From: a virus
Taxonomy: Duplodnaviria; Heunggongvirae; Uroviricota; Caudoviricetes
Reading direction: 5' to 3' (one strand)
DNA length: 44,866 nucleotides
Virus record (IMG/VR): IMGVR_UViG_2579778842_000011
Span: 1-44,866 of that record
Notes under the pieces: model-generated
Database searches by the model: none
What the model saw: the letters and a program-made list of their open reading frames with translations, nothing else
Told to the model about the DNA's origin: nothing
Position numbers and translations under genes: made by a program
In this document: piece by piece, positions 1 to 44,866 of the stretch
How positions within the stretch are numbered: the first letter of the stretch is position 1
Layout: each line of letters begins with the position of its first letter

Positions 1-672
1 ACGGTCCGGGATGATGCCGGCAGCCTGGGCGGATACCTGAATCTGACACACACGTCCTCCGGCCTGTGGGCTGACATTGTGGCACAGGGAACCCGCCACA
101 GCATGAAAGCGTCATCGGACAATAACGACTTCCGCGCCCGGGGCTGGGGCTGGCTGGGCTCACTGGAAACCGGTCTGCCCTTCAGTATCACTGACAACCT
201 GATGCTGGAGCCACAACTGCAGTACACCTGGCAGGGGCTCTCCCTGGATGACGGCCAGGATAACGCCGGTTATGTGAAGTTCGGGCATGGCAGTACACAA
301 CATGTGCGTGCCGGCTTCCGTCTGGGCAGCCACAACGATATGACCTTTGGCAAAGGCACCTCATCCCGTGACACTCTGCGCGACAGTACAAAACACGGTG
401 TGAGTGAACTGCCTGTGAACTGGTGGGTACAGCCTTCTGTTATCCGCACCTTCAGCTCCCGGGGAGACTTGAGCATGGGGACAGCCGCCGCCGGCAGTAA
501 CATGACGTTCTCACCGTCCCGGAATGGCACGTCACTGGACCTGCAGGCCGGACTGGAAGCCCGTGTCCGGGAAAATATCACCCTGGGCGTTCAGGCCGGT
601 TATGCCCACAGCGTCAGCGGCAGCAGCGCTGAAGGTTATAACGGTCAGGCCACGCTGAATGTGACTTTCTGA
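1..672 (+). CDS. flu: Autotransporter adhesin (antigen 43-like), C-terminal beta-barrel translocator domain; 5' end lies outside the window
   Basis: Frame is open from base 1 into the 79..672 track ORF; ends ...[12 protein letters not shown] with terminal aromatic residue typical of autotransporter beta-domains; followed by a hairpin terminator. Confidence 0.7.
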
Positions 673-693
673 TAATCAGGTCACACCCCTTCA

Positions 694-722
694 GGCCCCG
701 GTCATCATGACCGGGGCCTTTT
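694..722 (+). terminator. Rho-independent terminator after the autotransporter gene
   Basis: GGCCCCGG..CCGGGGCC inverted repeat followed by TTTT. Confidence 0.6.
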
Positions 723-742
723 ACTTACAGGGAGCAACAGAT

Positions 743-976
743 ATGCCGGGTTGTACATCACGTTTATTGCCCGAAGGCCCTTTCTCACGCAACCAGGCTC
801 TTGCCGTCACAACGGCTTACCTTAATGTGCTTATTGAAGATGACCAGGGAACGCATTTCCGGCTGGTGATCCGCAACGCTGAAGGCCAGTTGCGCTGGCG
901 GTGCTGGAATTTTGAACCTGATGCCGGAAAACAGCTAAATCCGTATCTCGCCAGTGAGGGAATTCTCAGGCAATAA
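743..976 (+). CDS. DUF905-like small protein (YkfF-like) of CP4-type islands
   Basis: Internal ATG at 743 preceded by GGAG at 8 nt; motif [17 protein letters not shown]...HFRLV...WNFEPDAG resembles recalled YkfF family. Confidence 0.55.
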
Positions 977-999
977 ACGTCATTCACTTGATCCATCAG

Positions 1000-1030
1000 G
1001 CCGCGTCTTCTCCGGAAGACGCGGCTTTTT
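1000..1030 (+). terminator. Rho-independent terminator
   Basis: GCCGCGTCTTC-TCCG-GAAGACGCGGC stem-loop followed by TTTTT. Confidence 0.7.
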
Positions 1031-1066
1031 CATTTATACCGCTTAATCATTCATAAGGAGCCAATT

Positions 1067-1885
1067 ATGCGATTAGCCAGCCGTTTTGGTTATGTAAATC
1101 AGATCCGCCGGGAGCGCCCGCTGACACGCGAAGAACTGATGTACCACGTCCCGAGTATTTTTGCGGAAGACCGGCACACCTCCCGCAGTGAACGGTATGC
1201 GTACATTCCCACCATCACCGTCCTGGAAAATCTGCAGCGGGAAGGCTTTCAGCCGTTCTTCGCCTGCCAGACCCGTGTGCGCGACCAGAGCCGCCGGGAA
1301 TATACCAAACATATGCTGCGTCTGCGACGGGCCGGACAGATAACCGGTCAGCATGTGCCTGAAATTATTCTGCTCAACTCCCATGACGGTTCATCCAGCT
1401 ACCAGATGTTACCCGGATATTTTCGTGCCATCTGCACCAATGGCCTGGTCTGCGGTCAGTCGCTGGGAGAAGTCCGGGTGCCACACCGGGGAAACGTGGT
1501 GGACAGTGTGATTGAAGGTGCTTACGAGGTGGTGGGGGTTTTTGACCGGATTGAAGAAAAGCGTGACGCCATGCAGTCGCTGGTCCTGCCGCCACCGTCA
1601 CGCCAGGCGCTGGCACAGGCGGCACTGACTTACCGTTATGGTGACGAACATCAGCCCGTCACCACCGCCGACATTCTGACGCCACGACGCCGGGAGGATT
1701 ACGGTAAGGACCTGTGGAGTGCTTATCAGACCATCCAGGAGAATATGCTGAAAGGCGGGATTTCCGGTCGCAGTGCCAGAGGAAAACGTATCCATACCCG
1801 TGCCATTCACAGCATCGACACGGACATTAAGCTCAATCGCGCATTGTGGGTGATGGCAGAAACACTGCTGAAGAGTATGCGCTGA
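1067..1885 (+). CDS. DUF932-like protein (YfjQ-like) of CP4-type islands
   Basis: 272 aa ORF with AAGGAG RBS; N-terminus MRLASRFGYVNQIRRERPLTREEL matches recalled YfjQ-like family. Confidence 0.55.
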   Translation: MRLASRFGYVNQIRRERPLTREELMYHVPSIFAEDRHTSRSERYAYIPTITVLENLQREGFQPFFACQTRVRDQSRREYTKHMLRLRRAGQITGQHVPEIILLNSHDGSSSYQMLPGYFRAICTNGLVCGQSLGEVRVPHRGNVVDSVIEGAYEVVGVFDRIEEKRDAMQSLVLPPPSRQALAQAALTYRYGDEHQPVTTADILTPRRREDYGKDLWSAYQTIQENMLKGGISGRSARGKRIHTRAIHSIDTDIKLNRALWVMAETLLKSMR

Positions 1886-1975
1886 TGCCTTTTCCCTGAA
1901 AGCGCAGTTCTGACTCATGTCCGTCCCTGCCCCGCGACTTCTTCCATTCATTTACTTTTTATAAGGAATAATCTC

Positions 1976-2461
1976 ATGACAACCGTTTTGCATAATTCCA
2001 CCACACCTTCTGTTTCCGTAACCGCTGTATCAGAGAATAACCCGCCTCAACTGGTTGCCACCCTCGTCCCTGATGAACAGCGCATCAGCTTCTGGCCGCA
2101 GCATTTTGGCCTCATTCCACAGTGGGTGACCCTGGAGCCCCGTGTCTTCGGCTGGATGGATCGTCTGTGCGAAGACTACTGCGGTGGTATCTGGAATCTG
2201 TACACCCTGAACAACGGCGGGGCATTTATGGCACCCGAACCGGATGACGATGATGACGAAACATGGGTACTGTTCAGTACCATGAACGGTAACCGCGCTG
2301 AAATGAGCCCGGAAGCCGCCGGCATTGCTGCCTGTCTGATGACGTACAGCCATCATGCCTGTCGTACGGAGTGTTATGCCATGACGGTCCATTATTACCG
2401 GCTGCGGGATTACGCCCTGCAGCATCCGGAATGCAACGCCATTATGCGCATCATTGACTGA
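1976..2461 (+). CDS. Antirestriction protein (ArdB/KlcA family, YfjX/YafX-like)
   Basis: 161 aa; acidic DDDDDE stretch and conserved C-terminal half typical of CP4-island antirestriction proteins; AAGGA RBS. Confidence 0.7.
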   Translation: MTTVLHNSTTPSVSVTAVSENNPPQLVATLVPDEQRISFWPQHFGLIPQWVTLEPRVFGWMDRLCEDYCGGIWNLYTLNNGGAFMAPEPDDDDDETWVLFSTMNGNRAEMSPEAAGIAACLMTYSHHACRTECYAMTVHYYRLRDYALQHPECNAIMRIID

Positions 2462-2475
2462 AAGGGGCCGGAACA

Positions 2476-2952
2476 ATGCAACAGCTTTCCTTTCTGCCCG
2501 GAGAGATGACGCCCGGCGAGCGCAGCCTCATTCAGCGGGCCCTGAAAACCCTGGACCGCCATCTTCATGAACCCGGCGTGGCCTTCACCTCCACGCATGC
2601 GGCACGGGAGTGGCTGATTCTGAACATGGCGGGACTGGAGCGGGAAGAGTTCCGGGTGCTGTATCTGAACAACCAGAATCAGCTGATTGCCGGTGAAACC
2701 CTCTTCACCGGCACCATCAACCGCACGGAAGTCCATCCCCGGGAAGTGATTAAACGTGCCCTGTACCACAATGCCGCCGCCGTGATACTGGCACACAACC
2801 ACCCGTCCGGTGAAGTCACACCCAGCAAGGCAGACCGCCTTATCACGGAACGTCTGGTACAGGCACTGGGCCTGGTGGATATCCGGGTGCCGGACCATCT
2901 GATAGTCGGTGGCAGCCAGGTTTTCTCCTTTGCGGAACACGGCCTGCTTTAA
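2476..2952 (+). CDS. RadC-like JAB/MPN domain protein (YeeS/YfjY/YkfG-like)
   Basis: 158 aa; JAMM-type motif HNHPSG...S..D present. Confidence 0.85.
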   Translation: MQQLSFLPGEMTPGERSLIQRALKTLDRHLHEPGVAFTSTHAAREWLILNMAGLEREEFRVLYLNNQNQLIAGETLFTGTINRTEVHPREVIKRALYHNAAAVILAHNHPSGEVTPSKADRLITERLVQALGLVDIRVPDHLIVGGSQVFSFAEHGLL

Positions 2953-3020
2953 CCCGTCACCGTCACAACCACATCACACCTGTTTTCACTTTTATCTTCT
3001 GTCTTCAGAGGTATCCCATT

Positions 3021-3242
3021 ATGAAAATCATCACCCGTGGTGAAGCCATGCGTATTCACCAACAGCATCCTGCATCCCGTCTTTTTCCGTTCTGTACCGG
3101 CAAATACCGCTGGCACGGCAGCACTGAAACGTATACCGGTCGTGAAGTGCAGGATATTCCCGGTGTGCTGGCCGTGTTTGCTGAACGCCGTAAGGACAGT
3201 TTTGGCCCGTATGTCCGGCTGATGAGCGTCACTCTGAACTGA
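3021..3242 (+). CDS. DUF987 protein (YeeT-like)
   Basis: 73 aa; near-identical by eye to recalled YeeT (MKIITRGEAMRIHQQHP...YVRLMSVTLN). Confidence 0.8.
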   Translation: MKIITRGEAMRIHQQHPASRLFPFCTGKYRWHGSTETYTGREVQDIPGVLAVFAERRKDSFGPYVRLMSVTLN

Positions 3243-3260
3243 GTCAGTAAGGGCATTCTG

Positions 3261-3905
3261 ATGAGCAGAATTATCACCACCACCGTGTATACACTGCATG
3301 AGCTATCCTCCACCGCACAGGAAAAAGCCCGCGACTGGTACCGTCAGCATCATGCTGACAGCAACTGGTATGAAAACGTGTATGAAGACTTCAGGGAGGT
3401 CTGTGGCATTTTCGGAATTGACCTCCGCCAGCGCGTTTTCCGGCTCAGCAACGGCAGGTTTATGGAAGAGCCGTGCATCTGGTTCAGCGGATTCTGCGGC
3501 CAGGGAGACGGAGCCTGTTTTGAAGGACGCTGGCACTGGCAGCCAGCGGCACCCCGGAAAATCAGGGAATATGCCCCGCAGAACCGTGAGCTTCATCGTA
3601 TCTCGGATGCCCTGCAGGTGGTGCAGAAACGTAACTTCTGGCAACTGCAGACTGAAATCCACCACCGGGGACGCGACTGCCATCCGTACAGCATGGATAT
3701 CACGGTTACCCGGAACAGTCCGACTGGTCAGGCTATGACAACCGATGCGGAAGCCGCAGTCAGCGAAGCCCTGCGCGACCTGGCCTTCTGGTTGTACCGT
3801 CAACTGGAAAACGAGTACGACTGGCTGACCTCAGACGCCGCTGTGGATGAGGCCCTTCTCATCAACGAATACACCTTCACCGAAGCCGGTCTGCGCGCCG
3901 GCTGA
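3261..3905 (+). CDS. Hypothetical protein (island accessory gene)
   Basis: 214 aa ORF in same orientation between DUF987 and the antitoxin; no recognisable motif. Confidence 0.4.
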   Translation: MSRIITTTVYTLHELSSTAQEKARDWYRQHHADSNWYENVYEDFREVCGIFGIDLRQRVFRLSNGRFMEEPCIWFSGFCGQGDGACFEGRWHWQPAAPRKIREYAPQNRELHRISDALQVVQKRNFWQLQTEIHHRGRDCHPYSMDITVTRNSPTGQAMTTDAEAAVSEALRDLAFWLYRQLENEYDWLTSDAAVDEALLINEYTFTEAGLRAG

Positions 3906-3954
3906 CTCGTCATCGTTAAACTATCATTCACCGATTTTCTGTAAGGATTTTATC

Positions 3955-4323
3955 GTGTCAGACTCACTCCATGAAACAAATTATCCCGACGATAACAACG
4001 ACCGCCCCTGGTGGGGGCTACCCTGCACCGTGACGCCCTGTTTTGGGGCACGTCTGGTGCAGGAGGGTAACCGGTTGCATTACCTTGCCGACCGTGCCGG
4101 TATCAGAGGCCGGTTCAGCGACGCGGATGCGTACCACCTGGACCAGGCCCTTCCGCTGCTGATGAAACAACTGGAGCTCATGCTCACCAGCGGTGAACTG
4201 AATCCCCGCCATCAGCATACCGTCACGCTGTATGCCAGAGGGCTGACCTGCAAAGCCGATACCCTCAGCAGTTGTGGTTACGTTTATCTGGCTGTTTATC
4301 CGACGCCCAAAATGAAAAATTAA
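3955..4323 (+). CDS. Type IV antitoxin, CbeA/YeeU/YfjZ/YafW family
   Basis: GTG start at 3955 after AAGGA; ...DRPWWGLPCTVTPCFGARLVQEGNRLHYLADRAGI...VYLAVYPTP matches recalled YeeU; immediately upstream of the toxin gene. Confidence 0.85.
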   Translation: MSDSLHETNYPDDNNDRPWWGLPCTVTPCFGARLVQEGNRLHYLADRAGIRGRFSDADAYHLDQALPLLMKQLELMLTSGELNPRHQHTVTLYARGLTCKADTLSSCGYVYLAVYPTPKMKN

Positions 4324-4411
4324 CTCTCCAGAATAGCCTTCTGCTACGGCCTGGTGTTTTCACCACGCCACTTTCCCATTTTTATATCTGCATATCAGGA
4401 AAATCTTCAGT

Positions 4412-4789
4412 ATGAAAACATTACCTGTATTACCCGGGCAGGCGGCCAGTTCTCGCCCGTCTCCTGTTGAAATCTGGCAGATACTGCTGTCCCGACTGCT
4501 GGACCAGCACTACGGCCTCACACTGAATGACACACCGTTTGCCGATGAACGTGTGATTGAGCAGCATATTGAAGCTGGCATTTCACTGTGTGATGCGGTG
4601 AACTTTCTCGTGGAAAAATACGCACTGGTGCGTACCGACCAGCCGGGATTCAGCGCCTGTACCCACTCTCAGTTAATAAACAGCATCGATATCCTCCGGG
4701 CCCGCCGGGCGACAGGCCTGATGACCCGCGACAATTACAGAACGGTAAATAACATTACCTTGGGTAAACATCCGGGGGCGAAACAATGA
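4412..4789 (+). CDS. Type IV toxin, CbtA/YeeV/YkfI/YpjF family (cytoskeleton-targeting)
   Basis: 125 aa; MKTLPVLPGQAASSRPSPVEIWQILLSRLLDQHYGLTLNDTPF... essentially as recalled for YeeV. Confidence 0.85.
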   Translation: MKTLPVLPGQAASSRPSPVEIWQILLSRLLDQHYGLTLNDTPFADERVIEQHIEAGISLCDAVNFLVEKYALVRTDQPGFSACTHSQLINSIDILRARRATGLMTRDNYRTVNNITLGKHPGAKQ

Positions 4790-5274
4790 AACTGGCCCTG
4801 ACGCTGGAAGCCGACAGCATTAACGTGCAGGCACTGAACATGGGGCGAATTGTCGCTGACGTCGATGGTGTTAATCTCACTGAACTGATTAACAAGGTCG
4901 CTGAAAACGGTTATTCACTCCGCGTGGTGGAGGAATCCGACCAACAGTCAACCTGCACACTACCACCGTTTGCAACCCTTGCCGGCATACGCTGCAGTAC
5001 CGCACATATCACGGAAAAGGATAACGCCTGGCTGTACTCGCTGTCACACCAGACCAGTGACTTCGGTGAATCAGAATGGATTCATTTCACAGGTAGCGGA
5101 TATCTGTTACGTACCGATGCGTGGTCATATCCGGTTCTGCGGCTCAAGCGCCTGGGGCTGTCAAAAACGTTCCGTCGTCTGGTTGTCACACTCATCCAAC
5201 GTTATGGCGTCAGTCTCATTCATCTGGATGCCAGCGCTGAATGTCTGCCGGACCTGCCCACTTTCGACTGGTAA
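4786..5274 (+). CDS. YeeW-like protein
   Basis: 162 aa ORF whose ATGA start overlaps the toxin stop, as in yeeV-yeeW arrangements. Confidence 0.55.
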   Translation: MKLALTLEADSINVQALNMGRIVADVDGVNLTELINKVAENGYSLRVVEESDQQSTCTLPPFATLAGIRCSTAHITEKDNAWLYSLSHQTSDFGESEWIHFTGSGYLLRTDAWSYPVLRLKRLGLSKTFRRLVVTLIQRYGVSLIHLDASAECLPDLPTFDW

Positions 5275-5285
5275 CCAGGAACAAC

Positions 5286-5483
5286 ATGAAATCATTAACC
5301 ACGGAAACCGCACTGGATATTCTGATTGCGTGGCTACAGGACAATATCGACTGCGAATCGGGAATTATCTTTGACAACGATGAGGATAAAACGGATTCGG
5401 CAGCACTGCTGCCCTGCATTGAACAGGCCAGGGAGGATATCCGTACCCTGCGCCAGTTGCAGTTTCTGCAACAGAACCAGTGA
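5286..5483 (+). CDS. Small hypothetical protein (DUF957-like?)
   Basis: ATG at 5286 preceded by CAGGA; 65 aa; position after yeeW-like gene. Confidence 0.4.
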   Translation: MKSLTTETALDILIAWLQDNIDCESGIIFDNDEDKTDSAALLPCIEQAREDIRTLRQLQFLQQNQ

Positions 5484-5567
5484 GTCTTACTCACCAGACT
5501 TCATTCCACTGACGCCAGCCTGAACAGGGCTGGCGTTTTCATTTATCTGCAAAAAGGAATATCGATT

Positions 5568-6410
5568 ATGTCTGATATCACAGCCTCCCGTCCGGAAGTG
5601 GTCAACGGGCATACGGACGTTATCTGCTCAACCAGTATCCGCCACATTCTGACTGTACGAAAGAGTACGCTGCTGCAAATCGACACACTTATCCGGCAAC
5701 TGGCTGAAATCTCAGCAATGACAGAAAGTATTGGCGGTAAAACCGCACTGGACTGGGCGATGAAACAGGATTTTCGCTGTGGCTGCTGGCTGATGGAAAA
5801 ACCGGAAGCAGCAATGAAAGCCATCACCCGCAATCTCGATCGAGAAATCTGGCGTGACCTGATGCAACGTTCCGGGATGCTGTCATTAATGGATGCGCAG
5901 GCCCGTGATACATGGTACCGGTCACTGGAGTACGATAATTTTCCGGAAATCAGCGAAGCGAACATCCTGAGCACATTTGAACAACTGCACCAGAATAAGG
6001 ATGAGGTGTTTGAGCGAGGGGTGATCAACGTCTTCAGAGGGTTGAGCTGGAATTACAAAACCAACTCCCCCTGTAAATTTGGTAATAAAATTATCGTCAA
6101 CAATCTGGTGAGATGGGACCGGTGGGGATTTCATCTGAACAGCGGGCAACAGGCAGATCGACTTGCCGACCTGGAAAGAATGCTGCACCTGTTCAGCGGC
6201 AAACCAATCCCCGACAACCGGGGAAACATCACCCTTCGTCTGGATGATCACATTCAGTCTGTTCAGGGTAAAGAGAGCTATGAAGATGAGATGTTCAGCA
6301 TCAGATACTTTAAGAAGGGCTCCGCACACATCACGTTCAGGAAACCAGAACTGGTTGACAGACTGAATGATATTATCGCAAAACACTATCCTGACATGCT
6401 GGCAGTATAG
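5568..6410 (+). CDS. Hypothetical protein, last gene of the island before serX
   Basis: 280 aa ORF with AAGGA RBS; no recognisable catalytic motif. Confidence 0.45.
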   Translation: MSDITASRPEVVNGHTDVICSTSIRHILTVRKSTLLQIDTLIRQLAEISAMTESIGGKTALDWAMKQDFRCGCWLMEKPEAAMKAITRNLDREIWRDLMQRSGMLSLMDAQARDTWYRSLEYDNFPEISEANILSTFEQLHQNKDEVFERGVINVFRGLSWNYKTNSPCKFGNKIIVNNLVRWDRWGFHLNSGQQADRLADLERMLHLFSGKPIPDNRGNITLRLDDHIQSVQGKESYEDEMFSIRYFKKGSAHITFRKPELVDRLNDIIAKHYPDMLAV

Positions 6411-6518
6411 CTTTGCCAGTATGCTCAAAGATCGGAAATTGTCCGATAAGATATGATCGCGGGGCATATAAACCGGTTTCAGATGGCATACCCGATGGCA
6501 TACTGTCCGGAAGGATAA

Positions 6519-6554
6519 ATAAAAAAGCGCATGTTAAACAATAACATGCGCTTA
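6519..6554 (-). terminator. Rho-independent terminator downstream of tRNA-Ser
   Basis: On minus strand AAGCGCATGTT..AACATGCGCTT hairpin followed by TTTTTT. Confidence 0.7.
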
Positions 6555-6559
6555 TAATC

Positions 6560-6647
6560 TGGCGGTGAGGGGGGGATTCGAACCCCCGATACGTTGCCGT
6601 ATACACACTTTCCAGGCGTGCTCCTTCAGCCACTCGGACACCTCACC
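6560..6647 (-). tRNA. serX: tRNA-Ser (anticodon GGA)
   Basis: Reverse complement reads GGTGAGGTGTCCGAGTGG...CCTGGAAAG...GGTTCGAATCCCCCCCTCACCGCCA: 88 nt, long variable arm, GGA anticodon loop, CCA end; adjacent to ghrA as at the serX locus. Confidence 0.9.
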
Positions 6648-6841
6648 AAATTGTCGTTCCTGTCTTGCTGGAACGGGCGCTAATTTAGGGAAATCATGAC
6701 CTGAGGTCAACAAACTTTTTTAAAAAATCGCGCGTTTATTCAAACTTCAATCAATATGCAGTTTTAATAAGCGAAATCTGCTTTTTTTGCCACCGACCAC
6801 GGATTTGTTATGCTGGTGGCTTTTGTAGATCATAACGATAA

Positions 6842-7819
<978 letters not shown>

Positions 7820-7858
7820 TAAAGCATCAGGATTCCTGCTATCCTTGGCGGGAATTGA

Positions 7859-8299
<441 letters not shown>

Positions 8300-8350
8300 C
8301 TAAAATTTTTATTCATCGAATCGTTTGATTGATTAGTGAGCGGTTGAACG

Positions 8351-8405
8351 AAAAAAGATGAAAAAACTTCGAAAAAATTTCAAAAAAGACTTGACAAAAT
8401 CAAAA
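8351..8405. repeat. Phased A-tract array (predicted intrinsically bent DNA)
   Basis: A6 tracts at 8351, 8361, 8372, 8382 plus A4 tracts at 8395 and 8402, i.e. about 10-11 bp periodicity. Confidence 0.6.
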
Positions 8406-8642
8406 GGTACTGTTCCACGGGTGAAATAAAGGGAGTTTTCGGCACCCCGGTTTTTGATGTGCGTGTGAGATTTCAAAACAGGTGCAGTGCAGCCCACCAG
8501 CGCGGTCGCTACGCGACTATTAACACCCGCTAATCCCTTTCCCCGCCTCGATCTTTCCCTTCGTTATAAAGCGTTTTAGGCGCTCTCCTGAATGCGCAGA
8601 TCAGATAAATAATTTTACGCAAATTTAATGGAGGATAACCGG

Positions 8643-9197
8643 ATGAAAGAAGAATTAACCCTTACAGAAATTTCCCGCTTATACGGCTATACAATTAACG
8701 CCGCTAAGAAATGGCAAGAACGAGGAATGCCATTTAACACCAATACCCGCCGCGTACCAGCCAAAGAGGGGACCGAGTGGGTATTAAAAAATATCATCAA
8801 CCCGCTTAAAGAAACTACTGTCAAAGAACAAATCGACGTAGAAAAATTACGCCGTGAGAGAGCATTAGCGGATGCAGCCGAACGAGAGAACCAGGAAGCA
8901 ATGAATCTCCTGATTCCCGTCGGTTATGTAGAACAGCAACTAGCGGAATATTGCGGGAAAGTGAAGCAGACTATTTTGCAGATCGCCACAATCGACGCTT
9001 TAGAAATTCTCGAATCTGCCACTGACCAGAAAACATTAAAGAATAAGCTAAGGGAGATTATCGAGCGTCGTTTAAATGAAGTAGGGGACTTGTTCGAAAA
9101 TGCAGATTTGGGAGAAGACGAGGAAGAAGAATTACCATTAATGGATGAACCGGAAGAACAAGAACCAGAAGAAGACGATGAATTTGATGTGTCTTAA
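8643..9197 (+). CDS. Nu1-like winged-helix DNA-binding protein (terminase small subunit or recombination directionality factor candidate)
   Basis: ATG 8643 with GGAGG RBS; LTLTEISRLYGYTINAAKKWQERGMPF and EKLRRERALADAA resemble recalled lambda Nu1 N-terminus; acidic C-terminal tail. Confidence 0.45.
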   Translation: MKEELTLTEISRLYGYTINAAKKWQERGMPFNTNTRRVPAKEGTEWVLKNIINPLKETTVKEQIDVEKLRRERALADAAERENQEAMNLLIPVGYVEQQLAEYCGKVKQTILQIATIDALEILESATDQKTLKNKLREIIERRLNEVGDLFENADLGEDEEEELPLMDEPEEQEPEEDDEFDVS

Positions 9198-9203
9198 AAC
9201 GCG

Positions 9204-9220
9204 TTATAAATAATAGTGAG
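9204..9220 (+). promoter_or_regulatory. Recurrent 17-mer TTATAAATAATAGTGAG (copy 1), putative promoter -10/operator element
   Basis: Same motif recurs at 11159-11175 (minus), 12437-12453 and as a variant at 41018-41036, each 35-90 nt upstream of a gene start. Confidence 0.4.
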
Positions 9221-9246
9221 AAAGATGTTGAACGGGTCAACGTCTA

Positions 9247-9275
9247 CGGGGGAGAACATCCCCCGCTTAACTTTT
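9247..9275 (+). terminator. Hairpin, possible weak terminator/attenuator
   Basis: CGGGGGA-GAACA-TCCCCCG stem-loop followed by CTTAACTTTT. Confidence 0.3.
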
Positions 9276-9291
9276 AAGAGGATATAAAACT

Positions 9292-9576
9292 ATGGCTACT
9301 TTTATTACCTATGCTGTCACCATTACTATTCTGGCTGCTATCTCTGCTTATAAACTCGGAACCGAACCGAAAGAACGAGGCGAATTATTCTTAGGTGCGT
9401 TTGTTGCATTTGCTAGCCTTGCGTTAATTGTCGAAGGAATTTCTTATATTGTTGGCCTAGTTAGTATGACACTTTTTAACTTCCATCCAACTATTGCTAT
9501 GCATTTGATGCTGACCGTACTTTGGGTATATTGCTTAATCGAATTTTTAACGTTTGTTTTCAAACAGACTAAATAA
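9292..9576 (+). CDS. Small membrane protein (three predicted hydrophobic helices)
   Basis: 94 aa; AGAGGA RBS 9 nt upstream; three hydrophobic segments. Confidence 0.5.
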   Translation: MATFITYAVTITILAAISAYKLGTEPKERGELFLGAFVAFASLALIVEGISYIVGLVSMTLFNFHPTIAMHLMLTVLWVYCLIEFLTFVFKQTK

Positions 9577-9840
9577 TATTGTAATCTGCCTTTTCTCCTT
9601 ATGTGGTTTTAACAGGGAGCTTTCGAAAGAGAGTTCCCGATTAAAAGCCATAAAACACATTCAGTACAGTGTTTTCATAGTCAGTGATCTATACAACATA
9701 AAAACATAACAAGTATAGATTGAGTATTAATCCTCCCGCCTCGAAAGGGGCGGTTATTTTTCTGGCTTTACTGGATAATGTAGCATTATGTTCATTATAA
9801 ATCCTCATCTTTGTTGTGCAAACCTAACCTAAACTTACTA

Positions 9841-9865
9841 GGGACTCTTCGGAGTCCCTTTTTTT
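9841..9865. terminator. Bidirectional rho-independent terminator between convergent transcription units
   Basis: GGGACTC-TTCG-GAGTCCC followed by T7 on plus strand; overlaps the stop codon of the minus-strand 313 aa gene. Confidence 0.7.
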
Positions 9866-10805
9866 ATTGGCAGTAAGAAAAGTTAGTACCGTACATTTCA
9901 TCATGAAGCATTGCAGCATTGCGTTTCTGTTCTTCTTCCTCATCTTCTACATCACTAGAAAAATGAGATTTGCCCTTAAAAGAACGAAGTAATTGCAGTG
10001 CAGCCATCGGATCACGCATCACATCGATTTTCACTTCTACTTCATCATTTGCGGCCTCATCAGCCGCGTTTTCAACTACTGCCACCGGAGCAACTTCTTT
10101 AGCTTTCAGTTCTTCAATCTCAGCTTTCTGTGCTTCGATGATCTGGTCTTTTTCTTTCAGTGCAGCTTTCAGTTCTGCGATCTGTGCTTCCAGTGCAGCA
10201 AAGCGATCTTCAACAACCGGAGAAACAGCATTCACCTGTGCTTCCAGTTCCAGAAATGCTTCGCAAGATTCAATACGTTCTTTCTCTTCACCTTCATAAG
10301 CAACCAGTTCTACAACTTCTTTTTCGGTAGCGTGGCTGTTAAAGAATACAGCAAAGTAAGGATTGCCGGATTTAGTGAAGTTCAGTTTAGCTTTTCCGGT
10401 AACTTCTTTACGACGACCAAAGGTGATCTGGCAATCAGCGGTATCCTGAAAATCCATGTTAGGAGCGGAAACGATAGCAGTATCACCAGCAATAACCAGG
10501 TGGAACAGTTCAGAAGAGTTCTTAACGGTAAAGGTAACGATGTGGTCTACTGCAACGTCTTTAGCAGGTTTAACGCGGTCGATTGCTTTACGAATGCCGT
10601 TAGGCAGTTTACCGTCAACACCAAAGCCAGCCGCGATCAGTGCTTCACGATGTGCTTTAAAGCCAGCGAAAGCGGATTTCTGCTGCGCAAAGGAAACATG
10701 AGCAACAACTTTCGGCTGAATCTTCTTGTTTGCTTCGGTGCCAAATTTGATAACTGCTTTAGCGTTGGTTACTTCGTTAGTGAAAAAGTTAGCGGAAAAT
10801 AACAT
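9864..10805 (-). CDS. Hypothetical protein with central coiled coil and acidic C-terminal tail
   Basis: 313 aa; strong AGGAG RBS; heptad-like EAQIAELKAALKEKDQIIEAQKAEIEELKAK segment; C-terminal DVEDEEEEQ. Confidence 0.5.
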   Translation of the reverse strand: MLFSANFFTNEVTNAKAVIKFGTEANKKIQPKVVAHVSFAQQKSAFAGFKAHREALIAAGFGVDGKLPNGIRKAIDRVKPAKDVAVDHIVTFTVKNSSELFHLVIAGDTAIVSAPNMDFQDTADCQITFGRRKEVTGKAKLNFTKSGNPYFAVFFNSHATEKEVVELVAYEGEEKERIESCEAFLELEAQVNAVSPVVEDRFAALEAQIAELKAALKEKDQIIEAQKAEIEELKAKEVAPVAVVENAADEAANDEVEVKIDVMRDPMAALQLLRSFKGKSHFSSDVEDEEEEQKRNAAMLHDEMYGTNFSYCQ

Positions 10806-10854
10806 ATAAATACTCCTGAATACTCTGTGTTAGTTTTAATGTTTCATATCAAAA

Positions 10855-10890
10855 GCCTCCTTGCGCCAACAGGGAGGCTTTTTTATTTTT
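10855..10890. terminator. Hairpin terminator between the two minus-strand genes
   Basis: GCCTCCTTG..CAGGGAGGC stem followed by TTTTTTATTTTT on plus strand, A-run on the other side. Confidence 0.5.
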
Positions 10891-10922
10891 AAAGCCATCA
10901 TATAATTCTCAGTGAAAGGTTA

Positions 10923-11105
10923 TTACCAGACCTCGGCGGTAATCTTTACTTTAATGTCATACTTCTTTAAGAGTTTGTGAAAGGTTGATTGATCAATACC
11001 TTCACCTTTAAACCATTCACCCATCACTACATCAGGTGTCAGTTCAAAATAACGCTTTGCCATTTCTAAAACGATTTCACGAGTGAACTTAACAGGTCGT
11101 GCCAT
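10923..11105 (-). CDS. Small DNA-binding protein with resolvase/Hin-type HTH-like motif
   Basis: 60 aa; AGGAGG RBS; RPVKFTRE...GIDQSTFHKLLKKYDIK pattern; paralogous to 14641..14865. Confidence 0.45.
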   Translation of the reverse strand: MARPVKFTREIVLEMAKRYFELTPDVVMGEWFKGEGIDQSTFHKLLKKYDIKVKITAEVW

Positions 11106-11158
11106 CTTGAATCCTCCTAAATCTGGATTAATGATTTCTTAAAAAAGAGCGTCAACCG

Positions 11159-11175
11159 CTCACTATTATTTATAT
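11159..11175 (-). promoter_or_regulatory. Recurrent 17-mer (copy 2, ATATAAATAATAGTGAG on minus strand) upstream of the 60-aa gene
   Basis: Followed by AGTGAGCGGTTGACG, which also occurs at 8335-8350 near the prophage junction. Confidence 0.4.
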
Positions 11176-11622
11176 GGGGATTGTATTTTATTTTTCAACC
11201 CCTCACATTTATCTCTTATATATGTATTTATAACAGAGATATGTTAAAATGTTATTCAGATGTTATCAGACGTGTTAAATGTGTTAAACCGCAGCACGAA
11301 TTGCTAAAGCGGAGAGCACGAATTAACCAAATTGATGTATATTCAATCAATTTAGAAAAAGGCATAGCACTTTTTGCTAAAGCGGTGAGCATTAATTGAG
11401 CTATGAATTGTAAAGATTTGTTACAAGATTTTCTCTCAGATCCAAATCTTCACAAACATATAACAATTTAACAGAAGGATAACAAATGAAAGGAAATCGG
11501 TAAATTTTCACTTTCAATACAAATATTATACCACATTTTTCTCGAATTGTCAATTATAGCACCGATCCTACACAGTGTCAACAAAGGATTTTCAAACCTA
11601 CACTAGCCCTACACTATGAAAA

Positions 11623-11808
11623 TTGCCCCTGAATTTTTGCCCCTGAACCAAAATCCCCTAGATTCCACATCCAATTTTTGCCCCTGAAACCCACTATTTT
11701 TGCCCCTGAAATTCTGGGAAACAGTGATTTTGCCCCTCATTTTTGCCCCTGAAATGCCAATAATTGCCCCTGAAAATCTAATTTTTGCCCCTGAAATTTG
11801 CCCCTGAA
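11623..11808 (+). repeat. Iteron-like array: 9 direct copies of TTGCCCCTGAA (8 exact, 1 variant)
   Basis: Copies at 11623, 11637, 11678, 11700, 11730 (variant TTGCCCCTCAT), 11743, 11764, 11785, 11798; all same orientation, irregular 13-41 bp spacing, within a 1.4 kb region lacking ORFs of 60 aa or more. Confidence 0.75.
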
Positions 11809-12436
11809 AAGGATTTGTGAGAAAAACTCTTTATAAAACATTAACTTAGTGAGTGGCAAAACGGGGAATCGGGCGTGCATAGATATTATATAACACATTC
11901 GCTACGCTCATGTGTAAAACCAAAAACAACAAATAACCAAAAAGATATTAGGAGGGCGTAGCCCGACTGCGCGAAGCGCTAACCAATTACTTCTAGTAAC
12001 ACTAATTTAAACTAGATGATACTAGATGGTCTTAGAAGGAATTAACTAGTTTGCTCGCTCGCTTCGCTCACTCTCAAACGTCTGCGACGCCACTGCGTGG
12101 CATCGAGAATCACTTCTGAAAGGATTTTCTTGAAAGGGATTTTAAACTAGTTACTAACTGATTCTAGAAAGATAGTAATAATCACTTTGAAGATAATAGT
12201 AGTTAACTGGTTACTAGATGATTCTAGATCACTTTAATGATCATGAAAGGTATTGGTATCCCTTCGGGATTGCAACCTTCGGTTGCTAAATTGCTTCCTG
12301 ATTATAATTTCTCCAAAAGAAAGATTCTTATATTCTAAAGATACTTCTTCGTTTTGATGATGATTTAATCAAAATCTATGAAGGAGGCGAAGCCGACTGA
12401 ATACCAATTCCTTTCAAATTAGACAAAAATTTCTCG

Positions 12437-12453
12437 TTATAAATAATAGTGAA
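12437..12453 (+). promoter_or_regulatory. Recurrent 17-mer (copy 3, TTATAAATAATAGTGAA) about 35 nt upstream of gene 12489
   Basis: Sequence identity to copies 1 and 2. Confidence 0.4.
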
Positions 12454-12488
12454 CTTACTTTGATTCACTTTTTTAGAGGATTTCCACT

Positions 12489-12941
12489 ATGATCAATACT
12501 AAAACTCCTTTCATTCTTCTGGGTCTGAACCATGATGATAATCTGGCTATGATGCATGTTTTCGCTAATCGTGGTTATAACATCATTCGTCATTCCGAAG
12601 ACTCCAATTTCTCAACTGCTTTCTATGCTCTTAAACGTAATGGTCGCCCTACGGTGATCGTAGACTGCTTTACTGATGAAGGTCGTGAACAATACAACAA
12701 CATTCCGGCAATTATTGTTCGTGATGACCTGCCGTTTGATGTTCGTGAATATGACGTTGATTTAGGCTCTTACTATGGGATCGCCGATCTTGACCAGATT
12801 ATGGCTGATTATGGTAAACAACCCGCTCAGGAAGCCCCAGAACGAGATGAACAAGACGAAGATGACGACGACTACACACCAATCTGTTTCTCTTCTCACG
12901 GTGGCTTCTACGGTTACGATGAAGGCTTAGATATGCTGTAA
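12489..12941 (+). CDS. Hypothetical acidic early protein
   Basis: 150 aa; AGAGGA RBS; C-terminal ERDEQDEDDDDY acidic run. Confidence 0.5.
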   Translation: MINTKTPFILLGLNHDDNLAMMHVFANRGYNIIRHSEDSNFSTAFYALKRNGRPTVIVDCFTDEGREQYNNIPAIIVRDDLPFDVREYDVDLGSYYGIADLDQIMADYGKQPAQEAPERDEQDEDDDDYTPICFSSHGGFYGYDEGLDML

Positions 12942-12963
12942 TTTAGGTCAACCCTTTGGCGTC

Positions 12964-13005
12964 TTGTCAAGGGGTATTGACAAAAATTTCTGACTTTTTT
13001 ATGAT
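12964..13005 (+). promoter_or_regulatory. Candidate sigma70 promoter with overlapping inverted repeat (operator-like)
   Basis: TTGACA 12977-12982, 17 bp spacer, TATGAT 13000-13005; inverted repeat TTGTCAA(12964)/TTGACAA(12977) overlaps the -35. Confidence 0.45.
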
Positions 13006-13061
13006 TATCTCACTTGACAATTTTGAACCTATTTGACCTAGATTTGTAAAGAGGATGTAAC

Positions 13062-13394
13062 ATGAAAGAATTTACCATCACTAAATCCCTGTATGACTGG
13101 ACTGTTAAAATCTCCGGCAAAACCGTTTCTGTAACCCCTAGCCATGTAGAAAATGATTGGGGCGTATCCCGTGAAACTATCTCCCGTAGTATGCATGTTC
13201 CGTTTGATCTGATGTCCTTAACTGGTATTCATGCAATGCTGGAAGTTCGCGAACAATTCGAAGCTGGTAATCACAATGCGACTCCAGTTAGCAATCACCT
13301 TCTTACTAATGAAGAACGTGAAATCATCGAAAACTGGCGTTATGAATATGCGATTCCTTATTATGAAGAAGACCAAGTAGAAATCGATTGGTAA
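13062..13394 (+). CDS. Hypothetical protein
   Basis: 110 aa; AGAGGA RBS. Confidence 0.5.
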   Translation: MKEFTITKSLYDWTVKISGKTVSVTPSHVENDWGVSRETISRSMHVPFDLMSLTGIHAMLEVREQFEAGNHNATPVSNHLLTNEEREIIENWRYEYAIPYYEEDQVEIDW

Positions 13395-13493
13395 TAAATT
13401 TCTATCATAAATAAAAATGTTCCGCGCGCCGTTGGCGTGTGGACAGTTAAAAACAGGAGGATCATCACTAAACCGTTTAAGGGGAATTTAATT

Positions 13494-14324
13494 ATGAATA
13501 CTGTTACTGCTATGAATACTGCTAAAACTGCTTCCGTGTCTCTGGTTGTTGATAACACCAAACCGCTGACCATGTCTTCCCGTCAGATCGCTGAATTTAC
13601 CGGAAAAGAACACCACAAAGTTAAAGTTGATATAACTAAGATGTTGAATGCTCTAGGTTATGAAGATCACGCGAAGTTTCGCGTCATCTATTTTGACCAA
13701 TACGGACGCGAACAAAACGAATATCAACTAGACGAAGAAATGACTCTGACTCTTGTCACTGGTTACGATGTTAAGCGTCGAATGGTTGTTATTCAGGAAT
13801 GGAAACGACTGAAAGAAGAAAATGAAAAACTGCGTTCTCAGCAAGTCAACCCATACGCAAACATGACTAAGCTCGATTGGATTCGTGAGGCAATGGAATT
13901 GGAAGCCGCAAACGAACAACTGATTCAAGAAAAGAAACAACTGGTTGAATTGCATGTTCGTAAAGCTATCGACACACACAGTCTTAGCCGCTTATTAGGC
14001 GAAAAACGAGGCTCTACGAAGGTACAAATTATTCTGAAAGGTTTATGTGCTGCTGGTGTTCTTGAGCGTCGTCTGGATGCTTCTGGTAAGCCTAAAGGCT
14101 ATGATCTGCTTCCTCCTGGCTATATGTTCGCTCGTATGTCGGCACACGGTCAGATCGAGTTCACTGCTGATGCTATCCCGCATCTCGTAAAACTCGGATT
14201 GCTCGAAGAAGAAAAGGCCGCAACTTTGAAATTGCCACAGCCGAATAACTCACGAGCAATCGTCAATAATACTGCTTTGCTGATTCGTCAGAATGCTGGA
14301 TCACTGGAACACTTCGGACTGTGA
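13494..14324 (+). CDS. Rha-family phage regulatory protein / antirepressor-like
   Basis: ATG 13494 after AAGGGG; N-terminal LTMSSRQIAEFTGKEHHKVKVDITKML resembles the Phage_pRha domain; the track start at 13437 is a GTG without RBS. Confidence 0.55.
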   Translation: MNTVTAMNTAKTASVSLVVDNTKPLTMSSRQIAEFTGKEHHKVKVDITKMLNALGYEDHAKFRVIYFDQYGREQNEYQLDEEMTLTLVTGYDVKRRMVVIQEWKRLKEENEKLRSQQVNPYANMTKLDWIREAMELEAANEQLIQEKKQLVELHVRKAIDTHSLSRLLGEKRGSTKVQIILKGLCAAGVLERRLDASGKPKGYDLLPPGYMFARMSAHGQIEFTADAIPHLVKLGLLEEEKAATLKLPQPNNSRAIVNNTALLIRQNAGSLEHFGL

Positions 14325-14332
14325 TAATTTTT

Positions 14333-14356
14333 GCCCCTGAATTTCAGGGGCTTTTT
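14333..14356 (+). terminator. Rho-independent terminator built from the iteron motif
   Basis: GCCCCTGAA-T-TTCAGGGGC perfect inverted repeat followed by TTTTT. Confidence 0.75.
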
Positions 14357-14395
14357 GTATCTGGAGTTTTTCGCCGAAAACCTGCAATACAGAAT

Positions 14396-14598
14396 TTCGA
14401 AAGAATCAATAGGTTAGAGATGAGCGCAGTTTTGCGCCGATTGATTCAAGTTTGAATTTCTCGAAAGAATCAACCACTTAGATAGATACGCTGAACTTTA
14501 AGCACATCCCCTCAGTTTTGAGGGCATCTATAGATCAGTCCAAATCTCTGGACTCATCGGAAGAATCAATGACTTATAGATGAGCGCAGTTTTGCGCG
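14396..14598. repeat. Three dispersed copies of an approximately 40-bp unit with embedded small hairpins
   Basis: Units start 14396, 14459, 14556 (TCGAAAGAATCAA...TTAGAGATGAGCGCAGTTTTGCGC); hairpins GCGCA-GTTTT-GCGC, CCCTCA-GTTT-TGAGGG, AGTCCA..TGGACT, ATTCAA-GT-TTGAAT. Confidence 0.6.
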
Positions 14599-14603
14599 GA
14601 TAT

Positions 14604-14633
14604 AAAAAAAAGGCCAACCCCGAAGGATTGGCC
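14604..14633 (-). terminator. Rho-independent terminator for the minus-strand operon ending at 14641
   Basis: On minus strand GGCCAATCC-TTCG-GGGTTGGCC followed by T8. Confidence 0.75.
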
Positions 14634-14640
14634 TAGAGAA

Positions 14641-14865
14641 TCAAATTCCTGTTGCTTCTACCATTTCACCGTCAACCTGAACAAAGAATTTCAAATCAAC
14701 TTTATGGAGTGATTTGTAGAATTGAGCGATTGAAATACCGTGTTCACTCAATACTTGCTCTTTTTCGGCTTTACCTTTCGGTGCTTGATAGTACGCTTTT
14801 ACAATCGCTGCCAGTTGTTCACGATCAAAACGGCAAGGACGACCGCGAGTAGCTTTAGTAGTCAT
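14641..14865 (-). CDS. Small DNA-binding protein, paralog of 10923..11105
   Basis: Second ATG (14865) has GGAG at good spacing; TRGRPCRFDREQLAAIVKAYYQ and GISIAQFYKSLHKVDLK align with the 60-aa protein. Confidence 0.45.
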   Translation of the reverse strand: MTTKATRGRPCRFDREQLAAIVKAYYQAPKGKAEKEQVLSEHGISIAQFYKSLHKVDLKFFVQVDGEMVEATGI

Positions 14866-14899
14866 AGTCATTTCTCCAAATTAAAGTGAATGTTCACCT

Positions 14900-15502
14900 T
14901 TATTTAGAGGACTTACATTTTATCGGAAAAAGTTCTCCATCGTCAACCGACATAAAGAACTCTGCCTTAATCCCGTACTTCTTCAACCGTGAATAGTATG
15001 TACCCCGACTTATATCAACCTTGCGAAGCACTTCAAAGAACCCTTTAGGATCGTTGTAATAGTGGCTATAACGCACGTTAGCGAGTTCAACGAATAGTTC
15101 CCTTGTATCACCATAGCCTTTCTTGAAAGCCTCGTTACGATAGCGTGTAATTGCGTGATTCAATCTCTTCTGTTTCAACACTTCCCTGATCGGTGTCCAC
15201 TGCAACCGATAGATCGGACCGTCATCAATGCGATAATAACGCTTGATATCAAAATCAAACCAATCTCGGACTCTCCGAAACTCTGTATGTGATGTTCTAT
15301 GCTTCTTAAAGAAGTTGTGAACGTCTGTATAACCATTATCGCGGTAAAACTCTATTAAAATCTCTTTCGCTTCCTCACGACTAAAGCCAGATGTAGTGTA
15401 GTCGGTTTTTAAATGCTTATGCTTAACTGGCAAACGATATTCATGATCGGTACAAGACAAGGCTAATTCTAATTCATCTCTTTGTTGCTGATTAATTAGC
15501 AT
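14900..15502 (-). CDS. Hypothetical protein with C-terminal HTH-like motif shared with the two small paralogs
   Basis: 200 aa; AAAGGGGG RBS; C-terminal DISRGTYYSRLKKYGIK. Confidence 0.45.
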   Translation of the reverse strand: MLINQQQRDELELALSCTDHEYRLPVKHKHLKTDYTTSGFSREEAKEILIEFYRDNGYTDVHNFFKKHRTSHTEFRRVRDWFDFDIKRYYRIDDGPIYRLQWTPIREVLKQKRLNHAITRYRNEAFKKGYGDTRELFVELANVRYSHYYNDPKGFFEVLRKVDISRGTYYSRLKKYGIKAEFFMSVDDGELFPIKCKSSK

Positions 15503-15587
15503 ACAACCCCCTTTAATTAATACCCGTATTTATCAAAATATCAACAATTTAATAAATACCTTCATATTTCGTAATGAGGGTAATTAC

Positions 15588-17492
15588 ATGAAACTGATTT
15601 CAAATAAGGCCAAATTAAAAAAGATTCTCAGAAATATCTCTGCTGCAATTCGCCCACCTAAAGCCATGAAGCCTAGCGAATGGGTAGAGGCTAATGTAGT
15701 TGCAACCGATGGTGTTAAAGCCGGATCGCTAATTAAATTGCATCCCTTCCAACGTGGAATGATGGACGCGATCACCGAAGACCGTAGAAAAATTGTGTTT
15801 AAATGTTCGGCACAGTTGGGTAAGACCATGATTCTTAACGGAATTATCTTCCATCGGATCGCGAGTAACCCTACTAATATTGGGGTCTTGCAAAGTAACG
15901 TTAGGGAACTAAATTCTTGGATCGCTGGTAAGGTGAAGCCAGTATTAGAGGCAACGCCAGAATTAAAAGCGATGATCACCGACAAATCAGACCGTAATGC
16001 TGTTAACAACTCATCGATTATTCAGCTTCGTAATGGATCATTCATGTATTTCATGTCGCTGAACAGTCCATCACACTTGCGCGGTAAGACACTCCCTTTG
16101 ATTATTCTTGATGAAGTTGATGCGGCTGATGAATCAGACGAAGGGAACCCGATCCAGCTAGCGGAACAACGCGCAACCACTTTCGGGGAAGATGCAAGGA
16201 TCGTAATTGCTTCCACTCCAACCGCTCGTGATGGGGCGATTAACCAACAATGGGAACTCTCGGATAAGAGAAAATATCATGTCGTTTGCCAGCATTGCGG
16301 ACACAAGCACGTAATGGAATGGAGTAACGTACATTTCGATTGGCATACGATTAACGGTAAATCATTACCCAACCCAGATACAGCCGTTTACCGTTGCCCT
16401 GAATGTGAAACCGATTGGACCGAAGGGGATCGCCTCCGTGCTGTTGCTCAGGGAGAATGGGTCGCCACCGAACCAAATGCGGAAGTAATCGGTTTTCATG
16501 CTAACCGCCTTATGTCTCCGTTTAGTTCTATCCGTGCGTGTGTGGTGGACTTTGCTGATAGCTACGCGAATATGTCCCTGGCAACGTTCTACAATACAGT
16601 CCTCGGTGAAACCTTCGATGATCTTAACGAAGATCGCACAGCCGACGAACTGGAAACGCTGAAAACTGATATTAGCCTAGACAATATTCCTGATGATGTA
16701 CTGGCTCTGGTAGGTGGAGTTGACCAGCAAAAAGACCGTCTGGAATCTACCTTGCTGGGTATTTCTCGTAAAGGGCTATGCGTAGTTGATCACCGATCAT
16801 TCTATGATGTGAACTGCGAACGCCACGAATCACCAGCATATAACCAGCTTTACAACTTCCTGAAAGCTAAATTCTATACCCGATCCGGTGAACGAATCCC
16901 GATGTTATCTGCTTTCGTGGACTCATCGAACGGACGAGCTACAAACGTGATCTATCGATTCTGTAGTCGGTGGCAAAATCTAACCGCCATTAAAGGCGCA
17001 AGCAATGTTGATGCACCAATCCTTCCGGTAAAAGACACAAGAACGGGTGGTTTTACCCTTAAAATTCTGGGCGTAAACAACCTTAAAACGATGATCCGTG
17101 AAATGATTAACCGGAACTTGAGAGATGGCGATCCTCACACTGTCTTCCAGATTGGTGACGTTCCTGATGACTATTGCGAGCAATTGCTTTCTGAACAGTT
17201 GAAACGGCAGGGTAATACCACACGTTGGGTAAAAGTTGGACAAACACGAAACGAAGCGTTGGACTGCCTGGCTTATTCCTATGCTGCTTCTCGTCATGTA
17301 CTCAATAAAATGTCATGGGAAAAACTCGAAGCCATCAAAGATAGTTTGAACCGTGAACCAGAAGAATCCGTAGAAGCTCCTAAATCGCAATCTAACGAGC
17401 AAATCGAAGAAACTAAGCCAATCACACGACCACAACGTAAAAACATCGCCAGACGCCCAAATAGAGGCCGTAGCTGGGTAACATCGTTCTAA
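15588..17492 (+). CDS. Terminase large subunit (lambda GpA family)
   Basis: 634 aa; Walker-type segments; C-terminal WVKVGQTRNEALDCLAYSYAA resembles recalled lambda gpA RNEALDCFVYALAA. Confidence 0.85.
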   Translation: MKLISNKAKLKKILRNISAAIRPPKAMKPSEWVEANVVATDGVKAGSLIKLHPFQRGMMDAITEDRRKIVFKCSAQLGKTMILNGIIFHRIASNPTNIGVLQSNVRELNSWIAGKVKPVLEATPELKAMITDKSDRNAVNNSSIIQLRNGSFMYFMSLNSPSHLRGKTLPLIILDEVDAADESDEGNPIQLAEQRATTFGEDARIVIASTPTARDGAINQQWELSDKRKYHVVCQHCGHKHVMEWSNVHFDWHTINGKSLPNPDTAVYRCPECETDWTEGDRLRAVAQGEWVATEPNAEVIGFHANRLMSPFSSIRACVVDFADSYANMSLATFYNTVLGETFDDLNEDRTADELETLKTDISLDNIPDDVLALVGGVDQQKDRLESTLLGISRKGLCVVDHRSFYDVNCERHESPAYNQLYNFLKAKFYTRSGERIPMLSAFVDSSNGRATNVIYRFCSRWQNLTAIKGASNVDAPILPVKDTRTGGFTLKILGVNNLKTMIREMINRNLRDGDPHTVFQIGDVPDDYCEQLLSEQLKRQGNTTRWVKVGQTRNEALDCLAYSYAASRHVLNKMSWEKLEAIKDSLNREPEESVEAPKSQSNEQIEETKPITRPQRKNIARRPNRGRSWVTSF

Positions 17493-17564
17493 TAACTCGC
17501 CGTCCTTCGGGGCGGCTTACTCCTAAATATTGTTAATCCAATAACAATTAAATAAGGGGTAATT

Positions 17565-18059
17565 ATGAGTTTAGAACTAATTCCCTTAGTAATTCGTAAA
17601 GGCGAAAAAATCACGCTGGCGAATGAAGAGGGTGTAACAATTCAGGTAGGAAATAGTAAAGGTATCATCTATCAGGTTGATGATACTCCGGCTAATCACG
17701 AGATTAAAACCTTAGATTTTTCCGAAGGTAAATATACCATCGTAACAACTTTGGAAGATGAACTGGTATCAATGCAGGAATTAACTGTTTTGCCAGTATT
17801 CGCCAAAATCTCCAAAAAAGAATATCTGCGGGAAACTATCGCCTTAATCGAGCAAGTTATTTTCGCCCGTTTATCTGGGGACGAAGCCGCATTATCTGCA
17901 ATGACCGTGAAAGGGAATACTTTCGCCTATGAGTCATTGGGTGTTCTCCAGCAATTGAAGACTGATTATGAACGTCAGTTATCTAAATTAATTCAAGCCG
18001 AACGACGTAAACAGGGAATTAGCCCGATTAAAAATATTAAAGTACGTCTTACGCGATAA
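17565..18059 (+). CDS. Hypothetical head-assembly protein between terminase and portal (gpW-position analog)
   Basis: 164 aa; AAGGGGTAA RBS; positional inference only. Confidence 0.35.
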   Translation: MSLELIPLVIRKGEKITLANEEGVTIQVGNSKGIIYQVDDTPANHEIKTLDFSEGKYTIVTTLEDELVSMQELTVLPVFAKISKKEYLRETIALIEQVIFARLSGDEAALSAMTVKGNTFAYESLGVLQQLKTDYERQLSKLIQAERRKQGISPIKNIKVRLTR

Positions 18060-18069
18060 GGGGTAAATC

Positions 18070-19581
18070 ATGTTTAATCTTTTTCGACGCAAAAAGGCGG
18101 TAGAAACTCCAGTTAAAACTAATCACCGCCAGCAACAACCAAAAATTTTCATCGACAAATCTATAGAAAAATACCAGAGATCTTTGGCGACTCGTAGTTT
18201 AGGTCTGGTGGGTGATCGTATTGATGGATCACTTCAACAAGACACCATTACAGGAACCTTCAATAAGGCTCTCAAATCGAACGGTAAGCGCCTTTATGAT
18301 CAGGGTCGTACTCTGGCCTTAAACACTTCCGTAGGCAGTCGCTACACGCAATACATAACCGATATGGTGGTAGCTACTGGCCTAGATCCGAAGCCGTCAG
18401 TTGTTAAATCAAACGGCAAACTTGATAGCGCACTGAATAAGCAGATCGAGAATGCTTTCTGGAAGTGGGCGCAGAATGCTAAACGCTTCTCTCGTAACGG
18501 TCGTTTTAACTTCCGTGAACTGCTGGTGATGGCTGAACGTGAACGCGTTATGGGTGGTGAGTGCTTCATAGTTTTAACCAAAGAAAACAATGAGTTAAAT
18601 GTTTCTATCCTGTCTGCTGATAAGTGCGACTGGTCGCTAAACCGTGAAGTAAGCAAAGACCGTGCGATATATCAAGGTGTGGAGTATGACGTAGAGACGA
18701 TGAAGCCCGTAGCATACTGGTTTCGTAAAATCAACCTACTGACTCAGACCTACACTGGTGATAACTATCGCGTAGATGCATCGCAAGTATGCCATTATTA
18801 TCAACCACTTACAGCCGAATCCCTGCGTGGTGTGACTGACTTCCTGCCAGTGATTAAGGATATCGCACATCAAGACGCATTCCGCGAAACTGCGATCGTC
18901 CAGAAACGTATTGCAGCTAGCTCGATGGGCTTTATCGAACGTCCGAAAGATTCTGGTGACGATTTTGATACTGGTGAAGAGGATGAACAATATCAAGCGC
19001 CGGAAGTAGTACAGGATTTTGCACCAGGTACTATTCAGGAATTACCGGAAGGGGCAACGATCAAGAGCATCCAGGCGACGCAAAGCGGTGATGACTTTAA
19101 CAGCTTCAATGATGCGATGTTTACTAGCGTATCAATGGGTTTAGGCGTGTTTAAACAGGGCTTAACGGGAGATTGTTCACAGATCAACTACTCAGCCGCA
19201 CGTTTTGGTGAACTACTTCAACGTAACCGCGTTAAAGCACTTCAAAACAAATTAATTGAAACAGTGGTATTGCCAATTTTCGAAGCGTATCTACGCCATT
19301 ATTCCGCGCGTGGTATTGTTCCGATTCGTATTACTGCAATTCCACATATTATCGATAATACAACTATTATTCGTCCGCGTTTCGAGTCTGTCGATGTTAT
19401 TAAAGACGTAAACGCTGATATTGCTTTAATTGATAAAGGACTTAAATCACGTACTGCCGTTATTCTTGAACGTGGTGATGATCCTGAAAAAGTATTCTCA
19501 GAGATTCAAGCCGAAAAGAGCGCACTAAATATTATCGTTAATGGCGAGGGTGAAGAAAAAAATTCCCCAGCCGATCCCTAA
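18070..19581 (+). CDS. Portal protein (lambda gpB-like)
   Basis: 503 aa; position after terminase; VFKQGLTGDCSQINYSAARF region resembles recalled lambda B. Confidence 0.8.
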   Translation: MFNLFRRKKAVETPVKTNHRQQQPKIFIDKSIEKYQRSLATRSLGLVGDRIDGSLQQDTITGTFNKALKSNGKRLYDQGRTLALNTSVGSRYTQYITDMVVATGLDPKPSVVKSNGKLDSALNKQIENAFWKWAQNAKRFSRNGRFNFRELLVMAERERVMGGECFIVLTKENNELNVSILSADKCDWSLNREVSKDRAIYQGVEYDVETMKPVAYWFRKINLLTQTYTGDNYRVDASQVCHYYQPLTAESLRGVTDFLPVIKDIAHQDAFRETAIVQKRIAASSMGFIERPKDSGDDFDTGEEDEQYQAPEVVQDFAPGTIQELPEGATIKSIQATQSGDDFNSFNDAMFTSVSMGLGVFKQGLTGDCSQINYSAARFGELLQRNRVKALQNKLIETVVLPIFEAYLRHYSARGIVPIRITAIPHIIDNTTIIRPRFESVDVIKDVNADIALIDKGLKSRTAVILERGDDPEKVFSEIQAEKSALNIIVNGEGEEKNSPADP

Positions 19582-19626
19582 TAACCAACGGGGGCGCAAT
19601 GCCCCCAATTAATTAAAGGTGATTAA

Positions 19627-21630
19627 ATGCTTAAATTTCGCCGCGATCTTAACGGTTACGGTGGAGTTATTAACGAAGGGCATAACGATCAATACGAATT
19701 TGAAATTGCTTTCTCAAGTACACAGCCTTATCAGCGCCAATTTTGGGATGAGCAAAATCAAGAAATGGTGGTATTAGATGAAATTCTGGTACATACACCG
19801 GAAGCGGTTGATCTGTCTCGTCTGAATAATAACGCTCCGTTGCTGTTCAATCATAATTTCGATAATCATATTGGTGTCGTTTGTAACGCTCGAATCGATG
19901 CGGATAACGTAGGTCGTGCTCTGGTTAAATTCTCTAAGCATGGCACTTTGGCTAATGATATTCGCAATAAAGTCATTGAAGGTACGATGGAAAAAATATC
20001 GGTCGGCTATGACATTAAAGAGTATCACATCGACTACGCTAAATCGCAACTCATTGTTTCTAAATGGATTCCGCACGAAATTTCGTGGGTCACGGTCCCG
20101 GCGGACGATTCGGTCGGTTTAAATCGCTCTCTAAATACTATCACAGTTAATTTGGGGGCTAAACGCGATATGACTAAAGAACAAATCGAAGAAATCAAAG
20201 AAGAACAAGAATCCGCTCAGGTTGAAGAAACTCCGGTAGAAGAAAATAAAGAACCGGAAGTTGAAGAAACTCAAGAGCGCCAAGTTGAAGAGAATAAAGA
20301 AGATGAAAATCTCGAAGACGGAAAAGACGCTAAACATCCTGAAAGTGTTGATGATGATAGTTCAACTGTTCGGGAAGAAGAAGAAGTAAAAGAAGAACGT
20401 GAAGCCGCTCCGGTTGAAGAAGAAAAAATCGAAGAAGTGGCTGAACGTTCCGAAGAAGACGAATTAGAAATTCGCGAAATTGCACGCGAACTAAATATTG
20501 ATGACTCTGAATTAGCACGCGCATTGGCAATTAAAGACATGACGCCGGAAGCATTCCGCACTAAGGCGCTAAATAACATTACCAATGTTCAACGTAATAA
20601 CGAACAAATTAAGGACTCTAAAATGGAAAAAACTTTCGATCTTAATAACGTAATCCGCTCCCTGGTAGATGGCGACGTGCTCGGCGCTAACGAAGCTGAA
20701 TATTCCGCAATGGCTGCTACTGCAACTATGCAGCGTGGTCGTGCTGCTCGCGGTGGCTCTGTATTCGTTCCGGCTGCTGCTATGCGTGCTGCTTCTGCTG
20801 GTAACACCAAAGCCGACCTGACCGCTATCACTGACGAAAAACTGATGACTGAATCCTACATCGAAATGCTGATGCCGGAATCTGTTCTGGGTCGTCTGGG
20901 TGTGACTGTTTACAGTGGCTTGAACTCCCCGACCGCTATTCCAAAAATGACTAAATCCAGCGTTGACGCTTTCGGCTTCGTTGATGAAAACGGTGCTGCA
21001 CCGGAAAGCAAAGCTGAATTTGCGAACGTGAAACTGTCTCCTAAGACGTTTGCTGGTGGGAACCCGATCAGCAGAGCGAGCCTAAAAACCGTACCCGGCA
21101 TCGCTTCCCTGATCACTGATCACATTAACAAAGCTGTTCGCATCAAACTGGAACAACTGATTCTGTCTGATAAAGCTAACGACCGTGGTCCGGCTGGTCT
21201 GGTTAAGCAACTGGTAGACGCTAACCGCGTTACCAAGAAAGCTGCTTTCTCTTACAAAGACTTCCTGAAAGAAATTGCAGCACTGACCGACGCTGGCGTT
21301 CCTGCTCAGGCGATCAAGTTTGCGATGAGCGGTGCAACTGCTGCTGAACTGGAATCTACCCTGAAAGATAACGGCGTTTCCGGTTATATCATCGAAAACG
21401 GCAAACTGGCTGGTTACGAAGTAGTTACTTCTGGCGTTATTCCGGCAGACCACATCGTTCTGGGTGACTTCTCCGGTATTACCATCGGTGAGTGGGGCGG
21501 TCTGGAACTGGATATGGATCTAACTACATACCGTGACCGTGGTGCGGTAGTGCCTCGTATCTTTGTAGATTTGGACTACGTTGTAGCACAGCCGGAAGCT
21601 CTGAAAGTTCTGAAAATTGGCGAAGAGTGA
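19627..21630 (+). CDS. Prohead protease - acidic linker/scaffold - major capsid protein fusion (HK97-like)
   Basis: 667 aa; N-terminal ~170 aa with prohead-protease-like motifs (LLFNHNFDNHIGVV, ISWVTVPADDS); E/K-rich linker; C-terminal ~330 aa capsid-like; ends at UGA 21628-21630. Confidence 0.7.
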   Translation: MLKFRRDLNGYGGVINEGHNDQYEFEIAFSSTQPYQRQFWDEQNQEMVVLDEILVHTPEAVDLSRLNNNAPLLFNHNFDNHIGVVCNARIDADNVGRALVKFSKHGTLANDIRNKVIEGTMEKISVGYDIKEYHIDYAKSQLIVSKWIPHEISWVTVPADDSVGLNRSLNTITVNLGAKRDMTKEQIEEIKEEQESAQVEETPVEENKEPEVEETQERQVEENKEDENLEDGKDAKHPESVDDDSSTVREEEEVKEEREAAPVEEEKIEEVAERSEEDELEIREIARELNIDDSELARALAIKDMTPEAFRTKALNNITNVQRNNEQIKDSKMEKTFDLNNVIRSLVDGDVLGANEAEYSAMAATATMQRGRAARGGSVFVPAAAMRAASAGNTKADLTAITDEKLMTESYIEMLMPESVLGRLGVTVYSGLNSPTAIPKMTKSSVDAFGFVDENGAAPESKAEFANVKLSPKTFAGGNPISRASLKTVPGIASLITDHINKAVRIKLEQLILSDKANDRGPAGLVKQLVDANRVTKKAAFSYKDFLKEIAALTDAGVPAQAIKFAMSGATAAELESTLKDNGVSGYIIENGKLAGYEVVTSGVIPADHIVLGDFSGITIGEWGGLELDMDLTTYRDRGAVVPRIFVDLDYVVAQPEALKVLKIGEE

Positions 21631-21717
21631 AATAACGAAGAATTGCCGGAAGAAATTCCGGTAGTTACGGCGAAAGCCACAGCTAAAAAGGTGGGACGTC
21701 CACCGAAAGCAAAATAA
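21631..21717 (+). other. In-frame 28-codon extension downstream of the capsid UGA stop (putative readthrough product)
   Basis: NNEELPEEIPVVTAKATAKKVGRPPKAK then TAA; shares NEELP and VVTAKATAK with the extension after the major tail gene. Confidence 0.45.
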
Positions 21718-21723
21718 TAATTA

Positions 21724-21749
21724 GCCCTGCCTAACGGTGGGGCTTTTTT
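21724..21749 (+). terminator. Rho-independent terminator after the capsid gene
   Basis: GCCCTGCC-TAAC-GGTGGGGC (two G-U pairs) followed by TTTTTT. Confidence 0.7.
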
Positions 21750-21780
21750 GTATGTAAATACTCCATAAAGGGGGGTAACT

Positions 21781-22071
21781 ATGTTCAAATTATCAGAATC
21801 ACAATTATCAAGAATGTTTAAAAGTGCTCCTGTATTTTCGGTGGAAGGTGGTAAATCAATTCGTGCTTATCATGAAATTACTACTACCGACGAACAAGGG
21901 GTAATGACAGAGACAGAATTTTTATTTTGTCGTGAGGGAGACTTAAAGCAGGGTGATATTGTCATTGTAGAAAATCAGCGTTTCAAAGTTCAATACGTTA
22001 AGCGCAATGGTGACAATACAACTGATTGCTTTATCACTCTGGCAGGGGGTACACATGCTCGCTACCGTTAA
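21781..22071 (+). CDS. Putative head completion / head-tail adaptor protein
   Basis: 96 aa; AAGGGGGG RBS; position after capsid gene. Confidence 0.4.
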   Translation: MFKLSESQLSRMFKSAPVFSVEGGKSIRAYHEITTTDEQGVMTETEFLFCREGDLKQGDIVIVENQRFKVQYVKRNGDNTTDCFITLAGGTHARYR

Positions 22072-22477
22072 TAACATGCCGAGACTGAAAATCAAACGCG
22101 CCTTGCAAGATATTATCGAACAAGATTTAGGTCTGGCTTTAAACGTAGAACAAACTCAGCAAGGCTTTAGTGATGATGTGGTTTGTTGGATCACCGGAAT
22201 GAATGAGACTTACACTAGGGTCCGTGGTGGTAATGCAATGCAAGCTGAATGCGTTATCGAAATGCAATTATATTCTCAGATTCATGAAACCAAAATTCAT
22301 GAGGGTATTTGCCAGATAATCCAGATTCAGCCGGATAACCCACGTTTTAAAGATTTGGGCTTCTCTATTTCAGATATCACTCCAGTAGCTTCTAATACCG
22401 ATTATGACGATGATTCTAGTGATGGGGGTATCGTTGGGACACTTAGCCTTAAATTTTCTTATCTAGCGCGTTTTTAA
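22055..22477 (+). CDS. Putative head-tail joining protein
   Basis: ORF 22007..22477; ATG 22055 has GGGGG 5 nt upstream; overlaps end of previous gene; start uncertain (alternative 22076). Confidence 0.35.
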   Translation: MLATVNNMPRLKIKRALQDIIEQDLGLALNVEQTQQGFSDDVVCWITGMNETYTRVRGGNAMQAECVIEMQLYSQIHETKIHEGICQIIQIQPDNPRFKDLGFSISDITPVASNTDYDDDSSDGGIVGTLSLKFSYLARF

Positions 22478-22486
22478 GGGGTAATA

Positions 22487-23320
22487 ATGAATATTACACA
22501 AGATAACTTAGATATTTTCACTGGATCACATGTTGAAGTGTCGATCTCTAACCAGATAGACAATCAGGTCGACTTTTTCGATCCTAGCTTTAGTTCTATG
22601 GAGAACATCGCAGCATTCCCTACGCTAACCGAATCCACAGAGATAGAAACTCTGGAAGAGTACGATCAGGACGCTACGGGGAAACTTGCTGGTTATCGTA
22701 GACTGGAACCGACAACACTCACATTAAACCGTGTTCTTGACGATGAACATCAAGCAATGTTGATGAAAGCGGTAGAGGATAAAACACCTTTACGCTTCCG
22801 TATGTTCTATGTTGTGAACTCTGGCTATAGTGCTGCTAACACAGGGTACTTTTGTATATTCGATGCTTACGTCACATCACATAAAACCCGTGGTAGTGAT
22901 AACAAAGCTGTAACACTGGAATTTAAACTTGAACCAGATGGCGGGATTTTGGCAAGGGGTATTGCTACCGAAGGTAAGATCTTACGTCAGGGTGATTTTG
23001 GTATTGGTGCTGGTGTACATCCATTTACAGGGGGTATAGACGACACAGCATTAGCCGGAAACCGTTTCGTAACTTACAAGGGAACTGCTAGCGGCAATCC
23101 ATATTCAACCGACACAGCATTAATTCACCTTCAAGCTAATGAGCATGGCGCATGGCAATTAACCTGTAATACTTCTGGCGCACCGCGTTTACGTGTCCGA
23201 AATATTCAGGAAAACGGTCGTTCTGAATGGATCAAGGTATATTCCACCAATGAGAAACCGACACCTAGCGAAATTGGCGCAGTGGCTAAGACTGACCGGA
23301 TCGATTTCGGCGAATACTAA
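22487..23320 (+). CDS. Putative neck/tail-associated protein with fiber-like C-terminal motif
   Basis: 277 aa; C-terminal NEKPTPSEIGAVAKTD resembles DKPTPGEIGAYTKAE in the downstream fiber. Confidence 0.4.
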   Translation: MNITQDNLDIFTGSHVEVSISNQIDNQVDFFDPSFSSMENIAAFPTLTESTEIETLEEYDQDATGKLAGYRRLEPTTLTLNRVLDDEHQAMLMKAVEDKTPLRFRMFYVVNSGYSAANTGYFCIFDAYVTSHKTRGSDNKAVTLEFKLEPDGGILARGIATEGKILRQGDFGIGAGVHPFTGGIDDTALAGNRFVTYKGTASGNPYSTDTALIHLQANEHGAWQLTCNTSGAPRLRVRNIQENGRSEWIKVYSTNEKPTPSEIGAVAKTDRIDFGEY

Positions 23321-23399
23321 GGATTCTCCTACCTAAATAAAACATGAACGTTGGGAGGTTAACGCCTCCCTTATTCCTGTTTTATAGTGAGGTGATTCG

Positions 23400-26300
23400 A
23401 TGCAGTCGATCCAATTTAAACGCACACAAACGGCTGGTAAAAAACCAACGCCGGAACAATTATCACAGGGTGAAATCGCCTTACAACTGGCGGACCATGT
23501 GATTTACACCAAAGATAAAAATAATAACGTAGTCCAAATTAGTGTTTCTCCAGAAAAACACGCTGAACTGAATACGAAAGTAGACACCAACAAGGTCAAT
23601 ACAGATAAAGTCATTTCAGCAAATAAAACCGAAGCCGCTAATAATCTGGCTAGTGCTAAAGCTGAACTTAATCAGACTATCACTTCTACCCGTGATGCTC
23701 TCAATGCTTCAATCACTGCTGGCGACACCGCAGCCAACAAACGAATTGATGCTTTGACTACCACAGTAGGTAACAATAAAACCGAAGCGGCTAACGCTCT
23801 GGCGGCTGCTAAGACTGAACTGAATCAGACTATTACTTCAACCCGCGATACTATCAACGCAACAATTAACAAGAACAAGACAGATATTAATGCACGAGTT
23901 GATCAGACTAATACCAACGTTACTAACTTAACGAATAATATCGCAGCAAATAAATCAGCAATAGAAAAGACGGTAGCGGATAATAAGAAAGATGCGGACA
24001 CGAAGATCACCAATCTTACTAGTACGGTCTCTGCGAATAAGACATCCATTGAAAGAACTGTTGCAAATAACAAGGCCAGTGCCGATGCCGCAATTGCCGC
24101 AGCTAATCAGCGAATTGATTCTATTGAAGGTAGTGCCGATGCTGCTTACATCAAGAAGAATACCAACACTTACCATCACGGCTATCTGTTAACCAAAACA
24201 GCTAACTATTTGGAAGACCAGACAGCGAGAGATCTTAACTACTTTGGTGCTTTCCGTACCAATGGTCAAGATGGACTCATGGATCTAACTCTTAACGTTC
24301 CTCACTCTGCCGGCAAAGCGCACGGTCGCGGATTTACTTTCCGTTATGCGTCTGGTGGATCTCGTGTTGAAACCTATGGTTTTGATAGAGAAGGACAGAA
24401 GAACTTTAGCTATAAGATGTATCACGAAGGTGATAAGCCGACTCCTGGCGAAATCGGTGCATACACTAAAGCAGAAGTTGACAAGATGTTTGTTAAAAAC
24501 GTCACTATGTCTGTTCCTAATTCTAGCGAAAACGTATCTGCATATTTCAAATTGGCAACCGCAACAATTCCACAAAACGGGCGTAGTGTGTTTTTCCGTA
24601 TTCATGGTGGTAATGGTTACAACGTTACGGCATATGACCAAGTTGATGTAGTAGAAATTCTTCTCCGTAGTGGTAACGATAGACCTAAAGGACTTAACGT
24701 AGTTGCATATCGTCGAAATACCGTCAAAGATTTTGATGTATTTGCCGTCAATACATCCGGTGATAACTATGACATTTATGTGAAATATCAGCGTTACACT
24801 GATAACGTTATTGTTGAATTTGGTAAAAGTGTTTATGTTAATCTGACTGTTCACGATACACCGGAAGCCACGTTAATTAAACCTTCTGTTGGTGTTATTG
24901 ATGGGCGCATCATTACTCTATTCAATACAGAAAACAAACGAGGTGTGTTGAGTTTTGACGATAACCCACAAAATAGTTATGATATTGTTCACTTGAGTAA
25001 TGATAGGGGTACTGGACGAAAATATATTCGTAAATTCCGTAGCAACTATAACGAAATGATCTGGCATGAGACGGTTCAAGGTTCTACTTATCGACTCGCC
25101 ACGGGTAGTACAGATGCCCAGGAGATTCTATCCGTTGAATCTAGTAGCTCTATTGCTGGGACTCATAAAGGTAATATTCTTTCTGGTCGAATGATGTTGG
25201 GTGGCGGTAGTAATGTTATTACCTTGCGGCGTCCTGCTGGTCAATCCAACCATATTACGTTTCAAGATAATCGGACTGGATCTATTACCCGTCAAGGGTG
25301 GATCGGTTATGGTAATGCTGATACTAACGTTTTTGAATGGTATAGTGATGTAGGTGGCAGTTCTATTCGTCACCACATCGACGGACAGATCGAACTTGCA
25401 ACCGGTAACACAAAACGCGTTTATACTAACGCTCAATTCATCTCAATGAATAGCGACGCCTACCGTATGCTCTATGGTAATTATGGTGCATTCTGGCGTA
25501 ATGACGGCGTTAAAGTTTATCTTCTTTCTACTGCCGAAAATGATAAATTGGGCGGATGGAATACTTATCGTCCATTCATTTATGATTTAACTTCCGGCAA
25601 CGTTCAATTAGGCGGTGATGGTAACGAAGATGCATTAACGTTAGAACGTGCTTCTCGTGCCGCTCGCTTTAGTAATGACGTTTACATTAAGAAAGGGCAT
25701 TTGACTTTCGACGCTGGGCGATTAAATTCCCGCGATTATTTCCGGTTTAACCATTGGGGTGATAGCAATAACGGTCGCGATAACATCCTACAGATTGAAG
25801 ACAGTCAGGGCGCACATTTTATCACTGAACGTGCTATGGGTACTGGTAACATAACAACACGTTTTAGAGGCTTTGTACGTGTAGAATCTGGTGAAATTGC
25901 ATTTGATGCTAACCGTGGTTCTTCTTCGCAATTTAGTCTCCATACATGGGGTAACGAGCAACGCAAACAGGTTTTTGAATGTAAGGATGCTACAAGTTAT
26001 CACTGGTATACTGAACGTACTCAGGGTGGCACTGGACCTATTCTGTTCTCTATGGCGGGTAGTCTAAACGTTGCTAGCAATATCACAACAACTGGTGCTG
26101 ATATTACGTTTAAACGCGCTGGCAATAAGCACATCTGGTTTAGAGATCCAAACGGTTTAGAGTTGGGCTTGATGTATTGCGATGACGCTGGTGTTATTCG
26201 CTTCCGTGGTGAGAAACAAACCGAAGTCTGGAAATTCGGCGGTAAGATGATTCACCTTGAAACGGGCACTGTATCCGGTGGCGGTAATGGTCTTATTCGT

Positions 26301-26918
26301 GGTAGCGTTGCTGGTGGTAGTTGGGCTAGCTGGCGTGATCGTGCTTCTGGTATTCAGGTCGACTGTCAACAATCAACCGATTCCGCTCATAACGTATGGA
26401 AAGCAACCCATCAAGGTAAATATCATATCGCAGCAATGGGTGTACATGTTCCTAGCGGTACTATCGGTAATGCTATGGTTCAACTTCATGTTCATGATAC
26501 CAACTTTATCTTTAACGCTGCTGGTGATTTTACCGCAGGTCGTAACGGTAGCTTTAACGATGTTTACATTCGCTCTGACTCTCGTCTGAAAATTAACAAG
26601 GAAGAATTACAGGACGGTGCATTAGAGAAAGTAAACTCCTTGAAAGTCTACACCTACGATAAAGTTAAATCTCTTTCTGATGACACGGTAATTAAACGCG
26701 AAGTCGGTATTATTGCTCAGGATCTGGAAGAAGTATTGCCGGAAGCAGTAGGTATTCAATCCACCGAAGATCCAGAAAATCCAGAAGCAATTAAGACGAT
26801 TTCTAACTCCGCTGTTAATGCCTTGATTATTAAAGCTATTCAGGAAATGGACGCCAAATATAAAGCCCAGATCGAAGCATTACAGAAAGAAATTGCCGAA
26901 CTCAAAGCAACTAAATAA
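23400..26918 (+). CDS. Tail fiber protein with C-terminal intramolecular chaperone (peptidase S74-like) domain
   Basis: 1172 aa; repetitive N-terminal Ala/Asn/Thr-rich segment; C-terminal SDSRLKINKEELQDGALEKVNSLKVYTYDK...coiled coil typical of self-cleaving fiber chaperone domains. Confidence 0.75.
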   Translation: MQSIQFKRTQTAGKKPTPEQLSQGEIALQLADHVIYTKDKNNNVVQISVSPEKHAELNTKVDTNKVNTDKVISANKTEAANNLASAKAELNQTITSTRDALNASITAGDTAANKRIDALTTTVGNNKTEAANALAAAKTELNQTITSTRDTINATINKNKTDINARVDQTNTNVTNLTNNIAANKSAIEKTVADNKKDADTKITNLTSTVSANKTSIERTVANNKASADAAIAAANQRIDSIEGSADAAYIKKNTNTYHHGYLLTKTANYLEDQTARDLNYFGAFRTNGQDGLMDLTLNVPHSAGKAHGRGFTFRYASGGSRVETYGFDREGQKNFSYKMYHEGDKPTPGEIGAYTKAEVDKMFVKNVTMSVPNSSENVSAYFKLATATIPQNGRSVFFRIHGGNGYNVTAYDQVDVVEILLRSGNDRPKGLNVVAYRRNTVKDFDVFAVNTSGDNYDIYVKYQRYTDNVIVEFGKSVYVNLTVHDTPEATLIKPSVGVIDGRIITLFNTENKRGVLSFDDNPQNSYDIVHLSNDRGTGRKYIRKFRSNYNEMIWHETVQGSTYRLATGSTDAQEILSVESSSSIAGTHKGNILSGRMMLGGGSNVITLRRPAGQSNHITFQDNRTGSITRQGWIGYGNADTNVFEWYSDVGGSSIRHHIDGQIELATGNTKRVYTNAQFISMNSDAYRMLYGNYGAFWRNDGVKVYLLSTAENDKLGGWNTYRPFIYDLTSGNVQLGGDGNEDALTLERASRAARFSNDVYIKKGHLTFDAGRLNSRDYFRFNHWGDSNNGRDNILQIEDSQGAHFITERAMGTGNITTRFRGFVRVESGEIAFDANRGSSSQFSLHTWGNEQRKQVFECKDATSYHWYTERTQGGTGPILFSMAGSLNVASNITTTGADITFKRAGNKHIWFRDPNGLELGLMYCDDAGVIRFRGEKQTEVWKFGGKMIHLETGTVSGGGNGLIRGSVAGGSWASWRDRASGIQVDCQQSTDSAHNVWKATHQGKYHIAAMGVHVPSGTIGNAMVQLHVHDTNFIFNAAGDFTAGRNGSFNDVYIRSDSRLKINKEELQDGALEKVNSLKVYTYDKVKSLSDDTVIKREVGIIAQDLEEVLPEAVGIQSTEDPENPEAIKTISNSAVNALIIKAIQEMDAKYKAQIEALQKEIAELKATK

Positions 26919-26973
26919 TAAAAGTCGGGGGACTAGTTCCCCCGTAATAACAATTTAATTAAGGGGTAATTCT

Positions 26974-27450
26974 ATGTCTCAGCAATTTAAAGATATTTTT
27001 ACTGGTGGTCTGGTAAGTCTGTTCTATCACGCCGATACCACTAACACCGCTCTCAACCATGAGGGCTATGAAGAAATTAAAGAGTGCGCCGGATTCCCGG
27101 AAACTGGTATCGAACGCGGTACTGTAGAAGTTAAATCCTTCTCTTCTCAGTATAACCGTAAACTGGTAGGGAAGCTGAACGTTCCTGATCTGACTCTGAC
27201 CGTTAACTACATCCCAGGCGATGCGGTACATGAAAAACTGATCAAAGCTGCCGAAGATGGTACTCGAATCCAGATTAAAGTAGAGTATTACGTATCAGCG
27301 GATAAGCAGACTGGTATTCGCACCGCTTTCAACGGCTTCATTTCTAAAGTTGCTATGAACGGTGGCGATGAAGAAGTGGTAACTAAAGAGTTTACCTTTG
27401 CAGTGGACGGCAAACCGCTGAAACAGGAAATCTTCAATACTGCCGGATGA
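26974..27450 (+). CDS. Major tail (tube) protein
   Basis: 158 aa; AAGGGGTAA RBS; position before chaperone pair and tape measure; strong terminator after it; ends at UGA 27448-27450. Confidence 0.55.
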   Translation: MSQQFKDIFTGGLVSLFYHADTTNTALNHEGYEEIKECAGFPETGIERGTVEVKSFSSQYNRKLVGKLNVPDLTLTVNYIPGDAVHEKLIKAAEDGTRIQIKVEYYVSADKQTGIRTAFNGFISKVAMNGGDEEVVTKEFTFAVDGKPLKQEIFNTAG

Positions 27451-27576
27451 ACTAACGAAGAACTTCCTTTAATAGAACCGGAACCACAGCCGGAACATGA
27501 AGCGGTGGTGATTCCAGAATTAGAGGTTGTTACGGCGAAAGCCACAGCTAAACGAAGCCGCAAGGCTAAAGATTAA
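27451..27576 (+). other. In-frame 41-codon extension downstream of the major tail UGA stop (putative readthrough product)
   Basis: TNEELPLIEPEPQPEHEAVVIPELEVVTAKATAKRSRKAKD then TAA; 24-nt block GTTACGGCGAAAGCCACAGCTAAA identical to that after the capsid gene. Confidence 0.45.
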
Positions 27577-27582
27577 TTATAA

Positions 27583-27608
27583 GCCCTGCCTTAATGGTGG
27601 GGCTTTTT
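27583..27608 (+). terminator. Rho-independent terminator after the major tail gene
   Basis: GCCCTGCC-TTAAT-GGTGGGGC followed by TTTTT; same stem sequence as the terminator at 21724. Confidence 0.7.
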
Positions 27609-38093: not shown

Positions 38094-38441
38094 ATGGCTA
38101 AAAATATTTTCACTGAATTTCCTACTTATCCGGTCGATCAGCTTTCCGGTATTTTTATTAATGGCATTAGCCCAGAATCAATGACTTATGATTTTGCGGC
38201 GAAGAGAGTTAAACATAAACAATATAAAGAATGTATCCGCGATCATGAAAAAGGGACCGTGTTTTGTGTCGCTACATTGGCTAAACGTCCTAAATATCGT
38301 TTTCGTGTAGGACAAGAAGTTGATGTGGTTAATCCTTATAGCTTTAACTGTCTGGGCGATGCACGCGCGGTGTGTGTAGGCACTGCTCCTTATTATATCA
38401 AGGGTATGCGCTTTATTGGTTATATCTTCGAAATGATCTAA
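38094..38441 (+). CDS. Hypothetical protein
   Basis: 115 aa ORF in the operon preceding the endolysin. Confidence 0.45.
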   Translation: MAKNIFTEFPTYPVDQLSGIFINGISPESMTYDFAAKRVKHKQYKECIRDHEKGTVFCVATLAKRPKYRFRVGQEVDVVNPYSFNCLGDARAVCVGTAPYYIKGMRFIGYIFEMI

Positions 38442-38450
38442 GGGGGTAAT

Positions 38451-38804
38451 ATGTTAAGCAAACATTTTTCTCGCAAGGAATTTAAATGTAAATGCGGAAA
38501 ATGTGATTATGATACAATCGACGCTGAATTACTGGTAATTCTTGAGGATGTACGAGAGCACTTCGGGAAACCAGTAATTATTAACAGTGGGAACCGTTGC
38601 CCGACTCATAACAAGAATGTAGGCGGTGCAACCAACAGCTATCACGTTCGAGGCCGTGCTGCTGACATTGTGATCAAGGGTGTCTCCCCTGATATTGTCC
38701 ATGCTTATCTTGATGGGAAATATCCTACTCAATACGGCTTAGGCAAATATAAAACCTTTACGCATATCGATTCCAGATCGAAAAAATCACGATGGAATGG
38801 ATAA
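38451..38804 (+). CDS. Endolysin, peptidase M15 family (zinc peptidoglycan peptidase)
   Basis: 117 aa; NSYHVRGRAADI and FTHID motifs (His/Asp zinc ligands). Confidence 0.75.
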   Translation: MLSKHFSRKEFKCKCGKCDYDTIDAELLVILEDVREHFGKPVIINSGNRCPTHNKNVGGATNSYHVRGRAADIVIKGVSPDIVHAYLDGKYPTQYGLGKYKTFTHIDSRSKKSRWNG

Positions 38805-38810
38805 AATTAA

Positions 38811-38835
38811 AGCGCCTCTAGTGGGCGCTTTTTTG
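38811..38835. terminator. Bidirectional rho-independent terminator between endolysin and the helicase gene
   Basis: AGCGCC..GGCGCT hairpin followed by TTTTTT on plus strand and T-rich run on minus. Confidence 0.7.
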
Positions 38836-40326
38836 TTATATAGCAATGGTTTTAGTTGCATAGCTGAACTTGTCGGTTAGATAATAGCGGATTCTCTCAA
38901 GTGCATGTTTTACCGCATAATTTTTATGCTTGACTTTTCCGTTACGACCGAATATACACAGATGATCTATAAGATCCCAGACCGTTGCAATATCCTTAGA
39001 ACCATGTTTACGCAATGCACGACCGATACTCTGACGAACGATAGTTGATTCCTTCACTGGATGACCGAAAATAACATGGTGCAAATTCTTAATTGAAACA
39101 CCAGTAGAGAACACACCATAGGATGCAACACAAATGATCCCTGTTTCCCCTTCCGCTAATTTCTTAAATTCATCACGTTCTTCTGTCTTAACTCCACCGT
39201 CAATATAATAAACCTTGTCGTGTACCTTCTGTAACGCATCATACATAAGTTTTCCGTGCTTAGTATTGCGGAACATCAGGAATACGTTTTCGCCCTTCTT
39301 AGCGAGTTTTAGCGCCAAATTACAAGCAAACTTATTTCGTCGTGGGTTAGACGTAATATACTTGATCTCTTCCGCATATTCCCGCCCCTTAACCGCGCTA
39401 CATTCCTCATCGGTATAACGAAGGAAAAGGCAGTTAATTTTCAGTTTTGTCACTTGACCTTCTTCCATCAGGCGGTCAATACTCACGATCTTAGAAATAT
39501 CACCGAAAAGCCCGACGTACTGCATTAAATGGCACTTTGATTCTTTCGGGGAACCAGTCATACCGATTTTGAACTGGCAATGATTCATTCCGTTAATGAT
39601 ATTGGTAATATTTTTGGCACTAGCCTTATGTGATTCATCAACTATCAACATTCCATATTGTTTGAACCATTCAGGAGGCATCTTGCAAGCTGATTGCCAG
39701 GTACTAACCGTGATTAACCTGTCTCCCGGATGTTTCCCGCTACCACTCATCATTGTATGAATTGCTTCATAAGGGAATAGCCTATAATCGACAAAATCAT
39801 CCCTCATTTGAACCACCAGCGATGTAGTAGGGACAATGATTAGAACTTTTCCGGTGTAGTTCTCTAAGTACCAACGAGACAGCATACAAGCAATCAATGA
39901 CTTACCCGCACTGGTAGGAAGAACCAGCATTCTACGGCGATTATGAATACCCTGAAAGACTGCCTCCCTTTGATACCAGTAAGGATTGATTTTATTGGAA
40001 CCGGAATACACTTCTAGGGAATCAATCCATTCATTAATCGCGTCTTTGGTTACATCTTCCTTCTCAAGCAATCTGGGGTCAATCCAGACTGAATAGCCCA
40101 TATTTTTAACGAAGACACCCAACGTTTTTAATAGTCCAATTGGTAGGGTGTTTTCATGCGTAAACAGTCTTATTCGTCCATCCCAGCCAGAATACTTGTA
40201 ACGGGGGCTAAACCTAGCCCCTTCAACCTCAAACGAGAAATAATCTCTTAATTCCATTCCGATAGAAGGAGAGCAATCAACCTTAACGAAACTGTAATCT
40301 TGAAAATGAATTTTAATATCTTGCAT
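38836..40326 (-). CDS. SF2 DExH helicase, T4 UvsW-like
   Basis: ATG at 40326 overlapping upstream stop (TAATG); N-terminus MQDIKIHFQDYSFVKVDC and whole length resemble recalled T4 UvsW; motifs LPTSAGKSL, DESH, QSIGRALRKHG. Confidence 0.8.
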   Translation of the reverse strand: MQDIKIHFQDYSFVKVDCSPSIGMELRDYFSFEVEGARFSPRYKYSGWDGRIRLFTHENTLPIGLLKTLGVFVKNMGYSVWIDPRLLEKEDVTKDAINEWIDSLEVYSGSNKINPYWYQREAVFQGIHNRRRMLVLPTSAGKSLIACMLSRWYLENYTGKVLIIVPTTSLVVQMRDDFVDYRLFPYEAIHTMMSGSGKHPGDRLITVSTWQSACKMPPEWFKQYGMLIVDESHKASAKNITNIINGMNHCQFKIGMTGSPKESKCHLMQYVGLFGDISKIVSIDRLMEEGQVTKLKINCLFLRYTDEECSAVKGREYAEEIKYITSNPRRNKFACNLALKLAKKGENVFLMFRNTKHGKLMYDALQKVHDKVYYIDGGVKTEERDEFKKLAEGETGIICVASYGVFSTGVSIKNLHHVIFGHPVKESTIVRQSIGRALRKHGSKDIATVWDLIDHLCIFGRNGKVKHKNYAVKHALERIRYYLTDKFSYATKTIAI

Positions 40327-40895
40327 TAGTTCCACTCCACACTTGCAATATTCTTTATATTGTTTAGTGATTTATTGCAGTAGTGGAATGTTTCAGTTTT
40401 GCCGTATTCAATCCCGCCTATACCCACATCCAGTAATCTCTTTATTGCTCTTTCAGTGGCTAAAGCATGTTTCATTGATGGCATTTCACCAGCAAAGACA
40501 ATATCAAAGTTATGACCGGGATTGCGTACACCCAGATTAATGCGTCGCTTGATGATTGACTTTGTTACACCAAATTTACCAATATCCCCTGATTTCATTA
40601 CATAGAGATAAGGCACACCCGCTTTATATTGAAAGTAATCACTTTTGAGACATGCACAGCGTTTACCTTCATTAAGCAGGTTGGTAGCTGATTTGTCGGC
40701 TCTATTGCCGCATCGGGTACATGTAAGAGCAATTCTTGAATGAAGCCCTTTAAACTCACCCAGAAAGCCATGAAAGACTAATGGTAAGTCCTTATCTTTG
40801 ATGTGAGTCAGAATGCGTTGTTCTAATGCCGATGGAGTTACAGCACGGGAGGATTTAGGAGTAAAAACAATATCTTTAGCCATTACTGGAATCAT
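40326..40895 (-). CDS. Zinc-ribbon + T5orf172/GIY-YIG-like domain protein
   Basis: 189 aa; GAGG RBS; CTRCGN...CAC Cys cluster; YLYVMKSGDIGKFGVTK...R...E pattern. Confidence 0.5.
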   Translation of the reverse strand: MIPVMAKDIVFTPKSSRAVTPSALEQRILTHIKDKDLPLVFHGFLGEFKGLHSRIALTCTRCGNRADKSATNLLNEGKRCACLKSDYFQYKAGVPYLYVMKSGDIGKFGVTKSIIKRRINLGVRNPGHNFDIVFAGEMPSMKHALATERAIKRLLDVGIGGIEYGKTETFHYCNKSLNNIKNIASVEWN

Positions 40896-41017
40896 ATAGA
40901 CCTCACTTTTTTAACTTATAGGCATAACCTCAATATGGTTGGTTTGGGATTTAGGGTCGCGTATTATACACATTCAGATAGAGAATGCAATAGTAAGACA
41001 ATTTTCTCTAATAAATA

Positions 41018-41036
41018 GTAGTGAGCTTATTATTTT
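41018..41036 (+). promoter_or_regulatory. Variant copy of the recurrent 17-mer (TAATAAATAGTAGTGAGC) upstream of gene 41050
   Basis: Similarity to the copies at 9204, 11159 and 12437. Confidence 0.3.
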
Positions 41037-41049
41037 AGAGGAAACTACT

Positions 41050-42225
41050 ATGAAACTTGCTTACGCTGCCGAAATTCCTTTTGTTAAGAAAACTCGCGGT
41101 TTATCACCGGAAGAGTACCAACAACGAATCATCGCTAAACTGGAACCTGCTTTCGTATTTGGTGGATTTATCCTACCGTGGAAGGGTAATCACACTTACT
41201 TTCGAATCTACAATTTAGACACACAAGAATATAAGGACTACAAATTACGCAAACTGGAAGATACTAACGGGGGTGAGTTATTCCAGACTGAAAAGGCTGT
41301 ATGGTTGAAAATGGAATCTCGTTGTAATGAGAAGGGAAAGAAATTCCTCGGATGGCAAGGAGAATGGAAAGGGCGAAATAGAACGAAAGCCCGTGTTTTG
41401 TGCCCTGAACACAATCAAATCATGACGCCATCTCTATTACATGCTCTCAAAGATGATTTCGATTTTGATTGCAAAATCTGTATGGCTGAAAAATCCCAAC
41501 GGGTAAGAAGTGGCAAGACTTTTGATGAAGTTATTAAGGACAAAGAGACAATCATCAATGCACGTTGCGAGAGTACGCCTTACACCTTCAAAGGATTCAT
41601 CATAAACACCCCACACCTAAAGGATGTTAAATTTAAAACCTATTGCAAGACACATAACCACGAATGGGAATCTCATTTAAGATGTGCTGATTCTTTCACT
41701 TGTCCGCTTTGCATTAAAGACCAACTGGTGCAACTGTCTAACCGGACTTATCAGGGTAAGGCTAGTTTCTACATTCAATTATTAGATGACAAATTTATTA
41801 AATTTGGAATCACTACCCGGAAACCAGAAGAACGAATGAGAGAGCAAACCAGAAAGAGCAACTTCACTCACCGCTTAATCTTTACTCATGAGTTTGAGGA
41901 TGGTTGGAAAGCCGTTGATTTAGAGCATGAAGTAAAACAACGCTTCAAGACTCATGCAGCACCCTACAAAGATTTCAAGGATGGATGGTCGGAAACTCTG
42001 ACTATTGATGAGTTACCACACTTACAGCAACTGGTTTATGACTACCTAACCAATCAACCGGACGAGGCTAATATGTGGGTATCCCCGAAAGATGTATTTG
42101 ATGACGATACATTCAAGCTACATACTCACTTCTACGGCATCAATAAACCGGAATTTTTCTGTATTGATGACGACAGTCCTGATTTAATGGATGAATACTT
42201 TAATACGCTCTTAGACGCTGCCTAA
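41050..42225 (+). CDS. Paralogous protein with two Cys/His zinc-ribbon modules and C-terminal T5orf172/GIY-YIG-like domain
   Basis: ATG 41050 after AGAGGA (track ORF begins upstream without RBS); CPEHN...CKIC and CKTHNHEW...CPLC; FYIQLLDDKFIKFGITTRK. Confidence 0.45.
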   Translation: MKLAYAAEIPFVKKTRGLSPEEYQQRIIAKLEPAFVFGGFILPWKGNHTYFRIYNLDTQEYKDYKLRKLEDTNGGELFQTEKAVWLKMESRCNEKGKKFLGWQGEWKGRNRTKARVLCPEHNQIMTPSLLHALKDDFDFDCKICMAEKSQRVRSGKTFDEVIKDKETIINARCESTPYTFKGFIINTPHLKDVKFKTYCKTHNHEWESHLRCADSFTCPLCIKDQLVQLSNRTYQGKASFYIQLLDDKFIKFGITTRKPEERMREQTRKSNFTHRLIFTHEFEDGWKAVDLEHEVKQRFKTHAAPYKDFKDGWSETLTIDELPHLQQLVYDYLTNQPDEANMWVSPKDVFDDDTFKLHTHFYGINKPEFFCIDDDSPDLMDEYFNTLLDAA

Positions 42226-42242
42226 CGCAATTAAATTAAAAA

Positions 42243-42271
42243 GGGGTACATCTGTACCCCTTAACTGTTTT
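42243..42271. terminator. Hairpin terminator between convergent genes
   Basis: GGGGTACA-TC-TGTACCCC inverted repeat flanked by A-run and T-rich tail. Confidence 0.5.
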
Positions 42272-42298
42272 AGCTCGTTATACGTCGATTTAGGCCGC

Positions 42299-43978
42299 TT
42301 AAATTCCAAATTCCTGTAATGGACCTGGTATTTCCTCTTCTGGTTTCCAGTTCTTATCTGTCAGCATGTCTAAACATGGATGCAGAACAAGCCCGTTACT
42401 CTCCAGAATCTGCCTATCATTGATAGTTTTCAAATCGACAAAGATTTGTCCTTTCCTCGTTCCTCTTGAATTTTCTATTACAACTCTCTGGGTCTTTCCA
42501 TCGATGTATTCCAGTACAAACAAGTTTTTGTTTCTGTCAATCCTGCTACACCCGATCCGCTTTAGAGCTTGCTTAATCTTAAACCGGACCTTTAGTCGTT
42601 CCTCGTTGTAAACATCTTCTAAATCAAATTCTGCGAGCTTCTCCCAGCCTTGAGAGTCAACAGAATACATTTCCTCTTCTGCCATCTTGATCTGATTGTA
42701 GAGTGTTTCACGCTCGCTATTGAGGGTAGTAATCTGATCGGCTAGCTCCTTCGTTGCTCCTGTCATAGCAGAAAGGGCAATCAGGTTATCAATCTTGCGT
42801 GATATCTCATCAACCTGTACTTTTAAAGCCGGAACCGGATTAGCCTTGTCCTCAGCAATCCAGATTTTATCAGCCAGCAATTGCAATACAGCTTTCTCTA
42901 ATTGATCACCTCGAAAACTCCAGTTTGGATGCTCGCAATCAAGTCTACGTGAACGGGTCGCATCACATGTATAACGATACTGGTCAGAACGTTTGTTCGT
43001 TCCCTTCACTTTAACCATAGCGCAACCGCAATGATCACATTTCAATAGGCCAATACCACTAAGCAGGGGGATCGGTTTAACTTCTTCCTTGTCTCCAAAG
43101 TTCCATGCTCTAGCACCAATATTTTTCTTAAGGTGATAGAACGTAGGGTCATCAATAACACGAGGGTAATAATCCTTTAACTCATAGTTAACGCCATCTA
43201 CAGAGACCTCCTTGATACCAATCAAAGCGCGGGTATGAAACAACCTTTCAACCATTGCCCGTGACCATTTTGAATGCTTCTTGTTGCTAACCGCTGGTGG
43301 CGGTGTATAAGTCTCGTTAAGGTGATCCAGTATCTCGGCGGTTGAACGTCCATTCTTCCGTAATTCCACAATCTCCTGAACAACAGGGAAGTACACCGGA
43401 TGAGGCAGCACATAACCGGAAGTGGTATCAGTCCACCACATATTCTTTCCAACTTCCTCGATTGCCACTGCCGGATTCTGGGGATTTTCTTGATGCGACT
43501 TAATCTTAATCAGTGCGCTTGAGTTAGTACGATTGCGCTTAGTCTGACTTTCCTCATTACCACGGATGAATAGAAGGATGGAGAACATCAGGTCCATCGG
43601 ATTAGCGGTAACAGTATCCAGCGAGTAGATCTTGTTATCCATGCCAGTAACAATGGTTATTCCCCTACGGATGATTGAAAGGAATAACTCCTGCGCACTG
43701 ACAATATCGGCACGGGATAAGCGGTCCAAGTTTTCAATGAATAGCCAGCTACCAACAGGAACGGATCTACCAATTGCATCAAGGAAACGAGATAGCGCCC
43801 CTGTTTTAGAGTTAGCACCTTTAAACGCAGATACACCCAGATCCTGATAATCATTTACCAGTTCAAGGTCATACTTTGCCGCAATCTCTCTCGCCATCCT
43901 GATTTGTCGTTCATAACTCGAACCATCACTCTGACGCATAGACGAGAAGCGAATATACGAATACAGTTTAGTTTTCAT
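42299..43978 (-). CDS. Large serine recombinase (phage integrase of the serine family)
   Basis: ATG at 43978 (track start 43993 is TTG); N-terminal YSYIRFSSMRQSDGSSYERQ resolvase catalytic motif, ENLDRLSR, Cys-rich zinc ribbon CDHCGC...CDATRSRRLDCEH, coiled coil. Confidence 0.85.
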   Translation of the reverse strand: MKTKLYSYIRFSSMRQSDGSSYERQIRMAREIAAKYDLELVNDYQDLGVSAFKGANSKTGALSRFLDAIGRSVPVGSWLFIENLDRLSRADIVSAQELFLSIIRRGITIVTGMDNKIYSLDTVTANPMDLMFSILLFIRGNEESQTKRNRTNSSALIKIKSHQENPQNPAVAIEEVGKNMWWTDTTSGYVLPHPVYFPVVQEIVELRKNGRSTAEILDHLNETYTPPPAVSNKKHSKWSRAMVERLFHTRALIGIKEVSVDGVNYELKDYYPRVIDDPTFYHLKKNIGARAWNFGDKEEVKPIPLLSGIGLLKCDHCGCAMVKVKGTNKRSDQYRYTCDATRSRRLDCEHPNWSFRGDQLEKAVLQLLADKIWIAEDKANPVPALKVQVDEISRKIDNLIALSAMTGATKELADQITTLNSERETLYNQIKMAEEEMYSVDSQGWEKLAEFDLEDVYNEERLKVRFKIKQALKRIGCSRIDRNKNLFVLEYIDGKTQRVVIENSRGTRKGQIFVDLKTINDRQILESNGLVLHPCLDMLTDKNWKPEEEIPGPLQEFGI

Positions 43979-44043
43979 ACCATTTCCAAACAAAAACGCC
44001 CCTACCGTGTATTATAACGATAGGGGCATTGGTTAGTAAGTCA

Positions 44044-44289
44044 TTAATATTTCTTTCCAGTTAGTTTTGCATCACGTTTATTAATATCCTCGATATGACT
44101 CCATACACACGCAGTAATAAAGTCGTCATCGTCACCAACTCCGGCAACCTGTGCTAATTCAGTACACAGTTGATTTAAAGAAGGTGCAACGGCAGCACGT
44201 TTGACACTATCACCCTGTACATATTGTTCGGCATTTGCAGCACCAACCAAACCCAGAGCAAGAACAACACCAGCGATAATCTTTTTCAT
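44044..44289 (-). CDS. Small secreted protein (moron candidate)
   Basis: 81 aa; AGAGGA RBS; signal-peptide-like MKKIIAGVVLALGLVGAANA followed by A-E; two Cys. Confidence 0.5.
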   Translation of the reverse strand: MKKIIAGVVLALGLVGAANAEQYVQGDSVKRAAVAPSLNQLCTELAQVAGVGDDDDFITACVWSHIEDINKRDAKLTGKKY

Positions 44290-44334
44290 AGTAGAATTTC
44301 CTCTTGTTATTTGAATTACGATATATTTATATCA

Positions 44335-44460
44335 TTAAAAATTGATGCTAATTACCAGACCAAACACAACCGCACCAATCAAATCAATCCAGTTAATACA
44401 CAATCCGCTATATTCTTTCTTGAATGTCTTAGATGAAATGCCATCATGAAATTGTTTCAT
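44335..44460 (-). CDS. Small hydrophobic peptide (41 aa), absent from the ORF track
   Basis: MKQFHDGISSKTFKKEYSGLCINWIDLIGAVVFGLVISINF; GGGGTGAG 5 nt upstream of ATG; C-terminal hydrophobic helix. Confidence 0.3.
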   Translation of the reverse strand: MKQFHDGISSKTFKKEYSGLCINWIDLIGAVVFGLVISINF

Positions 44461-44596
44461 TGCTCACCCCATACTAACGACAATATAAGAAAGACTAATC
44501 ATGGTTGTGAGACTACCTCCCACGAATGAGATAAAAGCTAACATGTTTGATTCTCCATTTAAAAAGCGGTGGGAATTGCACCCACCAAATTAGAAA

Positions 44597-44866
44597 TTAC
44601 TTCTTGCTAATAAACTCTTTGTAGATAAAATCTAAGACTTCCTTTAACTTCTTATCGGTGCCAATCATCGCCGGAAGTTCTTCTTTAATATCGCGAGGAA
44701 GATACACATTACCTTTCCAGAACAAGCAACCACATTGAGCAATCGAATAGCTGAACATCCATTCACAATCTTGTTCTATCTCCCAGAATCTAACCTGCTC
44801 ATCTTCGAGTTGAAGTTCGATTCCACGGCGGCGAGCATAGTTATGGATTGCTTTGGTAATGTTCAT
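44597..44866 (-). CDS. Hypothetical protein; start coincides with the window edge, so may be 5' truncated
   Basis: 89 aa ORF, AT-rich phage-like composition. Confidence 0.4.
   Translation of the reverse strand: MNITKAIHNYARRRGIELQLEDEQVRFWEIEQDCEWMFSYSIAQCGCLFWKGNVYLPRDIKEELPAMIGTDKKLKEVLDFIYKEFISKK

What the first reader, a model, noticed from the sequence alone, without database searches (positions are those of the whole stretch)
3955..4789. Intact CbeA/CbtA-type toxin-antitoxin pair and antirestriction module in an island abutting serX
A complete yeeU/yeeV-type pair with RadC-like, DUF987 and ArdB/KlcA-like genes, the standard distal module of CP4-type islands, ends about 150 bp from tRNA-Ser. 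The intervening 214-aa ORF (3261..3905) between DUF987 and the antitoxin is not part of the usual module as I recall it. Together with the prophage in ycdX, two mobile elements flank a very short core segment (serX-ghrA).
Basis: established knowledge. Interest (0 to 1): 0.3.

Follow-up and report, generated by a model that had tools for sequence, protein, structure and literature searches.

The report
Ordinary serX island toxin-antitoxin module
This is a normal, intact copy of a gene block (anti-restriction genes plus the CbtA/CbeA toxin-antitoxin pair) that closes many E. coli genomic islands, and the "extra" 214-aa gene is a common, ancestral but uncharacterised part of that block that strain K-12 has lost.

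Summary
cbeA (3955..4323, GTG start, 122 aa) and cbtA (4412..4789, 125 aa) are intact. They are 91% and 97.6% identical to the K-12 CP4-44 proteins, and CbtA keeps R15 and F65. They sit in one co-directional block: DUF905, DUF932, KlcA/ArdB-type Antirestrict, RadC, DUF987, ORF214, CbeA, CbtA, DUF5983, DUF957, DUF4942. The block ends 149 bp from the 3' end of serX. A prophage interrupts ycdX at 8277/8278, leaving a 1.7-kb core segment.

ORF214 is present full length in 1943 of 5426 complete E. coli genomes. K-12 CP4-44 keeps its first 25 nt, and O104:H4-type copies keep its last 113 nt. So copies without it are deletion derivatives. Window 3708..8277 is 100% identical to E. coli UMNK88.

ORF214 itself (newer RefSeq name "DUF8835"; older name "antitoxin of toxin-antitoxin stability system") belongs to a large family found mostly on alphaproteobacterial conjugative elements. 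There it lies in a conserved ArdC / ParB_N / helicase block with no CbeA/CbtA nearby. Its AlphaFold model is confident (pLDDT 96.7) but matches nothing in the PDB. Its function is unknown; an establishment or anti-defence role is my inference. Overall: already known, low interest.

The parts
1..672 (+). 3' end of an Ag43/Cah autotransporter gene; the gene runs off the left edge of the window
   Evidence: NCBIfam NF033177, profile positions 753-948 of 948, E 7e-139; Pfam Autotransporter beta-domain
743..976 (+). DUF905 gene. The longest ORF starts at 707; a start at 743 would give the 77-aa length annotated for the DUF905 gene in related islands (L009)
   Evidence: PF06006, E 2e-30; 64% identical to K-12 YkfF
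1067..1885 (+). DUF932 gene (YfjQ/YafZ type)
   Evidence: PF06067, E 7e-49; 74% identical to YfjQ and YafZ
1976..2461 (+). Anti-restriction gene of the KlcA/ArdB family
   Evidence: PF03230, E 6e-37; 72-74% identical to K-12 YfjX(LfgA) and YafX
2476..2952 (+). RadC-like JAB metalloprotease gene (YeeS type)
   Evidence: PF04002, E 5e-45; 98% identical to YeeS over 148 aa
3021..3242 (+). DUF987 gene (YeeT type)
   Evidence: PF06174, E 4e-39; 96% identical to YeeT
3261..3905 (+). ORF214: a 214-aa protein of a large uncharacterised family. Newer RefSeq annotation calls it 'DUF8835'; the older name is 'antitoxin of toxin-antitoxin stability system'. It is a standard, ancestral part of the module. 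A recombination breakpoint lies after 3707.
   Evidence: No Pfam or NCBIfam hit. phrog_5162, E 9e-33. Full length in 1943 of 5426 genomes. An identical protein, P0002, has 529 member sequences. 3508 clusters at 50% identity. AlphaFold pLDDT 96.7. No PDB fold match. dN/dS 0.23-0.33.
3955..4323 (+). cbeA/yeeU, the type IV antitoxin; 122 aa, GTG start
   Evidence: PF06154, E 5e-52; 91% identical to K-12 CbeA over the full length; same GTG start as K-12
4412..4789 (+). cbtA/yeeV, the toxin that binds FtsZ and MreB; 125 aa
   Evidence: PF06755, E 8e-58, full profile; 97.6% identical to K-12 CbtA; R15 and F65 present (PMC5624674)
4786..5274 (+). DUF5983 gene, a full-length form of YeeW; overlaps the cbtA stop by 4 nt
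   Evidence: PF25638 and PF19419
5286..5483 (+). DUF957 gene
   Evidence: 100% identical DNA in UMNK88, where it is annotated DUF957
5568..6410 (+). DUF4942 gene (methyltransferase-like); the last gene of the island
   Evidence: Annotated DUF4942 in the identical UMNK88 DNA. PHROG hits include a 'DNA methyltransferase' family, E 1e-18.
6525..6553 (-). Intrinsic terminator hairpin plus T-run just downstream of serX. It is island DNA that replaces the K-12 sequence.
   Evidence: Terminator scan; alignment to K-12 diverges immediately 3' of the tRNA
6560..6647 (-). serX, tRNA-Ser(GGA). The island/core junction is at its 3' end (6559/6560).
   Evidence: ARAGORN; Rfam RF00005, 53.8 bits; K-12 alignment
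6881..7819 (+). ghrA, a core gene
   Evidence: 99% identical to K-12; annotated ghrA in UMNK88 and K-12
7874..8277 (+). 5' part of ycdX, cut by prophage insertion at 8277/8278
   Evidence: Alignment to K-12 ycdX stops at 8277; prophage genes lie beyond

Best explanation
Window 1..6559 is the integrase-distal end of a tRNA-linked genomic island inserted at the 3' end of serX. It belongs to the same island kind as K-12 CP4-6/-44/-57, the Shigella SRL island and the tellurite/urease island of ETEC UMNK88.

It carries the usual terminal gene block. DUF932, KlcA/ArdB-type anti-restriction, RadC-like protease, DUF987, ORF214, CbeA, CbtA, DUF5983 and DUF957 are probably transcribed as one unit. DUF4942 follows.

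How the pair works is known from K-12. CbtA binds FtsZ and MreB and blocks division and elongation. CbeA counteracts it at the level of the cytoskeletal targets (type IV).

The following steps are inferred:
- The pair favours retention of the island.
- The anti-restriction, methyltransferase-like and RadC genes are 'establishment' genes inherited from a transferable ancestor, comparable to the anti-defence islands in leading regions of conjugative plasmids.
- ORF214 is an original member of this block that has been deleted repeatedly, including in K-12. Its family is a fixed component of transfer-associated blocks in alphaproteobacterial conjugative elements. Its most likely role is establishment or anti-defence after entry into a new host, not antitoxin activity. 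The mechanism is unknown. The conserved QGDG...H residues could mark an active or binding site.
For: Toxin and antitoxin:
- Near-identity to the K-12 toxin and antitoxin, with R15 and F65 retained.
- These two residues were shown to mediate MreB and FtsZ binding (PMC5624674).
- The K-12 homologous pairs are toxic and are neutralised without any ORF214 (PMC5371832; K-12 gene maps).

Island kind:
- The junction lies exactly at the serX 3' end.
- The same island end is found at serX in UMNK88 (3708..8277 100% identical) and in PSS-08-2.
- In PSS-08-2 the island is about 45 kb. It has a tyrosine integrase next to ycdU and a 14-nt repeat, TGGCGGTGAGGGGG, of the tRNA 3' end.
- In CP4-6 the same module also abuts its tRNA, thrW.

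ORF214 is standard and ancestral:
-.

ORF214 is a real, constrained protein:
- dN/dS 0.23-0.33.
- pLDDT 96.7.
- 3508 family clusters.

Transfer-element context for ORF214:
- In 80 loci from other species (79 of them alphaproteobacterial), its neighbours are a ParB_N-type large protein (65 loci), ArdC (49), DUF2958 (47) and an AAA_34/Sno-like helicase just downstream (73).
- It lies next to NikA, a relaxase and a coupling protein in Tistrella.
- It lies near a PF03230 anti-restriction gene in Paracoccus.
- It is on 112 plasmids, 41 of them typed conjugative.

Other support:
- No strong + strand terminator-like site lies between 1067 and 5483.
- Leading-region anti-defence islands combine klcA, methyltransferases and TA systems (PMC11541004).
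Against: - No integrase, direct repeat or transfer gene is visible in the window, so the island type rests on related genomes.
- No function of ORF214, DUF932, DUF987, DUF5983 or DUF957 has been tested. The anti-defence reading is guilt by association.
- Frequent loss of ORF214 shows it is dispensable for a resident island.
- The terminator and promoter scans are weak evidence: promoter-like sites are not enriched.
- A stabilising role of chromosomal CbtA/CbeA copies has not been demonstrated.
Confidence: 0.85

Rival explanations
1. ORF214 is a third component of the CbeA/CbtA system, such as an accessory antitoxin, chaperone or regulator, as its older database name suggests.
For: - It lies immediately upstream of cbeA on the same strand in E. 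coli and Salmonella.
- Natural in-frame ORF214-CbeA fusions of 342-343 aa exist at two other chromosomal loci. They arise from TGA>TTA plus a 34-nt deletion.
- NCBI names it 'antitoxin of toxin-antitoxin stability system'.
Against: - It has no similarity to any antitoxin family in Pfam or NCBIfam.
- Of 80 loci from other species, only the Escherichia one has CbeA/CbtA beside it.
- All three K-12 pairs work without it (PMC5371832).
- It has been deleted at least twice independently while the TA pair was kept.
- The fusion retains cbeA's own GTG and ribosome-binding site, so it need not be functional as a fusion.
- In alphaproteobacteria it sits beside an unrelated PIN/Phd pair. This adjacency is a possible source of the name; that link is my inference.
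Confidence: 0.08
2. ORF214 is an unusual cargo insertion specific to this island.
For: It is absent from the three K-12 modules and from the published SRL island gene list (PMC6980539).
Against: - It is present full length in 36% of complete E. coli genomes.
- It occupies the same position in Salmonella.
- K-12 and O104:H4 carry opposite-end remnants of it.
- An identical protein is on record with 529 member sequences.
Confidence: 0.02
3. The block is an inert relic of a defunct element, kept only by hitch-hiking and gene conversion between paralogous copies, with no present function for host or island.
For: - There are many copies per genome (median 3 places, up to 15-20).
- The structure is mosaic, with a recombination breakpoint inside ORF214 at 3707/3708.
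- Component genes are often deleted.
- K-12 copies lie in 'cryptic prophages'.
Against: - All eleven ORFs are intact here.
- ORF214 is under purifying selection.
- K-12 homologues have measurable phenotypes: toxicity, oxidative-stress and biofilm effects (PMC5371832) and LfgB protease activity (PMC10846083).
Confidence: 0.2

Closest known systems
CbtA/CbeA (YeeV/YeeU) type IV toxin-antitoxin pair of cryptic prophage CP4-44, E. coli K-12
   Same: - Toxin 97.6% and antitoxin 91% identical, with the same lengths and gene order.
- Same GTG start for cbeA.
- R15 and F65 retained.
- Same flanking yeeS/yeeT and yeeW-type genes.
   Different: - Different chromosomal site: serX here, the yeeA-sbmC region in K-12.
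- K-12 has lost about 633 bp of ORF214 and has a truncated YeeW (64 aa against 162 aa here), so K-12 is the degraded copy.
serX-linked islands: the tellurite/urease/iha island of ETEC UMNK88, the 45-kb island of strain PSS-08-2, and the SRL pathogenicity island of Shigella flexneri
   Same: - Same insertion site and the same terminal block: GTPase, Ag43, DUF932, anti-restriction, RadC, DUF987, (ORF214), YeeU, YeeV, DUF5983, DUF957, DUF4942.
- UMNK88 is 100% identical over 3708..8277.
   Different: - Left of 3707 the window is only 84-97% identical to UMNK88.
- The window lacks the dynamin/RdcB/patatin genes that UMNK88 has between cah and DUF932.
- The SRL gene list has no ORF214.
- The island body and integrase of the window's own strain are outside the window.
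CP4-6 at thrW (K-12)
   Same: The TA end of the module directly abuts the 3' end of the tRNA gene, so the orientation seen here has precedent.
   Different: - The pair is YkfI/YafW, 60-61% identical to the pair here.
- It has no ORF214, DUF5983, DUF957 or DUF4942.
Anti-defence islands in the leading regions of conjugative plasmids (Samuel et al. 2024, PMC11541004)
   Same: Co-directional arrays combining a klcA-type anti-restriction gene, methyltransferase-like genes, a TA system and many small genes of unknown function.
   Different: - No oriT, relaxase, ssb or psiB is visible in the window.
- The element is a chromosomal island with (in relatives) a P4-type integrase.
- Early expression after transfer is not shown.
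DUF8835 / 'antitoxin of toxin-antitoxin stability system' family (ORF214 relatives)
   Same: ORF214 is a full-length, typical member: 214 aa, 57-63% identical to alphaproteobacterial members, with the conserved E14, QGDG(81-84), H141, N202, F206 and G210.
   Different: - In alphaproteobacteria it is translationally coupled to a conserved 138-aa upstream gene (8-nt overlap in 74 of 76 loci; a relative of the 138-aa gene in 70 of 80 loci) and followed by a Sno-like helicase.
- In Escherichia and Salmonella it sits between DUF987 and CbeA.
- The 138-aa partner is unrelated to DUF987.

Membership tests
CbtA/CbeA (YeeV/YeeU) type IV toxin-antitoxin system | Toxin with a complete CbtA_toxin domain | tested here: met
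   PF06755, E 8e-58, profile positions 1-112 of 112; 97.6% identical to K-12 CbtA
CbtA/CbeA (YeeV/YeeU) type IV toxin-antitoxin system | CbeA_antitoxin-domain gene immediately upstream on the same strand | tested here: met
   PF06154, E 5e-52; 88-nt spacer; 91% identical to K-12 CbeA over 122 of 122 aa
CbtA/CbeA (YeeV/YeeU) type IV toxin-antitoxin system | Toxin residues needed for MreB (R15) and FtsZ (F65) binding | tested here: met
   Both residues are present in the translated sequence; their roles come from PMC5624674
CbtA/CbeA (YeeV/YeeU) type IV toxin-antitoxin system | Toxicity of the toxin, and neutralisation by the antitoxin without toxin-antitoxin binding | not testable with these tools
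   Needs expression and interaction experiments
tRNA-linked island with P4-type integrase (CP4-type) | Boundary at the 3' end of a tRNA gene | tested here: met
   Collinearity with K-12 starts at the serX 3' end, 6556-6560
tRNA-linked island with P4-type integrase (CP4-type) | Tyrosine integrase at one end | not testable with these tools
   It lies outside the window. In the related PSS-08-2 island a tyrosine recombinase lies next to ycdU, about 45 kb from serX.
tRNA-linked island with P4-type integrase (CP4-type) | Direct repeat of the tRNA 3' end at the far boundary | not testable with these tools
   The window holds only the serX copy. PSS-08-2 has the 14-nt TGGCGGTGAGGGGG at its far junction.
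tRNA-linked island with P4-type integrase (CP4-type) | Conserved terminal block DUF932 / anti-restriction / RadC / DUF987 / antitoxin / toxin | tested here: met
   compare the K-12 maps
KlcA/ArdB anti-restriction proteins (PF03230) | Antirestrict domain | tested here: met
   PF03230, E 6e-37, profile positions 1-92 of 92
KlcA/ArdB anti-restriction proteins (PF03230) | Inhibition of type I restriction | not testable with these tools
   Needs a restriction-alleviation assay
Antitoxin (the database name given to ORF214) | Sequence or fold similarity to a known antitoxin family | tested here: not met
   No Pfam, NCBIfam or PDB sequence/profile hit. Best PDB fold match has E 0.25 and TM 0.23.
Antitoxin (the database name given to ORF214) | Conserved pairing with a toxin gene across the family | tested here: not met
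   CbeA/CbtA lie next to it in 1 of 80 loci. The PIN/Phd seed pair was found in 2 of 80 by my seeds, and it is convergent.
DUF8835 family (ORF214) | Full-length homology to family members | tested here: met
   Identical protein P0002. Homologues of 214 aa at 57-63% identity with 100% coverage. RefSeq labels genes 92-99% identical in DNA 'DUF8835'. The Pfam model itself is not in the library copy at hand.

The most novel reading that the evidence does not exclude
ORF214 (DUF8835) would be a new kind of establishment or anti-defence factor of transferable elements, with a fold that has no solved relative. It is conserved from alphaproteobacterial conjugative elements to enterobacterial tRNA islands. 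It may have escaped study because all three K-12 copies of the module lack it; CP4-44 has demonstrably lost it by deletion. The conserved E14 / QGDG(81-84) / H141 residues would form an active or ligand-binding site.
Probability: 0.3. Interest if true: 0.5.

Novelty: already known. Interest (0 to 1): 0.15.

Why it matters
As stated, the finding matters little. It is a well-known, multi-copy island module at a well-known insertion site, and most of it is identical to a published genome.

Two by-products are mildly useful.
- The K-12 'canonical' module is a deletion derivative. K-12-based descriptions of CP4-type modules therefore omit a gene carried by about a third of E. coli genomes.
- That gene belongs to a very large, structurally unmatched family tied to conjugative-element blocks and carries a misleading 'antitoxin' name. 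It is a reasonable candidate for anti-defence screening.

Tried and rejected
- Pfam, NCBIfam, PDB sequence, PDB profile and PDB fold searches gave nothing for ORF214. BFVD returned only uncharacterised phage proteins.
- Longer family members (234-374 aa) were scanned for informative fused domains; none were found.
- I tested whether the conserved alphaproteobacterial upstream partner (138 aa) is a distant DUF987 or any other window protein. hhalign probability was 1.2% or less, so the idea was rejected.
- I searched the window for a second copy of the serX 3' end as an island repeat. Only serX itself was found.
- I considered that the 19-nt copy of the serX 3' end downstream of K-12 serX is an old island scar. 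It is more likely part of tandem RtT-like repeat units, since that stretch is annotated as RtT sRNA in PSS-08-2.
- Literature searches for 'DUF8835' and for the 'antitoxin of toxin-antitoxin stability system' name found no functional study.
- The search for related loci with the 116-sequence alignment failed. It was repeated with 13 sequences.
- The first local BLAST ran before the K-12 loci had been copied to the script machine and was repeated.
- ARAGORN's tRNA-Gln at 22242..22332 is not supported by Rfam.

Full report
**Observation**

The window is E. coli chromosome around serX-ghrA-ycdX.
- ARAGORN and Rfam place tRNA-Ser(GGA) at 6560..6647 on the minus strand.
- Alignment with K-12 shows 99.1% identity from 6556 to 8277 only. 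That span covers serX, ghrA and the first 404 nt of ycdX.
- To the right of 8277 lies a tailed prophage with small and large terminase, portal, major head, tape measure and tail fibre genes and a large serine integrase at 42299..43993(-).
- To the left of 6560 lies island DNA.

On the + strand the island carries the following genes:

| Coordinates | Gene |
|---|---|
| 1..672 | end of an Ag43/Cah gene |
| 743..976 | DUF905 |
| 1067..1885 | DUF932 |
| 1976..2461 | PF03230 anti-restriction gene |
| 2476..2952 | RadC-like JAB gene |
| 3021..3242 | DUF987 |
| 3261..3905 | the 214-aa ORF ("ORF214") |
| 3955..4323 | cbeA |
| 4412..4789 | cbtA |
| 4786..5274 | DUF5983 |
| 5286..5483 | DUF957 |
| 5568..6410 | DUF4942 |

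The last stop codon is 149 bp from the tRNA. The coordinates given in the finding are exactly cbeA start to cbtA stop. All parts of the observation are confirmed.

**The toxin-antitoxin pair**

- CbtA is 97.6% identical to K-12 CbtA over 124 aa.
- CbeA is 91.0% identical to K-12 CbeA over all 122 aa, and it uses the same GTG start.
- The pair is therefore of the CP4-44 type. Identity to YpjF/YfjZ and YkfI/YafW is only 60-65%.
- CbtA retains R15 and F65. Substituting these residues abolishes MreB and FtsZ binding respectively, and the double substitution relieves toxicity (PMC5624674).
- Nothing in the sequence suggests inactivation. Activity itself cannot be tested here.

**The 'extra' ORF is a standard island gene**

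- The 2.1-kb stretch DUF987-ORF214-cbeA-cbtA is covered at 80% or more in 1803 of 5426 complete E. coli genomes.
- ORF214 alone is full length in 1943 genomes. Matching sequence occurs at up to 9 places per genome, almost always chromosomal.
- An identical protein is on record with 529 member sequences.
- Salmonella has the same order DUF987-ORF214-CbeA-CbtA-DUF5983-DUF4942.
- The three K-12 modules do lack it, and so does the published gene list of the Shigella SRL island at serX (PMC6980539).

Copies without it are deletion derivatives, and the remnants show this.
- K-12 CP4-44 still has the first 25 nt of the ORF (ATGAGCAGAATTATC...), followed by a gap of about 633 bp ending just upstream of cbeA.
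- About 1760 further genomes, for example O104:H4 2011C-3493, keep only the last 113 nt, joined directly to the DUF987 stop codon.
- These opposite-end remnants mean at least two independent deletions of an ancestral gene.

**Which island this is**

- Window 3708..8277 is 100% identical to ETEC strain UMNK88. Left of 3707 identity falls to 84-97%.
- The block is thus a mosaic of paralogous island copies, with a breakpoint inside ORF214.
- In UMNK88 this end belongs to a large island carrying urease, tellurite-resistance, iha and cah genes.
- In PSS-08-2, the best overall match at 95.4%, it closes a 45-kb island.
- The far end of that island, next to ycdU, has a tyrosine integrase, a DUF3987 protein and an HTH gene. 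The far junction carries a 14-nt copy, TGGCGGTGAGGGGG, of the serX 3' end.
- The window's own integrase and repeat lie outside the window.
- Having the TA end of the module against the tRNA has a K-12 precedent in CP4-6 at thrW.
- The serX terminator hairpin (6553..6525, minus strand) is island-derived.

**What ORF214 is**

It is a real, constrained protein.
- dN/dS is 0.23-0.33 among Escherichia and Salmonella copies.
- The family has 3508 clusters at 50% identity by phmmer.
- A profile search found 6090 proteins among the 8000 scored candidates.
- Most members are almost exactly 214 aa and come from Rhizobiales, Rhodobacterales and Sphingomonadales.

No library at hand explains it.
- It has no hit in the Pfam or NCBIfam copies at hand.
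- Its only PHROG hits are families of unknown function, apart from one insignificant Ref-like endonuclease match at E 0.028.
- It has no PDB hit by sequence or profile.
- The AlphaFold model built on a 116-sequence alignment is very confident (pLDDT 96.7, pTM 0.89).
- Even so, its best PDB fold match has E 0.25 and TM 0.23.
- In BFVD it matches only uncharacterised phage proteins (E 7e-8, TM 0.59).
- Nearly invariant residues include E14, Q81-G82-D83-G84, H141, N202, F206 and G210.
- With pI 5.5 it is not a strongly acidic DNA mimic.
- Newer RefSeq annotation calls it a DUF8835 protein. The older name is 'antitoxin of toxin-antitoxin stability system'.

**Context of ORF214 elsewhere**

I examined 80 loci from different species. 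79 are alphaproteobacterial, and 406 species matched in total. The gene sits in a conserved co-directional block:

| Neighbour | Loci (of 80 unless stated) | Position |
|---|---|---|
| ArdC | 49 | upstream |
| DUF2958 | 47 | upstream |
| large ParB_N protein | 65 | upstream |
| conserved 138-aa gene | 70 | immediately upstream |
| upstream ORF whose stop overlaps the ORF214 start by 8 nt | 74 of 76 | immediately upstream |
| AAA_34/Strawberry-notch-like helicase | 73 | median 254 nt downstream |
| DUF736 | 40 | mostly downstream (39 of 40) |

- Individual loci place it next to NikA, a relaxase and a coupling protein, next to ArdC, and near a PF03230 anti-restriction gene.
- It occurs on 112 PLSDB plasmids, 41 of them typed conjugative.
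- CbeA/CbtA accompany it only in Escherichia and Salmonella.
- In some alphaproteobacterial loci an unrelated, convergent PIN/Phd pair lies beside it. This adjacency may be the origin of the 'antitoxin' name; that link is my inference.
- The 138-aa partner is unrelated to DUF987 or to any other window protein.

**Mechanism**

Shown for close homologues:
- CbtA binds FtsZ and MreB.
- CbeA-type antitoxins neutralise the toxin (PMC5624674, PMC5371832).
- A RadC-like paralogue, LfgB, is a protease (PMC10846083).

Inferred:
- Genes 1067..5483 form one transcription unit. There is no strong + strand terminator-like site inside that span, while hairpins lie at 998-1027 and 5511-5537.
- The block is an establishment/anti-defence set inherited from a transferable ancestor. 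It resembles leading-region anti-defence islands that combine klcA, methyltransferases and TA systems (PMC11541004).
- The TA pair favours island retention.
- ORF214 is an establishment factor of unknown mechanism.

The alternative, that ORF214 is an accessory of the TA pair, has two points in its favour: adjacency, and natural ORF214-CbeA fusions at the cadC and gsp loci. The family-wide context, the K-12 pairs that work without it, and its repeated loss all argue against it.

**Verdict**

The finding describes a real but ordinary feature. It is a paralogous, intact copy of the CP4-type terminal module at serX, and most of it is identical to a published ETEC genome. The single point of possible novelty, the extra ORF, is a standard, ancestral and already catalogued (DUF8835) gene. 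The residual interest is that this widespread family has no known function and no solved structural relative.

Noticed in passing
window 8278..44866: A tailed prophage is inserted in ycdX at 8277/8278. It has a large serine recombinase at 42299..43993(-). The 3' part of ycdX is not in the window. Among the 12 best-matching complete genomes listed, only two (ETEC4090 and FDAARGOS_1267) cover the junction, so this insertion looks uncommon.
   Followed up: partly
window 3707/3708: There is a recombination breakpoint inside ORF214. DNA from 3708 to 8277 is 100% identical to UMNK88, while DNA to the left is 84-97% identical. The module is a mosaic of paralogous island copies.
   Followed up: yes
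L009-L011 8001..9032 (E. coli islands next to cadC and next to gsp): Natural in-frame ORF214-CbeA fusion genes of 342-343 aa, created by TGA>TTA plus a 34-nt deletion of the spacer. The internal GTG and ribosome-binding site of cbeA are kept.
   Followed up: partly
L002 11052..11076 (K-12 CP4-44) and L020 1501..1613 (O104:H4): Opposite-end remnants of ORF214: the first 25 nt in K-12 and the last 113 nt in O104:H4-type copies. These show at least two independent deletions. About 1760 complete genomes carry only a partial remnant.
   Followed up: yes
L021-L100 (80 loci; 79 alphaproteobacterial, plus Escherichia ruysiae L021), around position 10001: In 70 of 80 loci ORF214 relatives are preceded by a conserved 138-aa gene of unknown function (MADYFTHFSCLLDVG...). 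In 74 of 76 loci the upstream ORF's stop overlaps the ORF214 start by 8 nt. In 73 of 80 loci a large AAA_34/Strawberry-notch-like helicase follows. This looks like a conserved gene pair or trio worth study in its own right.
   Followed up: partly
L012 about 2890..2915 (K-12) and L013 27150..27345 (PSS-08-2): Downstream of serX the core genome carries tandem repeat units that each contain a copy of the tRNA 3' end (TGGCGGTGAGGGGGGGATT). One stretch is annotated as RtT sRNA in PSS-08-2. The island's far junction in PSS-08-2 lies in one of these copies.
   Followed up: partly
window 22242..22332 (-): ARAGORN calls a 91-nt tRNA-Gln inside prophage ORF 22007..22477. Rfam finds no tRNA there at gathering score, so it is probably a false positive.
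   Followed up: partly
window 9864..10805 (-): A 313-aa ORF near the left end of the prophage, on the opposite strand to the structural genes, has no PHROG match at E 1e-5 or better. It may be a cargo gene.
   Followed up: no

What the first reader, a model, noticed from the sequence alone, without database searches (positions are those of the whole stretch)
8643..9197. Nu1-like DNA-binding protein encoded 6.4 kb away from the large terminase and next to the attachment junction
Its N-terminus carries the KKWQERGMPF / EKLRRE signature recalled from lambda Nu1, yet the gene sits at the prophage edge rather than immediately upstream of the GpA-like terminase, which is preceded by divergent small HTH genes. 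It may be a displaced small terminase, implying cos/pac near the attachment site, or a Nu1-fold protein recruited as excision factor for the serine integrase.
Basis: partly seen in the sequence, partly recalled or inferred. Interest (0 to 1): 0.45.

Follow-up and report, generated by a model that had tools for sequence, protein, structure and literature searches.

The report
Displaced lambda-type small terminase gene
The gene at 8643-9197 is a divergent but genuine relative of lambda's small terminase Nu1. In a whole group of enterobacterial prophages it is encoded 4-9 kb away from the large terminase gene, an unusual gene order but an ordinary function.

Summary
A 184-aa ORF (8643-9197, +) lies about 365 bp inside attL of a roughly 36.8-kb serine-integrase prophage that splits ycdX. 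It ends 6.39 kb upstream of a gpA-type large terminase gene (15588-17492).

Direct similarity to lambda Nu1 is weak: Pfam scores below threshold, and BLASTP aligns only 27 aa. Profile methods are decisive. PHROG 57, lambda Nu1's own family, scores E 4.8e-15 over the full length. hhalign against a lambda Nu1 alignment gives 99.6% probability over 148 columns. The best fold matches are Nu1-type DNA-binding domains.

In all 41 related loci that retain both genes and share at least 38% identity, terL lies 4.4-8.6 kb downstream. In the two most distant relatives, terS sits directly upstream of terL. No other terS candidate was found in the prophage ORFs scanned.

So this is the phage's small terminase with a conserved displaced gene order. 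The excision-factor idea has no support. Position at the prophage edge is specific to this attP placement.

A conserved 93-nt non-coding element (8402-8494) always accompanies terS. It is a candidate packaging site, unproven. Separated terS and terL genes are already known, for example in phage E217, so the case is ordinary to mildly interesting.

The parts
8270..8280 (.). attL crossover region inside ycdX. The host sequence ...CCGGAAATCC joins the phage sequence AAGATTAG... attR lies beyond the window end.
   Evidence: attL in the window was compared with attR in NZ_AP027850. ycdX is annotated as truncated on both sides of the prophage.
8349..8392 (+). Four phased A-tracts with a 10-11 nt period, followed by GACTTGACA (8388-8396), where sequence conservation among relatives begins.
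   Evidence: No sigma-70 promoter was called by the consensus scan.
8402..8494 (+). Conserved 93-nt non-coding element linked to terS. It reads AAAAGGTACT, then GGGAGTTTTCGG, then a GC-rich 11-mer, a T-run, and GTGAGATTTCAAAAC..TGCAGTGCA. It is a candidate packaging (cos) site; its function is not shown.
   Evidence: nhmmer finds one copy per locus, always on the + strand next to terS. It lies upstream in most relatives and in the canonical loci L050 and L051, and downstream of terS in Hafnia-type loci. No RNA structure is supported. There is no Rfam hit and no similarity to lambda cos.
8495..8642 (+). Variable leader between the element and terS. It holds a GTCGCTACGCGAC palindrome, two CTTTCCC repeats and the GGAGGA ribosome-binding site (8629-8634). 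It is conserved only among close relatives.
   Evidence: A role as TerS-binding sites (cosB-like) is inference only.
8643..9197 (+). terS, a Nu1-family small terminase of 184 aa. It has an N-terminal winged helix-turn-helix (about residues 1-55), a long helical middle (60-153) and an acidic disordered tail (152-184).
9204..9265 (+). The TTATAAATAATAGTGA motif (9204-9219) and a terminator-like hairpin (9247-9265) just after terS. Together they suggest that terS is its own transcription unit.
   Evidence: These are consensus scans only.
9292..15502 (.). Intervening 6.2-kb module: ORF94 (+), ORF313 (-), ORF60 (-), a 1.4-kb non-coding stretch with iteron arrays, ORF150 (+), ORF110 (+), a Rha-type antirepressor (+), ORF76 (-) and ORF200 (-).
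   Evidence: The same layout, but not the same sequences, is seen in distant relatives.
15588..17492 (+). terL, the gpA-type large terminase of 634 aa. Its basic N-terminal peptide MKLISNKAKLKKILRN (15588-15635) is the inferred docking site for the acidic TerS tail.
   Evidence: Pfam GpA_ATPase 5e-62 and GpA_nuclease 5e-46. The N-terminal peptide is conserved across two terL alleles that are 59% identical.

Best explanation
The ORF encodes this prophage's small terminase subunit (TerS), a divergent member of the lambda Nu1 family.

By analogy with lambda, its N-terminal winged helix-turn-helix would bind phage DNA at the packaging site. The helical middle would drive self-assembly. The acidic C-terminal tail would recruit the gpA-type large terminase through that enzyme's basic N-terminal peptide. 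The holoenzyme would then cut concatemers and package DNA.

What differs from lambda is gene order only. In this clade of Enterobacterales prophages, terS is separated from terL by a 4-9 kb block of divergently transcribed early or regulatory genes. It appears to be transcribed on its own.

The packaging site is most likely the conserved 93-nt element plus the variable leader just upstream of terS (8402-8642). That would put cos about 125 bp from attP in this phage.

Shown here: the homology, the synteny pattern, the linkage of the element to terS, and the terL mosaic. Inferred: DNA binding, the TerS-TerL contact, and the identity of cos.
For: 1. Full-length homology to Nu1.
- PHROG 57 scores E 4.8e-15 over residues 1-168, and lambda Nu1 belongs to PHROG 57.
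- hhalign of the family against lambda Nu1 plus 16 relatives gives 99.6% probability and E 1.5e-23. Residues 3-151 align to Nu1 residues 1-166.
- An exhaustive profile search found 124 relatives. Of the 62 aligned and scanned (the window protein plus 61 near-full-length relatives), 30 match Pfam Phage_Nu1, the best at 9e-18.
- A profile built from those relatives hits lambda Nu1 PDB chains at 1e-14 and 7e-13.

2. Fold. The three best Foldseek PDB hits of the AF2 model are TerS DNA-binding domains 7lw0, 1j9i (lambda gpNu1) and 6hn7_B, with probabilities 0.92-0.96.

3. Synteny.
- In the two most distant relatives (L050 at 32% identity, L051 at 30%) the gene sits 44 and 38 bp, by tblastn match ends, upstream of terL. 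In L050 the ORFs overlap.
- In all 41 loci that hold both genes and share at least 38% identity, terL lies 4.4-8.6 kb downstream on the same strand.

4. No alternative terS.
- None of the insert, lysis or early ORFs scanned hits a terS family.
- ORF200, next to terL, has no TerS-like fold.

5. Complementary ends.
- An acidic TerS tail and a basic TerL N-terminal peptide are conserved across the clade.
- The same TerS pairs with two terL alleles that are 59% identical. DNA similarity is kept only up to terL codon 16 and resumes from about codon 553.

6. Some database records already name relatives of 74-77% identity 'terminase small subunit'. Serratia and Pantoea relatives carry the same name.
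Against: - Direct sequence evidence is weak. Pfam Phage_Nu1 scores below its cut-off, no NCBIfam model matches, and BLASTP aligns only 27 residues.
- The last 33 residues do not align with the gpA-binding C-terminus of Nu1.
- The lambda wing loop GGGKGNE is absent.
- The AF2 model is of modest quality, with mean pLDDT 68 and pTM 0.30, and Foldseek E-values are about 0.3.
- No experiment or read-end data show packaging function or DNA ends.
- The conserved N-terminus of TerL could simply mark a recombination breakpoint.
Confidence: 0.85

Rival explanations
1. A Nu1-fold protein recruited as the recombination directionality factor (excisionase) for the large serine integrase. It would act at attL/attR, next to which it is encoded.
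For: - The N-terminal domain is a MerR/Xis-like winged helix. Weaker fold hits include the RdfS excisionase, BldC and MerR proteins.
- Lambda Nu1 itself weakly matches excisionase PHROGs.
- The gene lies 365 bp from attL.
- Serine integrase homologues lie 4-6 kb upstream of terS in several relatives.
Against: - Homology to Nu1 extends well beyond the DNA-binding domain, over 148 columns.
- Our protein hits only the terS PHROG.
- The outgroup loci L050 and L051 have the gene fused into a terS-terL operon, with no serine integrase in the flanks held.
- In relatives the gene is not next to an att site.
- If this were not TerS, the phage would have no TerS candidate.
Confidence: 0.04
2. A Nu1-derived DNA-binding regulator of the early region that no longer works in packaging. 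The true TerS would be an unrecognised small protein, for example ORF200 or ORF76 next to terL.
For: - The gene sits among early or regulatory genes and seems to be its own transcription unit.
- ORF60, ORF76 and ORF200 are unknown, conserved, and next to terL.
- TerS proteins are hard to recognise in general.
Against: - ORF200 and ORF76 are on the opposite strand and are not conserved in sequence in the distant split relatives.
- They have no hit in any family or structure library.
- The Nu1-like protein keeps the helical assembly region and an acidic tail that matches the basic TerL N-terminus across the clade.
- The gene is intact and conserved in 64 of 5426 complete E. coli genomes and across eight Enterobacterales genera.
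Confidence: 0.08
3. A decaying remnant gene in a defective prophage, with no current function.
For: Most records annotate it as a hypothetical protein.
Against: - The ORF is full-length with a strong ribosome-binding site.
- 61 columns are invariant across family members down to 55% identity.
- The prophage carries complete head, tail, lysis and integrase modules.
Confidence: 0.02

Closest known systems
Bacteriophage lambda gpNu1 (Pfam PF07471 Phage_Nu1; PHROG 57)
   Same: - An N-terminal winged helix-turn-helix, including the WQE(R/Q)GMP motif.
- An EKLRRE-containing linker and a helical assembly region alignable to Nu1 residues 1-166.
- Similar size, 184 versus 181 aa.
- Partnered with a gpA-type TerL.
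   Different: - About 18% identity at profile level.
- Lacks the lambda GGGKGNE wing loop.
- The C-terminal 33 residues are an acidic, predicted-disordered tail that does not align with the gpA-binding end of Nu1.
- The gene is 6.4 kb from terL instead of overlapping it.
- No detectable similarity between its upstream DNA and lambda cos.
Phages whose terS is not adjacent to terL (Pseudomonas phage E217, cited in review PMC9611059; P2 gpM/gpP, from my own knowledge)
   Same: TerS is encoded away from TerL. The review states that proximity 'is not a universal feature'.
   Different: Those phages use other TerS and TerL families. Here the split occurs within the lambda Nu1/gpA lineage. It is conserved over a clade, and an outgroup keeps the canonical order.
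Winged-helix excisionases and MerR-like regulators (RdfS, BldC, lambda Xis class)
   Same: The same fold class for the N-terminal roughly 55 residues.
   Different: Those are small single-domain proteins. This protein has about 130 further residues that are homologous to Nu1.

Membership tests
Lambda Nu1-type small terminase (PF07471 / PHROG 57) | Significant match to the family profile | tested here: met
   - PHROG 57 scores E 4.8e-15 over the full length.
- hhalign against a lambda Nu1 alignment gives 99.6% probability, E 1.5e-23.
- The Pfam model itself scores only 15.4 bits against a cut-off of 30, so Pfam's own criterion is not met directly.
- 30 of the 62 sequences scanned from the profile-search alignment do meet Pfam Phage_Nu1 at E below 0.001.
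Lambda Nu1-type small terminase (PF07471 / PHROG 57) | N-terminal winged helix-turn-helix DNA-binding domain of the Nu1 type | tested here: met
   In the AF2 model residues 1-50 have pLDDT 79-86. The top Foldseek hits are 7lw0, 1j9i and 6hn7_B, with probabilities 0.92-0.96, TM-score to target 0.58-0.64 and E about 0.3.
Lambda Nu1-type small terminase (PF07471 / PHROG 57) | Helical self-assembly region following the DNA-binding domain | tested here: met
   Helices are predicted at 60-90, 93-112, 116-125 and 129-153. This region aligns to Nu1 residues 81-166. Oligomerisation itself was not tested.
Lambda Nu1-type small terminase (PF07471 / PHROG 57) | C-terminal segment that binds the N-terminus of gpA | tested here: inconclusive
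   The tail (152-184) does not align with Nu1. An acidic tail and a basic TerL N-terminal peptide are conserved together over the clade and across a terL allele swap. Binding is inferred, not shown.
Lambda Nu1-type small terminase (PF07471 / PHROG 57) | Gene immediately upstream of, or overlapping, the gpA-type terL | tested here: not met
   The gap is 6390 bp in the window and 4.4-8.6 kb in all 41 loci that hold both genes at 38% identity or more. The feature is met only in L050 and L051. This is a typical feature of the family, not a defining one.
Lambda Nu1-type small terminase (PF07471 / PHROG 57) | Binds repeated cosB sites next to cosN, just upstream of its own gene | not testable with these tools
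   A conserved terS-linked 93-nt element and a variable leader exist. No end-mapping or binding data were available, and there is no similarity to lambda cos.
Recombination directionality factor for a large serine integrase | Controls the direction of integrase recombination. There is no defining sequence family. | not testable with these tools
   The only support is proximity to attL and fold-class resemblance. The synteny in L050 and L051 and the full-length Nu1 homology argue against it.

The most novel reading that the evidence does not exclude
terS plus the adjacent 93-nt element may form a self-contained 'packaging-specificity cassette' (cos plus its reader) that has become physically uncoupled from the motor gene.

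The element stays next to terS on either side of the gene. Meanwhile the catalytic core of terL is swapped between prophages, and only a 16-residue basic docking peptide and the C-terminal roughly 80 residues are kept.

If true, this clade would be a natural system for asking how little of TerL must match TerS and the portal. In this phage, cos would lie about 125 bp from attP.
Probability: 0.3. Interest if true: 0.45.

Novelty: new member of a known kind. Interest (0 to 1): 0.3.

Why it matters
- Annotation: it assigns a function to a protein that RefSeq mostly labels 'hypothetical'. The protein occurs in prophages of E. coli, Salmonella, Citrobacter, Hafnia, Rahnella, Serratia, Pantoea and Rouxiella.
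- Prediction methods: searching only next to terL misses small terminases, even within the lambda Nu1/gpA lineage.
- Experimental leads: it nominates a short DNA element as the packaging site. It also nominates a 16-residue TerL peptide and an acidic TerS tail as the subunit contact. Both are cheap to test.
- Limits: it does not change how terminases are understood to work.

Tried and rejected
- Near-identical DNA in cultured phages: none found. The only cultured record with relatives, phage DCP80, is a chimeric T4-like plus lambda-like assembly and says nothing about DNA ends.
- Contig ends as a proxy for cos: contigs L007, L009, L010 and L011 end at ycdX or where sequences diverge, not at a common site.
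- Structured RNA in the conserved element: there is no Rfam hit. RNAalifold gives no consensus structure. My hand-drawn hairpin is no better than shuffles, at 67% versus 64% paired with 50 of 500 shuffles as high. Rejected.
- Sigma-70 promoter upstream of terS: none was called. The conserved TTGACA has no matching -10 at a workable spacing, judged by reading the sequence.
- Iterons (TTGCCCCTGAA, nine copies) as TerS-binding sites: rejected. Prophages with identical TerS (L012, L013, L017, L019) lack the array.
- Similarity of the element to lambda cos: none.
- ORF200 and ORF76 as an alternative TerS or as helix-turn-helix proteins: no Pfam, PHROG, NCBIfam, PADLOC or PDB sequence hit, and the ORF200 AF2 model has no meaningful fold match.
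- Genome-contig scan with the family alignment: returned nothing. Host range was taken from cluster names instead.
- Literature on a ycdX serine-integrase prophage: nothing relevant found.

Full report
**Setting**

The window is E. coli chromosome (pga genes, ghrA) followed by a prophage that splits ycdX. In a 97%-identical copy in strain 2017.18.04CC both halves of ycdX are annotated as truncated, and the element spans about 36.8 kb.

Comparing attL in the window with attR in that genome places the crossover at about 8270-8280. The host sequence CCGGAAATCC joins the phage sequence AAGATTAG there. attR lies just beyond the window end. A 564-aa large serine integrase (42299-43993, minus strand) and three small ORFs precede it.

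**The observation**

The ORF at 8643-9197 (+) encodes 184 aa and has a GGAGGA ribosome-binding site 8 nt upstream. RefSeq calls the same CDS a hypothetical protein. Both quoted motifs, KKWQERGMPF and EKLRRE, are present.

A gpA-type large terminase (Pfam GpA_ATPase 5e-62, GpA_nuclease 5e-46) starts at 15588, which is 6390 bp downstream. Two minus-strand ORFs of 76 and 200 aa sit directly in front of it. All coordinates and distances in the finding are therefore correct.

**Is it Nu1-like?**

Direct tests are marginal.
- Pfam Phage_Nu1 scores E 0.015 and 15.4 bits, against a cut-off of 30.
- No NCBIfam model matches.
- BLASTP against lambda Nu1 aligns 27 residues at 33% identity, E 4e-5.

Profile tests are clear.
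- PHROG 57 matches at 4.8e-15 over residues 1-168. Lambda Nu1 is itself a PHROG 57 member at 1.3e-76.
- A 13-sequence family profile searched exhaustively against 1.84 billion representatives found 124 proteins at E up to 1e-3.
- I aligned the window protein with 61 near-full-length relatives and scanned all 62. Thirty match Pfam Phage_Nu1 (best 9e-18) and 11 match DUF1441.
- The profile of that wider alignment hits lambda Nu1 PDB chains 6hn7_B and 1j9i at 1e-14 and 7e-13.
- hhalign of our narrow family against lambda Nu1 plus 16 of its relatives gives 99.6% probability and E 1.5e-23. Residues 3-151 align to Nu1 residues 1-166. The homology therefore covers the helical assembly region, not only the DNA-binding domain.

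The AF2 model is modest overall (mean pLDDT 68) but good for residues 1-50. Its three best PDB matches are Nu1-class DNA-binding domains, with probabilities 0.92-0.96. MerR, BldC and excisionase folds follow.

Two features are not shared with lambda: the GGGKGNE wing loop and the C-terminal 33 residues. In our protein those residues form an acidic, low-confidence tail.

**Synteny decides the interpretation**

I gathered 40 viral-contig loci plus contigs that encode family members. I then located terS and terL in each by tblastn.

- In every one of the 41 loci that hold both genes and share at least 38% TerS identity, terL lies 4.4-8.6 kb downstream on the same strand.
- In the two most distant loci (L050 at 32% and L051 at 30% TerS identity, both with 36% TerL identity) terS is immediately upstream of terL. 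In L050 the two ORFs overlap, as Nu1 and A do in lambda.

The family is therefore the terS of this lineage, and the split gene order is a conserved derived state of one clade. That clade spans Escherichia, Salmonella, Citrobacter, Hafnia, Rahnella, Serratia, Pantoea and Rouxiella. A few records already carry the name 'terminase small subunit'.

No other ORF scanned in the insert, lysis or early regions hits a terS family. ORF200, next to terL, has no family, PDB or fold match.

**Not a property of the prophage edge**

- In L004, also integrated in ycdX, three small minus-strand genes lie between the junction and terS.
- In L005 and L006, eight or so minus-strand genes lie upstream of terS.
- In L008, a 398-aa gene lies upstream.
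- In a Hafnia relative (L054) a likely host gene, an MFS transporter, lies about 4 kb downstream of terS with no terL in the 5 kb held. This suggests the host junction falls between terS and terL there.

The closeness to attL in this window reflects where attP happens to sit.

**The intervening block**

The block contains ORF94, ORF313 and ORF60 (both minus strand), and a 1.4-kb non-coding stretch. ORF150, ORF110 and a Rha-type antirepressor follow, then ORF76 and ORF200 on the minus strand.

Distant relatives keep this layout but not the sequences.

The non-coding stretch holds phage-specific arrays of short repeats, with TTGCCCCTGAA nine times here. Prophages with identical TerS have different arrays, so these repeats are not TerS sites.

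**A cis element that travels with terS**

Upstream of terS a 93-nt block (8402-8494) is conserved across the clade, including L050 and L051. An HMM of it finds one copy per locus, always on the terS strand.
- In most loci it lies 100-250 nt upstream of terS.
- In Hafnia-type loci it lies 47 nt downstream of the terS stop codon.

That placement argues against a simple terS promoter and for a DNA site functionally tied to TerS. It is not attP, because it occurs in loci with no adjacent junction.

I could not show what it is. There is no Rfam hit, no consensus RNA structure, and no significant covariation for a hairpin I proposed. No sigma-70 promoter is called, and there is no similarity to lambda cos. 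Reading it as cos is inference, at a probability of roughly 0.4.

**TerS-TerL contact**

Across the clade TerS ends in an acidic tail, and TerL begins with a basic peptide (MKLISNKAKLKKILRN here) followed by the RPP..PSEW motif. That motif aligns with lambda gpA RPEP..VEW.

From my own knowledge of the lambda literature (Feiss and co-workers), the C-terminus of Nu1 binds the N-terminal roughly 48 residues of gpA, and the C-terminus of gpA binds the prohead.

The same TerS (97-100% identical, with the same tail) pairs with two terL alleles that are only 59% identical. DNA similarity between such prophages stops at 15635 (terL codon 16) and resumes at about 17244-17250, near codon 553.

The swap thus replaces the catalytic core and keeps both presumed docking ends. 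This fits the model, but a recombination breakpoint with no functional meaning could also produce it.

**Comparison with what is known, and verdict**

Small terminase genes usually neighbour terL, but not always. A review cites phage E217, where the two genes are 58 kb apart. The function here is ordinary, and the gene order is an uncommon variant within the lambda-type lineage.

- Displaced small terminase: supported, confidence 0.85.
- Excision factor: unsupported, about 0.04.
- cos near attP: plausible and testable, but unproven.

Noticed in passing
window 11106-12488: A 1.4-kb non-coding stretch holds repeat arrays: TTGCCCCTGAA nine times at 11623-11808, plus ACTAG/CTAGA-type repeats at about 11990-12230. 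Relatives have arrays of different sequence at the same place, often with 11-nt spacing (L005 TTTCTAGT, L004 AATCCCCnGATTCCAC, L008 TCCCCGT). This could be an origin of replication or an operator array. The array differs between prophages with identical TerS.
   Followed up: partly
window 9204-9219 (+), 12437-12452 (+), 11160-11175 (-), 41009-41024 (+, 2 mismatches): The 16-nt motif TTATAAATAATAGTGA recurs about 35-90 nt upstream of gene starts in both orientations. There are 6 matches at up to 3 mismatches against 0.8 expected. It may be a phage-specific promoter or operator.
   Followed up: partly
window 15636-17243 (inside terL): The catalytic core of terL is a mosaic cassette. Prophages L008, L009 and L013 are 85-95% identical in DNA on both sides but have no detectable DNA similarity across terL codons 17 to about 552 (protein 59% identical).
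   Followed up: yes
window 10923-11105 (-), 14641-14871 (-), 14900-15502 (-): ORF60 and ORF76 are paralogues. A tblastn search with ORF76 hits the ORF60 position in L004. The C-terminal half of ORF200 resembles them by eye. The ORF200 AF2 model (pLDDT 76) shows two repeats of three helices plus a beta hairpin, with no match in the PDB. Function is unknown.
   Followed up: partly
window 38836-42225: An SF2 DNA helicase (499 aa, minus strand) is flanked by two paralogous PHROG 681 'endonuclease' proteins, ORF189 (minus) and ORF428 (plus). RefSeq annotates the ORF428 homologue as a GIY-YIG nuclease family protein. No recognisable replication initiator or CI-type repressor was found in the ORFs scanned.
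   Followed up: no
window 14331-14353: One extra iteron copy and its inverted partner (TTGCCCCTGAA-T-TTCAGGGGCTT) form a near-perfect palindrome just after the Rha gene. It is conserved in relatives that lack the main array and may be a terminator or a binding site.
   Followed up: no
L052/L053 (PQ671644.1, Escherichia phage DCP80): This 141-kb record is filed as a T4-like Gaprivervirus. It looks like a chimeric assembly: its first 26-30 kb or so are a lambda-like structural module (TerL 43% identical to ours, terS-like gene at 25.8 kb), joined to T4-like segments that carry a duplicated rIIA gene.
   Followed up: partly
window 7874-8299 and attR (outside the window): The prophage interrupts ycdX, a zinc-binding phosphatase, within the codons for ...ISHPGNP|KYE... 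Related DNA occurs in 64 of 5426 complete E. coli genomes. How many of those copies sit in ycdX was not checked.
   Followed up: partly

What the first reader, a model, noticed from the sequence alone, without database searches (positions are those of the whole stretch)
9204..9220. Recurrent 17-mer TTATAAATAATAGTGAG upstream of four early or accessory genes
Near-identical copies at 9204-9220 (plus), 11159-11175 (minus) and 12437-12453 (plus), and a variant at 41018-41036, each 35-90 nt upstream of a start codon. Two copies continue into a shared AGTGAGCGGTTGA(A)CG segment, which also occurs at 8335-8350 about 55 bp from the prophage-host junction. The TATAAAT core fits a -10 element and the conserved AATAGTGAG tail fits an operator for a phage regulator, so this may define a co-regulated regulon including the T5orf172 paralog next to the integrase.
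Basis: seen in the sequence. Interest (0 to 1): 0.5.

Follow-up and report, generated by a model that had tools for sequence, protein, structure and literature searches.

The report
Shared promoter-region box of a prophage
The repeated 17-mer is real: it is one version of a 12-base box (TAAATA-N-TAGTG) that sits in front of at least five short gene units of an unstudied E. coli prophage, is kept letter-for-letter in Salmonella and Proteus relatives, and most likely marks co-regulated transcription starts at the points where accessory genes get swapped.

Summary
There are four copies within 3 mismatches against 0.2 expected. All lie on the coding strand, 24-71 nt before a start codon. The fourth copy is at 41009-41025, not 41018-41036.

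The interpretation needs three corrections.
- **The core is not special to these genes.** TAAATA is the commonest hexamer in the prophage's upstream regions (19 of 26, against about 2.5 in shuffles). It fits a sigma-70 -10 poorly and has no fixed -35.
- **The distinguishing part is the tail.** The real unit is TAAATA-N-TAGTG. It has at least two more members: 14893-14909(-), before a 76-aa HTH gene, and 9567-9583(+). The unit is invariant in Escherichia, Salmonella and Proteus prophages while its flanks and downstream genes change, with about ten or more different cargo genes.
- **The tail is only partly operator-like.** It forms a true dyad at one site only. Elsewhere it pairs, as a hairpin arm, with bases next to the start codon.

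My best reading is a promoter-proximal control cassette for an early/accessory gene class, probably read by one of three paralogous phage HTH proteins. It also serves as a gene-swapping junction. The exact transcription start is unresolved: the box could be the -10-like element or +1..+12. Only TSS mapping can settle that. Moderately interesting; a new variant of a known kind.

The parts
9204..9220 (+). c1: TTATAAATAATAGTGAG. It lies 6 nt after the TerS stop codon and 71 nt before the 94-aa membrane ORF (9292-9576).
   Evidence: In relatives the TAAATA is kept but the tail varies (TAAATAAATGTATG; CTAAATACATATGTGA), and the downstream cargo is replaced by two other small membrane ORFs.
11159..11175 (-). 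c2: ATATAAATAATAGTGAG, 53 nt before the 60-aa HTH-like gene (10923-11105, minus strand), which is followed by the 313-aa gene.
   Evidence: An exact 12-mer is also found at the orthologous site in Salmonella L251 and L252.
12437..12453 (+). c3: TTATAAATAATAGTGAA, 35 nt before the 150-aa gene (12489-12941).
   Evidence: TAAATA(A/C)TAGTG is invariant in E. coli, Salmonella (L246, L251, L252) and Proteus (L250) orthologues.
41009..41025 (+). c4: TAATAAATAGTAGTGAG, 24 nt before the CapR+MUG113 (GIY-YIG clan) gene (41050-42225), next to the serine integrase.
   Evidence: The same box and 5'UTR precede at least four different cargo genes in relatives.
14893..14909 (-). c5: CTCTAAATAAAGGTGAA, a degenerate copy in this window. 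It overlaps the stop codon of the 200-aa gene and lies upstream of the 76-aa HTH gene (14641-14871, minus strand).
   Evidence: It is an exact TAAATAATAGTG in Salmonella L246, Logan contig L247 and Proteus L250. It forms the 5' arm of a conserved hairpin or dyad. A sigma-70-type TTGACG-18-TAAAAT promoter lies just upstream.
9567..9583 (+). c6: GACTAAATAATATTGTA, at the 3' end of the 94-aa cargo gene. It is followed by about 280 nt of conserved non-coding sequence that ends in two terminators.
   Evidence: 1 mismatch here. It is an exact TAAATAATAGTG in L002-L004, L013-L015 and L251, where a different cargo gene ends in it. It is the right-hand boundary of the swapped cassette.
11217..11233 (-). 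Tandem upstream TATAAATA (TTATAAATACATATATA). It is followed by TAAATGTGAGGGGTTGA, a diverged direct repeat of c2.
   Evidence: A similar tandem TATAAATACTATATG occurs in L251 and L252.
8334..8350 (+). Tail-only remnant TAGTGAGCGGTTGAACG, with no TAAATA, about 50-60 bp inside attL.
   Evidence: I17.
11141..11161 (-). Leader hairpin plus U-run directly after c2 (GAGCGGTTGACGCTC TTTTTT).
   Evidence: The stem and T-run are kept, with different loops, in Salmonella and Proteus. It may also terminate the transcript from the consensus promoters at 11525-11581.
9227..9265 (+). c1 leader hairpins: GTTGAACGGGTCAAC, and CGGGGGAGAACATCCCCCG followed by a T-rich tail.
   Evidence: z = -3.8.
12446..12490 (+). 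c3 leader pairings: ATAGTG (12446-12451) with CACTAT (12485-12490, which includes the AT of the ATG), and AGTGAA (12448-12453) with TTCACT (12464-12469) followed by a T-run.
   Evidence: The energy signal is weak (z = -1.3).
41015..41051 (+). c4 fold-back: ATAGTAGT (41015-41022) pairs with ACTACTAT (41044-41051), whose last two bases are the AT of the ATG. The Shine-Dalgarno sequence sits in the loop.
   Evidence: -9.7 kcal/mol, z = -3.35. The stem is 9 bp in L004 and 12 bp in L003 (-14.9 kcal/mol, z = -5.7).
10923..11105 (-). 60-aa HTH-like protein, a candidate regulator expressed from c2.
   Evidence: It is a paralogue of the 76-aa protein (BLASTP E = 5e-7). It matches domain 1 of the 200-aa family (hhalign probability 80%).
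14641..14871 (-). 76-aa HTH-like protein, a candidate regulator expressed from c5.
14900..15502 (-). 200-aa protein with two tandem three-helix plus beta-hairpin domains. It is a candidate reader of the asymmetric 12-mer or of the TAAATA boxes.
15553..15558 (+). Example of the general TAAATA box without the TAGTG tail, 29 nt before TerL. The box is followed by CCTTCAT, which pairs with the Shine-Dalgarno sequence ATGAGGG. About 15 further boxes exist, for example at 8606, 13408, 15532(-), 17524, 21755, 23334, 28135, 36861, 38060 and 44329(-).

Best explanation
**What it is.** The 17-mer is this window's version of a 12-bp box, TAAATA-N-TAGTG. The box heads a class of at least five or six short transcription units in an uncharacterised ~37-kb temperate phage. 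The phage is integrated in ycdX by a serine recombinase.

**How it most likely works.** It is a promoter-proximal control cassette.
- Transcription most likely starts within a few nucleotides of the box. There are two possible registers. In register B, a weak sigma-70-type -10 hexamer (nAnAAT) 7-10 bp upstream puts the box at about +1..+12. In register A, TAAATA itself acts as a -35-independent, T4-late-like -10 element.
- The TAGTG(A/T) half separates this class from about 15 other TAAATA boxes in the phage.
- As DNA, the tail is the likely recognition site (a half-operator, and a full dyad at c5) for one of three paralogous phage HTH proteins. Two of these are themselves expressed from such boxes.
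- As RNA, the tail forms the 5' arm of leader hairpins that pair with the bases next to the start codon.
- Because the same cassette precedes interchangeable cargo genes, it is also the junction at which accessory genes are exchanged.

**Shown.** Non-randomness; orientation and position; conservation across genera and across non-orthologous genes; the genome-wide TAAATA box; the complementarities; the paralogy of the HTH proteins.

**Inferred.** That the box is a promoter or operator; which protein reads it; where the transcription start lies.
For: 1. **Non-random.** 4 copies against 0.2 expected. The 12-mer gives 5 hits against 0.97 expected.
2. **Position.** Every copy lies on the coding strand, 24-71 nt before an ATG with a strong Shine-Dalgarno sequence.
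3. **Conservation.** TAAATA(A/C/G)TAGTG is kept exactly at the orthologous c2, c3 and c5 sites in Salmonella (L246, L251, L252), Proteus (L250) and Logan contig L247. This holds although TerL identity is 59-82% (L246-L249), identity of the 200-aa protein is 49-67% (L250-L252), and the flanks differ.
4. **Cargo.** The box precedes about 10 or more non-homologous downstream genes.
5. **Context.**
   - c2, c3 and c4 have no upstream gene on the same strand, so a local transcription start is needed.
   - c2 and c3 are divergent and flank the iteron/origin region.
   - The accessory units fit the pattern of box, then gene, then terminator.
6. **Register B.**
   - An A2/T6 hexamer matching at least 4 of 6 positions lies 7-10 bp upstream in 21 of 32 contexts; shuffles give a mean of 7.7 and a maximum of 15.
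   - c5 has TTGAC(G/A)-18-TAAAAT.
7. **Register A.**
   - TAAATA occurs upstream of 19 of 26 genes; shuffles give 2.5.
   - The enrichment is lineage-specific.
   - The box is retained just after the capsid terminator in four diverged relatives.
8. **Hairpins.**
   - c4: z = -3.35 to -5.7.
   - c5: 93% of cells paired, against 35-47% when the partners are slid.
9. **Candidate readers.** The three HTH paralogues lie next to c2 and c5.
Against: - There are no transcription-start data.
- Neither register gives a good sigma-70 promoter. The -35 elements are poor except at c5 and partly at c3. TAAATA lacks the T at -7.
- No sigma-like or gp55-like protein was detected.
- Hairpin-plus-U-run elements lie between the box and the gene at c1-c3. 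They would terminate box-initiated transcripts if they are efficient.
- Covariation in the hairpins is minimal: one compensatory pair, and 152 of 500 shuffles do as well.
- The c1 tail is not conserved in relatives.
- The many c3 and c4 variants are not phylogenetically independent, which inflates the counts.
Confidence: 0.55

Rival explanations
1. A purely T4-late-type promoter code. TAAATA (consensus t-n-A/C-TAAATA-A/C) would be a single-element, -35-independent promoter read by host RNA polymerase carrying an unidentified phage factor. It would be used for nearly all phage genes. TAGTG would merely be the start-site or discriminator variant of the early/accessory subclass.
For: - TAAATA is the top hexamer upstream of genes, in 19 of 26 regions, with strong sense-strand bias (20 sense against 3 antisense).
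- The enrichment is shared by relatives down to about 51-54% TerL identity. It is absent from host DNA and from more distant relatives.
- No -35 is present.
- The box is retained 4-14 nt after the capsid terminator in four diverged relatives.
- The sequence equals the T4 late consensus TATAAATA (quoted in PMC3606486).
Against: - No gp55, gp33 or gp45 homologue and no other sigma-like protein was found.
- The hairpins include the TAAATA itself (c5) or the ATAGTAG stretch (c4). A transcript starting downstream of the box would not contain these bases.
- The -10-like hexamers upstream are enriched.
Confidence: 0.22
2. An RNA-level element only. The box would be transcribed from upstream promoters and would act in the mRNA. 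UAAAUAAUAGUG would be an AU-rich single-strand platform plus a hairpin arm that serves as a ribosome standby site, a translational operator, an RNase processing site or a stabiliser. It would have no role in initiating transcription.
For: - The box pairs with start-codon-proximal bases (c3, c4; also L003, L004, Proteus c3) or forms a complete hairpin (c5).
- c1, c5 and c6 lie directly after co-oriented genes.
- General TAAATA boxes are followed by anti-Shine-Dalgarno arms, as before TerL and the gene at 38094.
- ACTATG start contexts accompany 4 of 5 box genes, against 2 of 31 others (Fisher p = 0.001, or 0.013 if c5 is not counted).
Against: - c2, c3 and c4 have no co-oriented gene upstream.
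- Several general boxes sit immediately downstream of strong intrinsic terminators.
- Exact conservation of a 12-mer is more typical of a protein-DNA or protein-RNA site than of a standby platform.
- Some leaders show no significant fold: L247 z = +0.3, c2 z = -1.3, c3 z = -1.3.
Confidence: 0.15
3. Mainly a recombination junction. The box would be a short conserved sequence retained because homologous recombination between copies shuffles accessory-gene cassettes, as with T4 PeSLs. Any regulatory role would be secondary.
For: - Alternative cargo genes are bounded on the left by c1 and on the right by c6.
- The c4 cassette precedes at least four different genes, including a truncated remnant.
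- Composite promoter/terminator PeSLs do this in T4-like phages (PMC4122927; PMC2839356).
Against: - c2, c3 and c5 precede core genes that are conserved in all relatives and are not swapped.
- 12 bp is short for homologous recombination.
- Strict orientation, and a fixed position relative to the Shine-Dalgarno sequence and ATG, point to an expression function.
Confidence: 0.06
4. A T7-like single-subunit RNA polymerase promoter on the opposite strand. The reverse complement CTCACTATTATTTATA contains the T7 -8..-1 core CTCACTAT.
For: Sequence resemblance only. On the plus strand, c2 reads ACCGCTCACTAT, against ACGACTCACTAT in T7 (the T7 consensus is from memory).
Against: - In every case this orientation would fire away from the adjacent gene and into the upstream gene.
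- No RNA polymerase gene is present in the prophage.
- The bases at -17..-9 are not shared among copies.
Confidence: 0.01

Closest known systems
T4-type late promoters (TATAAATA, gp55-dependent)
   Same: - A single AT-rich box, TATAAATA, with (C/A)TAAATA variants and no -35.
- It occurs 20-80 nt before most genes, on the sense strand.
- c1-c3 carry an exact TATAAATA (consensus as quoted in PMC3606486).
   Different: - This is a ~37-kb temperate siphovirus-like prophage with no gp55, gp33 or gp45 homologue.
- The subclass studied here has an additional invariant TAGTG.
- The position of the transcription start is unknown.
PeSL / PmSL composite promoter-terminator cassettes of T4-like phages (Arbiol 2010, PMC2839356; Comeau 2014, PMC4122927)
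   Same: A short conserved promoter-plus-stem-loop module is repeated in front of small accessory ORFs. It coincides with insertion, deletion and replacement boundaries between close relatives.
   Different: - PeSL promoters are near-consensus sigma-70 promoters (TTGACA-N17-TATAAT). This box is not.
- Here the stem-loop lies downstream of the box and often involves the box itself.
- The host is a temperate phage, not a T4-like one.
Promoter-overlapping operators of temperate-phage repressors (lambda OL/OR type)
   Same: - A repeated short site sits at divergent early promoters (c2 and c3) that flank a central control/origin region.
- It also sits at further units.
- Small HTH genes lie directly downstream.
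   Different: - The site is asymmetric. Dyad symmetry is seen only at c5 (AATAGTGA-N4-TCACTAAT in L246).
- There is one site per promoter, not an array.
- No CI- or Cro-family protein is recognisable.
Fold-back inhibition of read-through transcripts in IS10/IS50 (from memory: Davis, Simons and Kleckner 1985)
   Same: Bases at or just upstream of the presumed native transcription start are complementary to the start-codon region. Only longer, externally initiated transcripts would sequester the AUG (c4, L003, L004, c3).
   Different: - The resemblance is untested here.
- It applies only if the transcription start lies inside the box (register A).

Membership tests
Sigma-70 promoter | A -10 hexamer with A at position 2 and T at position 6 (TATAAT-like) | tested here: inconclusive
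   - TATAAA and TAAATA both lack the T at -7. The first two bases also vary among copies (AA, GA, CT).
- AATANT inside the box fits in the tail class, but not in the general boxes or in the c1 variants.
- An upstream nAnAAT hexamer 7-10 bp away is enriched.
Sigma-70 promoter | A -35 TTGACA-like hexamer at 16-18 bp, or an extended -10 TGn | tested here: not met
   - No conserved -35 column appears in the alignment of copies.
- Only c3 (TAGACA-16-AATAAT) and c5 (TTGACG-18-TAAAAT) score.
- No TGn is present.
- By contrast, true consensus promoters exist nearby, at 11525-11581(-) and 12977-13005(+).
T4-type late promoter | A TATAAATA-like box on the sense strand without a -35 | tested here: met
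T4-type late promoter | A phage-encoded gp55-type sigma (plus gp33 and gp45) | tested here: not met
   - No Pfam or PHROG hit was found for any early protein.
- The PGAP annotation of the whole prophage lists none.
- An unrecognisably diverged factor cannot be excluded.
T4-type late promoter | A transcription start 6-7 nt downstream of the box | not testable with these tools
   This needs 5'-end mapping.
Dimeric-repressor operator | Dyad symmetry at a fixed spacing | tested here: not met
   - The feature is met only at c5: GTGA-N4-TCAC in the window, L008 and L246.
- c1-c4 have a single half-site. Their inverted partners, where present, lie at variable distances of about 11-12 nt (c3) and 19 nt (L003 c4).
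PeSL-like shuffling cassette | A repeated promoter-plus-stem-loop module at the boundaries of variable ORFs | tested here: met
   - c1 and c6 bound alternative membrane-protein cargos.
- c4 precedes at least four different cargos.
- Stem-loops follow c1, c2 and c3.
PeSL-like shuffling cassette | A near-consensus sigma-70 early promoter in the module; a T4-like phage as host | tested here: not met
T7-like ssRNAP promoter (opposite strand) | A cognate single-subunit RNA polymerase gene, and a promoter oriented towards genes | tested here: not met
Rfam RNA families | A match to any curated RNA family | tested here: not met
   The only hit in the window is a host tRNA.

The most novel reading that the evidence does not exclude
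This prophage family (Escherichia, Salmonella, Proteus, Buttiauxella) may run most of its genes from a -35-less TAAATA promoter code, like T4 late promoters but without gp55. The TAGTG subclass would add a second layer. A half-operator for the single-domain paralogues would be one part. Fold-back hairpins would be the other, allowing translation only of transcripts that start at the box. A corollary: these boxes could also be fired by the late machinery of a superinfecting T-even phage, which would switch on the prophage's accessory or defence cargo.
Probability: 0.15. Interest if true: 0.7.

Novelty: new variant of a known kind. Interest (0 to 1): 0.42.

Why it matters
**What the box offers now.**
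- It is a compact, testable handle on the gene-expression programme of a widespread prophage family. The family is present in about 1% of complete E. coli genomes and also in Salmonella and Proteus.
- The family is entirely uncharacterised. It has no recognisable repressor, sigma factor or replication proteins.
- The box marks where accessory genes are plugged in. These include membrane proteins, GIY-YIG/CapR nucleases and other cargo. It can therefore be used to find cargo genes and cassette boundaries in related prophages.

**What follows if TAAATA is a real promoter element.** It would then be read without a gp55-type sigma. That would be a new solution for -35-independent promoter recognition in a temperate phage.

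**What follows if the box is an ordinary leader or operator at +1.** It would be routine phage regulation.

Tried and rejected
- **IMG/VR scan with the 15-mer TATAAATAATAGTGA.** More than 100 single hits in unrelated AT-rich contigs. These are chance matches and uninformative.
- **INPHARED phages.** No DNA match to the early region. No protein match to the 200-aa protein. The best TerL hit is 43% identical (phage DCP80).
- **GTDB scan with a TerL profile.** Most hits were distant. The Enterobacterales hits with TerL identity up to 54% lack the 12-mer. They served as negative controls for the TAAATA enrichment, except L166 and L167, which share it.
- **Rfam.** Nothing found in the prophage.
- **Foldseek against the PDB for the 200-aa model.** No hit. 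The PDB sequence profile search also gave nothing.
- **Literature.** Searches for 'ycdX prophage' and for the motif string returned only irrelevant papers. The phage P1 genome paper, wanted for comparison with Lpa late promoters, is not held.
- **Covariation test on the c5 hairpin.** Pairing is conserved, but with only four variants the covariation is not significant.
- **T7-like promoter reading.** Rejected on orientation and on the absence of a polymerase gene.
- **'The TAA-rich box is just stop codons'.** Rejected: the upstream stop codon lies inside the box at only 3 of 21 sites.

Full report
**Setting.**
- The window is E. coli chromosome. A ~36.8-kb prophage is inserted in ycdX. attL lies near 8280, and attR lies just beyond the window end.
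- The prophage carries a large serine recombinase at 42299-43978(-). Its structural genes are siphovirus-like.
- Its early region is very small: TerS, a 94-aa membrane ORF, a 313-aa protein, a 60-aa protein, an iteron-rich 1.3-kb non-coding stretch, then 150-aa, 110-aa, Rha, 76-aa and 200-aa genes.
- Related prophages occur in 64 of 5426 complete E. coli genomes.
- No sequenced phage isolate is related at the DNA level. None encodes the 200-aa protein.

**Observation.**
- The 17-mer occurs at 9204(+), 11175(-), 12437(+) and, with two changes, at 41009(+). That is 4 matches against 0.2 expected.
- All copies are co-oriented with the next gene. They lie 71, 53, 35 and 24 nt before an ATG that has a strong Shine-Dalgarno sequence.
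- The longer AGTGAGCGGTTGA is exact only at c2 and at 8335. The 8335 copy is a tail-only remnant without TAAATA.

**What the unit really is.**
- Anchored comparison of copies and relatives shows an invariant core, TAAATA-N-TAGTG, with N = A, C or G. The two bases before TAAATA vary (TA, AA, GA, CT).
- There are two more members.
  - c5 at 14893-14909(-) overlaps the stop codon of the 200-aa gene and precedes the 76-aa gene. It is degenerate in this window (TAAATAAAGGTG). It is exact in Salmonella L246, contig L247 and Proteus L250.
  - c6 at 9567-9583 has one mismatch here and is exact in many relatives.
- The 12-mer is conserved at c2, c3 and c5 across Escherichia, Salmonella and Proteus. This holds although TerL identity is 59-82% in L246-L249, identity of the 200-aa protein is only 49-67% in L250-L252, and the flanking sequence differs.
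- The box precedes about ten or more unrelated downstream genes.
- Relatives with TerL identity of 54% or less lack the 12-mer.

**The core is a genome-wide box.**
- TAAATA is the most frequent hexamer in the prophage's upstream non-coding regions.
  - It occurs 20 times in 2220 nt.
  - 19 of 26 regions carry it on the sense strand; shuffles give a mean of 2.5 and a maximum of 9.
  - Only 3 copies lie on the antisense strand.
- Its consensus is t-n-(A/C)-TAAATA-(A/C), with no -35.
- The enrichment is shared by relatives down to about 51-54% TerL identity. It is absent from host DNA and from more distant relatives.
They are a subclass defined by the TAGTG tail.
- The phage also has textbook sigma-70 promoters elsewhere.
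  - Two tandem TTGACA-17-TATAAT promoters lie at 11525-11581(-).
  - TTGACA-17-TATGAT lies at 12977(+).
  - The box class is thus a distinct class.

**Where does transcription start?** Two registers fit, and I cannot decide between them.
- **Register A.** TAAATA is a T4-late-like, -35-independent element, with the start near the G of TAGTG.
  - In favour: the box is ubiquitous.
  - In favour: it is retained just downstream of the capsid terminator in four diverged relatives.
  - In favour: it is identical to the T4 late consensus (PMC3606486).
  - Against: no gp55-like factor was found.
- **Register B.** A -10-like hexamer with A at position 2 and T at position 6 lies 7-10 bp upstream. Examples are TACAAT at c2, AAAAAT at c3, GACAAT/GATAAT/AATAAT at c4 and TAAAAT at c5.
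  - It is present in 21 of 32 non-redundant contexts; shuffles give a mean of 7.7 and a maximum of 15. The contexts are phylogenetically related.
  - At c5 it comes with a good -35: TTGACG-18 in the window and TTGACA-18 in Salmonella.
  - This register puts the 12-mer at about +1..+12, as an operator or leader.

**The tail.**
- At c5 the tail is one arm of a dyad or hairpin.
  - L246 reads AATAGTGA-TTAA-TCACTAAT.
  - L008 reads AATATTGA-GAAA-TCACTATT.
  - The window reads AAAGGTGA-ACAT-TCACTTTA.
  - 93% of cells are paired, against 35-47% when the partners are slid.
  - There is only one compensatory pair among four variants.
- At c3 and c4 the tail is complementary to the bases that abut the AUG.
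  - The pairing is 6 bp at c3 and 8 bp at c4.
  - It is 9 bp in L004.
  - It is 12 bp in L003 (-14.9 kcal/mol, z = -5.7).
- ACTATG start contexts accompany 4 of 5 box genes, against 2 of 31 other genes.
- Hairpins followed by T-runs lie between the box and the Shine-Dalgarno sequence at c1, c2 and c3. The c2 hairpin is conserved in Salmonella and Proteus.
- These features fit three possibilities:
  - leader structures in register B;
  - fold-back control of read-through transcripts in register A;
  - an RNA-only function.

**Candidate readers.**
- The 60-aa and 76-aa proteins are paralogues (E = 5e-7). Each matches domain 1 of the 200-aa family (hhalign probability about 80%).
- The 200-aa model (pLDDT 74) has two tandem three-helix plus beta-hairpin domains.
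- A tandem-HTH protein would suit an asymmetric 12-bp site. The single-domain paralogues would suit the c5 dyad. This is inference.

**Cassette exchange.**
- The 94-aa cargo between c1 and c6 is replaced by two other small membrane ORFs in L002-L004 and in several IMG/VR relatives (L013-L016). The right-hand boundary is c6.
- The c4 box and leader are conserved ahead of at least four different genes, and ahead of a truncated remnant.
- This resembles the PeSL composite promoter/terminator modules of T4-like phages (PMC4122927).

**Verdict.**
- The repeat is real and functional by comparative criteria.
- It is best explained as a promoter-proximal control cassette of an early/accessory gene class. 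It is embedded in a phage-wide TAAATA box system.
It is wrong about what is specific, about the size of the class, and probably about the -10 assignment.
- The mechanism, meaning the transcription start, the factor, and whether it activates or represses, remains to be determined experimentally.

Noticed in passing
window 8606-44329 (about 21 sites, e.g. 15553, 21755, 28135, 36861, 38060): TAAATA is the commonest hexamer in the prophage's upstream non-coding regions. It occurs on the sense strand in 19 of 26 regions, against about 2.5 in shuffles. The enrichment is lineage-specific.
   Followed up: yes
window 11525-11581 (-): Two tandem perfect sigma-70 promoters (TTGACA-17-TATAAT, each with TGn). 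They read into about 370 nt without an ORF, ending at the c2 hairpin and T-run (11141-11161). This could be a non-coding RNA for immunity or replication priming, in a phage with no recognisable repressor.
   Followed up: partly
window 11172-11198 (-): A sigma-32-type promoter match, TTGAAA-N13-CCCCATAT, overlaps c2 (0.01 expected by chance). It is conserved in the E. coli relatives. It would put a heat-shock-dependent start at the same place.
   Followed up: partly
window 11620-11810 and 14327-14349: About 9-10 iterons, (A)TTTTTGCCCCTGAA(A), lie between c2 and c3. This is probably the origin. One more copy forms the terminator hairpin after the Rha gene.
   Followed up: no
window 12383-12405 and 11951-11975: A repeated AAGGAG-[short hairpin]-GACTGAA element lies upstream of c3. 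Relatives show compensatory stem changes: GGC-GAA-GCC, GGGC-TTTA-GCCC and GTGC-GATA-GCAC.
   Followed up: no
window 14397-14601: Three TCGAAAGAATCAA-type repeats, including a 45-nt pair at 87% identity, lie between the Rha gene and the 76-aa gene. Their function is unknown.
   Followed up: no
window 17549-38450 (late gene starts): The late genes share a stereotyped ribosome-binding context, AAGGGGTAAT-N2-3-ATG. The box-class genes instead use TTTTAGAGGA-N5-8-ACTATG.
   Followed up: partly
window 15553-15587 and 38060-38093: Before TerL and before the gene at 38094, TAAATA is followed by CC(T/C)TCAT. This pairs with the Shine-Dalgarno sequence ATG(A/G)GGG, so the ribosome-binding site is sequestered in a hairpin.
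   Followed up: no
window 9582-9863 (+): About 280 nt of conserved non-coding sequence follow box c6. The stretch contains a hairpin and two intrinsic terminators (9736-9753 and 9840-9859). It may be a small RNA or a 3'UTR.
   Followed up: no
window 38836-42225: An accessory module lies next to the integrase. It comprises a UvsW-like helicase (UvsW_N+ResIII+Helicase_C), a CapR-domain protein and a CapR+MUG113 (GIY-YIG clan) protein. Relatives carry unrelated genes here instead. It looks like a defence or anti-defence module.
   Followed up: partly
window 9204-9220 etc.: The 17-mer contains TAA-TAG-TGA, all three stop codons in one reading frame, plus a TAA in a second frame. The c4 copy has TAG-TAG-TGA. 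This may insulate translation between units.
   Followed up: no
L002, L003 against the window: Relatives integrate at different sites, either hicB or ycdX, using closely related serine recombinases.
   Followed up: no

What the first reader, a model, noticed from the sequence alone, without database searches (positions are those of the whole stretch)
10923..15502. Family of small proteins with resolvase-type HTH-like motif: two stand-alone paralogs plus the C-terminus of a 200-aa protein
The 60-aa (10923..11105) and 74-aa (14641..14865) proteins align over both an N-terminal (G/A)RPxKFxRE...K.Y segment and a C-terminal GIxxxxFxKxLxKxD(I/L)K segment. The 200-aa protein (14900..15502) ends with a similar DISRGTYYSRLKKYGIK. 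All three are transcribed away from structural or early operons and flank the iteron region and the terminase. They are candidates for the iteron or 17-mer binding proteins, a split small terminase, or recombination directionality factors for the serine integrase.
Basis: seen in the sequence. Interest (0 to 1): 0.45.

Follow-up and report, generated by a model that had tools for sequence, protein, structure and literature searches.

The report
Paralogous small HTH proteins in prophage
Three unannotated genes of an E. coli prophage carry four copies of one small DNA-binding (helix-turn-helix) module; they are probably regulators linked to the phage's DNA-repeat (iteron) control region, and are not the repeat-specific binder or the small terminase.

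Summary
p60 (10923-11105), p74 (14641-14865) and BOTH halves of p200 (14900-15502) share a ~60-aa module: basic GRPxxF arm, three helices, then a beta-hairpin. Profile-profile E-values are 2.5e-11 to 2e-5. Each family's HMM picks only the other two proteins out of 543 six-frame segments of the window.

The module is closest to the HTH_Tnp_1 / HTH_23 / HTH_7 group, but scores below every Pfam cut-off. No Pfam, PHROG or NCBIfam family claims it.

- Iteron sequence tracks the ~313-aa protein encoded after p60 in 29 of 29 loci, not any HTH paralog.
- A Nu1-like small terminase lies elsewhere, at 8628-9197.
- p200/p74 are absent beside TerL in an Edwardsiella relative. There they sit between the iterons and p60.
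- A p60 homolog, with its own iterons and a homolog of the downstream protein, occurs in a T4-like phage. This argues against a role in excision for p60.

Best reading (inferred): these are sequence-specific transcription regulators of an iteron-centred cassette. p60 would be the operon's conserved autoregulator or cofactor, and p200/p74 accessory paralogs. It is a new subfamily of a known fold, of moderate interest.

The parts
10923..11105 (-). p60: one HTH module (arm ARPVKF, three helices, short beta strand); first gene of the p60-p313 operon
   Evidence: ORF. Family A3 of 15 sequences, recognition helix EGIDxSTFHKLLKKY nearly invariant. Present in all relatives and in a T4-like contig.
14641..14865 (-). 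p74: one HTH module plus a C-terminal beta-hairpin
   Evidence: ORF. Family A2. AlphaFold2 pLDDT 74, H15-27, H32-42, H46-55, E61-64, E67-70.
15203..15397 (-). p200 N-terminal module (residues ~36-100)
   Evidence: hhalign to A2 and A3, E 3e-9 to 1e-7. AlphaFold2 H42-56, H61-67, H72-82, E86-92, E97-99.
14918..15121 (-). p200 C-terminal module (residues ~128-195)
   Evidence: hhalign E 3e-8 to 1e-7. AlphaFold2 H134-147, H152-161, H166-175, E180-186.
14900..15502 (-). p200 whole CDS: low-confidence N-terminus followed by two tandem modules
15503..15587 (.). Divergent p200/TerL control region. It carries the inverted arms GTATTTAT / ATAAATAC, i.e. two divergent (A/G)ATAAATAC promoter-like motifs, and TTGATA-16-TATTAA pointing towards p200
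   Evidence: Sequence. Nearly invariant in 34 relatives even where TerL is only 58% identical.
14611..14634 (-). Intrinsic terminator ending the p200-p74 unit
   Evidence: 10-bp stem followed by T8. It co-varies with the p74 allele.
11619..11810 (+). Iteron array, about 9 copies of TTTTTGCCCCTGAA at 21/22/42-bp spacing
   Evidence: The class co-varies with p313, not with the HTH proteins.
11525..11581 (-). Two tandem perfect sigma-70 promoters (TTGACA-17-TATAAT, each with TG) pointing towards p60
   Evidence: A strong promoter is conserved at this position in relatives, often with an inverted repeat over the -35 hexamer.
11106..11524 (-). About 415-nt leader. It contains TTATAAATA (11225-11233), the exact 15-mer TATAAATAATAGTGA (11160-11174) and a hairpin plus T-run (11147-11161) just before the p60 ribosome-binding site
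9864..10805 (-). p313: variable N-domain, coiled coil and acidic tail. It is the inferred iteron-specificity protein and is co-transcribed after p60
8628..9197 (+). Probable small terminase (Nu1-like). It is relevant because it removes the need for p74/p200 as TerS
   Evidence: phrog_57 E 2e-15 over the full length. The ortholog has faint Phage_Nu1 and weak DUF1441 hits. Present in all relatives.
15588..17492 (+). Large terminase, gpA type (context)
   Evidence: Pfam GpA_ATPase 5e-62 and GpA_nuclease 5e-46.

Best explanation
p60, p74 and p200 form a lineage-specific family of sequence-specific DNA-binding proteins. They are built from one module: a basic minor-groove arm (GRPxxF), a tri-helical helix-turn-helix of the IS3-OrfA / HTH_Tnp_1 type, and a C-terminal beta-hairpin 'wing'. 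p200 carries two modules in tandem. They belong to the phage's iteron-centred control cassette. The universal unit is [iteron array]-[strong sigma-70 promoter(s)]-[leader]-p60-[~200-380-aa protein whose N-domain matches the iteron class]. I infer that p60 is the conserved, specificity-independent partner in this unit. Most likely it is a small autoregulator or cofactor of the operon, using the logic of a small repressor gene placed before an initiator gene downstream of iterons and a promoter, as in pMV158 copG-repB. I infer that p200/p74 are duplicated paralogs acting as accessory regulators. In Edwardsiella they lie inside the cassette (iterons->p200->p74->p60). In E. coli they have moved to a self-contained promoter-to-terminator unit that diverges from the late (TerL) operon. 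Shown: the paralogy, the predicted fold, the synteny and the co-variation pattern. Inferred: DNA binding, the regulatory role and the targets.
Confidence: 0.45

Rival explanations
1. They are activators or specificity factors for the phage's own promoter motif TTATAAATA(C), which resembles the T4 late promoter TATAAATA. This motif sits 30-45 nt upstream of p60, p150, the 94-aa ORF, Rha, p200, TerL and two tail-region ORFs.
For: The motif is exact three times as the 15-mer TATAAATAATAGTGA (10 matches at up to 3 mismatches against 2.1 expected). Its core is conserved upstream of p60 in every relative, and (A/G)ATAAATAC occurs upstream of p200 and TerL. The conserved recognition helices fit a conserved target. 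A p60 homolog lives in a T4-like phage.
Against: TTATAAATA at up to 1 mismatch is not enriched overall (28 found against 20 expected). In the T4-like cassette the box before p60 is an ordinary TATAAT. Only p60 is universal. There is no similarity to gp55, gp33 or any sigma factor. The motif may simply be a -10-like element read by the host polymerase.
Confidence: 0.2
2. p74 and/or p200 are recombination directionality factors (Xis-like) for the large serine integrase at 42299-43993.
For: They are small, basic, HTH-plus-wing proteins, as many excisionases are. The Edwardsiella p74 ortholog has a weak HTH_17 hit (E 0.034). The prophage has a serine recombinase and no recognisable RDF.
Against: The paralog p60 occurs in a T4-like phage with no integrase in the 13.6 kb examined. 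p74 is absent from a Salmonella relative. p200/p74 sit with the iteron cassette in Edwardsiella. No test against integrase alleles was possible.
Confidence: 0.08
3. p200/p74 are a (split) small terminase or a packaging-site recognition factor for the gpA-type TerL.
For: They lie immediately upstream of TerL. The GRPxxF arm plus HTH resembles the N-terminal DNA-binding domain of Sf6/P22-type small terminases (my own recollection). Pfam Sf6_terminase appears among the sub-hits of multi-HTH relatives.
Against: The orientation is divergent from TerL. There is no TerS family hit. A full-length phrog_57 / Nu1-like TerS exists at 8628-9197 in all relatives. TerL alleles of 58% and 98% identity combine freely with p200 at >=87%. 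In Edwardsiella, Rha and not p200 abuts TerL. No oligomerisation core is predicted.
Confidence: 0.04
4. One of them is the iteron-binding protein.
For: p60 lies about 500 bp from the iterons. In Edwardsiella the iteron array runs into the p200 start codon.
Against: Three iteron classes in 29 E. coli-type loci match the three clusters of the downstream ~313-333-aa protein exactly (for the p313 class, 15/15 against 0/14, Fisher p 1.3e-8). p60 lies between the iterons and that gene, yet its alleles cross the iteron classes; p74 alleles also cross them, and p200 is >=87% identical throughout.
Confidence: 0.05
5. The p200-p74 unit is a moron: a self-contained promoter-to-terminator unit expressed from the prophage that acts on other phages (superinfection immunity) or on host genes, not on the prophage's own cycle.
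For: It has its own promoter-like region and a strong terminator, and its orientation is opposite to its neighbours. It is absent or relocated in some relatives. It sits in a highly mosaic region.
Against: It is physically linked with the cassette in Edwardsiella. The p200/TerL intergenic region is strongly conserved. No defence-family search was run (PADLOC was not queried).
Confidence: 0.1

Closest known systems
Pfam HTH_Tnp_1 (PF01527; IS3-family OrfA N-terminal HTH) and the neighbouring HTH_23 / HTH_28 / HTH_7 families of the HTH clan
   Same: A basic N-terminal arm (R-P-x-x-F/Y-x-x-E), three helices, and a turn motif G-(I/V)-S-x-x-T/Q-(F/L)-Y. The module profile hits a genuine IS3-type OrfA (P0110, E 9.6e-4 library-wide; Pfam 59 bits) and multi-HTH_Tnp_1 proteins.
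   Different: Scores are below the gathering cut-off (12.9 and 15.6 bits against 24.1). There is no transposase or recombinase partner. There is an extra conserved C-terminal beta-hairpin. The module occurs stand-alone or as a tandem pair.
pMV158-type copG-repB arrangement: a small repressor gene before the initiator gene, downstream of iterons and the operon promoter (from my own knowledge of that plasmid, not tested here)
   Same: The order iterons, promoter, small DNA-binding protein, larger protein whose specificity matches the iterons.
   Different: CopG is a ribbon-helix-helix protein, whereas p60 is an HTH. p313-like proteins show no Rep or HUH signature. There is a long leader with a terminator. 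Replication function is unproven.
T4 oriE region: a cluster of 12-nt iterons, an early sigma-70 promoter, and the small genes repEA/repEB (review PMC3016281)
   Same: Iterons, an early-type promoter and small ORFs in a phage. The homologous cassette found here in a T4-like contig lies in the same late-gene neighbourhood (genes 3-2-4-53-5).
   Different: RepEA and RepEB are 50- and 45-aa ORFs antisense to gene 5. tblastn of the T4-like contig's p60 homolog and its 204-aa neighbour against 50,697 phage records, including T4, found nothing.
Winged-helix excisionases (HTH_17 / Xis type)
   Same: Small, basic, an HTH followed by a beta-hairpin wing, and phage-encoded.
   Different: There are three helices plus an N-terminal arm instead of two helices. 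Only a weak sub-threshold hit in one ortholog. The context is not next to the integrase.

Membership tests
Pfam HTH_Tnp_1 (PF01527) | Whole-protein score at or above the gathering cut-off (24.1 bits) | tested here: not met
   p74 scores 12.9 bits, E 0.13. The Edwardsiella p74 ortholog scores 15.6 bits, E 0.019. p60 and p200 have no hit.
Pfam HTH_Tnp_1 (PF01527) | Tri-helical HTH with an N-terminal basic arm | tested here: met
Pfam HTH_Tnp_1 (PF01527) | Profile-level similarity to bona fide members | tested here: met
   The module profile hits P0110 (E 9.6e-4) and P0092 (E 1.2e-10). These score 59 and 184 bits on PF01527. Multi-repeat hits accumulate score, so this support is moderate.
Pfam HTH_Tnp_1 (PF01527) | Genetic association with a DDE transposase (OrfB) | tested here: not met
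   No transposase domain was found in the flanking ORFs scanned. The neighbours are phage genes.
Resolvase HTH_7 (PF02796) | HTH fused C-terminally to a serine-recombinase catalytic domain, and Pfam cut-off reached | tested here: not met
   The proteins are stand-alone at 60, 74 and 200 aa. There is no HTH_7 hit for the window proteins, and 14.9 bits against a cut-off of 23.8 for one ortholog.
Small terminase (Nu1 / phrog_57 or Sf6 / P22 type) | Homology to a TerS family | tested here: not met
   There are no TerS hits in Pfam, PHROGs or NCBIfam. By contrast 8628-9197 hits phrog_57 at 2e-15.
Small terminase (Nu1 / phrog_57 or Sf6 / P22 type) | Conserved position next to and co-oriented with TerL | tested here: not met
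   The genes diverge from TerL in E. coli. They are not adjacent to TerL in Edwardsiella.
Small terminase (Nu1 / phrog_57 or Sf6 / P22 type) | Oligomerisation core after the DNA-binding domain | tested here: not met
   The p200 model is two HTH modules and a disordered N-terminus. No central helical or beta-barrel core is predicted.
Recombination directionality factor for a serine integrase | Co-occurrence with, and dependence on, the integrase | tested here: inconclusive
   A p60 homolog occurs in a T4-like contig with no integrase in the 13.6 kb examined. For p74/p200, integrase alleles were not available in the fetched loci.
Recombination directionality factor for a serine integrase | Binding to the integrase or to att DNA, and stimulation of excision | not testable with these tools
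   This needs biochemistry or multimer structure prediction.
Iteron-binding initiator or centromere-binding protein | Protein specificity region co-varies with the iteron sequence | tested here: not met
   Iteron classes follow the clusters of the downstream p313-like protein (29/29 loci). The HTH alleles do not follow them.
CopG-like operon autorepressor (functional analogy only) | Small DNA-binding gene placed first in an operon with the iteron-specific protein, downstream of iterons and a promoter | tested here: met
   This gene order is seen in all eight lineages examined.
CopG-like operon autorepressor (functional analogy only) | Ribbon-helix-helix fold and demonstrated operator binding | tested here: not met
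   The predicted fold is an HTH, not RHH. Operator binding cannot be tested here.

The most novel reading that the evidence does not exclude
The unit [iterons - strong early promoter - p60-type HTH - protein with an exchangeable iteron-matched N-domain] is a previously undescribed mobile cassette. It moves between temperate lambda-like prophages of Enterobacterales and lytic T4-like myoviruses. p60 is its invariant, specificity-independent core component, and p74/p200 are lineage-specific duplications of it. It could be a portable replication-origin, DNA-segregation or transcription-control module.
Probability: 0.3. Interest if true: 0.6.

Novelty: new member of a known kind. Interest (0 to 1): 0.35.

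Why it matters
These are the only predicted DNA-binding proteins (apart from Rha and a weak HTH in the 110-aa ORF) found among the proteins scanned in the early/control region of a widespread but unstudied E. coli/Salmonella prophage lineage. Sixty-three of 5,426 complete E. coli genomes carry it, inserted in ycdX, and none of the ORFs scanned matched a CI/Cro-type repressor or replication-initiator family. Knowing what they bind would open up the lysogeny and replication control of this lineage. The co-variation result also assigns the iterons to a different, equally unknown protein family. It further reveals that the p60-iteron unit is shared with a T4-like phage, which gives a concrete, testable case of regulatory-cassette exchange between temperate and virulent phages.

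Tried and rejected
- Pfam, PHROGs and NCBIfam on the three proteins gave nothing above threshold. The weak UPF0175, POTRA, PA0613 and TOM70 hits were ignored as noise.
- PDB sequence search with p200 found only Protein G noise.
- Phage nucleotide search and tblastn with p200, the T4-like contig's p60 homolog and its 204-aa neighbour found no isolated phage carrying them.
- Rfam on 8000-16000 gave nothing credible.
- I considered the repeats at 14397-14601 as a cos/pac site bound by p74. This was rejected because they occur in only 3 of 34 relatives.
- I tried co-variation of TerL alleles with TerS or p200 as a test for TerS. It was uninformative, because neither tracks TerL.
- A k-mer association scan for distal sites that co-vary with p60 or p74 alleles found none outside the genes themselves.
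- T4 RepEA/RepEB were examined as possible homologs. They are 45-50-aa antisense ORFs with no detectable sequence similarity.
- A literature search for a ycdX prophage found nothing relevant.
- p313-like proteins searched against the PDB and Pfam gave only coiled-coil matches. The two N-domain classes are not detectably homologous.
Full report
SETTING. The window is E. coli chromosome (ghrA and a truncated ycdX, 1-~8300) followed by a ~36-kb prophage inserted in ycdX. The prophage encodes a gpA-type large terminase (15588-17492), a lambda-type portal and a protease-capsid fusion. It also encodes a Rha-family regulator (13437-14324), a UvsW-like helicase and a large serine recombinase (42299-43993). 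Related prophages occur in 63 of 5,426 complete E. coli genomes. In these, every gene of the region except TerL and Rha is annotated 'hypothetical'. No isolated phage in the phage collection resembles the region at the nucleotide level.

OBSERVATION. For p74, homologs and the Shine-Dalgarno spacing favour the 74-aa start at 14865.
It also shows a second, weaker match of both small proteins to residues ~40-93 of p200.
- I collected the three families: 42, 26 and 19 homologs, all from Enterobacterales and none with an informative name. I aligned them as A1-A3.
- Profile-profile comparison gives p74 family vs p60 family 97% probability, E 2.5e-11.
- Each small family aligns to both the N-module (~36-100) and the C-module (~128-195) of p200, with E between 3e-9 and 1e-7. 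The two halves of p200 align to each other at E 2e-5.
- As a chance control, HMMs built from one family at a time were run against all 543 stop-to-stop segments of the window in six frames. Each returned only the other two proteins (E 9e-9 to 6e-3), and the next segment scored E >= 0.09. No fifth copy exists.

WHAT THE MODULE IS. AlphaFold2 models of p200 (pLDDT 77) and p74 (pLDDT 74) give the same layout for every module: an extended basic arm, three helices, then a beta-hairpin.
- Direct family scans give only sub-threshold hits: HTH_Tnp_1 at 12.9 bits for p74, and 15.6 bits for its Edwardsiella ortholog, which also has weak HTH_7, HTH_17 and HTH_23 hits.
- A profile of the module searched against 1.8 billion representative proteins found 27 hits at E <= 1e-3. 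Beyond family members these include proteins with 3-7 tandem HTH repeats and a single-domain IS3-type OrfA (P0110). Pfam assigns these confidently to HTH_Tnp_1, HTH_23, HTH_28 and HTH_7.
- One p60 homolog is even named 'Transposase' in UniRef.
- Within each family the helix-2/turn/helix-3 segment is the most conserved part: EHGISIAQFYK in p74, EGIDxSTFHKLLKKY in p60, VDISRGTYY in p200-C.
The nearest family is HTH_Tnp_1, but formal membership is not met and the C-terminal hairpin is an addition.

WHO BINDS THE ITERONS. I fetched 33 related viral contigs plus Salmonella, Proteus, Edwardsiella and metagenomic relatives. The region is highly mosaic.
- Among the 29 E. coli-type loci that include the p60 region there are three iteron classes: TTTTTGCCCCTGAA, AGTGTAGGTTT and ACGGGGA-type. 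These coincide exactly with the three sequence clusters of the ~313-333-aa protein encoded after p60, at 15, 12 and 2 loci. For the first class the split is 15/15 against 0/14, Fisher p 1.3e-8.
- More distant relatives each have their own iteron and their own version of this protein.
- p60 lies physically between the iterons and that gene, yet its three allele groups (>=95%, 80-86%, 54-60%) cross all iteron classes. p74 alleles also cross them, and p200 is >=87% identical throughout.
- A k-mer association scan found no distal DNA that co-varies with p60 or p74 alleles.
The iteron-specificity determinant is therefore the p313-like protein (an inference from co-variation), not the HTH family.

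NOT THE SMALL TERMINASE. The 189-aa ORF at 8628-9197 matches phrog_57 'terminase small subunit' over its full length (E 2e-15). Its Edwardsiella ortholog carries faint Phage_Nu1 and weak DUF1441 hits. It is present in every relative. p200/p74 diverge from TerL and have no TerS signature. In Edwardsiella, TerL is flanked by Rha instead, and a Salmonella relative lacks p74 altogether.

CONTEXT THAT POINTS TO FUNCTION.
(1) The unit iterons -> strong sigma-70 promoter -> leader -> p60 -> p313-like protein is universal. In the window, two tandem 12/12 consensus promoters lie at 11525-11581 on the minus strand, right beside the iterons. In several relatives the -35 hexamer is half of a perfect inverted repeat, such as TTGACAACTGTCAA or GTTGACAGCAGGTCAAC. 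This is a candidate operator, but it is not universal.
(2) The same unit occurs in a 168-kb T4-like contig between T4 genes 3 and 2. It has iterons (TAGCGATTAC), a promoter, a 64-aa p60 homolog and a 204-aa homolog of the class II p313-like N-domain (BLASTP E 2e-15 to the Proteus protein). The cassette is thus portable and independent of integration.
(3) In Edwardsiella tarda the order is iterons -> p200 (split into two ORFs) -> p74 ortholog (HMM E 2e-10) -> leader -> p60 -> 377-aa protein, all co-oriented. The last iteron overlaps the p200 start codon. All paralogs are therefore physically tied to the iteron cassette in at least one lineage. In E. coli, p200-p74 forms its own unit with a conserved divergent control region (15503-15587) and a strong terminator (14611-14634).

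MECHANISM (INFERRED). The module most likely binds DNA through helix 3 in the major groove. The GRP arm would lie in the minor groove, and the hairpin would act as a wing or a dimer contact. p60, with an invariant recognition helix regardless of iteron class, is best explained as a conserved regulator or cofactor of the cassette operon. The logic is that of a small repressor gene preceding an initiator gene (copG-repB-like), but with an HTH fold. p200 (two modules on one chain) and p74 would be accessory regulators of the same circuitry and, in E. coli, of the divergent p200/TerL promoters. A serious alternative is that they recognise the TTATAAATA(C) promoter-like motif. This motif precedes p60 in all relatives and precedes many operons here, and it resembles the T4 late promoter. 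The RDF role cannot be excluded for p74/p200, but it is disfavoured for p60.

COMPARISON AND NOVELTY. The family is an unannotated, lineage-restricted offshoot of the HTH_Tnp_1-like group, so it is a new member of a known kind. What is less ordinary lies around it: an exchangeable iteron and N-domain pairing with a constant small HTH partner, shared between temperate and T4-like phages. Similarity to T4 oriE (iterons, an early promoter and small rep genes; PMC3016281) is only organisational. RepEA and RepEB are 45-50-aa antisense ORFs, and tblastn of the T4-like contig's p60 homolog and 204-aa protein against the phage collection, which includes T4, found nothing.

LIMITS. No binding site has been demonstrated, fold-search scores are weak, and the role of the cassette (origin, partition or regulation) is unknown. 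The mechanism is a best guess (confidence ~0.45), although the HTH assignment itself is much firmer.

Noticed in passing
9205-9219 (+), 11160-11174 (-), 12438-12452 (+); also 11225-11233 (-), 13405, 15527, 15550, 28132, 31310: The exact 15-mer TATAAATAATAGTGA occurs three times. Each copy is followed by a hairpin plus T-run and then the ribosome-binding site of a gene (the 94-aa ORF, p60, the 150-aa ORF). The core TTATAAATA(C) lies 30-45 nt upstream of many operons and is conserved before p60 in all relatives. It looks like the T4 late promoter TATAAATA, yet no gp55-like factor was found.
   Followed up: partly
12299-12382: About 80 nt are ~80-85% identical to unannotated intergenic DNA of RB49-group T4-like phages (Krischvirus). 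This may be a PeSL-type promoter/stem-loop cassette (PMC2839356).
   Followed up: partly
11525-11581 (-) and 11106-11524: Two tandem perfect sigma-70 promoters (12/12, each with TG) feed a ~415-nt leader that ends in a terminator-like hairpin just before p60. This could be an abundant non-coding RNA or an attenuated leader. A conserved CTTTAGCAATTCGTGCT motif lies inside it (11293-11309 and 11366-11382).
   Followed up: partly
9864-10805 (-) and homologs in L002-L047: p313-like proteins have exchangeable N-domains (at least two classes with no detectable homology), then a coiled coil and an acidic tail. Each cluster is paired with its own iteron sequence. They match no known family.
   Followed up: partly
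8628-9197 (+) vs 15588-17492 (+): The Nu1-like small terminase gene is 6.4 kb away from the large terminase gene, separated by the whole control region. TerL occurs as two ~58%-identical alleles that reassort among otherwise >90% identical prophages.
   Followed up: partly
14397-14601: Three TCGAAAGAATCAA repeats and two GAGCGCAGTTTTGCGC repeats lie between Rha and p74. They occur in only 3 of 34 relatives, so they are a variable insert and not a conserved site. The iteron-like copy at 14328-14351 is a palindromic terminator found irrespective of iteron class.
   Followed up: yes
L042/L047 (Edwardsiella tarda relative), 10543-12174 of L047: A reverse-transcriptase + TIR gene (a probable defence gene) sits next to the TerS gene at the prophage end. 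p200 is split into two ORFs there.
   Followed up: no
22242-22332 (-): ARAGORN calls a 91-nt tRNA-Gln on the minus strand inside the + strand ORF 22007-22477, in the structural-gene block. This is probably a false positive.
   Followed up: no
38836-42225: A UvsW-like helicase and two CapR-domain / GIY-YIG-like (phrog_681 'endonuclease') genes lie next to the serine recombinase. Together with the TATAAATA motifs and the RB49-like segment, this prophage shows several T4-flavoured features.
   Followed up: no
12376-12420 (+): The stretch ATGAAGGAGGCGAAGCCGACTGAATACC... is conserved in E. coli and Salmonella relatives. It could be a 14-codon mini-ORF or an RNA motif upstream of the 150-aa gene.
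   Followed up: no

What the first reader, a model, noticed from the sequence alone, without database searches (positions are those of the whole stretch)
11106..12488. Long ORF-poor region packed with additional repeat families and UUCG-type hairpins (possible ncRNA or regulatory hub)
Apart from the iterons, the region contains repeated TAGATGAT(A/T)CTAGA-like units (about 11993-12015, 12141-12160, 12211-12228), two related GGAGG(G)CG(T)AGCC(C)GACTG elements (about 11951 and 12383), and consecutive short stem-loops with TTCG loops (ATCCC-TTCG-GGAT and GCAACC-TTCG-GTTGC at about 12258-12290). There is no ORF of 60 aa or more with a ribosome-binding site. Such density of structured, repeated sequence between divergent early operons suggests small RNAs and/or multiple protein-binding sites.
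Basis: seen in the sequence. Interest (0 to 1): 0.5.

Follow-up and report, generated by a model that had tools for sequence, protein, structure and literature searches.

The report
Prophage control and replication-origin region
This 1.4-kb gene-free stretch is the control and probable replication-start region of an unstudied E. coli prophage, built from promoters, terminators, repeated protein-binding motifs and very small stable hairpins rather than small-RNA genes, and one piece of it is unexpectedly shared with unrelated T4-like viruses.

Summary
The repeats and hairpins are real and far above chance, and no credible ORF lies in 11106-12488. The window is E. coli chromosome plus a ~37-kb prophage inserted in ycdX. 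The gap lies between its divergent 60-aa/313-aa and 150-aa operons, is unannotated in RefSeq, occurs in about 57 of 5426 complete E. coli genomes, and is strongly mosaic.

Left part: two tandem consensus sigma-70 promoters fire leftward through a ~380-nt leader to a terminator placed just before the 60-aa gene. The iteron type is perfectly linked to the type of the 313-aa protein.

Right part:
- arrays of CTAG-type palindromes and GAAAGnnAT/ATCACTTTC half-sites;
- seven C-GNA-G triloop "mini-hairpins".
- a cassette shared only with Krischvirus (RB49-like T4 phages);
- an invariant TATAAATA box before three genes.

No Rfam family matches, no compensatory change supports an RNA fold, and no internal promoter-terminator pair was found.

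Best reading: a modular DNA-level control and origin hub with PeSL-like promoter/stem-loop cassettes. Small-RNA genes are not supported. The hairpins could instead be single-strand priming signals. Moderately interesting; a new variant of a known kind.

The parts
11147..11161 (.). Terminator-like hairpin GAGCG-GTTGA-CGCTC with a T-run on the minus strand, about 40 nt before the ribosome-binding site (AGGAGG, 11113-11118 minus) of the 60-aa gene
   Evidence: flagged on both strands; dG -8.3, z -3.3; stem invariant in 15 relatives
11160..11174 (-). TATAAATAATAGTGA box, one of three exact copies in the window. The core TATAAATA lies 69-72 nt upstream of the 60-aa start codon in every relative
11176..11202 (-). 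GGGG...CCCC stem-loop containing a -35-like TTGAAA, 18 nt from the TATAAA of the box (PeSL-like layout). The same unit sits elsewhere in leader type B
11241..11397 (.). TGTTA(A/T) repeats (11241-11290) and two 32-nt direct repeats AGCAC..TTGCTAAAGCGG.GAGCA (11293-11324, 11366-11397)
   Evidence: (D5)
11408..11455 (-). 13-bp inverted repeat in the only fully invariant 50-nt bin of the leader
   Evidence: (I15)
11525..11581 (-). Two tandem sigma-70 promoters, each TTGACA-17-TGnTATAAT (12/12), firing leftward. Relatives keep both with small deviations (TATACT, TTGAAA)
   Evidence: equivalent strong leftward promoter in leader type B
11567..11614 (+). Three CCTACAC motifs, the iteron of another phage type. 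One lies inside the spacer of the upstream promoter
11622..11809 (+). Iterons TTTTGCCCCTGAA (7-8 copies). This is the neighbouring finding, but it is functionally part of the same region
   Evidence: D1, D2; linked to the 313-aa protein type
11951..11979 (+). GGAGG element 1 with hairpin GGGC-GTA-GCCC followed by GACTG, then hairpin GCGC-GAA-GCGC (contains GCGAAGC)
11993..12051 (.). First CTAG cluster: tandem ACTAGATGAT/ACTAGATGGT and the palindrome AACTAGTT
12061..12101 (-). GCTTCGC (GCGAAGC on the minus strand), CGTC-TGC-GACG and GCCAC-TGC-GTGGC. These are GNA triloops when read on the minus strand. Only 1 variable column in 12050-12099
12106..12255 (.). AT-rich array (GC 28-30%) of half-sites ATCACTTY / TGAAAGG and CTAGA-N4-TCTAG units, with a ~60-bp internal duplication (12145-12168 / 12205-12228; 12181-12197 / 12228-12244)
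12258..12286 (-). On the minus strand they read as C-GAA-G triloops, including CCGAAGG
12299..12383 (+). AT-rich cassette: two 17-nt AAAGAT.CTT repeats plus the palindrome TTTTGAT-N9-ATCAAAA. It is shared at about 80% identity with an intergenic tandem repeat of Krischvirus
12383..12399 (+). GGAGG element 2: GGC-GAA-GCC then GACTG. The loop varies in relatives (GAA/TTTA/TTT/TAT) while the flanks are kept
12400..12452 (+). Half-site ATACCAATTCCTTTCA next to the promoter-like TAGACA-16-AATAAT (12420-12447), with the TATAAATAATAGTGA box (12438-12452) 47-53 nt before the 150-aa start
12448..12488 (+). Inverted repeat AGTGAA/TTCACT plus a T-run, then Shine-Dalgarno AGAGGA (12475-12480) before the ATG at 12489
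   Evidence: (I8)

Best explanation
The gap is the early-control and replication-origin region of an uncharacterised temperate siphophage. The phage has a lambda-gpA-type terminase and a large serine integrase, and it is inserted in ycdX. The region works mainly at the DNA and transcription-signal level. It is assembled from exchangeable modules rather than from small-RNA genes.

Leftward module:
- Two tandem near-consensus sigma-70 promoters abut the iterons.
- They transcribe a ~380-nt leader that ends at an intrinsic terminator just before the 60-aa gene.
- A second terminator precedes the 313-aa gene.
- Synthesis of the 313-aa protein, the probable iteron-binding initiator, is therefore gated by termination or read-through, and probably by iteron occupancy next to the promoters.

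Rightward module, upstream of the weak promoter of the 150-aa gene and overlapping it:
- arrays of two operator-like motif families (CTAGA-N4-TCTAG, and ATCACTTTC/GAAAGnnAT);
- short GC-rich stem-loops that act as transcriptional punctuation or insulators, in the same stem-loop-then-promoter layout as the PeSL cassettes of RB49-like T4 phages.

Shown: the motifs, their clustering, their conservation, the mosaicism, the iteron-protein linkage and the homology to Krischvirus. Inferred: which proteins bind, promoter and terminator activity, origin function.
For: Context:
- Host genes up to ycdX, then a prophage with terminase, portal, capsid, tail genes, a UvsW-like helicase and a serine recombinase.
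- The region is unannotated, is present in 57-58 of 5426 complete E. coli genomes, and is full-length at 90-98% identity in 25 of them.

Promoters and terminators:
- Two 12/12 promoters with TGn at 11581-11525 (-), a terminator at 11147-11161, and a bidirectional terminator at 10851-10882.
- A strong leftward promoter and a pre-gene hairpin recur in the unrelated leader type B.
- The promoter hexamers are kept in relatives.

Iteron-protein linkage: across 55 loci, the 313-aa protein goes with TTGCCCCTGA, the 339-aa protein with CCTACAC and the 333-aa protein with TCCCCG. This holds whichever leader type lies between them. The three proteins share one architecture.

Operator-like motifs:
- They cluster only here and occur in both orientations.
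- L014 carries the perfect palindrome CCAATCACTTTCTAGAAAGTGATTGG.
- One half-site abuts the -35 of the 150-aa promoter.

Stem-loop plus promoter layout:
- The promoter of the 110-aa gene (TTGACA-17-TATGAT) follows a CCCC/GGGG stem-loop placed right after a stop codon.
- There is a GGGG...CCCC/TTGAAA unit at 11176-11202.
- Hairpins at the positions of 11954-11964 and 12258-12286 score as terminator-like in relatives.
- PeSL definition and terminator assay: PMC2839356 and PMC4122927.

Mosaic breakpoints fall at about 11150, 11629, 12110, 12208, 12299 and 12417.

Against an RNA gene.
Against: - No transcription data exist, so every promoter and terminator is a consensus match.
- Most of the GC-rich hairpins lack the U-run of an intrinsic terminator (one search lists only 11147-11161 inside the region).
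- No strong promoter reads into them.
- Their marked bias to C-GNA-G triloops on a fixed strand is not what terminators need and points to a single-stranded-DNA role.
- No DNA-binding protein could be assigned. The 60-aa protein gives only a medium-confidence three-helix model with no significant fold match. The 313-aa family is tiny and unannotated.
- No DnaA boxes are present.
- The Krischvirus stretch that is homologous to 12299-12383 is not one of the published PeSLs, and it contains no good sigma-70 promoter.
- Both halves fold much better than shuffles (z -4.2 and -5.8), so an RNA role is not excluded.
Confidence: 0.5

Rival explanations
1. The GC-rich hairpins are single-stranded-DNA signals of the origin. 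They would be extruded or exposed when the iteron region is opened. There they would resist SSB and direct priming or primosome loading on each strand. The model is the mini-hairpins at the phage G4 complementary-strand origin or at ssiA/ssiB of the RSF1010 oriV. The AT-rich arrays between them would be the unwinding element.
For: - 7 of the 20 triloop hairpins in 11900-12400 are C-GNA-G, against 12 of 675 in the rest of the window and 0.14 expected in shuffles.
- GCGAAGC occurs three times in 680 nt, and CCGAAGG is present on the minus strand.
- The strand pattern is plus at 11954 and 11969, and minus at 12061-12286. L014, L035, L012 and Krischvirus keep the GNA-type loops (GTA, GAA, TAC, TGC) with different stems.
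- The hairpins lie next to the iterons.
- The prophage encodes a UvsW-like helicase but no recognisable primase or helicase loader.
- The review PMC13037366 places GCGNAGC/GCGNNAGC/CCGAAGG mini-hairpins at G4, St-1 and alpha3 origins, at RSF1010 ssiA, and at N4 virion-polymerase promoters.
Against: - The loops of the two GGAGG-element hairpins change freely to TTT, TTTA or TAT in relatives.
- One replacement hairpin has an AGG loop.
- Theta-type iteron origins normally need no such signals.
- The CTG after the first hairpin is absent in L014.
- Nearest-neighbour DNA folding gives ordinary energies except for 12255-12290.
- Nothing here tests priming.
Confidence: 0.3
2. The region encodes one or more functional non-coding RNAs. 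One candidate is the ~380-nt leftward leader, acting as an immunity or attenuator RNA in the manner of the phage P4 CI leader or the HK022 put sites. Another would be small RNAs bounded by the hairpins.
For: - Very strong tandem promoters are followed by a terminator before the first gene.
- Both halves fold far better than shuffles.
- Part of the leader is invariant.
- No protein repressor is recognisable in the prophage.
Against: - No Rfam family matches.
- 0 of 110 predicted pairs show a compensatory change.
- The shared leader motifs occur in a different order in leader type B, so they act as independent units rather than as one fold.
- The inner half of the long-range helix in the right half is only 60% paired in relatives.
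- There is no promoter of 9/12 or better inside 11800-12420.
Confidence: 0.12
3. The stretch is mostly recombination debris. It would consist of scars of repeated module exchange among related prophages and with T4-like phages, with function limited to the promoters and iterons.
For: - The region is extremely mosaic and shows copy-number and duplication polymorphism.
- One relative lacks a 17-mer of the cassette.
Against: - Substitution density in the hairpin and cassette segments is as low as or lower than in the flanking genes.
- Hairpins are replaced by hairpins, not lost.
- TATAAATA is invariant in all contexts.
- A 1.4-kb non-functional gap is unlikely in a 37-kb phage.
Confidence: 0.06

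Closest known systems
PeSL (promoter-early stem-loop) cassettes of RB49/phi1-type T4 phages (Arbiol et al. 2010, PMC2839356; Comeau et al. 2014, PMC4122927)
   Same: - Near-consensus sigma-70 promoters are coupled to short GC-rich stem-loops in intergenic DNA.
- G(n)-loop-C(n) stems lie at or beside the -35.
- Cassette borders coincide with mosaic breakpoints.
- There is real sequence homology (77-85% over about 85 nt) between 12299-12383 and a Krischvirus intergenic repeat, which is flanked there by the same kind of triloop hairpins.
   Different: - The host element here is a temperate siphophage, not a T4-type hyperplastic region.
- The homologous Krischvirus stretch is not among the described PeSLs and holds no good promoter on either strand.
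- Several hairpins here are clustered without a promoter.
- Promoter and terminator activity is untested.
Iteron-type replication origins with an adjacent initiator gene (plasmids P1, F, pSC101, R6K; phage lambda ori; RSF1010 oriV with ssiA/ssiB)
   Same: - A cluster of 7-8 short direct repeats lies next to the operon of a protein whose type changes together with the repeat sequence.
- AT-rich flanks are present.
- As in RSF1010, stable hairpins lie on opposite strands beside the iterons.
   Different: - There are no DnaA boxes.
- The putative initiator has no detectable similarity to known Rep proteins.
- No phage primase or helicase loader is found.
- The hairpins are more numerous and spread over 450 nt.
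- Replication function is not shown.
d(GCGAAGC)-type mini-hairpins (Hirao and co-workers; review PMC13037366)
   Same: Hairpins are closed by C-G around GNA triloops. They include exact GCGAAGC (three times) and CCGAAGG, and they sit in a region likely to start replication or transcription.
   Different: - The known cases are single-stranded phage origins, RSF1010 ssiA and N4 virion-polymerase promoters.
- No such polymerase or primase is encoded here.
- Two of the seven hairpins do not keep the GNA loop in relatives.
T4-type late promoter TATAAATA (PMC1524935)
   Same: The octamer is identical, is invariant in all relatives, stands 47-88 nt upstream of three genes in the sense orientation, and has no conserved -35 at the 60-aa gene.
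   Different: - No gp55, gp33 or gp45 is recognised in the prophage.
- At the 150-aa gene the box also supplies a sigma-70-like -10 (AATAAT) with a -35-like hexamer.
- No start sites are mapped.
Leader-RNA control of phage early operons (P4 CI/immunity leader; HK022 put antitermination RNA)
   Same: A constitutive-looking strong promoter and a long structured leader are followed by a terminator upstream of replication genes.
   Different: - There is no sequence or Rfam similarity.
- No internal complementarity of the seqA/seqB/seqC type was found.
- There is no covariation.
- The leader motifs are shuffled between phage types.

Membership tests
PeSL cassette | Sigma-70 promoter at or near consensus | tested here: inconclusive
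   Met by the leftward pair at 11581-11525 (12/12) and by the 110-aa promoter just outside the region (11/12). Only 10/12 at 12420-12447. Nothing of 9/12 or better lies inside the Krischvirus-homologous cassette 12299-12383.
PeSL cassette | Stable stem-loop (typically G(n)-loop-C(n)) within or next to the promoter | tested here: met
   GGGG...CCCC at 11176-11202 around TTGAAA. CCCCTT/AAGGGG before the 110-aa promoter. Hairpins at 12258-12286 lie upstream of the 150-aa promoter.
PeSL cassette | Stem-loop terminates transcription; promoter is active in vivo | not testable with these tools
   Only consensus scans are available. Inside the region, only 11147-11161 has a U-run. Equivalents in L014 and L034 score as terminator-like.
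PeSL cassette | Located in hyperplastic regions of T4-type myoviruses | tested here: not met
   The element is a temperate siphophage-like prophage with a serine integrase. Only the 85-nt cassette and part of a tail-fibre gene are shared with Krischvirus.
PeSL cassette | Associated with modular shuffling between relatives | tested here: met
   Breakpoints fall at about 11150, 11629, 12110, 12208, 12299 and 12417.
Iteron replication origin | Array of short direct repeats | tested here: met
   7-8 copies of TTTTGCCCCTGAA at 11622-11809.
Iteron replication origin | Cognate initiator encoded nearby, with specificity matched to the iterons | tested here: inconclusive
   Three protein types and three iteron types are perfectly linked over 55 loci, independent of leader type. 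Binding and initiator activity are not shown, and no similarity to Rep families was found.
Iteron replication origin | DnaA boxes | tested here: not met
   TTWTNCACA gives one match in the region (11911-11919) and 3 in the window against 5 expected.
Iteron replication origin | AT-rich unwinding element adjacent | tested here: inconclusive
   GC is 26-31% at 11400-11550 and 28-30% at 12100-12250. No recognised 13-mer set is present.
Single-strand initiation signal (G4-type / RSF1010 ssi) | Stable hairpin(s) containing a GNA or GNNA mini-hairpin on a defined strand | tested here: met
   Seven C-GNA-G hairpins, with the strand pattern kept in relatives.
Single-strand initiation signal (G4-type / RSF1010 ssi) | Primase-dependent priming on the single strand | not testable with these tools
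   This needs an in vitro priming assay or an M13 rescue assay.
Single-strand initiation signal (G4-type / RSF1010 ssi) | Dedicated primase (RSF1010 type) | tested here: not met
   None appears in the RefSeq annotation of the prophage or in the Pfam scans.
C(UUCG)G tetraloop hairpin | UUCG loop closed by C-G on a continuous stem | tested here: not met
   Both hairpins fold as 5- and 6-bp stems with UUC triloops. The tetraloop register leaves only 2 base pairs.
Any curated RNA family (Rfam 15) | Covariance-model score at or above the gathering threshold | tested here: not met
   Nothing was found in the region or in relatives. The E-value scan gives only sub-threshold noise.
T4-type late promoter | TATAAATA core without need of a -35 | tested here: met
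   Exact and invariant at three genes. No conserved -35 at the 60-aa site.
T4-type late promoter | Recognition by gp55 with gp33/gp45; start 6 nt downstream | not testable with these tools
   No gp55-like protein was seen in the ORFs scanned or in RefSeq names. Not every ORF was scanned, and no start sites are known.

The most novel reading that the evidence does not exclude
The right-hand module may be an interface with T4-like Krischvirus phages. The prophage's early operons carry invariant, -35-independent T4-late-type TATAAATA promoters. They sit beside a non-coding cassette and mini-hairpins that the prophage shares only with Krischvirus. Late transcription, or replication, by a superinfecting RB49-like phage would then switch on the prophage's replication and early genes, either as a defence or as a way to escape a doomed cell. 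On the same reading, the homologous Krischvirus intergenic repeat would mark a so far unrecognised cis-acting site, either an origin or a recombination site, of those phages.
Probability: 0.08. Interest if true: 0.8.

Novelty: new variant of a known kind. Interest (0 to 1): 0.45.

Why it matters
The prophage family is common enough to matter (about 1% of complete E. coli genomes, many from pigs and humans). It is entirely unannotated in its control region and has no recognisable repressor, initiator or primase. This stretch is therefore where its lysis-lysogeny and replication logic must be read.

Three points are directly testable:
- An iteron/initiator pair exists in three interchangeable specificities behind the same control DNA. 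This is a natural experiment in origin specificity.
- The dense, strand-specific cluster of C-GNA-G mini-hairpins next to an origin could show what these extraordinarily stable DNA hairpins do in a double-stranded phage.
- A piece of non-coding DNA and a T4-late-type promoter box are shared between a temperate siphophage and virulent T4-like phages. This shows that regulatory cassettes, not only genes, move between very different viruses.

If none of this holds, the region is still a useful worked example of a PeSL-like architecture outside the T4 group.

Tried and rejected
- **Rfam.** Gathering and E-value scans of the window and of relatives gave nothing usable.
- **Covariation, leftward leader.** 15 distinct relatives gave no compensatory pair. 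There is too little divergence to decide.
- **Long-range RNA helix 12244-12260 / 12400-12416.** RNAfold suggests it. The 3' arm varies without compensation and the inner half is 60% paired, so I read these as copies of one DNA motif.
- **Small peptides.** The 14-codon ORF at 12378 and the AGGAGG at 11950 and 12382 have no conserved start or frame. The hairpin lengths of 9, 11 and 12 nt shift the frame.
- **The 72-aa ORF at 11181-11399.** TTG start, no ribosome-binding site.
- **TATAAT at 12303 as a -10.** It is TATTAT in most relatives and lacks a -35.
- **MotA-box promoter.** TGCTT is only 6 nt from the -10, so rejected on spacing (my own knowledge of T4 middle promoters; PMC4122927).
- **Host-factor sites.** FNR, Fur and IHF readings of TTGAT-N9-ATCAA were rejected by eye on spacing or low match. 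DnaA boxes: not enriched.
- **Iterons as terminase (cos) sites.** Rejected, because TerS is the same in phages with different iterons and a GC-rich cos-like stretch lies before TerS.
- **GC skew.** It follows gene orientation only.
- **Wider relatives.** None in the GTDB species representatives for the 150-aa protein or TerL, none by megablast in INPHARED phages or PLSDB plasmids. The cassette pattern occurs in IMG/VR and metagenomes only in this prophage family and in Krischvirus. One mistyped pattern cost a scan.
- **Proteins.**
  - 313-aa homologues are all "hypothetical", with 12 representatives.
  - The PDB sequence search returned nothing.
  - The 60-aa AlphaFold model (pLDDT 72, three helices) has no significant fold match.
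  - Krischvirus ORF164 and ORF165 have no relatives in the window.
- **Literature.** No paper on a ycdX prophage of this kind was found. The Krischvirus ORF164/165 spacer is not discussed in the PeSL paper.
Full report
**What the window is.** Positions 1 to about 8000 are E. coli chromosome (pgaA, dgcT, ycdU, tRNA-Ser, ghrA, a truncated ycdX). The rest is a ~37-kb prophage. It carries a small and a lambda-gpA-type large terminase subunit, portal, capsid and tail genes. It also carries an M15 endolysin, a helicase with a UvsW N-terminal domain, a GIY-YIG protein and a large serine recombinase at the far end. Region 11106-12488 lies between the 60-aa gene (10923-11105, minus; followed by a 313-aa gene) and the 150-aa gene (12489-12941, plus; followed by a 110-aa gene and a Rha/Ant-like gene). 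Nothing is annotated there in RefSeq. The stretch occurs on the chromosome of 57-58 of 5426 complete E. coli genomes, and is full-length at 90-98% identity in 25 of them. It has no megablast match in the phage or plasmid collections. Neither the 150-aa protein nor the terminase has a relative in the GTDB species representatives.

**The observation.**
- The TAGATGAT(A/T)CTAGA units are at 12011, 12021, 12153 and 12213, four matches against 0.6 expected.
- The two GGAGG..GACTG elements are at 11951-11969 and 12383-12399, against 0 expected.
- The two adjacent hairpins are at 12258-12270 and 12272-12286.
- The only ORF of 60 aa or more (11181-11399, TTG start) has no ribosome-binding site.

Two corrections apply. 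The first repeat interval was placed slightly too far left. The hairpins are not UUCG tetraloops: they are perfect 13- and 15-bp palindromes that fold with TTC triloops.

**The left half (11106-11628).**
- The promoter scan finds two tandem, perfect sigma-70 promoters on the minus strand, each TTGACA-17-TGnTATAAT (11581-11553 and 11553-11525).
- It also finds a terminator-like hairpin with a T-run at 11161-11147, about 40 nt before the AGGAGG of the 60-aa gene. A further bidirectional terminator lies between the 60-aa and 313-aa genes.
- The predicted transcript is therefore a 370-400-nt leader.
- It folds far better than shuffles (z -5.8). However, 15 distinct relatives give no compensatory change in 110 predicted pairs.
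- Relatives carry a second, unrelated leader (type B). It again has a near-consensus leftward promoter about 350 nt from the gene and a hairpin with a T-run before the ribosome-binding site.
- The few motifs shared by the two leader types are AGCACGAATTGCTAAAG, the GGGG..TTGAAA..CCCC unit, ATGTATTTATA and TATAAATA. They occur in a different order in the two types, which argues for independent signals rather than one RNA fold.

**Iterons and their protein.** Three iteron types exist in the family: TTTGCCCCTGAA, CCTACAC(TA) and TCCCCG. Over 55 loci, each type is perfectly linked to one type of the protein encoded after the 60-aa gene (313 aa, 339 aa and 333 aa). The linkage holds whichever leader lies between them. 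The three proteins share an N-terminal domain / coiled coil / acidic tail layout, and two of them are detectably related. This is the signature of an iteron-binding protein, most simply a replication initiator. The family is tiny and unannotated.

**The right half (11810-12488).** An unbiased k-mer comparison with the rest of the window picks out CTAG-containing words, TGAAAGG/CCTTTCA, ATCACTT and GCGAAGC.
- CTAG is rare in the window, yet eight copies lie in 11993-12227. Seven of the nine ACTAGWT matches lie there too.
- TGAAAGG and its complement-like partner ATCACTTY form one half-site family. In L014 it appears as the perfect palindrome CCAATCACTTTCTAGAAAGTGATTGG.
- RNAfold joins 12244-12260 to 12400-12416. 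In relatives the 3' arm changes without compensation, and the inner half of this helix is paired in only 60% of cells. I therefore read these as copies of a protein-binding motif. One copy abuts the -35 of the promoter-like site TAGACA-16-AATAAT (12420-12447), and others flank its start region.
- That promoter is a weaker paralogue of the strong TTGACA-17-TATGAT promoter in front of the 110-aa gene. The 110-aa promoter follows a CCCC/GGGG stem-loop placed directly after a stop codon.

**The hairpins.**
- Seven hairpins closed by C-G around a GNA triloop, read on one strand or the other, lie in 11954-12394. That is 7 of the 20 triloop hairpins there, against 12 of 675 in the rest of the window and 0.14 expected in shuffles.
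- Read as GNA, the first two are on the plus strand, the next five sites on the minus strand, and the last on the plus strand.
- Exact GCGAAGC occurs three times, and CCGAAGG once on the minus strand.
- Relatives and Krischvirus keep hairpins of this kind at the same places with different stems: ACGGC-GTA-GCCGT, GCGC-GTA-GCGC, ACGCC-TAC-GGCGT, TGC-TTC-GCA, TCGC-TTC-GCGA and ACTCC-TAC-GGAGT.
- The constraint is not universal. The loops of the two GGAGG-element hairpins interchange among GTA, GAA, TTT, TTTA and TAT. One replacement hairpin has an AGG loop.
- Such mini-hairpins are extraordinarily stable in DNA. They are reported at the G4, St-1 and alpha3 complementary-strand origins, at RSF1010 ssiA, and at N4 virion-polymerase promoters (PMC13037366).

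**The link to T4-like phages.**
- Blastn finds 12299-12383 at 77-85% identity in intergenic DNA of RB49/Phi1-type phages (Krischvirus), in one to three places per genome.
- In Phi1 it is a tandem 149-bp repeat between a DprA-like ORF164 and ORF165, again beside C-GNA-G hairpins.
- Pattern scans of IMG/VR and of metagenomes find the cassette only in these two contexts.
- The cassette holds two 17-nt AAAGAT.CTT repeats and a palindrome TTTTGAT-N9-ATCAAAA. The palindrome is a perfect 10+10 in L035, and one 17-mer is missing in L061.
- The same two phage groups also share part of a tail-fibre gene.
- RB49/phi1 are the phages in which PeSLs were defined: near-consensus sigma-70 promoters coupled to G(n)-loop-C(n) stem-loops that terminate transcription and mediate modular shuffling (PMC2839356; PMC4122927).
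- The prophage shows that layout at several promoters. Its mosaic breakpoints (about 11150, 11629, 12110, 12208, 12299 and 12417) fall at module borders.
- However, the homologous Krischvirus stretch is not a described PeSL, and it contains no good promoter.

**The TATAAATA box.**
- The exact 15-mer TATAAATAATAGTGA occurs three times: 9205 (+), 11174 (-) and 12438 (+). Each copy is in the sense orientation upstream of a gene.
- Across all relatives the octamer TATAAATA is invariant 47-53 nt before the 150-aa gene, 69-72 nt before the 60-aa gene (in both leader types, with different flanks) and 85-88 nt before the 94-aa gene.
- Five of the window's six copies lie in 9205-12445.
- This is the T4-type late promoter core, which RB49 also uses (PMC1524935).
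- At the 150-aa gene the box also offers a sigma-70-like -10 with a -35-like hexamer. At the 60-aa gene no -35 is conserved.
- I found no gp55-like protein in the prophage, so I record this as unexplained.

**Verdict.**
- The stretch is best explained as the phage's early-control and origin region. It is a mosaic of DNA-level signals: promoters, terminators, operator arrays, iterons and promoter-associated stem-loops.
- I give this general reading about 0.5.
- For the hairpins specifically, I rate transcriptional punctuation of the PeSL kind slightly above single-strand origin signals (about 0.4 against 0.3). The loop bias favours the origin-signal reading. The layout and the precedent favour punctuation.
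- Stand-alone small-RNA genes are not supported, but without transcript data they cannot be excluded (about 0.1).
- The region is a new variant of a known kind of element.

Noticed in passing
window 14360-14640: A second ORF-free, repeat-rich stretch lies between the Rha-like gene and the 76-aa gene. It has three copies of TCGRAAGAATCAA... and two 45-nt copies ending in AGATGAGCGCAGTTTTGCGC.
   Followed up: partly
window 14326-14350: The terminator after the Rha-like gene is an inverted pair of the iteron core (TTTTGCCCCTGAA / TTCAGGGGC). It seems to be present also in phages with other iteron types.
   Followed up: no
window 9205-9219, 11160-11174 (-), 12438-12452: The exact 15-mer TATAAATAATAGTGA sits upstream of three genes. 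Its core TATAAATA, the T4 late-promoter octamer, is invariant in every relative.
   Followed up: partly
window 24183-25000: Part of the 1172-aa tail-fibre gene is 78-94% identical in DNA to the distal long-tail-fibre gene (gp37) of Krischvirus phages. Gene exchange with that group is therefore real.
   Followed up: no
window 38836-40335 (-): The prophage helicase carries a UvsW N-terminal domain (E 2e-34). No primase, helicase loader or known initiator is recognisable in the prophage.
   Followed up: partly
window 22242-22332 (-): ARAGORN calls a 91-nt tRNA-Gln(ttg) inside coding sequence. Rfam's tRNA model does not report it, so it is probably a false call.
   Followed up: no
window 12942-13061: A textbook stem-loop-then-promoter cassette: the stop codon of the 150-aa gene, a CCCCTT...AAGGGG stem-loop, TTGACA-17-TATGAT, and a CTAGAT site about 26 nt after the likely start. 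It is conserved in all relatives scanned.
   Followed up: partly
window 11567-11614: Phages with TTTGCCCCTGAA iterons still carry three CCTACAC motifs, the iteron of another type. One lies inside the spacer of the upstream leftward promoter.
   Followed up: no
window 8333-8351 and 8400-8627: ATTAGTGAGCGGTTGAACG near the prophage's left end resembles the box-plus-terminator at 11161-11143 (-). The GC-rich stretch before the small terminase gene is a candidate cos site.
   Followed up: no
L004 (phage Phi1) 1231-1643: The Krischvirus spacer between ORF164 (DprA-like) and ORF165 is a tandem 149-bp repeat with C-GNA-G hairpins. It is not discussed in the PeSL papers and may be a cis-acting site of those phages.
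   Followed up: partly

What the first reader, a model, noticed from the sequence alone, without database searches (positions are those of the whole stretch)
11623..11808. Array of nine direct 11-bp repeats (TTGCCCCTGAA) in an ORF-free 1.4 kb region
Eight exact and one variant copy, all in one orientation, within 186 bp and with irregular 13-41 bp spacing. This is the architecture of iterons (initiator binding sites at a replication origin or partition/centromere site) or of a clustered operator array. The same motif forms the palindromic terminator at 14333-14356 (GCCCCTGAA-T-TTCAGGGGC), so one phage protein may recognise both. No obvious replication initiator gene lies in the window, so the cognate binding protein is unidentified; candidates are the small HTH proteins or the 313-aa coiled-coil protein encoded divergently upstream.
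Basis: seen in the sequence. Interest (0 to 1): 0.65.

Follow-up and report, generated by a model that had tools for sequence, protein, structure and literature searches.

The report
Type-matched repeat array and binding protein
The nine repeats are real and are most likely the docking sites for a previously unknown 313-residue protein encoded next door in an E. coli prophage; related prophages swap repeat sequence and protein together, as a replication origin and its initiator would, though a gene-switch role is not excluded.

Summary
Eight exact and one variant TTGCCCCTGAA lie on one strand at 11623-11808, inside a 1383-bp ORF-free region.

The window is E. coli chromosome plus a ~38-kb prophage inserted in ycdX. 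In 44 loci (window plus 43 related), the same position always holds a same-orientation repeat array. The repeat sequence comes in five kinds: A (this window), B, C, D and E.

The kind matches, 44 of 44, the N-terminal domain type of the 313-340 aa coiled-coil protein ("CC", 9864-10805, minus strand). The DNA between them (the p60 gene and the left half of the non-coding region) assorts independently, as do the TerS-like, p150, Rha and TerL genes. A CC that is 50% identical pairs with a near-variant repeat. So the array is very probably CC's binding platform.

Repeat spacing is helically phased. The array is not a structured RNA. CC has no sequence or fold relative.

The layout fits an iteron origin with its initiator best (about 0.45): phased repeats, a 77% A+T stretch, promoters driving the p60-CC operon, and no other initiator in the phage. 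A transcriptional operator or enhancer array is the main rival (about 0.3).

The proposed link to the terminator at 14333-14356 is not supported. That hairpin occurs in prophages of all array types.

The parts
11623..11808 (+). Array of nine same-orientation repeats: 8 exact TTGCCCCTGAA at 11623, 11637, 11678, 11700, 11743, 11764, 11785, 11798; variant TTGCCCCTCAT at 11730. Full unit about ATTTTTGCCCCTGAAA.
   Evidence: conserved with unit-sized insertions/deletions in 15 A-type loci
9864..10805 (-). Gene for the 313-aa coiled-coil protein 'CC', the inferred cognate binder. Basic beta-rich N-domain (about residues 1-175, pI 9.1), coiled coil (about 181-237), acidic C-terminal part (pI 4.4).
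   Evidence: co-variation of N-terminal type with array type in 44/44 loci; domain layout; no Pfam, PHROG, NCBIfam, PDB or fold match
10923..11105 (-). p60 gene, first gene of the leftward operon, lying between array and CC. Not type-specific.
   Evidence: identical or near-identical p60 next to A, B and C arrays
11525..11581 (-). Two tandem consensus sigma-70 promoters (TTGACA-17-TATAAT, 12/12, TG extension) reading leftwards towards p60 and CC. The nearest -35 lies 42 bp from the first A repeat.
   Evidence: pattern match only; activity not shown
11597..11616 (+). Two CCTACACTA units (the B-type repeat) between the promoters and the A array.
   Evidence: kept in most A-type and the E-type loci
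11650..11668 (+). Single C-type-like unit AAAATCCCCTAGATTCCAC embedded between A copies 2 and 3.
   Evidence: conserved in all 15 A-type arrays
11809..11848 (.). 40-bp stretch, 77% A+T, directly right of the last repeat. Candidate unwinding element if the array is an origin.
   Evidence: read; conserved between A and C types; inference only, since the whole region is A+T-rich
11849..11861 (-). Inverted partial copy of the repeat (TTTTGCCACTCAC on the - strand). Most A-type relatives have the better match TTTTGCCCCTCAC.
   Evidence: 10-nt inverted match in L001 and 9-nt in L018, each reached by 1 of 1000 shuffles; only 7 nt in the window itself, reached by 41 of 1000
11147..11161 (-). Terminator-like hairpin plus T-run just upstream of the p60 ribosome-binding site, in the leader of the leftward operon.
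   Evidence: hairpin kept with a different stem and loop in the alternative leader version
10851..10882 (.). 13-bp-stem hairpin between p60 and CC; possible attenuator in front of CC.
11106..12488 (.). Conserved ORF-free control region between p60 (-) and p150 (+). Mosaic: left part in two versions, then the type-specific array cassette (about 11590-11950), then a right part shared by most relatives.
14327..14356 (+). Bidirectional terminator hairpin after the Rha gene. Its left arm plus T-run is identical to the A unit over 15 nt. Tested and found not coupled to the array type.

Best explanation
The array is the sequence-specific docking platform of the 313-aa coiled-coil protein CC, encoded 0.8 kb to its left. 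Array and CC N-terminal domain form a matched specificity pair. The pair exists in at least five interchangeable versions within a family of ~38-kb Escherichia prophages. Proposed mechanism (inferred): CC dimerises or oligomerises through its coiled coil. Its basic N-domains occupy the same-orientation repeats, which lie mostly on one face of the helix. The resulting nucleoprotein complex acts as an iteron-type replication origin: it opens the adjacent A+T-rich 40 bp (11809-11848) and recruits host replication proteins through the exchangeable acidic C-terminal domain. Because the array sits directly upstream of the promoters that drive the p60-CC operon, the same complex probably also feeds back on CC synthesis, as in iteron plasmids. 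Shown: repeats, phasing, co-variation, domain layout. Inferred: binding. Hypothesis: origin function. My confidence is about 0.85 that the array is CC's target and about 0.45 for the whole statement including origin function.
For: (1) 44/44 loci pair the CC N-terminal type with the array type: A 17 (15 plus 2 with chimeric CC), B 19, C 1, D 6, E 1. CC types share only 20-29% identity. (2) The p60 gene and the left non-coding half lie between CC and the array. They occur in several versions that combine freely with types A and B, so linkage alone does not explain the pairing. (3) Graded match: the E-type CC is 50-52% identical to A, and its repeat TTTTTGCCCCTC is a near-variant of TTTTTGCCCCTGAA. 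(4) Chimeric CC, with the A N-domain and coiled coil joined to a C-terminal domain of the C/E kind, still sits next to A arrays. This maps the specificity to the N-terminal part. (5) The TerS-like, p150, Rha, p200 and TerL genes do not co-vary with the array. (6) 31 of 42 spacings across the five types fall within 2 bp of a multiple of 10.5 bp, against 43% expected (p = 5e-5); 20-23 bp dominates, as in classical iterons. (7) The N-domain is basic (pI 8.5-9.7) and the tail acidic. (8) No other candidate initiator, primase or polymerase was found in the prophage. (9) The order inverted copy, A+T-rich stretch, direct repeats, promoter, binder gene mirrors iteron replicons such as P1 oriR/repA and pSC101 (own knowledge). 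(10) In relatives, the leader of the p60-CC operon carries three LexA-type boxes. In strain 14EC029 a deletion removed the array, p60 and the CC N-terminus while downstream prophage genes remain in the stretch held. Both fit a lytic-phase function better than a maintenance repressor.
Confidence: 0.45

Rival explanations
1. Transcriptional control array. CC is a type-specific regulator, either a repressor that defines immunity groups or an activator or autoregulator of the lytic switch. It binds the array to control the adjacent leftward promoters, and through looping also distal promoters.
For: The co-variation evidence is the same. The array starts 42 bp upstream of two consensus promoters. 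Extra inverted sites lie 1-2 kb away in B-type phages, and an inverted copy lies 40-70 bp to the right in A and E types, which suggests looping. The phage has no recognisable repressor, so that job is unassigned. Hypervariable matched modules are typical of phage immunity regions (own knowledge). Direct-repeat operators spaced two turns apart are known for the P2 C repressor (own knowledge).
Against: No repeat overlaps a predicted promoter, and none was predicted inside the array. The rightward early promoters (12420-12447 and a similar one before 13062) carry no repeat and are not type-specific. LexA boxes in the operon leader of relatives would make a maintenance repressor SOS-inducible, which is the wrong way round. 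Strain 14EC029 tolerates loss of the array and the CC N-terminus. One strain carries two prophages with identical CC, which is uncommon for homoimmune phages, though gene conversion could explain it.
Confidence: 0.3
2. An RNA-level element. The array is transcribed and works as an unstructured C-rich, G-poor RNA: a Rho-loading site, or a string of binding motifs for CC acting as an RNA-binding attenuator or antiterminator.
For: All five repeat kinds are C-rich on the same strand. GC skew falls to -0.7 across the array. Terminator-like hairpins in the leftward operon suggest control by attenuation.
Against: No promoter was predicted that would transcribe the array rightwards. Spacing follows the DNA helical repeat, which has no meaning for RNA. 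Folding is no better than shuffles on either strand (z = +0.17 and +1.88) and there is no Rfam match.
Confidence: 0.07
3. Packaging recognition site (cosB- or pac-like), with CC as a terminase accessory or small subunit.
For: Terminase small subunits also have an N-terminal DNA-binding domain, a central coiled coil and a C-terminal partner-binding domain, and lambda/21 specificity pairs are known (own knowledge). The phage has a lambda gpA-type large terminase.
Against: A separate Nu1-like small-terminase candidate exists at 8628-9197 (PHROG 57; its W-QERGMP motif resembles lambda Nu1 as I recall it). It does not co-vary with the array. The two TerL N-terminal variants combine freely with both CC N-terminal and C-terminal types. 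The array is 3.8 kb from TerL.
Confidence: 0.04
4. Centromere-like partition site or architectural scaffold, for example for a plasmid stage of the phage.
For: Arrays of 11-bp-phased direct repeats bound by a small protein resemble R1 parC/ParR (own knowledge). The D-type array has up to 18 TCCCC cores, many at 11-bp steps.
Against: No ParA, ParM or TubZ-type NTPase is present in the prophage. All 64 places in complete E. coli genomes are chromosomal and none is on a plasmid.
Confidence: 0.04
5. Functionless repeat expansion by slippage that merely travels with the neighbouring gene.
For: Copy number changes by whole units between relatives.
Against: Five unrelated repeat sequences sit at the same position, each tied to one protein type across recombinant backgrounds. 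Orientation and helical phasing are conserved.
Confidence: 0.03

Closest known systems
Iteron origins with a cognate initiator (phage lambda ori/O; P1 oriR/RepA; pSC101, F, RK2, R6K)
   Same: Several same-orientation repeats about two helical turns apart, next to an A+T-rich stretch. The binder gene is adjacent and transcribed away from the repeats. Specificity is type-matched, as between lambdoid O proteins and their iterons. The protein is modular, with an N-terminal DNA-binding part and a C-terminal partner-binding part. Repeat copy number varies.
   Different: The binder has no similarity to the lambda O, Rep_3, RepA, pi or TrfA families by sequence or fold. No DnaA boxes or IHF sites are present. 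The repeats lie outside the binder gene (in lambda they lie inside O) and are separated from it by another gene and a 0.5-kb leader. Unit spacing is irregular (13-41 bp). Origin activity is untested.
Phage T4 oriE iterons
   Same: A cluster of about 12-nt direct repeats in a non-coding stretch of a phage, at a point of divergent transcription, with an unproven role (review PMC3016281). This prophage also carries T4-type modules: a UvsW-like helicase, Krischvirus-like fibre DNA and Krischvirus-like intergenic DNA.
   Different: T4's repeats are evenly spaced and no cognate binder is established. Here a cognate protein is identified by co-variation. There is no sequence similarity.
Direct-repeat operators of phage regulators (P2 C repressor and Cox; 186 Apl; mycobacteriophage L5 stoperators)
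   Same: Asymmetric sites in one orientation, helically phased, bound by a phage regulator, with type-specific variants between related phages.
   Different: Those sites overlap, or lie inside, the controlled promoters or transcription units, and the binders are small HTH proteins. Here nine sites are clustered upstream of the promoters and the binder is a 313-aa coiled-coil protein with a non-HTH N-domain.
R1 parC/ParR and pSM19035 omega arrays
   Same: Seven to ten short direct repeats in helical phase, bound cooperatively, doubling as promoter control sites.
   Different: No partner NTPase is present, the element is integrated rather than a plasmid, and the binder is not a ribbon-helix-helix protein.

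Membership tests
Iteron-type replication origin | Three or more same-orientation repeats with helical phasing | tested here: met
   9 copies on one strand. 31 of 42 spacings across the five types lie within 2 bp of n x 10.5 bp, p = 5e-5.
Iteron-type replication origin | Adjacent gene for a protein whose specificity matches the repeats | tested here: met
   CC N-terminal type pairs with array type in 44/44 loci, across recombinant backgrounds. This rests on co-variation; binding itself was not tested.
Iteron-type replication origin | Binder belongs to a known initiator family (lambda O, Rep_3, RepA/WH, TrfA, pi) | tested here: not met
   No Pfam, PHROG, NCBIfam or PDB hit beyond the coiled coil. 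No fold match.
Iteron-type replication origin | A+T-rich unwinding element beside the repeats | tested here: inconclusive
   11809-11848 is 77% A+T and is flanked by an inverted copy, but the whole region is A+T-rich.
Iteron-type replication origin | Host-factor sites (DnaA boxes, IHF) | tested here: not met
   None within one mismatch near the arrays of types A-D. Lambda ori also lacks DnaA boxes (own knowledge), so this feature is not decisive.
Iteron-type replication origin | Supports initiation of replication | not testable with these tools
   Needs marker-frequency sequencing or an origin-cloning test.
Repressor-operator immunity module | Binding sites overlap the controlled promoters | tested here: not met
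   The array begins 42 bp upstream of the nearest -35. No promoter is predicted in the array, and the rightward early promoters carry no repeat.
Repressor-operator immunity module | Co-resident relatives carry different types (heteroimmunity) | tested here: inconclusive
   UTME-9 carries A plus B. BS74R-D carries two prophages with identical A-type CC.
Repressor-operator immunity module | Binder is needed to keep the prophage silent | tested here: inconclusive
   Strain 14EC029 lacks the array, p60 and the CC N-terminus but keeps p150, Rha and the start of TerL in the stretch held. This is a single case, and the deletion may also have disabled lytic growth.
Partition centromere (parC/parS) | Partner NTPase gene (ParA, ParM or TubZ) in the element | tested here: not met
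   None in the annotated ~38-kb prophage.
Terminase recognition site (cosB/pac) | Site specificity co-varies with the small terminase subunit, and the binder's C-terminus with TerL | tested here: not met
   The TerS-like protein is 90-96% identical between A- and B-type phages. TerL N-terminal variants are independent of CC N- and C-terminal types.
Structured non-coding RNA | Folding energy better than shuffles, or a match to a curated RNA family | tested here: not met
   z = +0.17 (+ strand) and +1.88 (- strand). No Rfam match at gathering score, and only chance-level hits at E up to 1.
CRISPR array | Repeats of 23-50 bp separated by unique spacers of similar, regular length | tested here: not met
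   The unit is 11-16 bp and the gaps between units are 2-30 bp and irregular.

The most novel reading that the evidence does not exclude
CC founds a new family of sequence-specific DNA-binding proteins. Its N-domain (a small beta-barrel-like fold with two helices) has no detectable relative, and it has diversified into at least five specificities, each with its own iteron array. CC and its array would be the replicon-defining origin-initiator pair of a so far undescribed group of E. coli temperate phages. These phages lack every known replication and immunity gene, and their control region seems to rely on leader RNAs, attenuators and, in some members, LexA.
Probability: 0.35. Interest if true: 0.75.

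Novelty: new variant of a known kind. Interest (0 to 1): 0.6.

Why it matters
Repeat arrays paired with a cognate binder are a classical theme, but here the binder is an orphan protein with no recognisable DNA-binding fold. Nature supplies at least five matched protein-site pairs, plus a graded intermediate (type E) and domain-swap chimeras. That is a ready-made data set for working out a new protein-DNA recognition code. It also assigns a first function to the early region of a prophage group present in about 1% of complete E. coli genomes (58 of 5,426). That group includes ETEC and STEC strains and strains in which mcr-1 has inserted into the prophage. If the pair is the origin and initiator, it reveals a new initiator family and a simple way to type these phages. 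If it is a regulator, it defines their immunity groups.

Tried and rejected
- **Phage and plasmid records.** A near-identity DNA search of the region against 50,697 phage records found nothing. The distant search matched only an 85-nt stretch of T4-type intergenic DNA. The plasmid DNA search was empty, and protein searches with CC against phages and plasmids were also empty.
- **Species-representative genomes.** A p60-based scan of one genome per species found no relative, so the family seems confined to Escherichia and Shigella strains.
- **Protein homologues.** Searches with CC and with a multi-type profile were swamped by near-identical A-type sequences. The 50%-representative library gave only 12 hits.
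- **Structure prediction.** The single-sequence model was useless (pLDDT 46). The 15-sequence alignment gave a usable N-domain but no significant fold match. The afdb50 library was unavailable.
- **Terminase hypothesis.** Tested through TerS and TerL co-variation and rejected.
- **Host-factor sites and skew.** DnaA and IHF site scans and GC skew gave nothing.
- **RNA.** The structured-RNA idea was rejected.
- **Defence and naming libraries.** PADLOC and NCBIfam gave nothing for the early-region proteins apart from a weak Rha-family match for the Rha protein.
- **Leftward promoter at 11830-11859.** I considered one overlapping the inverted copy. It is not conserved in the E-type locus L018 (my reading), so I dropped it.
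- **LexA-controlled promoter.** I tried to place it in the alternative leader by eye and by scan. The direction was not resolved.
- **Literature.** Searches found no description of this prophage family.

Full report
**Observation**

The + strand carries eight exact TTGCCCCTGAA (11623, 11637, 11678, 11700, 11743, 11764, 11785, 11798) and one variant, TTGCCCCTCAT (11730). The only other exact copy in the 44,866-bp window is at 14331. About 0.02 exact copies would be expected by chance (own arithmetic). The conserved unit is longer than 11 bp, about ATTTTTGCCCCTGAAA. The array lies in a 1383-bp stretch (11106-12488) with no credible ORF.

**What the window is**

- Positions 1 to about 8300 are E. 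coli chromosome: tRNA-Ser at 6560-6647, ghrA, and the 5' part of ycdX.
- The rest is a ~38-kb prophage inserted in ycdX. It carries a large serine recombinase at its far end (42299-43993).
- It has a lambda gpA-type large terminase, a Nu1-like small-terminase candidate (8628-9197), siphovirus-type structural genes, an endolysin, a UvsW-type helicase and GIY-YIG nucleases.
- It has no recognisable repressor, initiator, primase or polymerase.
- No isolated phage in 50,697 records resembles the region.
- 58 of 5,426 complete E. coli genomes carry a related prophage, always chromosomal, inserted in ycdX, hicB or codB.

**Comparative result (the core finding)**

Every relative keeps an ORF-free region of 1.2-1.45 kb between a 60-aa gene (p60, minus strand) and a ~150-aa gene (p150, plus strand). 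At the position of the window's array, each relative has an array of same-orientation repeats, but the repeat sequence differs:

| Type | Repeat | Found in |
|---|---|---|
| A | TTTTTGCCCCTGAA | this window and 16 related loci |
| B | AAACCTACACTA | 19 loci |
| C | AAATCCCCAAGATTCCAC | 1 locus |
| D | TCCCCG-type cores, many at 11-bp steps | 6 loci |
| E | ATTTTTGCCCCTC | 1 locus |

- In 44 loci (the window, 15 from complete genomes, 25 from IMG/VR, 3 from assemblies) the array type matches the N-terminal type of the 313-340 aa coiled-coil protein CC (window 9864-10805, minus strand) without exception.
- CC types are only 20-29% identical to each other, and 95-100% identical within types A and B (73-100% within D).
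- The p60 gene and the left half of the non-coding region lie physically between CC and the array. They exist in several versions that combine freely with A and B. For example, the identical p60 protein WP_000113735.1 flanks both A and B arrays. Linkage therefore cannot explain the pairing; selection for a match can.
- The TerS-like protein, p150, Rha, p200 and TerL do not track the array.
- Two finer points strengthen the inference. The E-type CC is 50-52% identical to A and has a near-variant repeat. Natural chimeras with the A N-domain and coiled coil fused to the C-terminal domain of the C/E kind still sit beside A arrays. This maps the specificity to the N-terminal ~240 residues.

**Anatomy of the array**

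- All copies point the same way.
- Across the five types, 31 of 42 spacings lie within 2 bp of a multiple of 10.5 bp, against 43% expected (p = 5e-5). Steps of 20-23 bp are the commonest in types A, B, C and E, and 11-bp steps in type D. This argues for recognition of double-stranded DNA along one helical face.
- Copy number changes between A-type relatives by whole units.
- To the right of the last copy lies a 40-bp stretch of 77% A+T, then an inverted partial copy at 11849-11861. That copy is degraded by one mismatch in this window. It is significant in other A-type loci and in the E-type locus.
- To the left lie two B-type units (11597-11616), and inside the array one C-type unit (11650-11668). 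Both are conserved in A-type relatives.
- Forty-two bp left of the first A copy begin two tandem 12/12 consensus promoters with TG extensions, reading leftwards.
- Their transcript would cross a ~0.4-kb leader, meet a terminator-like hairpin just before p60 (11147-11161), and meet a second hairpin between p60 and CC (10851-10882).
- In most relatives the leader is replaced by another version with three LexA-type boxes, two of them overlapping as in colicin operons.
- The array region folds no better than shuffled sequence on either strand and matches no Rfam family.

**The CC protein**

- It has a basic, beta-rich N-domain (pI 8.5-9.7), a ~55-residue coiled coil, an acidic linker and a small C-terminal domain.
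- The C-terminal domain comes in three kinds that are exchanged independently of the N-domain.
- Nothing beyond the coiled coil matches Pfam, PHROGs, NCBIfam, PADLOC or PDB sequences.
- With a 15-sequence alignment, AlphaFold2 gives pLDDT 70-86 for residues 20-115.
- The fold is therefore unassigned and does not help decide function.

**Function**

That the array is CC's target is well supported, at about 0.85. What the complex does is inferred.

An origin-initiator pair fits best (about 0.45), for these reasons:
- The order inverted copy, A+T-rich stretch, phased direct repeats, promoter, binder gene is the standard layout of iteron replicons.
- The protein is modular, like lambda O.
- The phage has no other initiator candidate.
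- LexA boxes in the operon leader of relatives point to a function switched on at induction.
- Strain 14EC029 survives a deletion of the array, p60 and the CC N-terminus.

Against the origin reading:
- CC resembles no known initiator.
- There are no DnaA or IHF sites.
- No plasmid carries a relative.
- GC skew gives no signal.

A regulatory array is the main rival (about 0.3). It explains the co-variation equally well, because only prophages were sampled, and it would fill the vacant repressor role. However, no repeat overlaps a predicted promoter. Double lysogens are uninformative: one strain carries A plus B, another carries two prophages with identical CC. Packaging, partition, RNA-level and junk readings were each tested and are unlikely.

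**The terminator**

The left arm plus T-run of the hairpin at 14327-14356 is identical to the A unit over 15 nt. That is too long for chance. Yet the hairpin is present in A, B, C and D prophages, and I did not find it in the stretch held for several A-type loci (some of those loci end close to the Rha gene). It goes with the Rha module, not with the array type. The identity remains unexplained. In A-type phages CC might bind there as a by-product.

**Comparison and novelty**

- The system works like an iteron-initiator pair (lambda ori/O, P1 oriR/RepA) or like direct-repeat operators (P2 C and Cox).
- T4 oriE offers a phage precedent of direct repeats with an unproven role (PMC3016281).
- Membership in any known initiator or repressor family fails on the protein.
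- I therefore rate it a new variant of a known kind.
- Its main value is an orphan DNA-binding family with several natural protein-site pairs, and the first functional handle on an uncharacterised E. coli prophage group.

Noticed in passing
window 1-8300 and 42299-44866: The left 8.3 kb is E. coli chromosome (tRNA-Ser, ghrA, 5' part of ycdX). The prophage is inserted within ycdX by a large serine recombinase (42299-43993, - strand). Relatives use hicB or codB as insertion sites.
   Followed up: partly
L003, L005-L009, L011-L016 (left half of the ORF-free region); absent from window 11106-11590: The alternative version of the p60-CC leader carries three LexA-box-like CTG-N10-CAG sites, two of them overlapping as in colicin operons. 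This suggests direct SOS control in those relatives. The window version has none.
   Followed up: partly
window 11525-11581 (- strand): Two tandem perfect sigma-70 consensus promoters (12/12, with TG extension) sit back to back, followed by a ~0.4-kb untranslated leader that ends in a terminator-like hairpin (11147-11161) just before p60. This is reminiscent of RNA- or attenuation-based immunity as in P4.
   Followed up: no
window 12299-12382: About 80% identity to unannotated intergenic DNA of Krischvirus (RB49-like, T4-type) phages, present in one to three places per phage genome. It may be a mobile regulatory cassette.
   Followed up: partly
window 23400-26918: The 1172-aa tail-fibre gene is 78-89% identical at DNA level to the distal long-tail-fibre gene (gp37) of Krischvirus phages. 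This indicates recent exchange between a temperate siphovirus-like prophage and virulent T4-type phages.
   Followed up: no
window 38836-40335 (- strand): A UvsW-type helicase (UvsW_N, ResIII and Helicase_C domains) is encoded by a 38-kb temperate phage. Next to it are a CapR/T5orf172-domain protein and a GIY-YIG nuclease.
   Followed up: no
window 12011-12027, 12145-12168, 12205-12229: A second, non-type-specific family of repeats with TCTAGA cores lies in the right half of the ORF-free region. It has three 55-nt copies in L005.
   Followed up: no
window 12258-12270 and 12272-12286: Two adjacent hairpins with UUCG loops. The second is kept in L005 by a completely different stem (GACGCTC-TAGG-GAGCGTC), which suggests a conserved RNA or DNA structure upstream of p150.
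   Followed up: no
L009 (strain PE15) 1-2280; L048 (strain HeN100) 1-280: In PE15, mcr-1.1 with ISApl1 is inserted into this prophage family immediately beside the CC gene, replacing the prophage's left end. In HeN100, ISApl1 lies in the same position beside CC (mcr-1 itself is outside the stretch held), and an ISKpn26 sits in the right half of the ORF-free region.
   Followed up: no
L047 (strain 14EC029): An IS3-associated deletion removed the array, the left non-coding half, p60 and the 5' third of the CC gene. The p150, Rha, p76 and p200 genes and the start of TerL remain in the stretch held.
   Followed up: partly
L045 and L046 (strain BS74R-D); NZ_CP157110.1 (strain UTME-9): BS74R-D has two prophages of the family (in hicB and in ycdX) with identical CC and p60 proteins but different TerS-like, p150, Rha and TerL proteins. 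This may reflect gene conversion. UTME-9 carries one A-type and one B-type prophage.
   Followed up: partly
CC proteins P0194-P0215, P0254; L028, L049, L050: CC is modular. Three kinds of C-terminal domain are swapped independently of the N-domain. L028 has a duplication within the coiled coil. C-terminal kinds ii and iii come with an extra downstream coiled-coil gene whose product ends in LRLVA.
   Followed up: partly
L004 4477, 4495, 5488; also L007 and L008: B-type prophages carry two or three extra exact GTGTAGGTTT (inverted B units) inside the leftward operon, 1-2 kb from the array.
   Followed up: no
window 22242-22332 (- strand): ARAGORN calls a 91-nt tRNA-Gln inside the structural gene block. 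Rfam does not support it, so it is probably a false positive.
   Followed up: no

What the first reader, a model, noticed from the sequence alone, without database searches (positions are those of the whole stretch)
14357..14633. Three copies of a ~40-bp unit with nested small palindromes between two strong terminators
Units at 14396, 14459 and 14556 share TCGAAAGAATCAA...TTAGAGATGAGCGCAGTTTTGCGC (copies 1 and 3 nearly identical, copy 2 diverged). They are interspersed with short perfect palindromes (TTTTCG/CGAAAA, ATTCAA/TTGAAT, CCCTCA/TGAGGG, AGTCCA/TGGACT). The cluster sits in the convergence zone between the Rha-like operon terminator (14333) and the minus-strand terminator (14604). It could be a protein-binding array, a packaging or recombination site, or a small RNA locus.
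Basis: seen in the sequence. Interest (0 to 1): 0.5.

Follow-up and report, generated by a model that had tools for sequence, protein, structure and literature searches.

The report
Tandem copies of an antirepressor-gene hairpin
In an E. coli prophage, the gap between two converging operons holds a fast-changing row of short DNA hairpin units and IHF-protein binding sites; these are copies of a small segment inside the neighbouring rha (anti-repressor-like) gene, and that segment's hairpin is conserved in rha genes of many unrelated phages.

Summary
In detail: three about 40-nt units and nested palindromes lie at 14357-14606, between two opposed terminators. The region folds far better than shuffles (z -4.5). 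It is not a packaging site, a small-RNA gene or a host REP element. Each repeat is a perfect IHF consensus (WATCAANNNNTTR, three copies) followed by a palindromic unit: AGAT, a variable 5-6 bp stem, a 4-nt loop, ATCT. Both modules are homologous to one short internal segment of the adjacent rha gene and of its alleles in related prophages. In 77 of 83 distant rha genes that segment forms a 10-11 bp hairpin kept by reverse-complement codon covariation and codon choice. A covariance model built from those genes hits only the rha site and this spacer, in the window and in 32 related loci. Among 38 related E. coli prophage loci the spacer carries none (12 loci) to about six units. Most likely, though unproven, the array is extra DNA copies of an intragenic Rha/Roi-plus-IHF binding element, as I recall for HK022 roi. 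Rival readings are recombination debris, donor cassettes and an RNA-level role. I found no prior description.

The parts
13494..14324 (+). rha/ant-like gene. The ORF opens at GTG 13437; the likely start is ATG 13494. The N-terminal domain is Phage_pRha.
   Evidence: Pfam PF09669 E 2.9e-11 and PHROG anti-repressor families. RefSeq names orthologues 'Rha family transcriptional regulator'.
13664..13689 (+). Intragenic palindrome/hairpin AGATCACGCGAAGTTTCGCGTCATCT, encoding ..DHAKFRVI.. This is the parent type of the intergenic units.
   Evidence: Best hit of covariance model R1 in the whole window (13659-13697, 40.9 bits, E 5e-10). Covariation across 46 rha genes. Codon-choice control.
14333..14356 (+). 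Intrinsic terminator of the rha operon. Its 5' arm is a copy of the TTGCCCCTGAA iteron.
14374..14417 (+). Fragment homologous to the coding segment ..IRKPATQNFEKINNLG.. of a Roi-like rha allele (L015/L019). It contains IHF consensus site 1 (14404-14416, AATCAATAGGTTA).
   Evidence: 38 of 44 identical, 0 of 300 shuffles score as high. IHF consensus.
14417..14441 (+). Palindromic unit 1, GAGATGAGCGCAGTTTTGCGCCGAT, with the hairpin at 14424-14437.
   Evidence: R1 hit 14418-14446, E 1e-3. Its first 22 nt (GAGATGAGCGCAGTTTTGCGCC) match the genic hairpin of allele E (L006) at 21 of 22 positions.
14444..14493 (+). Palindrome ATTCAAGTTTGAAT plus a fragment homologous to allele G coding sequence ..TEFVERINNLGY.. 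It contains IHF consensus site 2 (14468-14480, AATCAACCACTTA).
   Evidence: 33 of 41 identical to allele G, 0 of 300 shuffles..
14485..14508 (+). The same unit forms a good hairpin in L018, L019 and L030.
   Evidence: Weak R1 hit on the minus strand at 14480-14509.
14506..14527 (+). Unit ATCCCCTCAGTTTTGAGGGCAT, with a 6-bp stem.
   Evidence: R1 hit with E 9e-4. It resembles the genic DPLSFEDIY-type hairpins of distant rha genes.
14531..14558 (+). Unit TAGATCAGTCCAAATCTCTGGACTCATC.
   Evidence: 24 of 28 identical to the genic hairpin of allele B (L002). R1 hits on both strands.
14564..14576 (+). IHF consensus site 3, AATCAATGACTTA.
14577..14601 (+). Palindromic unit 3, TAGATGAGCGCAGTTTTGCGCGGAT, with the hairpin at 14584-14597.
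   Evidence: R1 hit 14580-14601, E 0.01. In L012 (97% identical spacer) the stem is GCTCA/TGAGC instead of GCGCA/TGCGC.
14603..14634 (-). Intrinsic terminator of the minus-strand operon (200-aa and 76-aa genes).
   Evidence: The weak Rfam hits here are terminator-driven.
14641..14871 (-). 76-aa helix-turn-helix-like protein. It always flanks the array and is a paralogue of the 60-aa protein (10923-11105) and of two repeats in the 200-aa protein (14900-15502). It is a candidate binder only.
   Evidence: No Pfam or PHROG hit.

Best explanation
The spacer between the rha terminator and the opposing terminator holds a tandem, rapidly evolving array of short copies of one internal segment of rha-family genes. 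That segment carries a palindrome (outer arms AGAT/ATCT, variable inner stem, 4-nt loop) and, in Roi-like alleles, an IHF consensus site. These points are shown. The units and the IHF modules are homologous to that coding segment of several rha alleles. The genic palindrome is conserved across distant phages at the nucleic-acid level. The array lies outside both transcription units. It is dispensable and variable in unit number. The mechanism is inferred. The array acts on DNA as a protein-binding cluster. IHF occupies the three consensus sites and bends the DNA. A factor that binds the palindrome or hairpin, most plausibly Rha itself, occupies the units. This would parallel phage HK022, where Roi binds inside its own gene next to an IHF site. 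Together with the intragenic site 0.7-0.9 kb upstream, the array would restrain Rha expression or soak up Rha protein in an IHF-dependent way.
For: Three perfect WATCAANNNNTTR sites lie on one strand within 173 nt, out of 10 in 44.9 kb. Differences among the three copies fall mainly at the N positions. Covariance model R1, built from rha genes, hits only the rha site and this spacer, both in the window and in 386 kb of related loci (70 of 70 hits). Spacer segments match coding segments of other alleles: 38/44, 33/41, 24/28 and 26/31 identical, with 0 of 300 shuffles scoring as high. The genic hairpin has 92.7% of cells paired against 78% in shuffles, and 81 double-sided changes against 23 (0 of 500). 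Its observed folding energy is -11.6 kcal/mol (median) against -3.0 for synonymous recodings, and 61 of 65 genes are at or below the 5% level. The spacer has no promoter and lies between two terminators. HK022 roi has AATCAATGATTTA at the equivalent place. That Roi and IHF bind there is from my memory of Clerget and Boccard 1996; the reference is listed in PMC3430580.
Against: No binding data exist for this phage. Twelve of 38 related loci lack the array and five more keep only one decayed unit, so any function is accessory. Inner stems differ among units of one phage and rarely match the resident gene's own stem, so a single sequence-specific dimer cannot read them all. Base-pair covariation, and a 39:19 excess of G.U over A.C mismatches on the sense strand, fit a folded single strand (RNA or ssDNA) better than a duplex operator. 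Several units are decayed. HK022 roi itself lacks the long palindrome. Arrays were not seen next to distant rha genes.
Confidence: 0.4

Rival explanations
1. The array is non-functional debris. The rha palindrome is a recombination or template-switching hot spot, and copies of it, with the neighbouring IHF-site codons, pile up and decay in a spacer where insertions do no harm.
For: Unit number varies from none to about six among prophages whose neighbouring 200-aa protein is 87-99% identical. Several units are decayed, for example 14485-14508 and the single units of L005 and L020. An empty form and a filled form differ by a 60-nt block flanked by the direct repeat CCTACA (L028 versus L006). 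The rha gene is mosaic around the hairpin. Arrays are absent next to distant rha genes.
Against: Only this one 25-55 nt segment of the gene is ever found in the spacer, never other parts. Many units keep perfect 5-6 bp stems. Two units have stems one pair longer than their genic counterparts (CCCTCA/TGAGGG and AGTCCA/TGGACT). The IHF consensus positions are intact in all six full modules seen. No known mechanism copies such a segment 0.7 kb downstream.
Confidence: 0.28
2. The units work as RNA (or as folded single-stranded DNA). Anti-terminated read-through from the rha or late operon transcribes the hairpins. They then stabilise or process the transcript, or compete for a factor that recognises the hairpin in rha mRNA.
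For: Stem covariation and the G.U over A.C bias on the sense strand. About two thirds of the units have the orientation of the gene. The genic hairpin is in an mRNA by definition, and in this family it is followed by a U-rich tract.
Against: The array lies beyond a strong terminator on each side and has no promoter. IHF sites make sense on DNA, not RNA. There is no Rfam family. No transcript data are available.
Confidence: 0.12
3. The array is a set of silent donor cassettes for segmental gene conversion. The units are promoterless allelic versions of the variable rha segment and can be copied into the gene to change the protein or its embedded site.
For: The layout matches: partial copies of one variable segment of the adjacent gene, in many allelic forms, mostly in the gene's orientation and flanked by the short conserved motifs TAGAT and ATCTAT. 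Units read in the gene's frame give rha-like peptides (DERSFAPI, HPLSFEGIY). Closely related prophages carry different genic variants.
Against: The genic variant almost never matches a unit in the same genome; only L010 and L014 come close. Allelic differences extend about 60 nt upstream of the hairpin rather than being patch-limited. No recombinase or initiating mechanism is identified. Many units are out of register or decayed.
Confidence: 0.1
4. The array is a cosB-like packaging site: three terminase-binding repeats plus an IHF site near the large terminase gene, as in lambda.
For: A lambda-type gpA terminase gene lies 1 kb away. Three repeats plus IHF sites resemble the R3-I1-R2-R1 layout of lambda cosB (my own knowledge).
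Against: The array is absent in 12 of 38 relatives that have the same terminase region. The Nu1-like small terminase gene is at 8628-9197, not adjacent. Two opposite-strand genes separate the array from the large terminase gene. The repeats are homologous to rha coding sequence.
Confidence: 0.03
5. The array is an independent small-RNA gene or a type III toxin-antitoxin-like repeat RNA.
For: It contains tandem structured repeats.
Against: There is no promoter. No terminator follows the array on its own strand, and no toxin gene lies downstream in the same orientation. The repeats are not identical. Units are gained and lost among relatives. There is no Rfam hit.
Confidence: 0.03
6. The array is an ordinary host REP/BIME element that landed in the prophage.
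For: It consists of extragenic palindromes with IHF sites at the 3' ends of convergent operons, and the copy number varies.
Against: The units occur only in rha and this spacer, not elsewhere in the window (which includes its E. coli flank) or in 386 kb of related loci. The sequence is unlike E. coli REPs (my own knowledge). Orientation does not alternate. The units are homologous to rha coding sequence.
Confidence: 0.02

Closest known systems
Intragenic Roi-binding site with adjacent IHF site in the roi gene of phage HK022 (Clerget and Boccard 1996, recalled from memory; cited as ref. 59 in PMC3430580)
   Same: It involves a Phage_pRha-family gene. An IHF consensus lies inside the coding sequence at the equivalent place: HK022 has AATCAATGATTTA and the array has AATCAATGACTTA. 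Window 14374-14417 is 38/44 identical to the same segment of a Roi-like allele in a sister prophage.
   Different: In HK022 the element is a single intragenic site. Here it is multiplied in tandem outside the gene, with many allelic forms. The resident rha allele has the long hairpin but no IHF consensus. Binding has not been tested here.
E. coli BIME-1 / RIB / RIP elements (REP palindromes flanking an IHF site at the 3' ends of operons; PMC3333891, PMC2817692, PMC3733652)
   Same: Short extragenic palindromes combined with IHF sites, placed after terminators between convergent genes, variable in copy number, with a TAG-containing motif at the 5' side of each palindrome.
   Different: The units are not dispersed: they occur at two places only. 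Their stems are variable rather than uniform. They do not alternate in orientation. No REP-associated transposase is seen. They derive from a coding segment of the neighbouring gene.
Silent cassette or donor-site arrays for segmental gene conversion (Neisseria pilS, Borrelia vls, Treponema tprK donor sites; my own knowledge)
   Same: An array of promoterless partial copies of one variable segment of a nearby expressed gene, in many allelic forms.
   Different: No match between the expressed variant and the local donors, no patch-limited mosaicism, much shorter units, and a palindromic structure.
Lambda cosB (R3-I1-R2-R1)
   Same: Three repeats with IHF sites near lambda-type terminase genes.
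   Different: The array is dispensable among relatives, is not adjacent to the small terminase gene, and its repeats are rha-derived.
RNA control of antirepressor genes (P22 sar/ant, P1 and P7 c4/ant; my own knowledge)
   Same: Short structured elements tied to an antirepressor-type gene, whose sequence differs between related phages while pairing is kept.
   Different: No antisense transcript, promoter or complementary partner was found here, and the structure lies inside the coding region.

Membership tests
REP/BIME (including RIB/RIP) | Short imperfect palindromes in extragenic DNA at the 3' ends of transcription units | tested here: met
   Units of 22-30 nt lie between two convergent terminators.
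REP/BIME (including RIB/RIP) | High copy number dispersed over the genome (over 100 copies; PMC2817692) | tested here: not met
   Model R1 finds hits only in rha and this spacer, both in the 44.9-kb window (filters off) and in 32 related loci.
REP/BIME (including RIB/RIP) | Conserved GTAG (or CGTC) tag at one end of the palindrome (PMC3733652) | tested here: inconclusive
   The units start with TAGAT, ATAGAT or TTAGAGAT. A true GTAG is seen only in some relatives (CTGTAGAT).
REP/BIME (including RIB/RIP) | Successive units in alternating orientation | tested here: not met
   About two thirds of the units share the orientation of the gene, and there is no regular alternation.
REP/BIME (including RIB/RIP) | IHF consensus between palindromes (BIME-1/RIB) | tested here: met
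   Three perfect WATCAANNNNTTR sites at 14404, 14468 and 14564.
REP/BIME (including RIB/RIP) | Associated REP-specific Y1 transposase (RAYT) | not tested
   None was noticed among the proteins scanned, but not every ORF was scanned.
Roi/Rha intragenic operator plus IHF site (HK022 type) | Belongs to a Phage_pRha-family gene | tested here: met
   PF09669 E 2.9e-11 for the adjacent gene. The units are homologous to its internal segment.
Roi/Rha intragenic operator plus IHF site (HK022 type) | IHF consensus closely linked to the site | tested here: met
   The Roi-like allele segment is 38/44 identical to window 14374-14417.
Roi/Rha intragenic operator plus IHF site (HK022 type) | Bound by the Roi/Rha protein and by IHF | not testable with these tools
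   This needs gel-shift or footprinting experiments.
Lambda-type cosB | Lies directly upstream of the small terminase gene, next to the cleavage site | tested here: not met
   The small terminase gene is at 8628-9197. The array is at 14357-14603, with opposite-strand genes before the large terminase gene.
Lambda-type cosB | Conserved in all relatives that use the same terminase | tested here: not met
   Twelve of 38 related loci have no unit.
Type III toxin-antitoxin repeat RNA (ToxI-like) | Promoter, near-identical tandem repeats, terminator, then a toxin gene on the same strand | tested here: not met
   No promoter; the repeats are diverged; the downstream genes are antisense.
Silent-cassette gene conversion systems | Array of promoterless partial copies of the variable segment of a nearby expressed gene | tested here: met
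Silent-cassette gene conversion systems | The expressed variant is identical to a donor in the same genome, with patch-limited mosaicism | tested here: not met
   Self matches are absent except for near-matches in L010 and L014. Allelic differences extend about 60 nt upstream.
Any Rfam RNA family | Reaches the family's gathering score | tested here: not met

The most novel reading that the evidence does not exclude
The array is a device for competition between phages, built from a structured element embedded in a coding sequence. It would be a library of allelic versions of the Rha palindrome (plus IHF site). These would serve as decoy operators that soak up Rha-type antirepressors of rival phages, or as donor cassettes that reprogramme the resident rha segment. 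Either way, the rha hairpin, kept by reverse-complement codon covariation in phages of E. coli, Vibrio, Acinetobacter and Pseudomonas, would be a previously unrecognised cis-element class that dictates part of a protein's sequence.
Probability: 0.12. Interest if true: 0.85.

Novelty: new variant of a known kind. Interest (0 to 1): 0.62.

Why it matters
Three things would follow if this holds. First, rha-family genes are among the commonest phage regulatory genes, yet their control is poorly understood. A hairpin or palindrome embedded in the coding sequence and conserved across genera, constraining about eight codons to be pairwise reverse complements, is a concrete, testable cis-element. It is also a rare clear case of nucleic-acid structure overriding protein sequence. 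Second, the link to IHF offers a molecular handle on the old rha/roi phenotype, in which phage growth is blocked in hosts lacking IHF. Third, a tandem array of allelic copies of a gene-internal element, gained and lost among near-identical prophages, is an unusual evolutionary pattern. It could reflect operator multiplication, decoys or cassette exchange, and each possibility can be tested with simple binding and deletion experiments.

Tried and rejected
- Nucleotide search of deposited phage genomes found no match.
- One viral-contig scan used a pattern that was too degenerate and returned only chance hits; loci L033-L151 are ignored.
- The genome-collection scan with the 200-aa protein found no relatives among species representatives, so the family looks restricted to E. 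coli.
- Rfam searches of the whole window, the spacer and the genic site found nothing meaningful.
- The promoter scan found none in the spacer.
- A host REP/BIME element was rejected for lack of dispersal.
- A cosB-like site was rejected on dispensability and position.
- A type III toxin-antitoxin repeat RNA and an sRNA gene were rejected on layout.
- A rule that arrays avoid the gene's own variant was considered. Arrays do mostly carry non-self variants. This is also expected simply because long direct repeats of the gene's own segment would delete the 3' part of rha, so it was not used as evidence.
- The HK022 roi paper could not be retrieved, and literature searches found no description of the rha hairpin or the array.
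- No solved structure of the domain exists. The single-sequence AlphaFold model was too poor to place the hairpin-encoded residues (pLDDT 49).
- HK022 roi was checked and lacks the long palindrome.

Full report
**Observation.** The sequence features are as described. A 45-nt repeat lies at 14397-14441 and 14557-14601 (87% identical). Three 22-nt copies start at 14397, 14461 and 14557. The 19-mer GATGAGCGCAGTTTTGCGC occurs twice and nowhere else in the window (0 of 100 shuffles). TCGRAAGAATCAA occurs three times exactly, against 0.14 expected. A plus-strand terminator (14333-14351) and a minus-strand terminator (14634-14611) bracket the region, and no sigma-70-like promoter is found inside it. 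As a single DNA strand, 14352-14606 folds at -39.4 kcal/mol against -24.5 +/- 3.3 for shuffles (z -4.54). Rfam gives only weak hits caused by the terminator.

**Context.**
- The left part of the window is E. coli chromosome: tRNA-Ser at 6560-6647, and ORFs I recognise as ghrA and a truncated ycdX.
- From about 8300 rightwards the window is a low-GC prophage. It has a lambda-type large terminase (15588-17492) and portal gene, and a Nu1-like small terminase gene at 8628-9197.
- The family occurs in 55 of 5426 complete E. coli genomes. It has no nucleotide match among deposited phages and no relatives among species-representative genomes.
- The array lies between a Phage_pRha-family gene (13494-14324; PF09669 E 2.9e-11) and a 76-aa helix-turn-helix-like gene on the other strand. 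That gene has paralogues at 10923-11105 and within 14900-15502.
- RefSeq annotates nothing in the homologous spacer.

**Comparison with relatives.** I compared 38 related loci (32 from IMG/VR and 6 from assemblies); across the 32 IMG/VR loci the neighbouring 200-aa protein is 87-99% identical.
- The spacer ranges from 74 to 316 nt, in 27 distinct versions.
- Twelve loci have the two terminators back to back. Five keep one decayed unit. Others carry up to about six units.
- The units share one design: (T)AGAT, a 1x1 or 2x2 mismatch, a 5-6 bp stem whose sequence differs from unit to unit (GCGCA, GCTCA, CCTCA, GTCCA, ATCCA, CAGCA, CGCGA and others), a 4-nt loop that is mostly NTTT, then ATCT(A). 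The linker ATCTATAGAT joins neighbouring units.
- The order of unit types is roughly conserved, so the arrays are related by descent, with gain, loss, duplication and conversion of units.
- One empty form and one filled form differ by a 60-nt block flanked by the direct repeat CCTACA.
- This variability rules out an essential packaging site.

**The units are copies of a segment of the rha gene.**
- The same design occurs inside rha at 13664-13689 (AGATCACGCGAAGTTTCGCGTCATCT, encoding DHAKFRVI).
- Orthologues carry other stems at the same codons, and each genic variant has a near-identical counterpart among the spacer units of other prophages.
- I built covariance model R1 from rha genes. Over the whole window, both strands, with filters off, its best hit is the genic site (E 5e-10). 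The next seven hits all lie in 14418-14601 (E 9e-4 to 0.14), and nothing else scores below E 0.9.
- In 386 kb of related loci, all 70 hits fall either at the genic site or in the spacer.

**The genic hairpin is a conserved feature of a whole rha subfamily.** I examined 83 loci: 76 IMG/VR loci at 41-55% protein identity to the query alignment, four E. coli-family contigs at 80-98%, and phages of Vibrio, Acinetobacter and Pseudomonas.
- In 77 of the 83, the codons around an invariant Phe fold into a 10-11 bp hairpin of -9 to -22 kcal/mol.
- The codons co-vary as reverse complements: Asp GAT with Ile ATC; Ala GCA with Cys TGC; Val GTG with His CAC; Ser TCC with Gly GGA; Leu CTC with Glu GAG; Leu CTG with Gln CAG.
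- On 46 distinct sequences, 92.7% of cells pair against 78% in shuffles (0 of 500). There are 81 double-sided changes against 23 (0 of 500). Partners slid by 1-3 columns give only 21-51% pairing.
- Codon choice also matters. The median folding energy is -11.6 kcal/mol, against -3.0 for synonymous recodings. In 61 of 65 distinct genes, at most 5% of recodings are as stable as the real sequence.
- Mismatches are G.U rather than A.C by 39 to 19 on the sense strand.
- Outside the E. coli family no extra copies flank the gene.
- I found no Rfam family and no paper describing this.

**The other half of the repeat is an IHF site, and it too comes from rha coding sequence.**
- The conserved 5' part of each repeat is a perfect IHF consensus WATCAANNNNTTR at 14404, 14468 and 14564. 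These are 3 of only 10 such sites in the window. The three copies differ mainly at the N positions.
- Other rha alleles in sister prophages encode ..ERINNLG....EKINGLG.. or, in a Roi-like allele..IRKPATQNFEKINNLG.. with exactly this consensus in their codons.
- Spacer segments align to these coding segments: 14374-14417 at 38/44 identity, 14453-14493 at 33/41, 14531-14558 at 24/28 and 14511-14539 at 26/31. In each case 0 of 300 shuffles score as high.
- HK022 roi has AATCAATGATTTA at the equivalent place.
- The whole spacer is therefore a patchwork of 25-45 nt pieces, each homologous to the same small region of a different rha allele.

**Mechanism.**
- Shown: homology to the rha segment, nucleic-acid-level conservation of the genic hairpin, the position outside both transcription units, and dispensability.
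- Inferred: function. From memory of Clerget and Boccard (1996; listed as ref. 59 in PMC3430580; not retrievable), HK022 Roi binds a site inside its own gene next to an IHF site, and IHF stabilises that binding. The rha and roi genes are also the genes that block phage growth in hosts lacking IHF.
- I therefore favour, at about 0.4, a DNA-level protein-binding cluster. IHF would sit at the three consensus sites. A palindrome-binding factor, probably Rha, would sit on the units. Together with the intragenic site they would restrain or titrate Rha.
- Against this model: stems differ within one phage and rarely match the resident gene, and covariation with a G.U bias suggests a folded single strand.
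- The rivals are debris from a palindromic recombination hot spot (0.28), an RNA or single-strand role in read-through transcripts (0.12), donor cassettes for gene conversion (0.10), and a packaging site, an sRNA gene or a host REP element (each 0.03 or less).

**Comparison and novelty.**
- The array works most like E. coli BIME-1/RIB elements (palindromes plus IHF sites after operons; PMC3333891, PMC2817692) and like the HK022 roi intragenic site.
- It fails REP membership on dispersal and alternating orientation. It cannot be tested for Roi/IHF binding with these tools.
- Two things are new here: extragenic palindromic units derived from a coding-embedded element of the neighbouring gene, and the conservation of that element by codon covariation across phage genera.
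- I rate it a new variant of a known kind, with interest 0.62.

Noticed in passing
window 11623-11808 and 14331-14341: Eight exact direct copies of TTGCCCCTGAA at irregular spacing lie in a 1.4-kb gene-poor stretch. A ninth copy forms the 5' arm of the rha terminator. Only 0.73 are expected by chance. The arrangement looks like iterons (an origin, partition site or repressor site).
   Followed up: partly
window 8300-9197 and 15588-17492: The Nu1-like small terminase gene sits at the extreme left end of the prophage, next to the truncated host gene ycdX. It is 6.4 kb from the lambda-type large terminase gene, with regulatory and opposite-strand genes between them. This is an unusual split of the terminase genes.
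   Followed up: partly
window 10923-11105 (-), 14641-14871 (-), 14900-15502 (-): A family of small helix-turn-helix-like paralogues (60 aa, 76 aa, and two repeats in the 200-aa protein) has no Pfam or PHROG match. One member always flanks the array.
   Followed up: partly
window 13664-13700: The intragenic rha hairpin is followed by ATCTATTTTG and was flagged as terminator-like. In sister alleles it is followed by TTTTTTGA. This could be an attenuator inside the gene in this family, but not in distant rha genes.
   Followed up: partly
window 15539-15551: A further perfect IHF consensus (TATCAACAATTTA) lies in the 85-nt divergent region between the 200-aa gene and the large terminase gene.
   Followed up: no
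window 14562-14577 and 38174-38189: The 16-mer AGAATCAATGACTTAT, which includes the IHF consensus, occurs identically in the array and inside an ORF near the lysis genes. The 13-mer core also occurs at 39892.
   Followed up: no
window 22242-22332 (-): ARAGORN calls a tRNA-Gln-like gene inside the structural gene block. Rfam does not report it, so it may be a false positive.
   Followed up: no
L197, L200, L205, L207, L228, L231, L232, L235, L239 and others, about 145 nt upstream of the rha hairpin: Distant rha loci share a 36-nt near-perfect palindrome (CGCGACACGTTTTTCGAATTCTGAAAACGTGTCGCG) about 145 nt upstream of the hairpin. It may be an operator or a 5' RNA structure.
   Followed up: no
window 38836-42225: A UvsW-like helicase gene lies next to two genes encoding CapR and T5orf172 (GIY-YIG-like) domain proteins at the right side of the prophage.
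   Followed up: no
L160 (Salmonella phage Vi II-E1), about 960-1160: A short truncated rha-like ORF lies upstream of roi. It also carries a small hairpin (ACCCATTTTTGGGG) at the equivalent codons.
   Followed up: no
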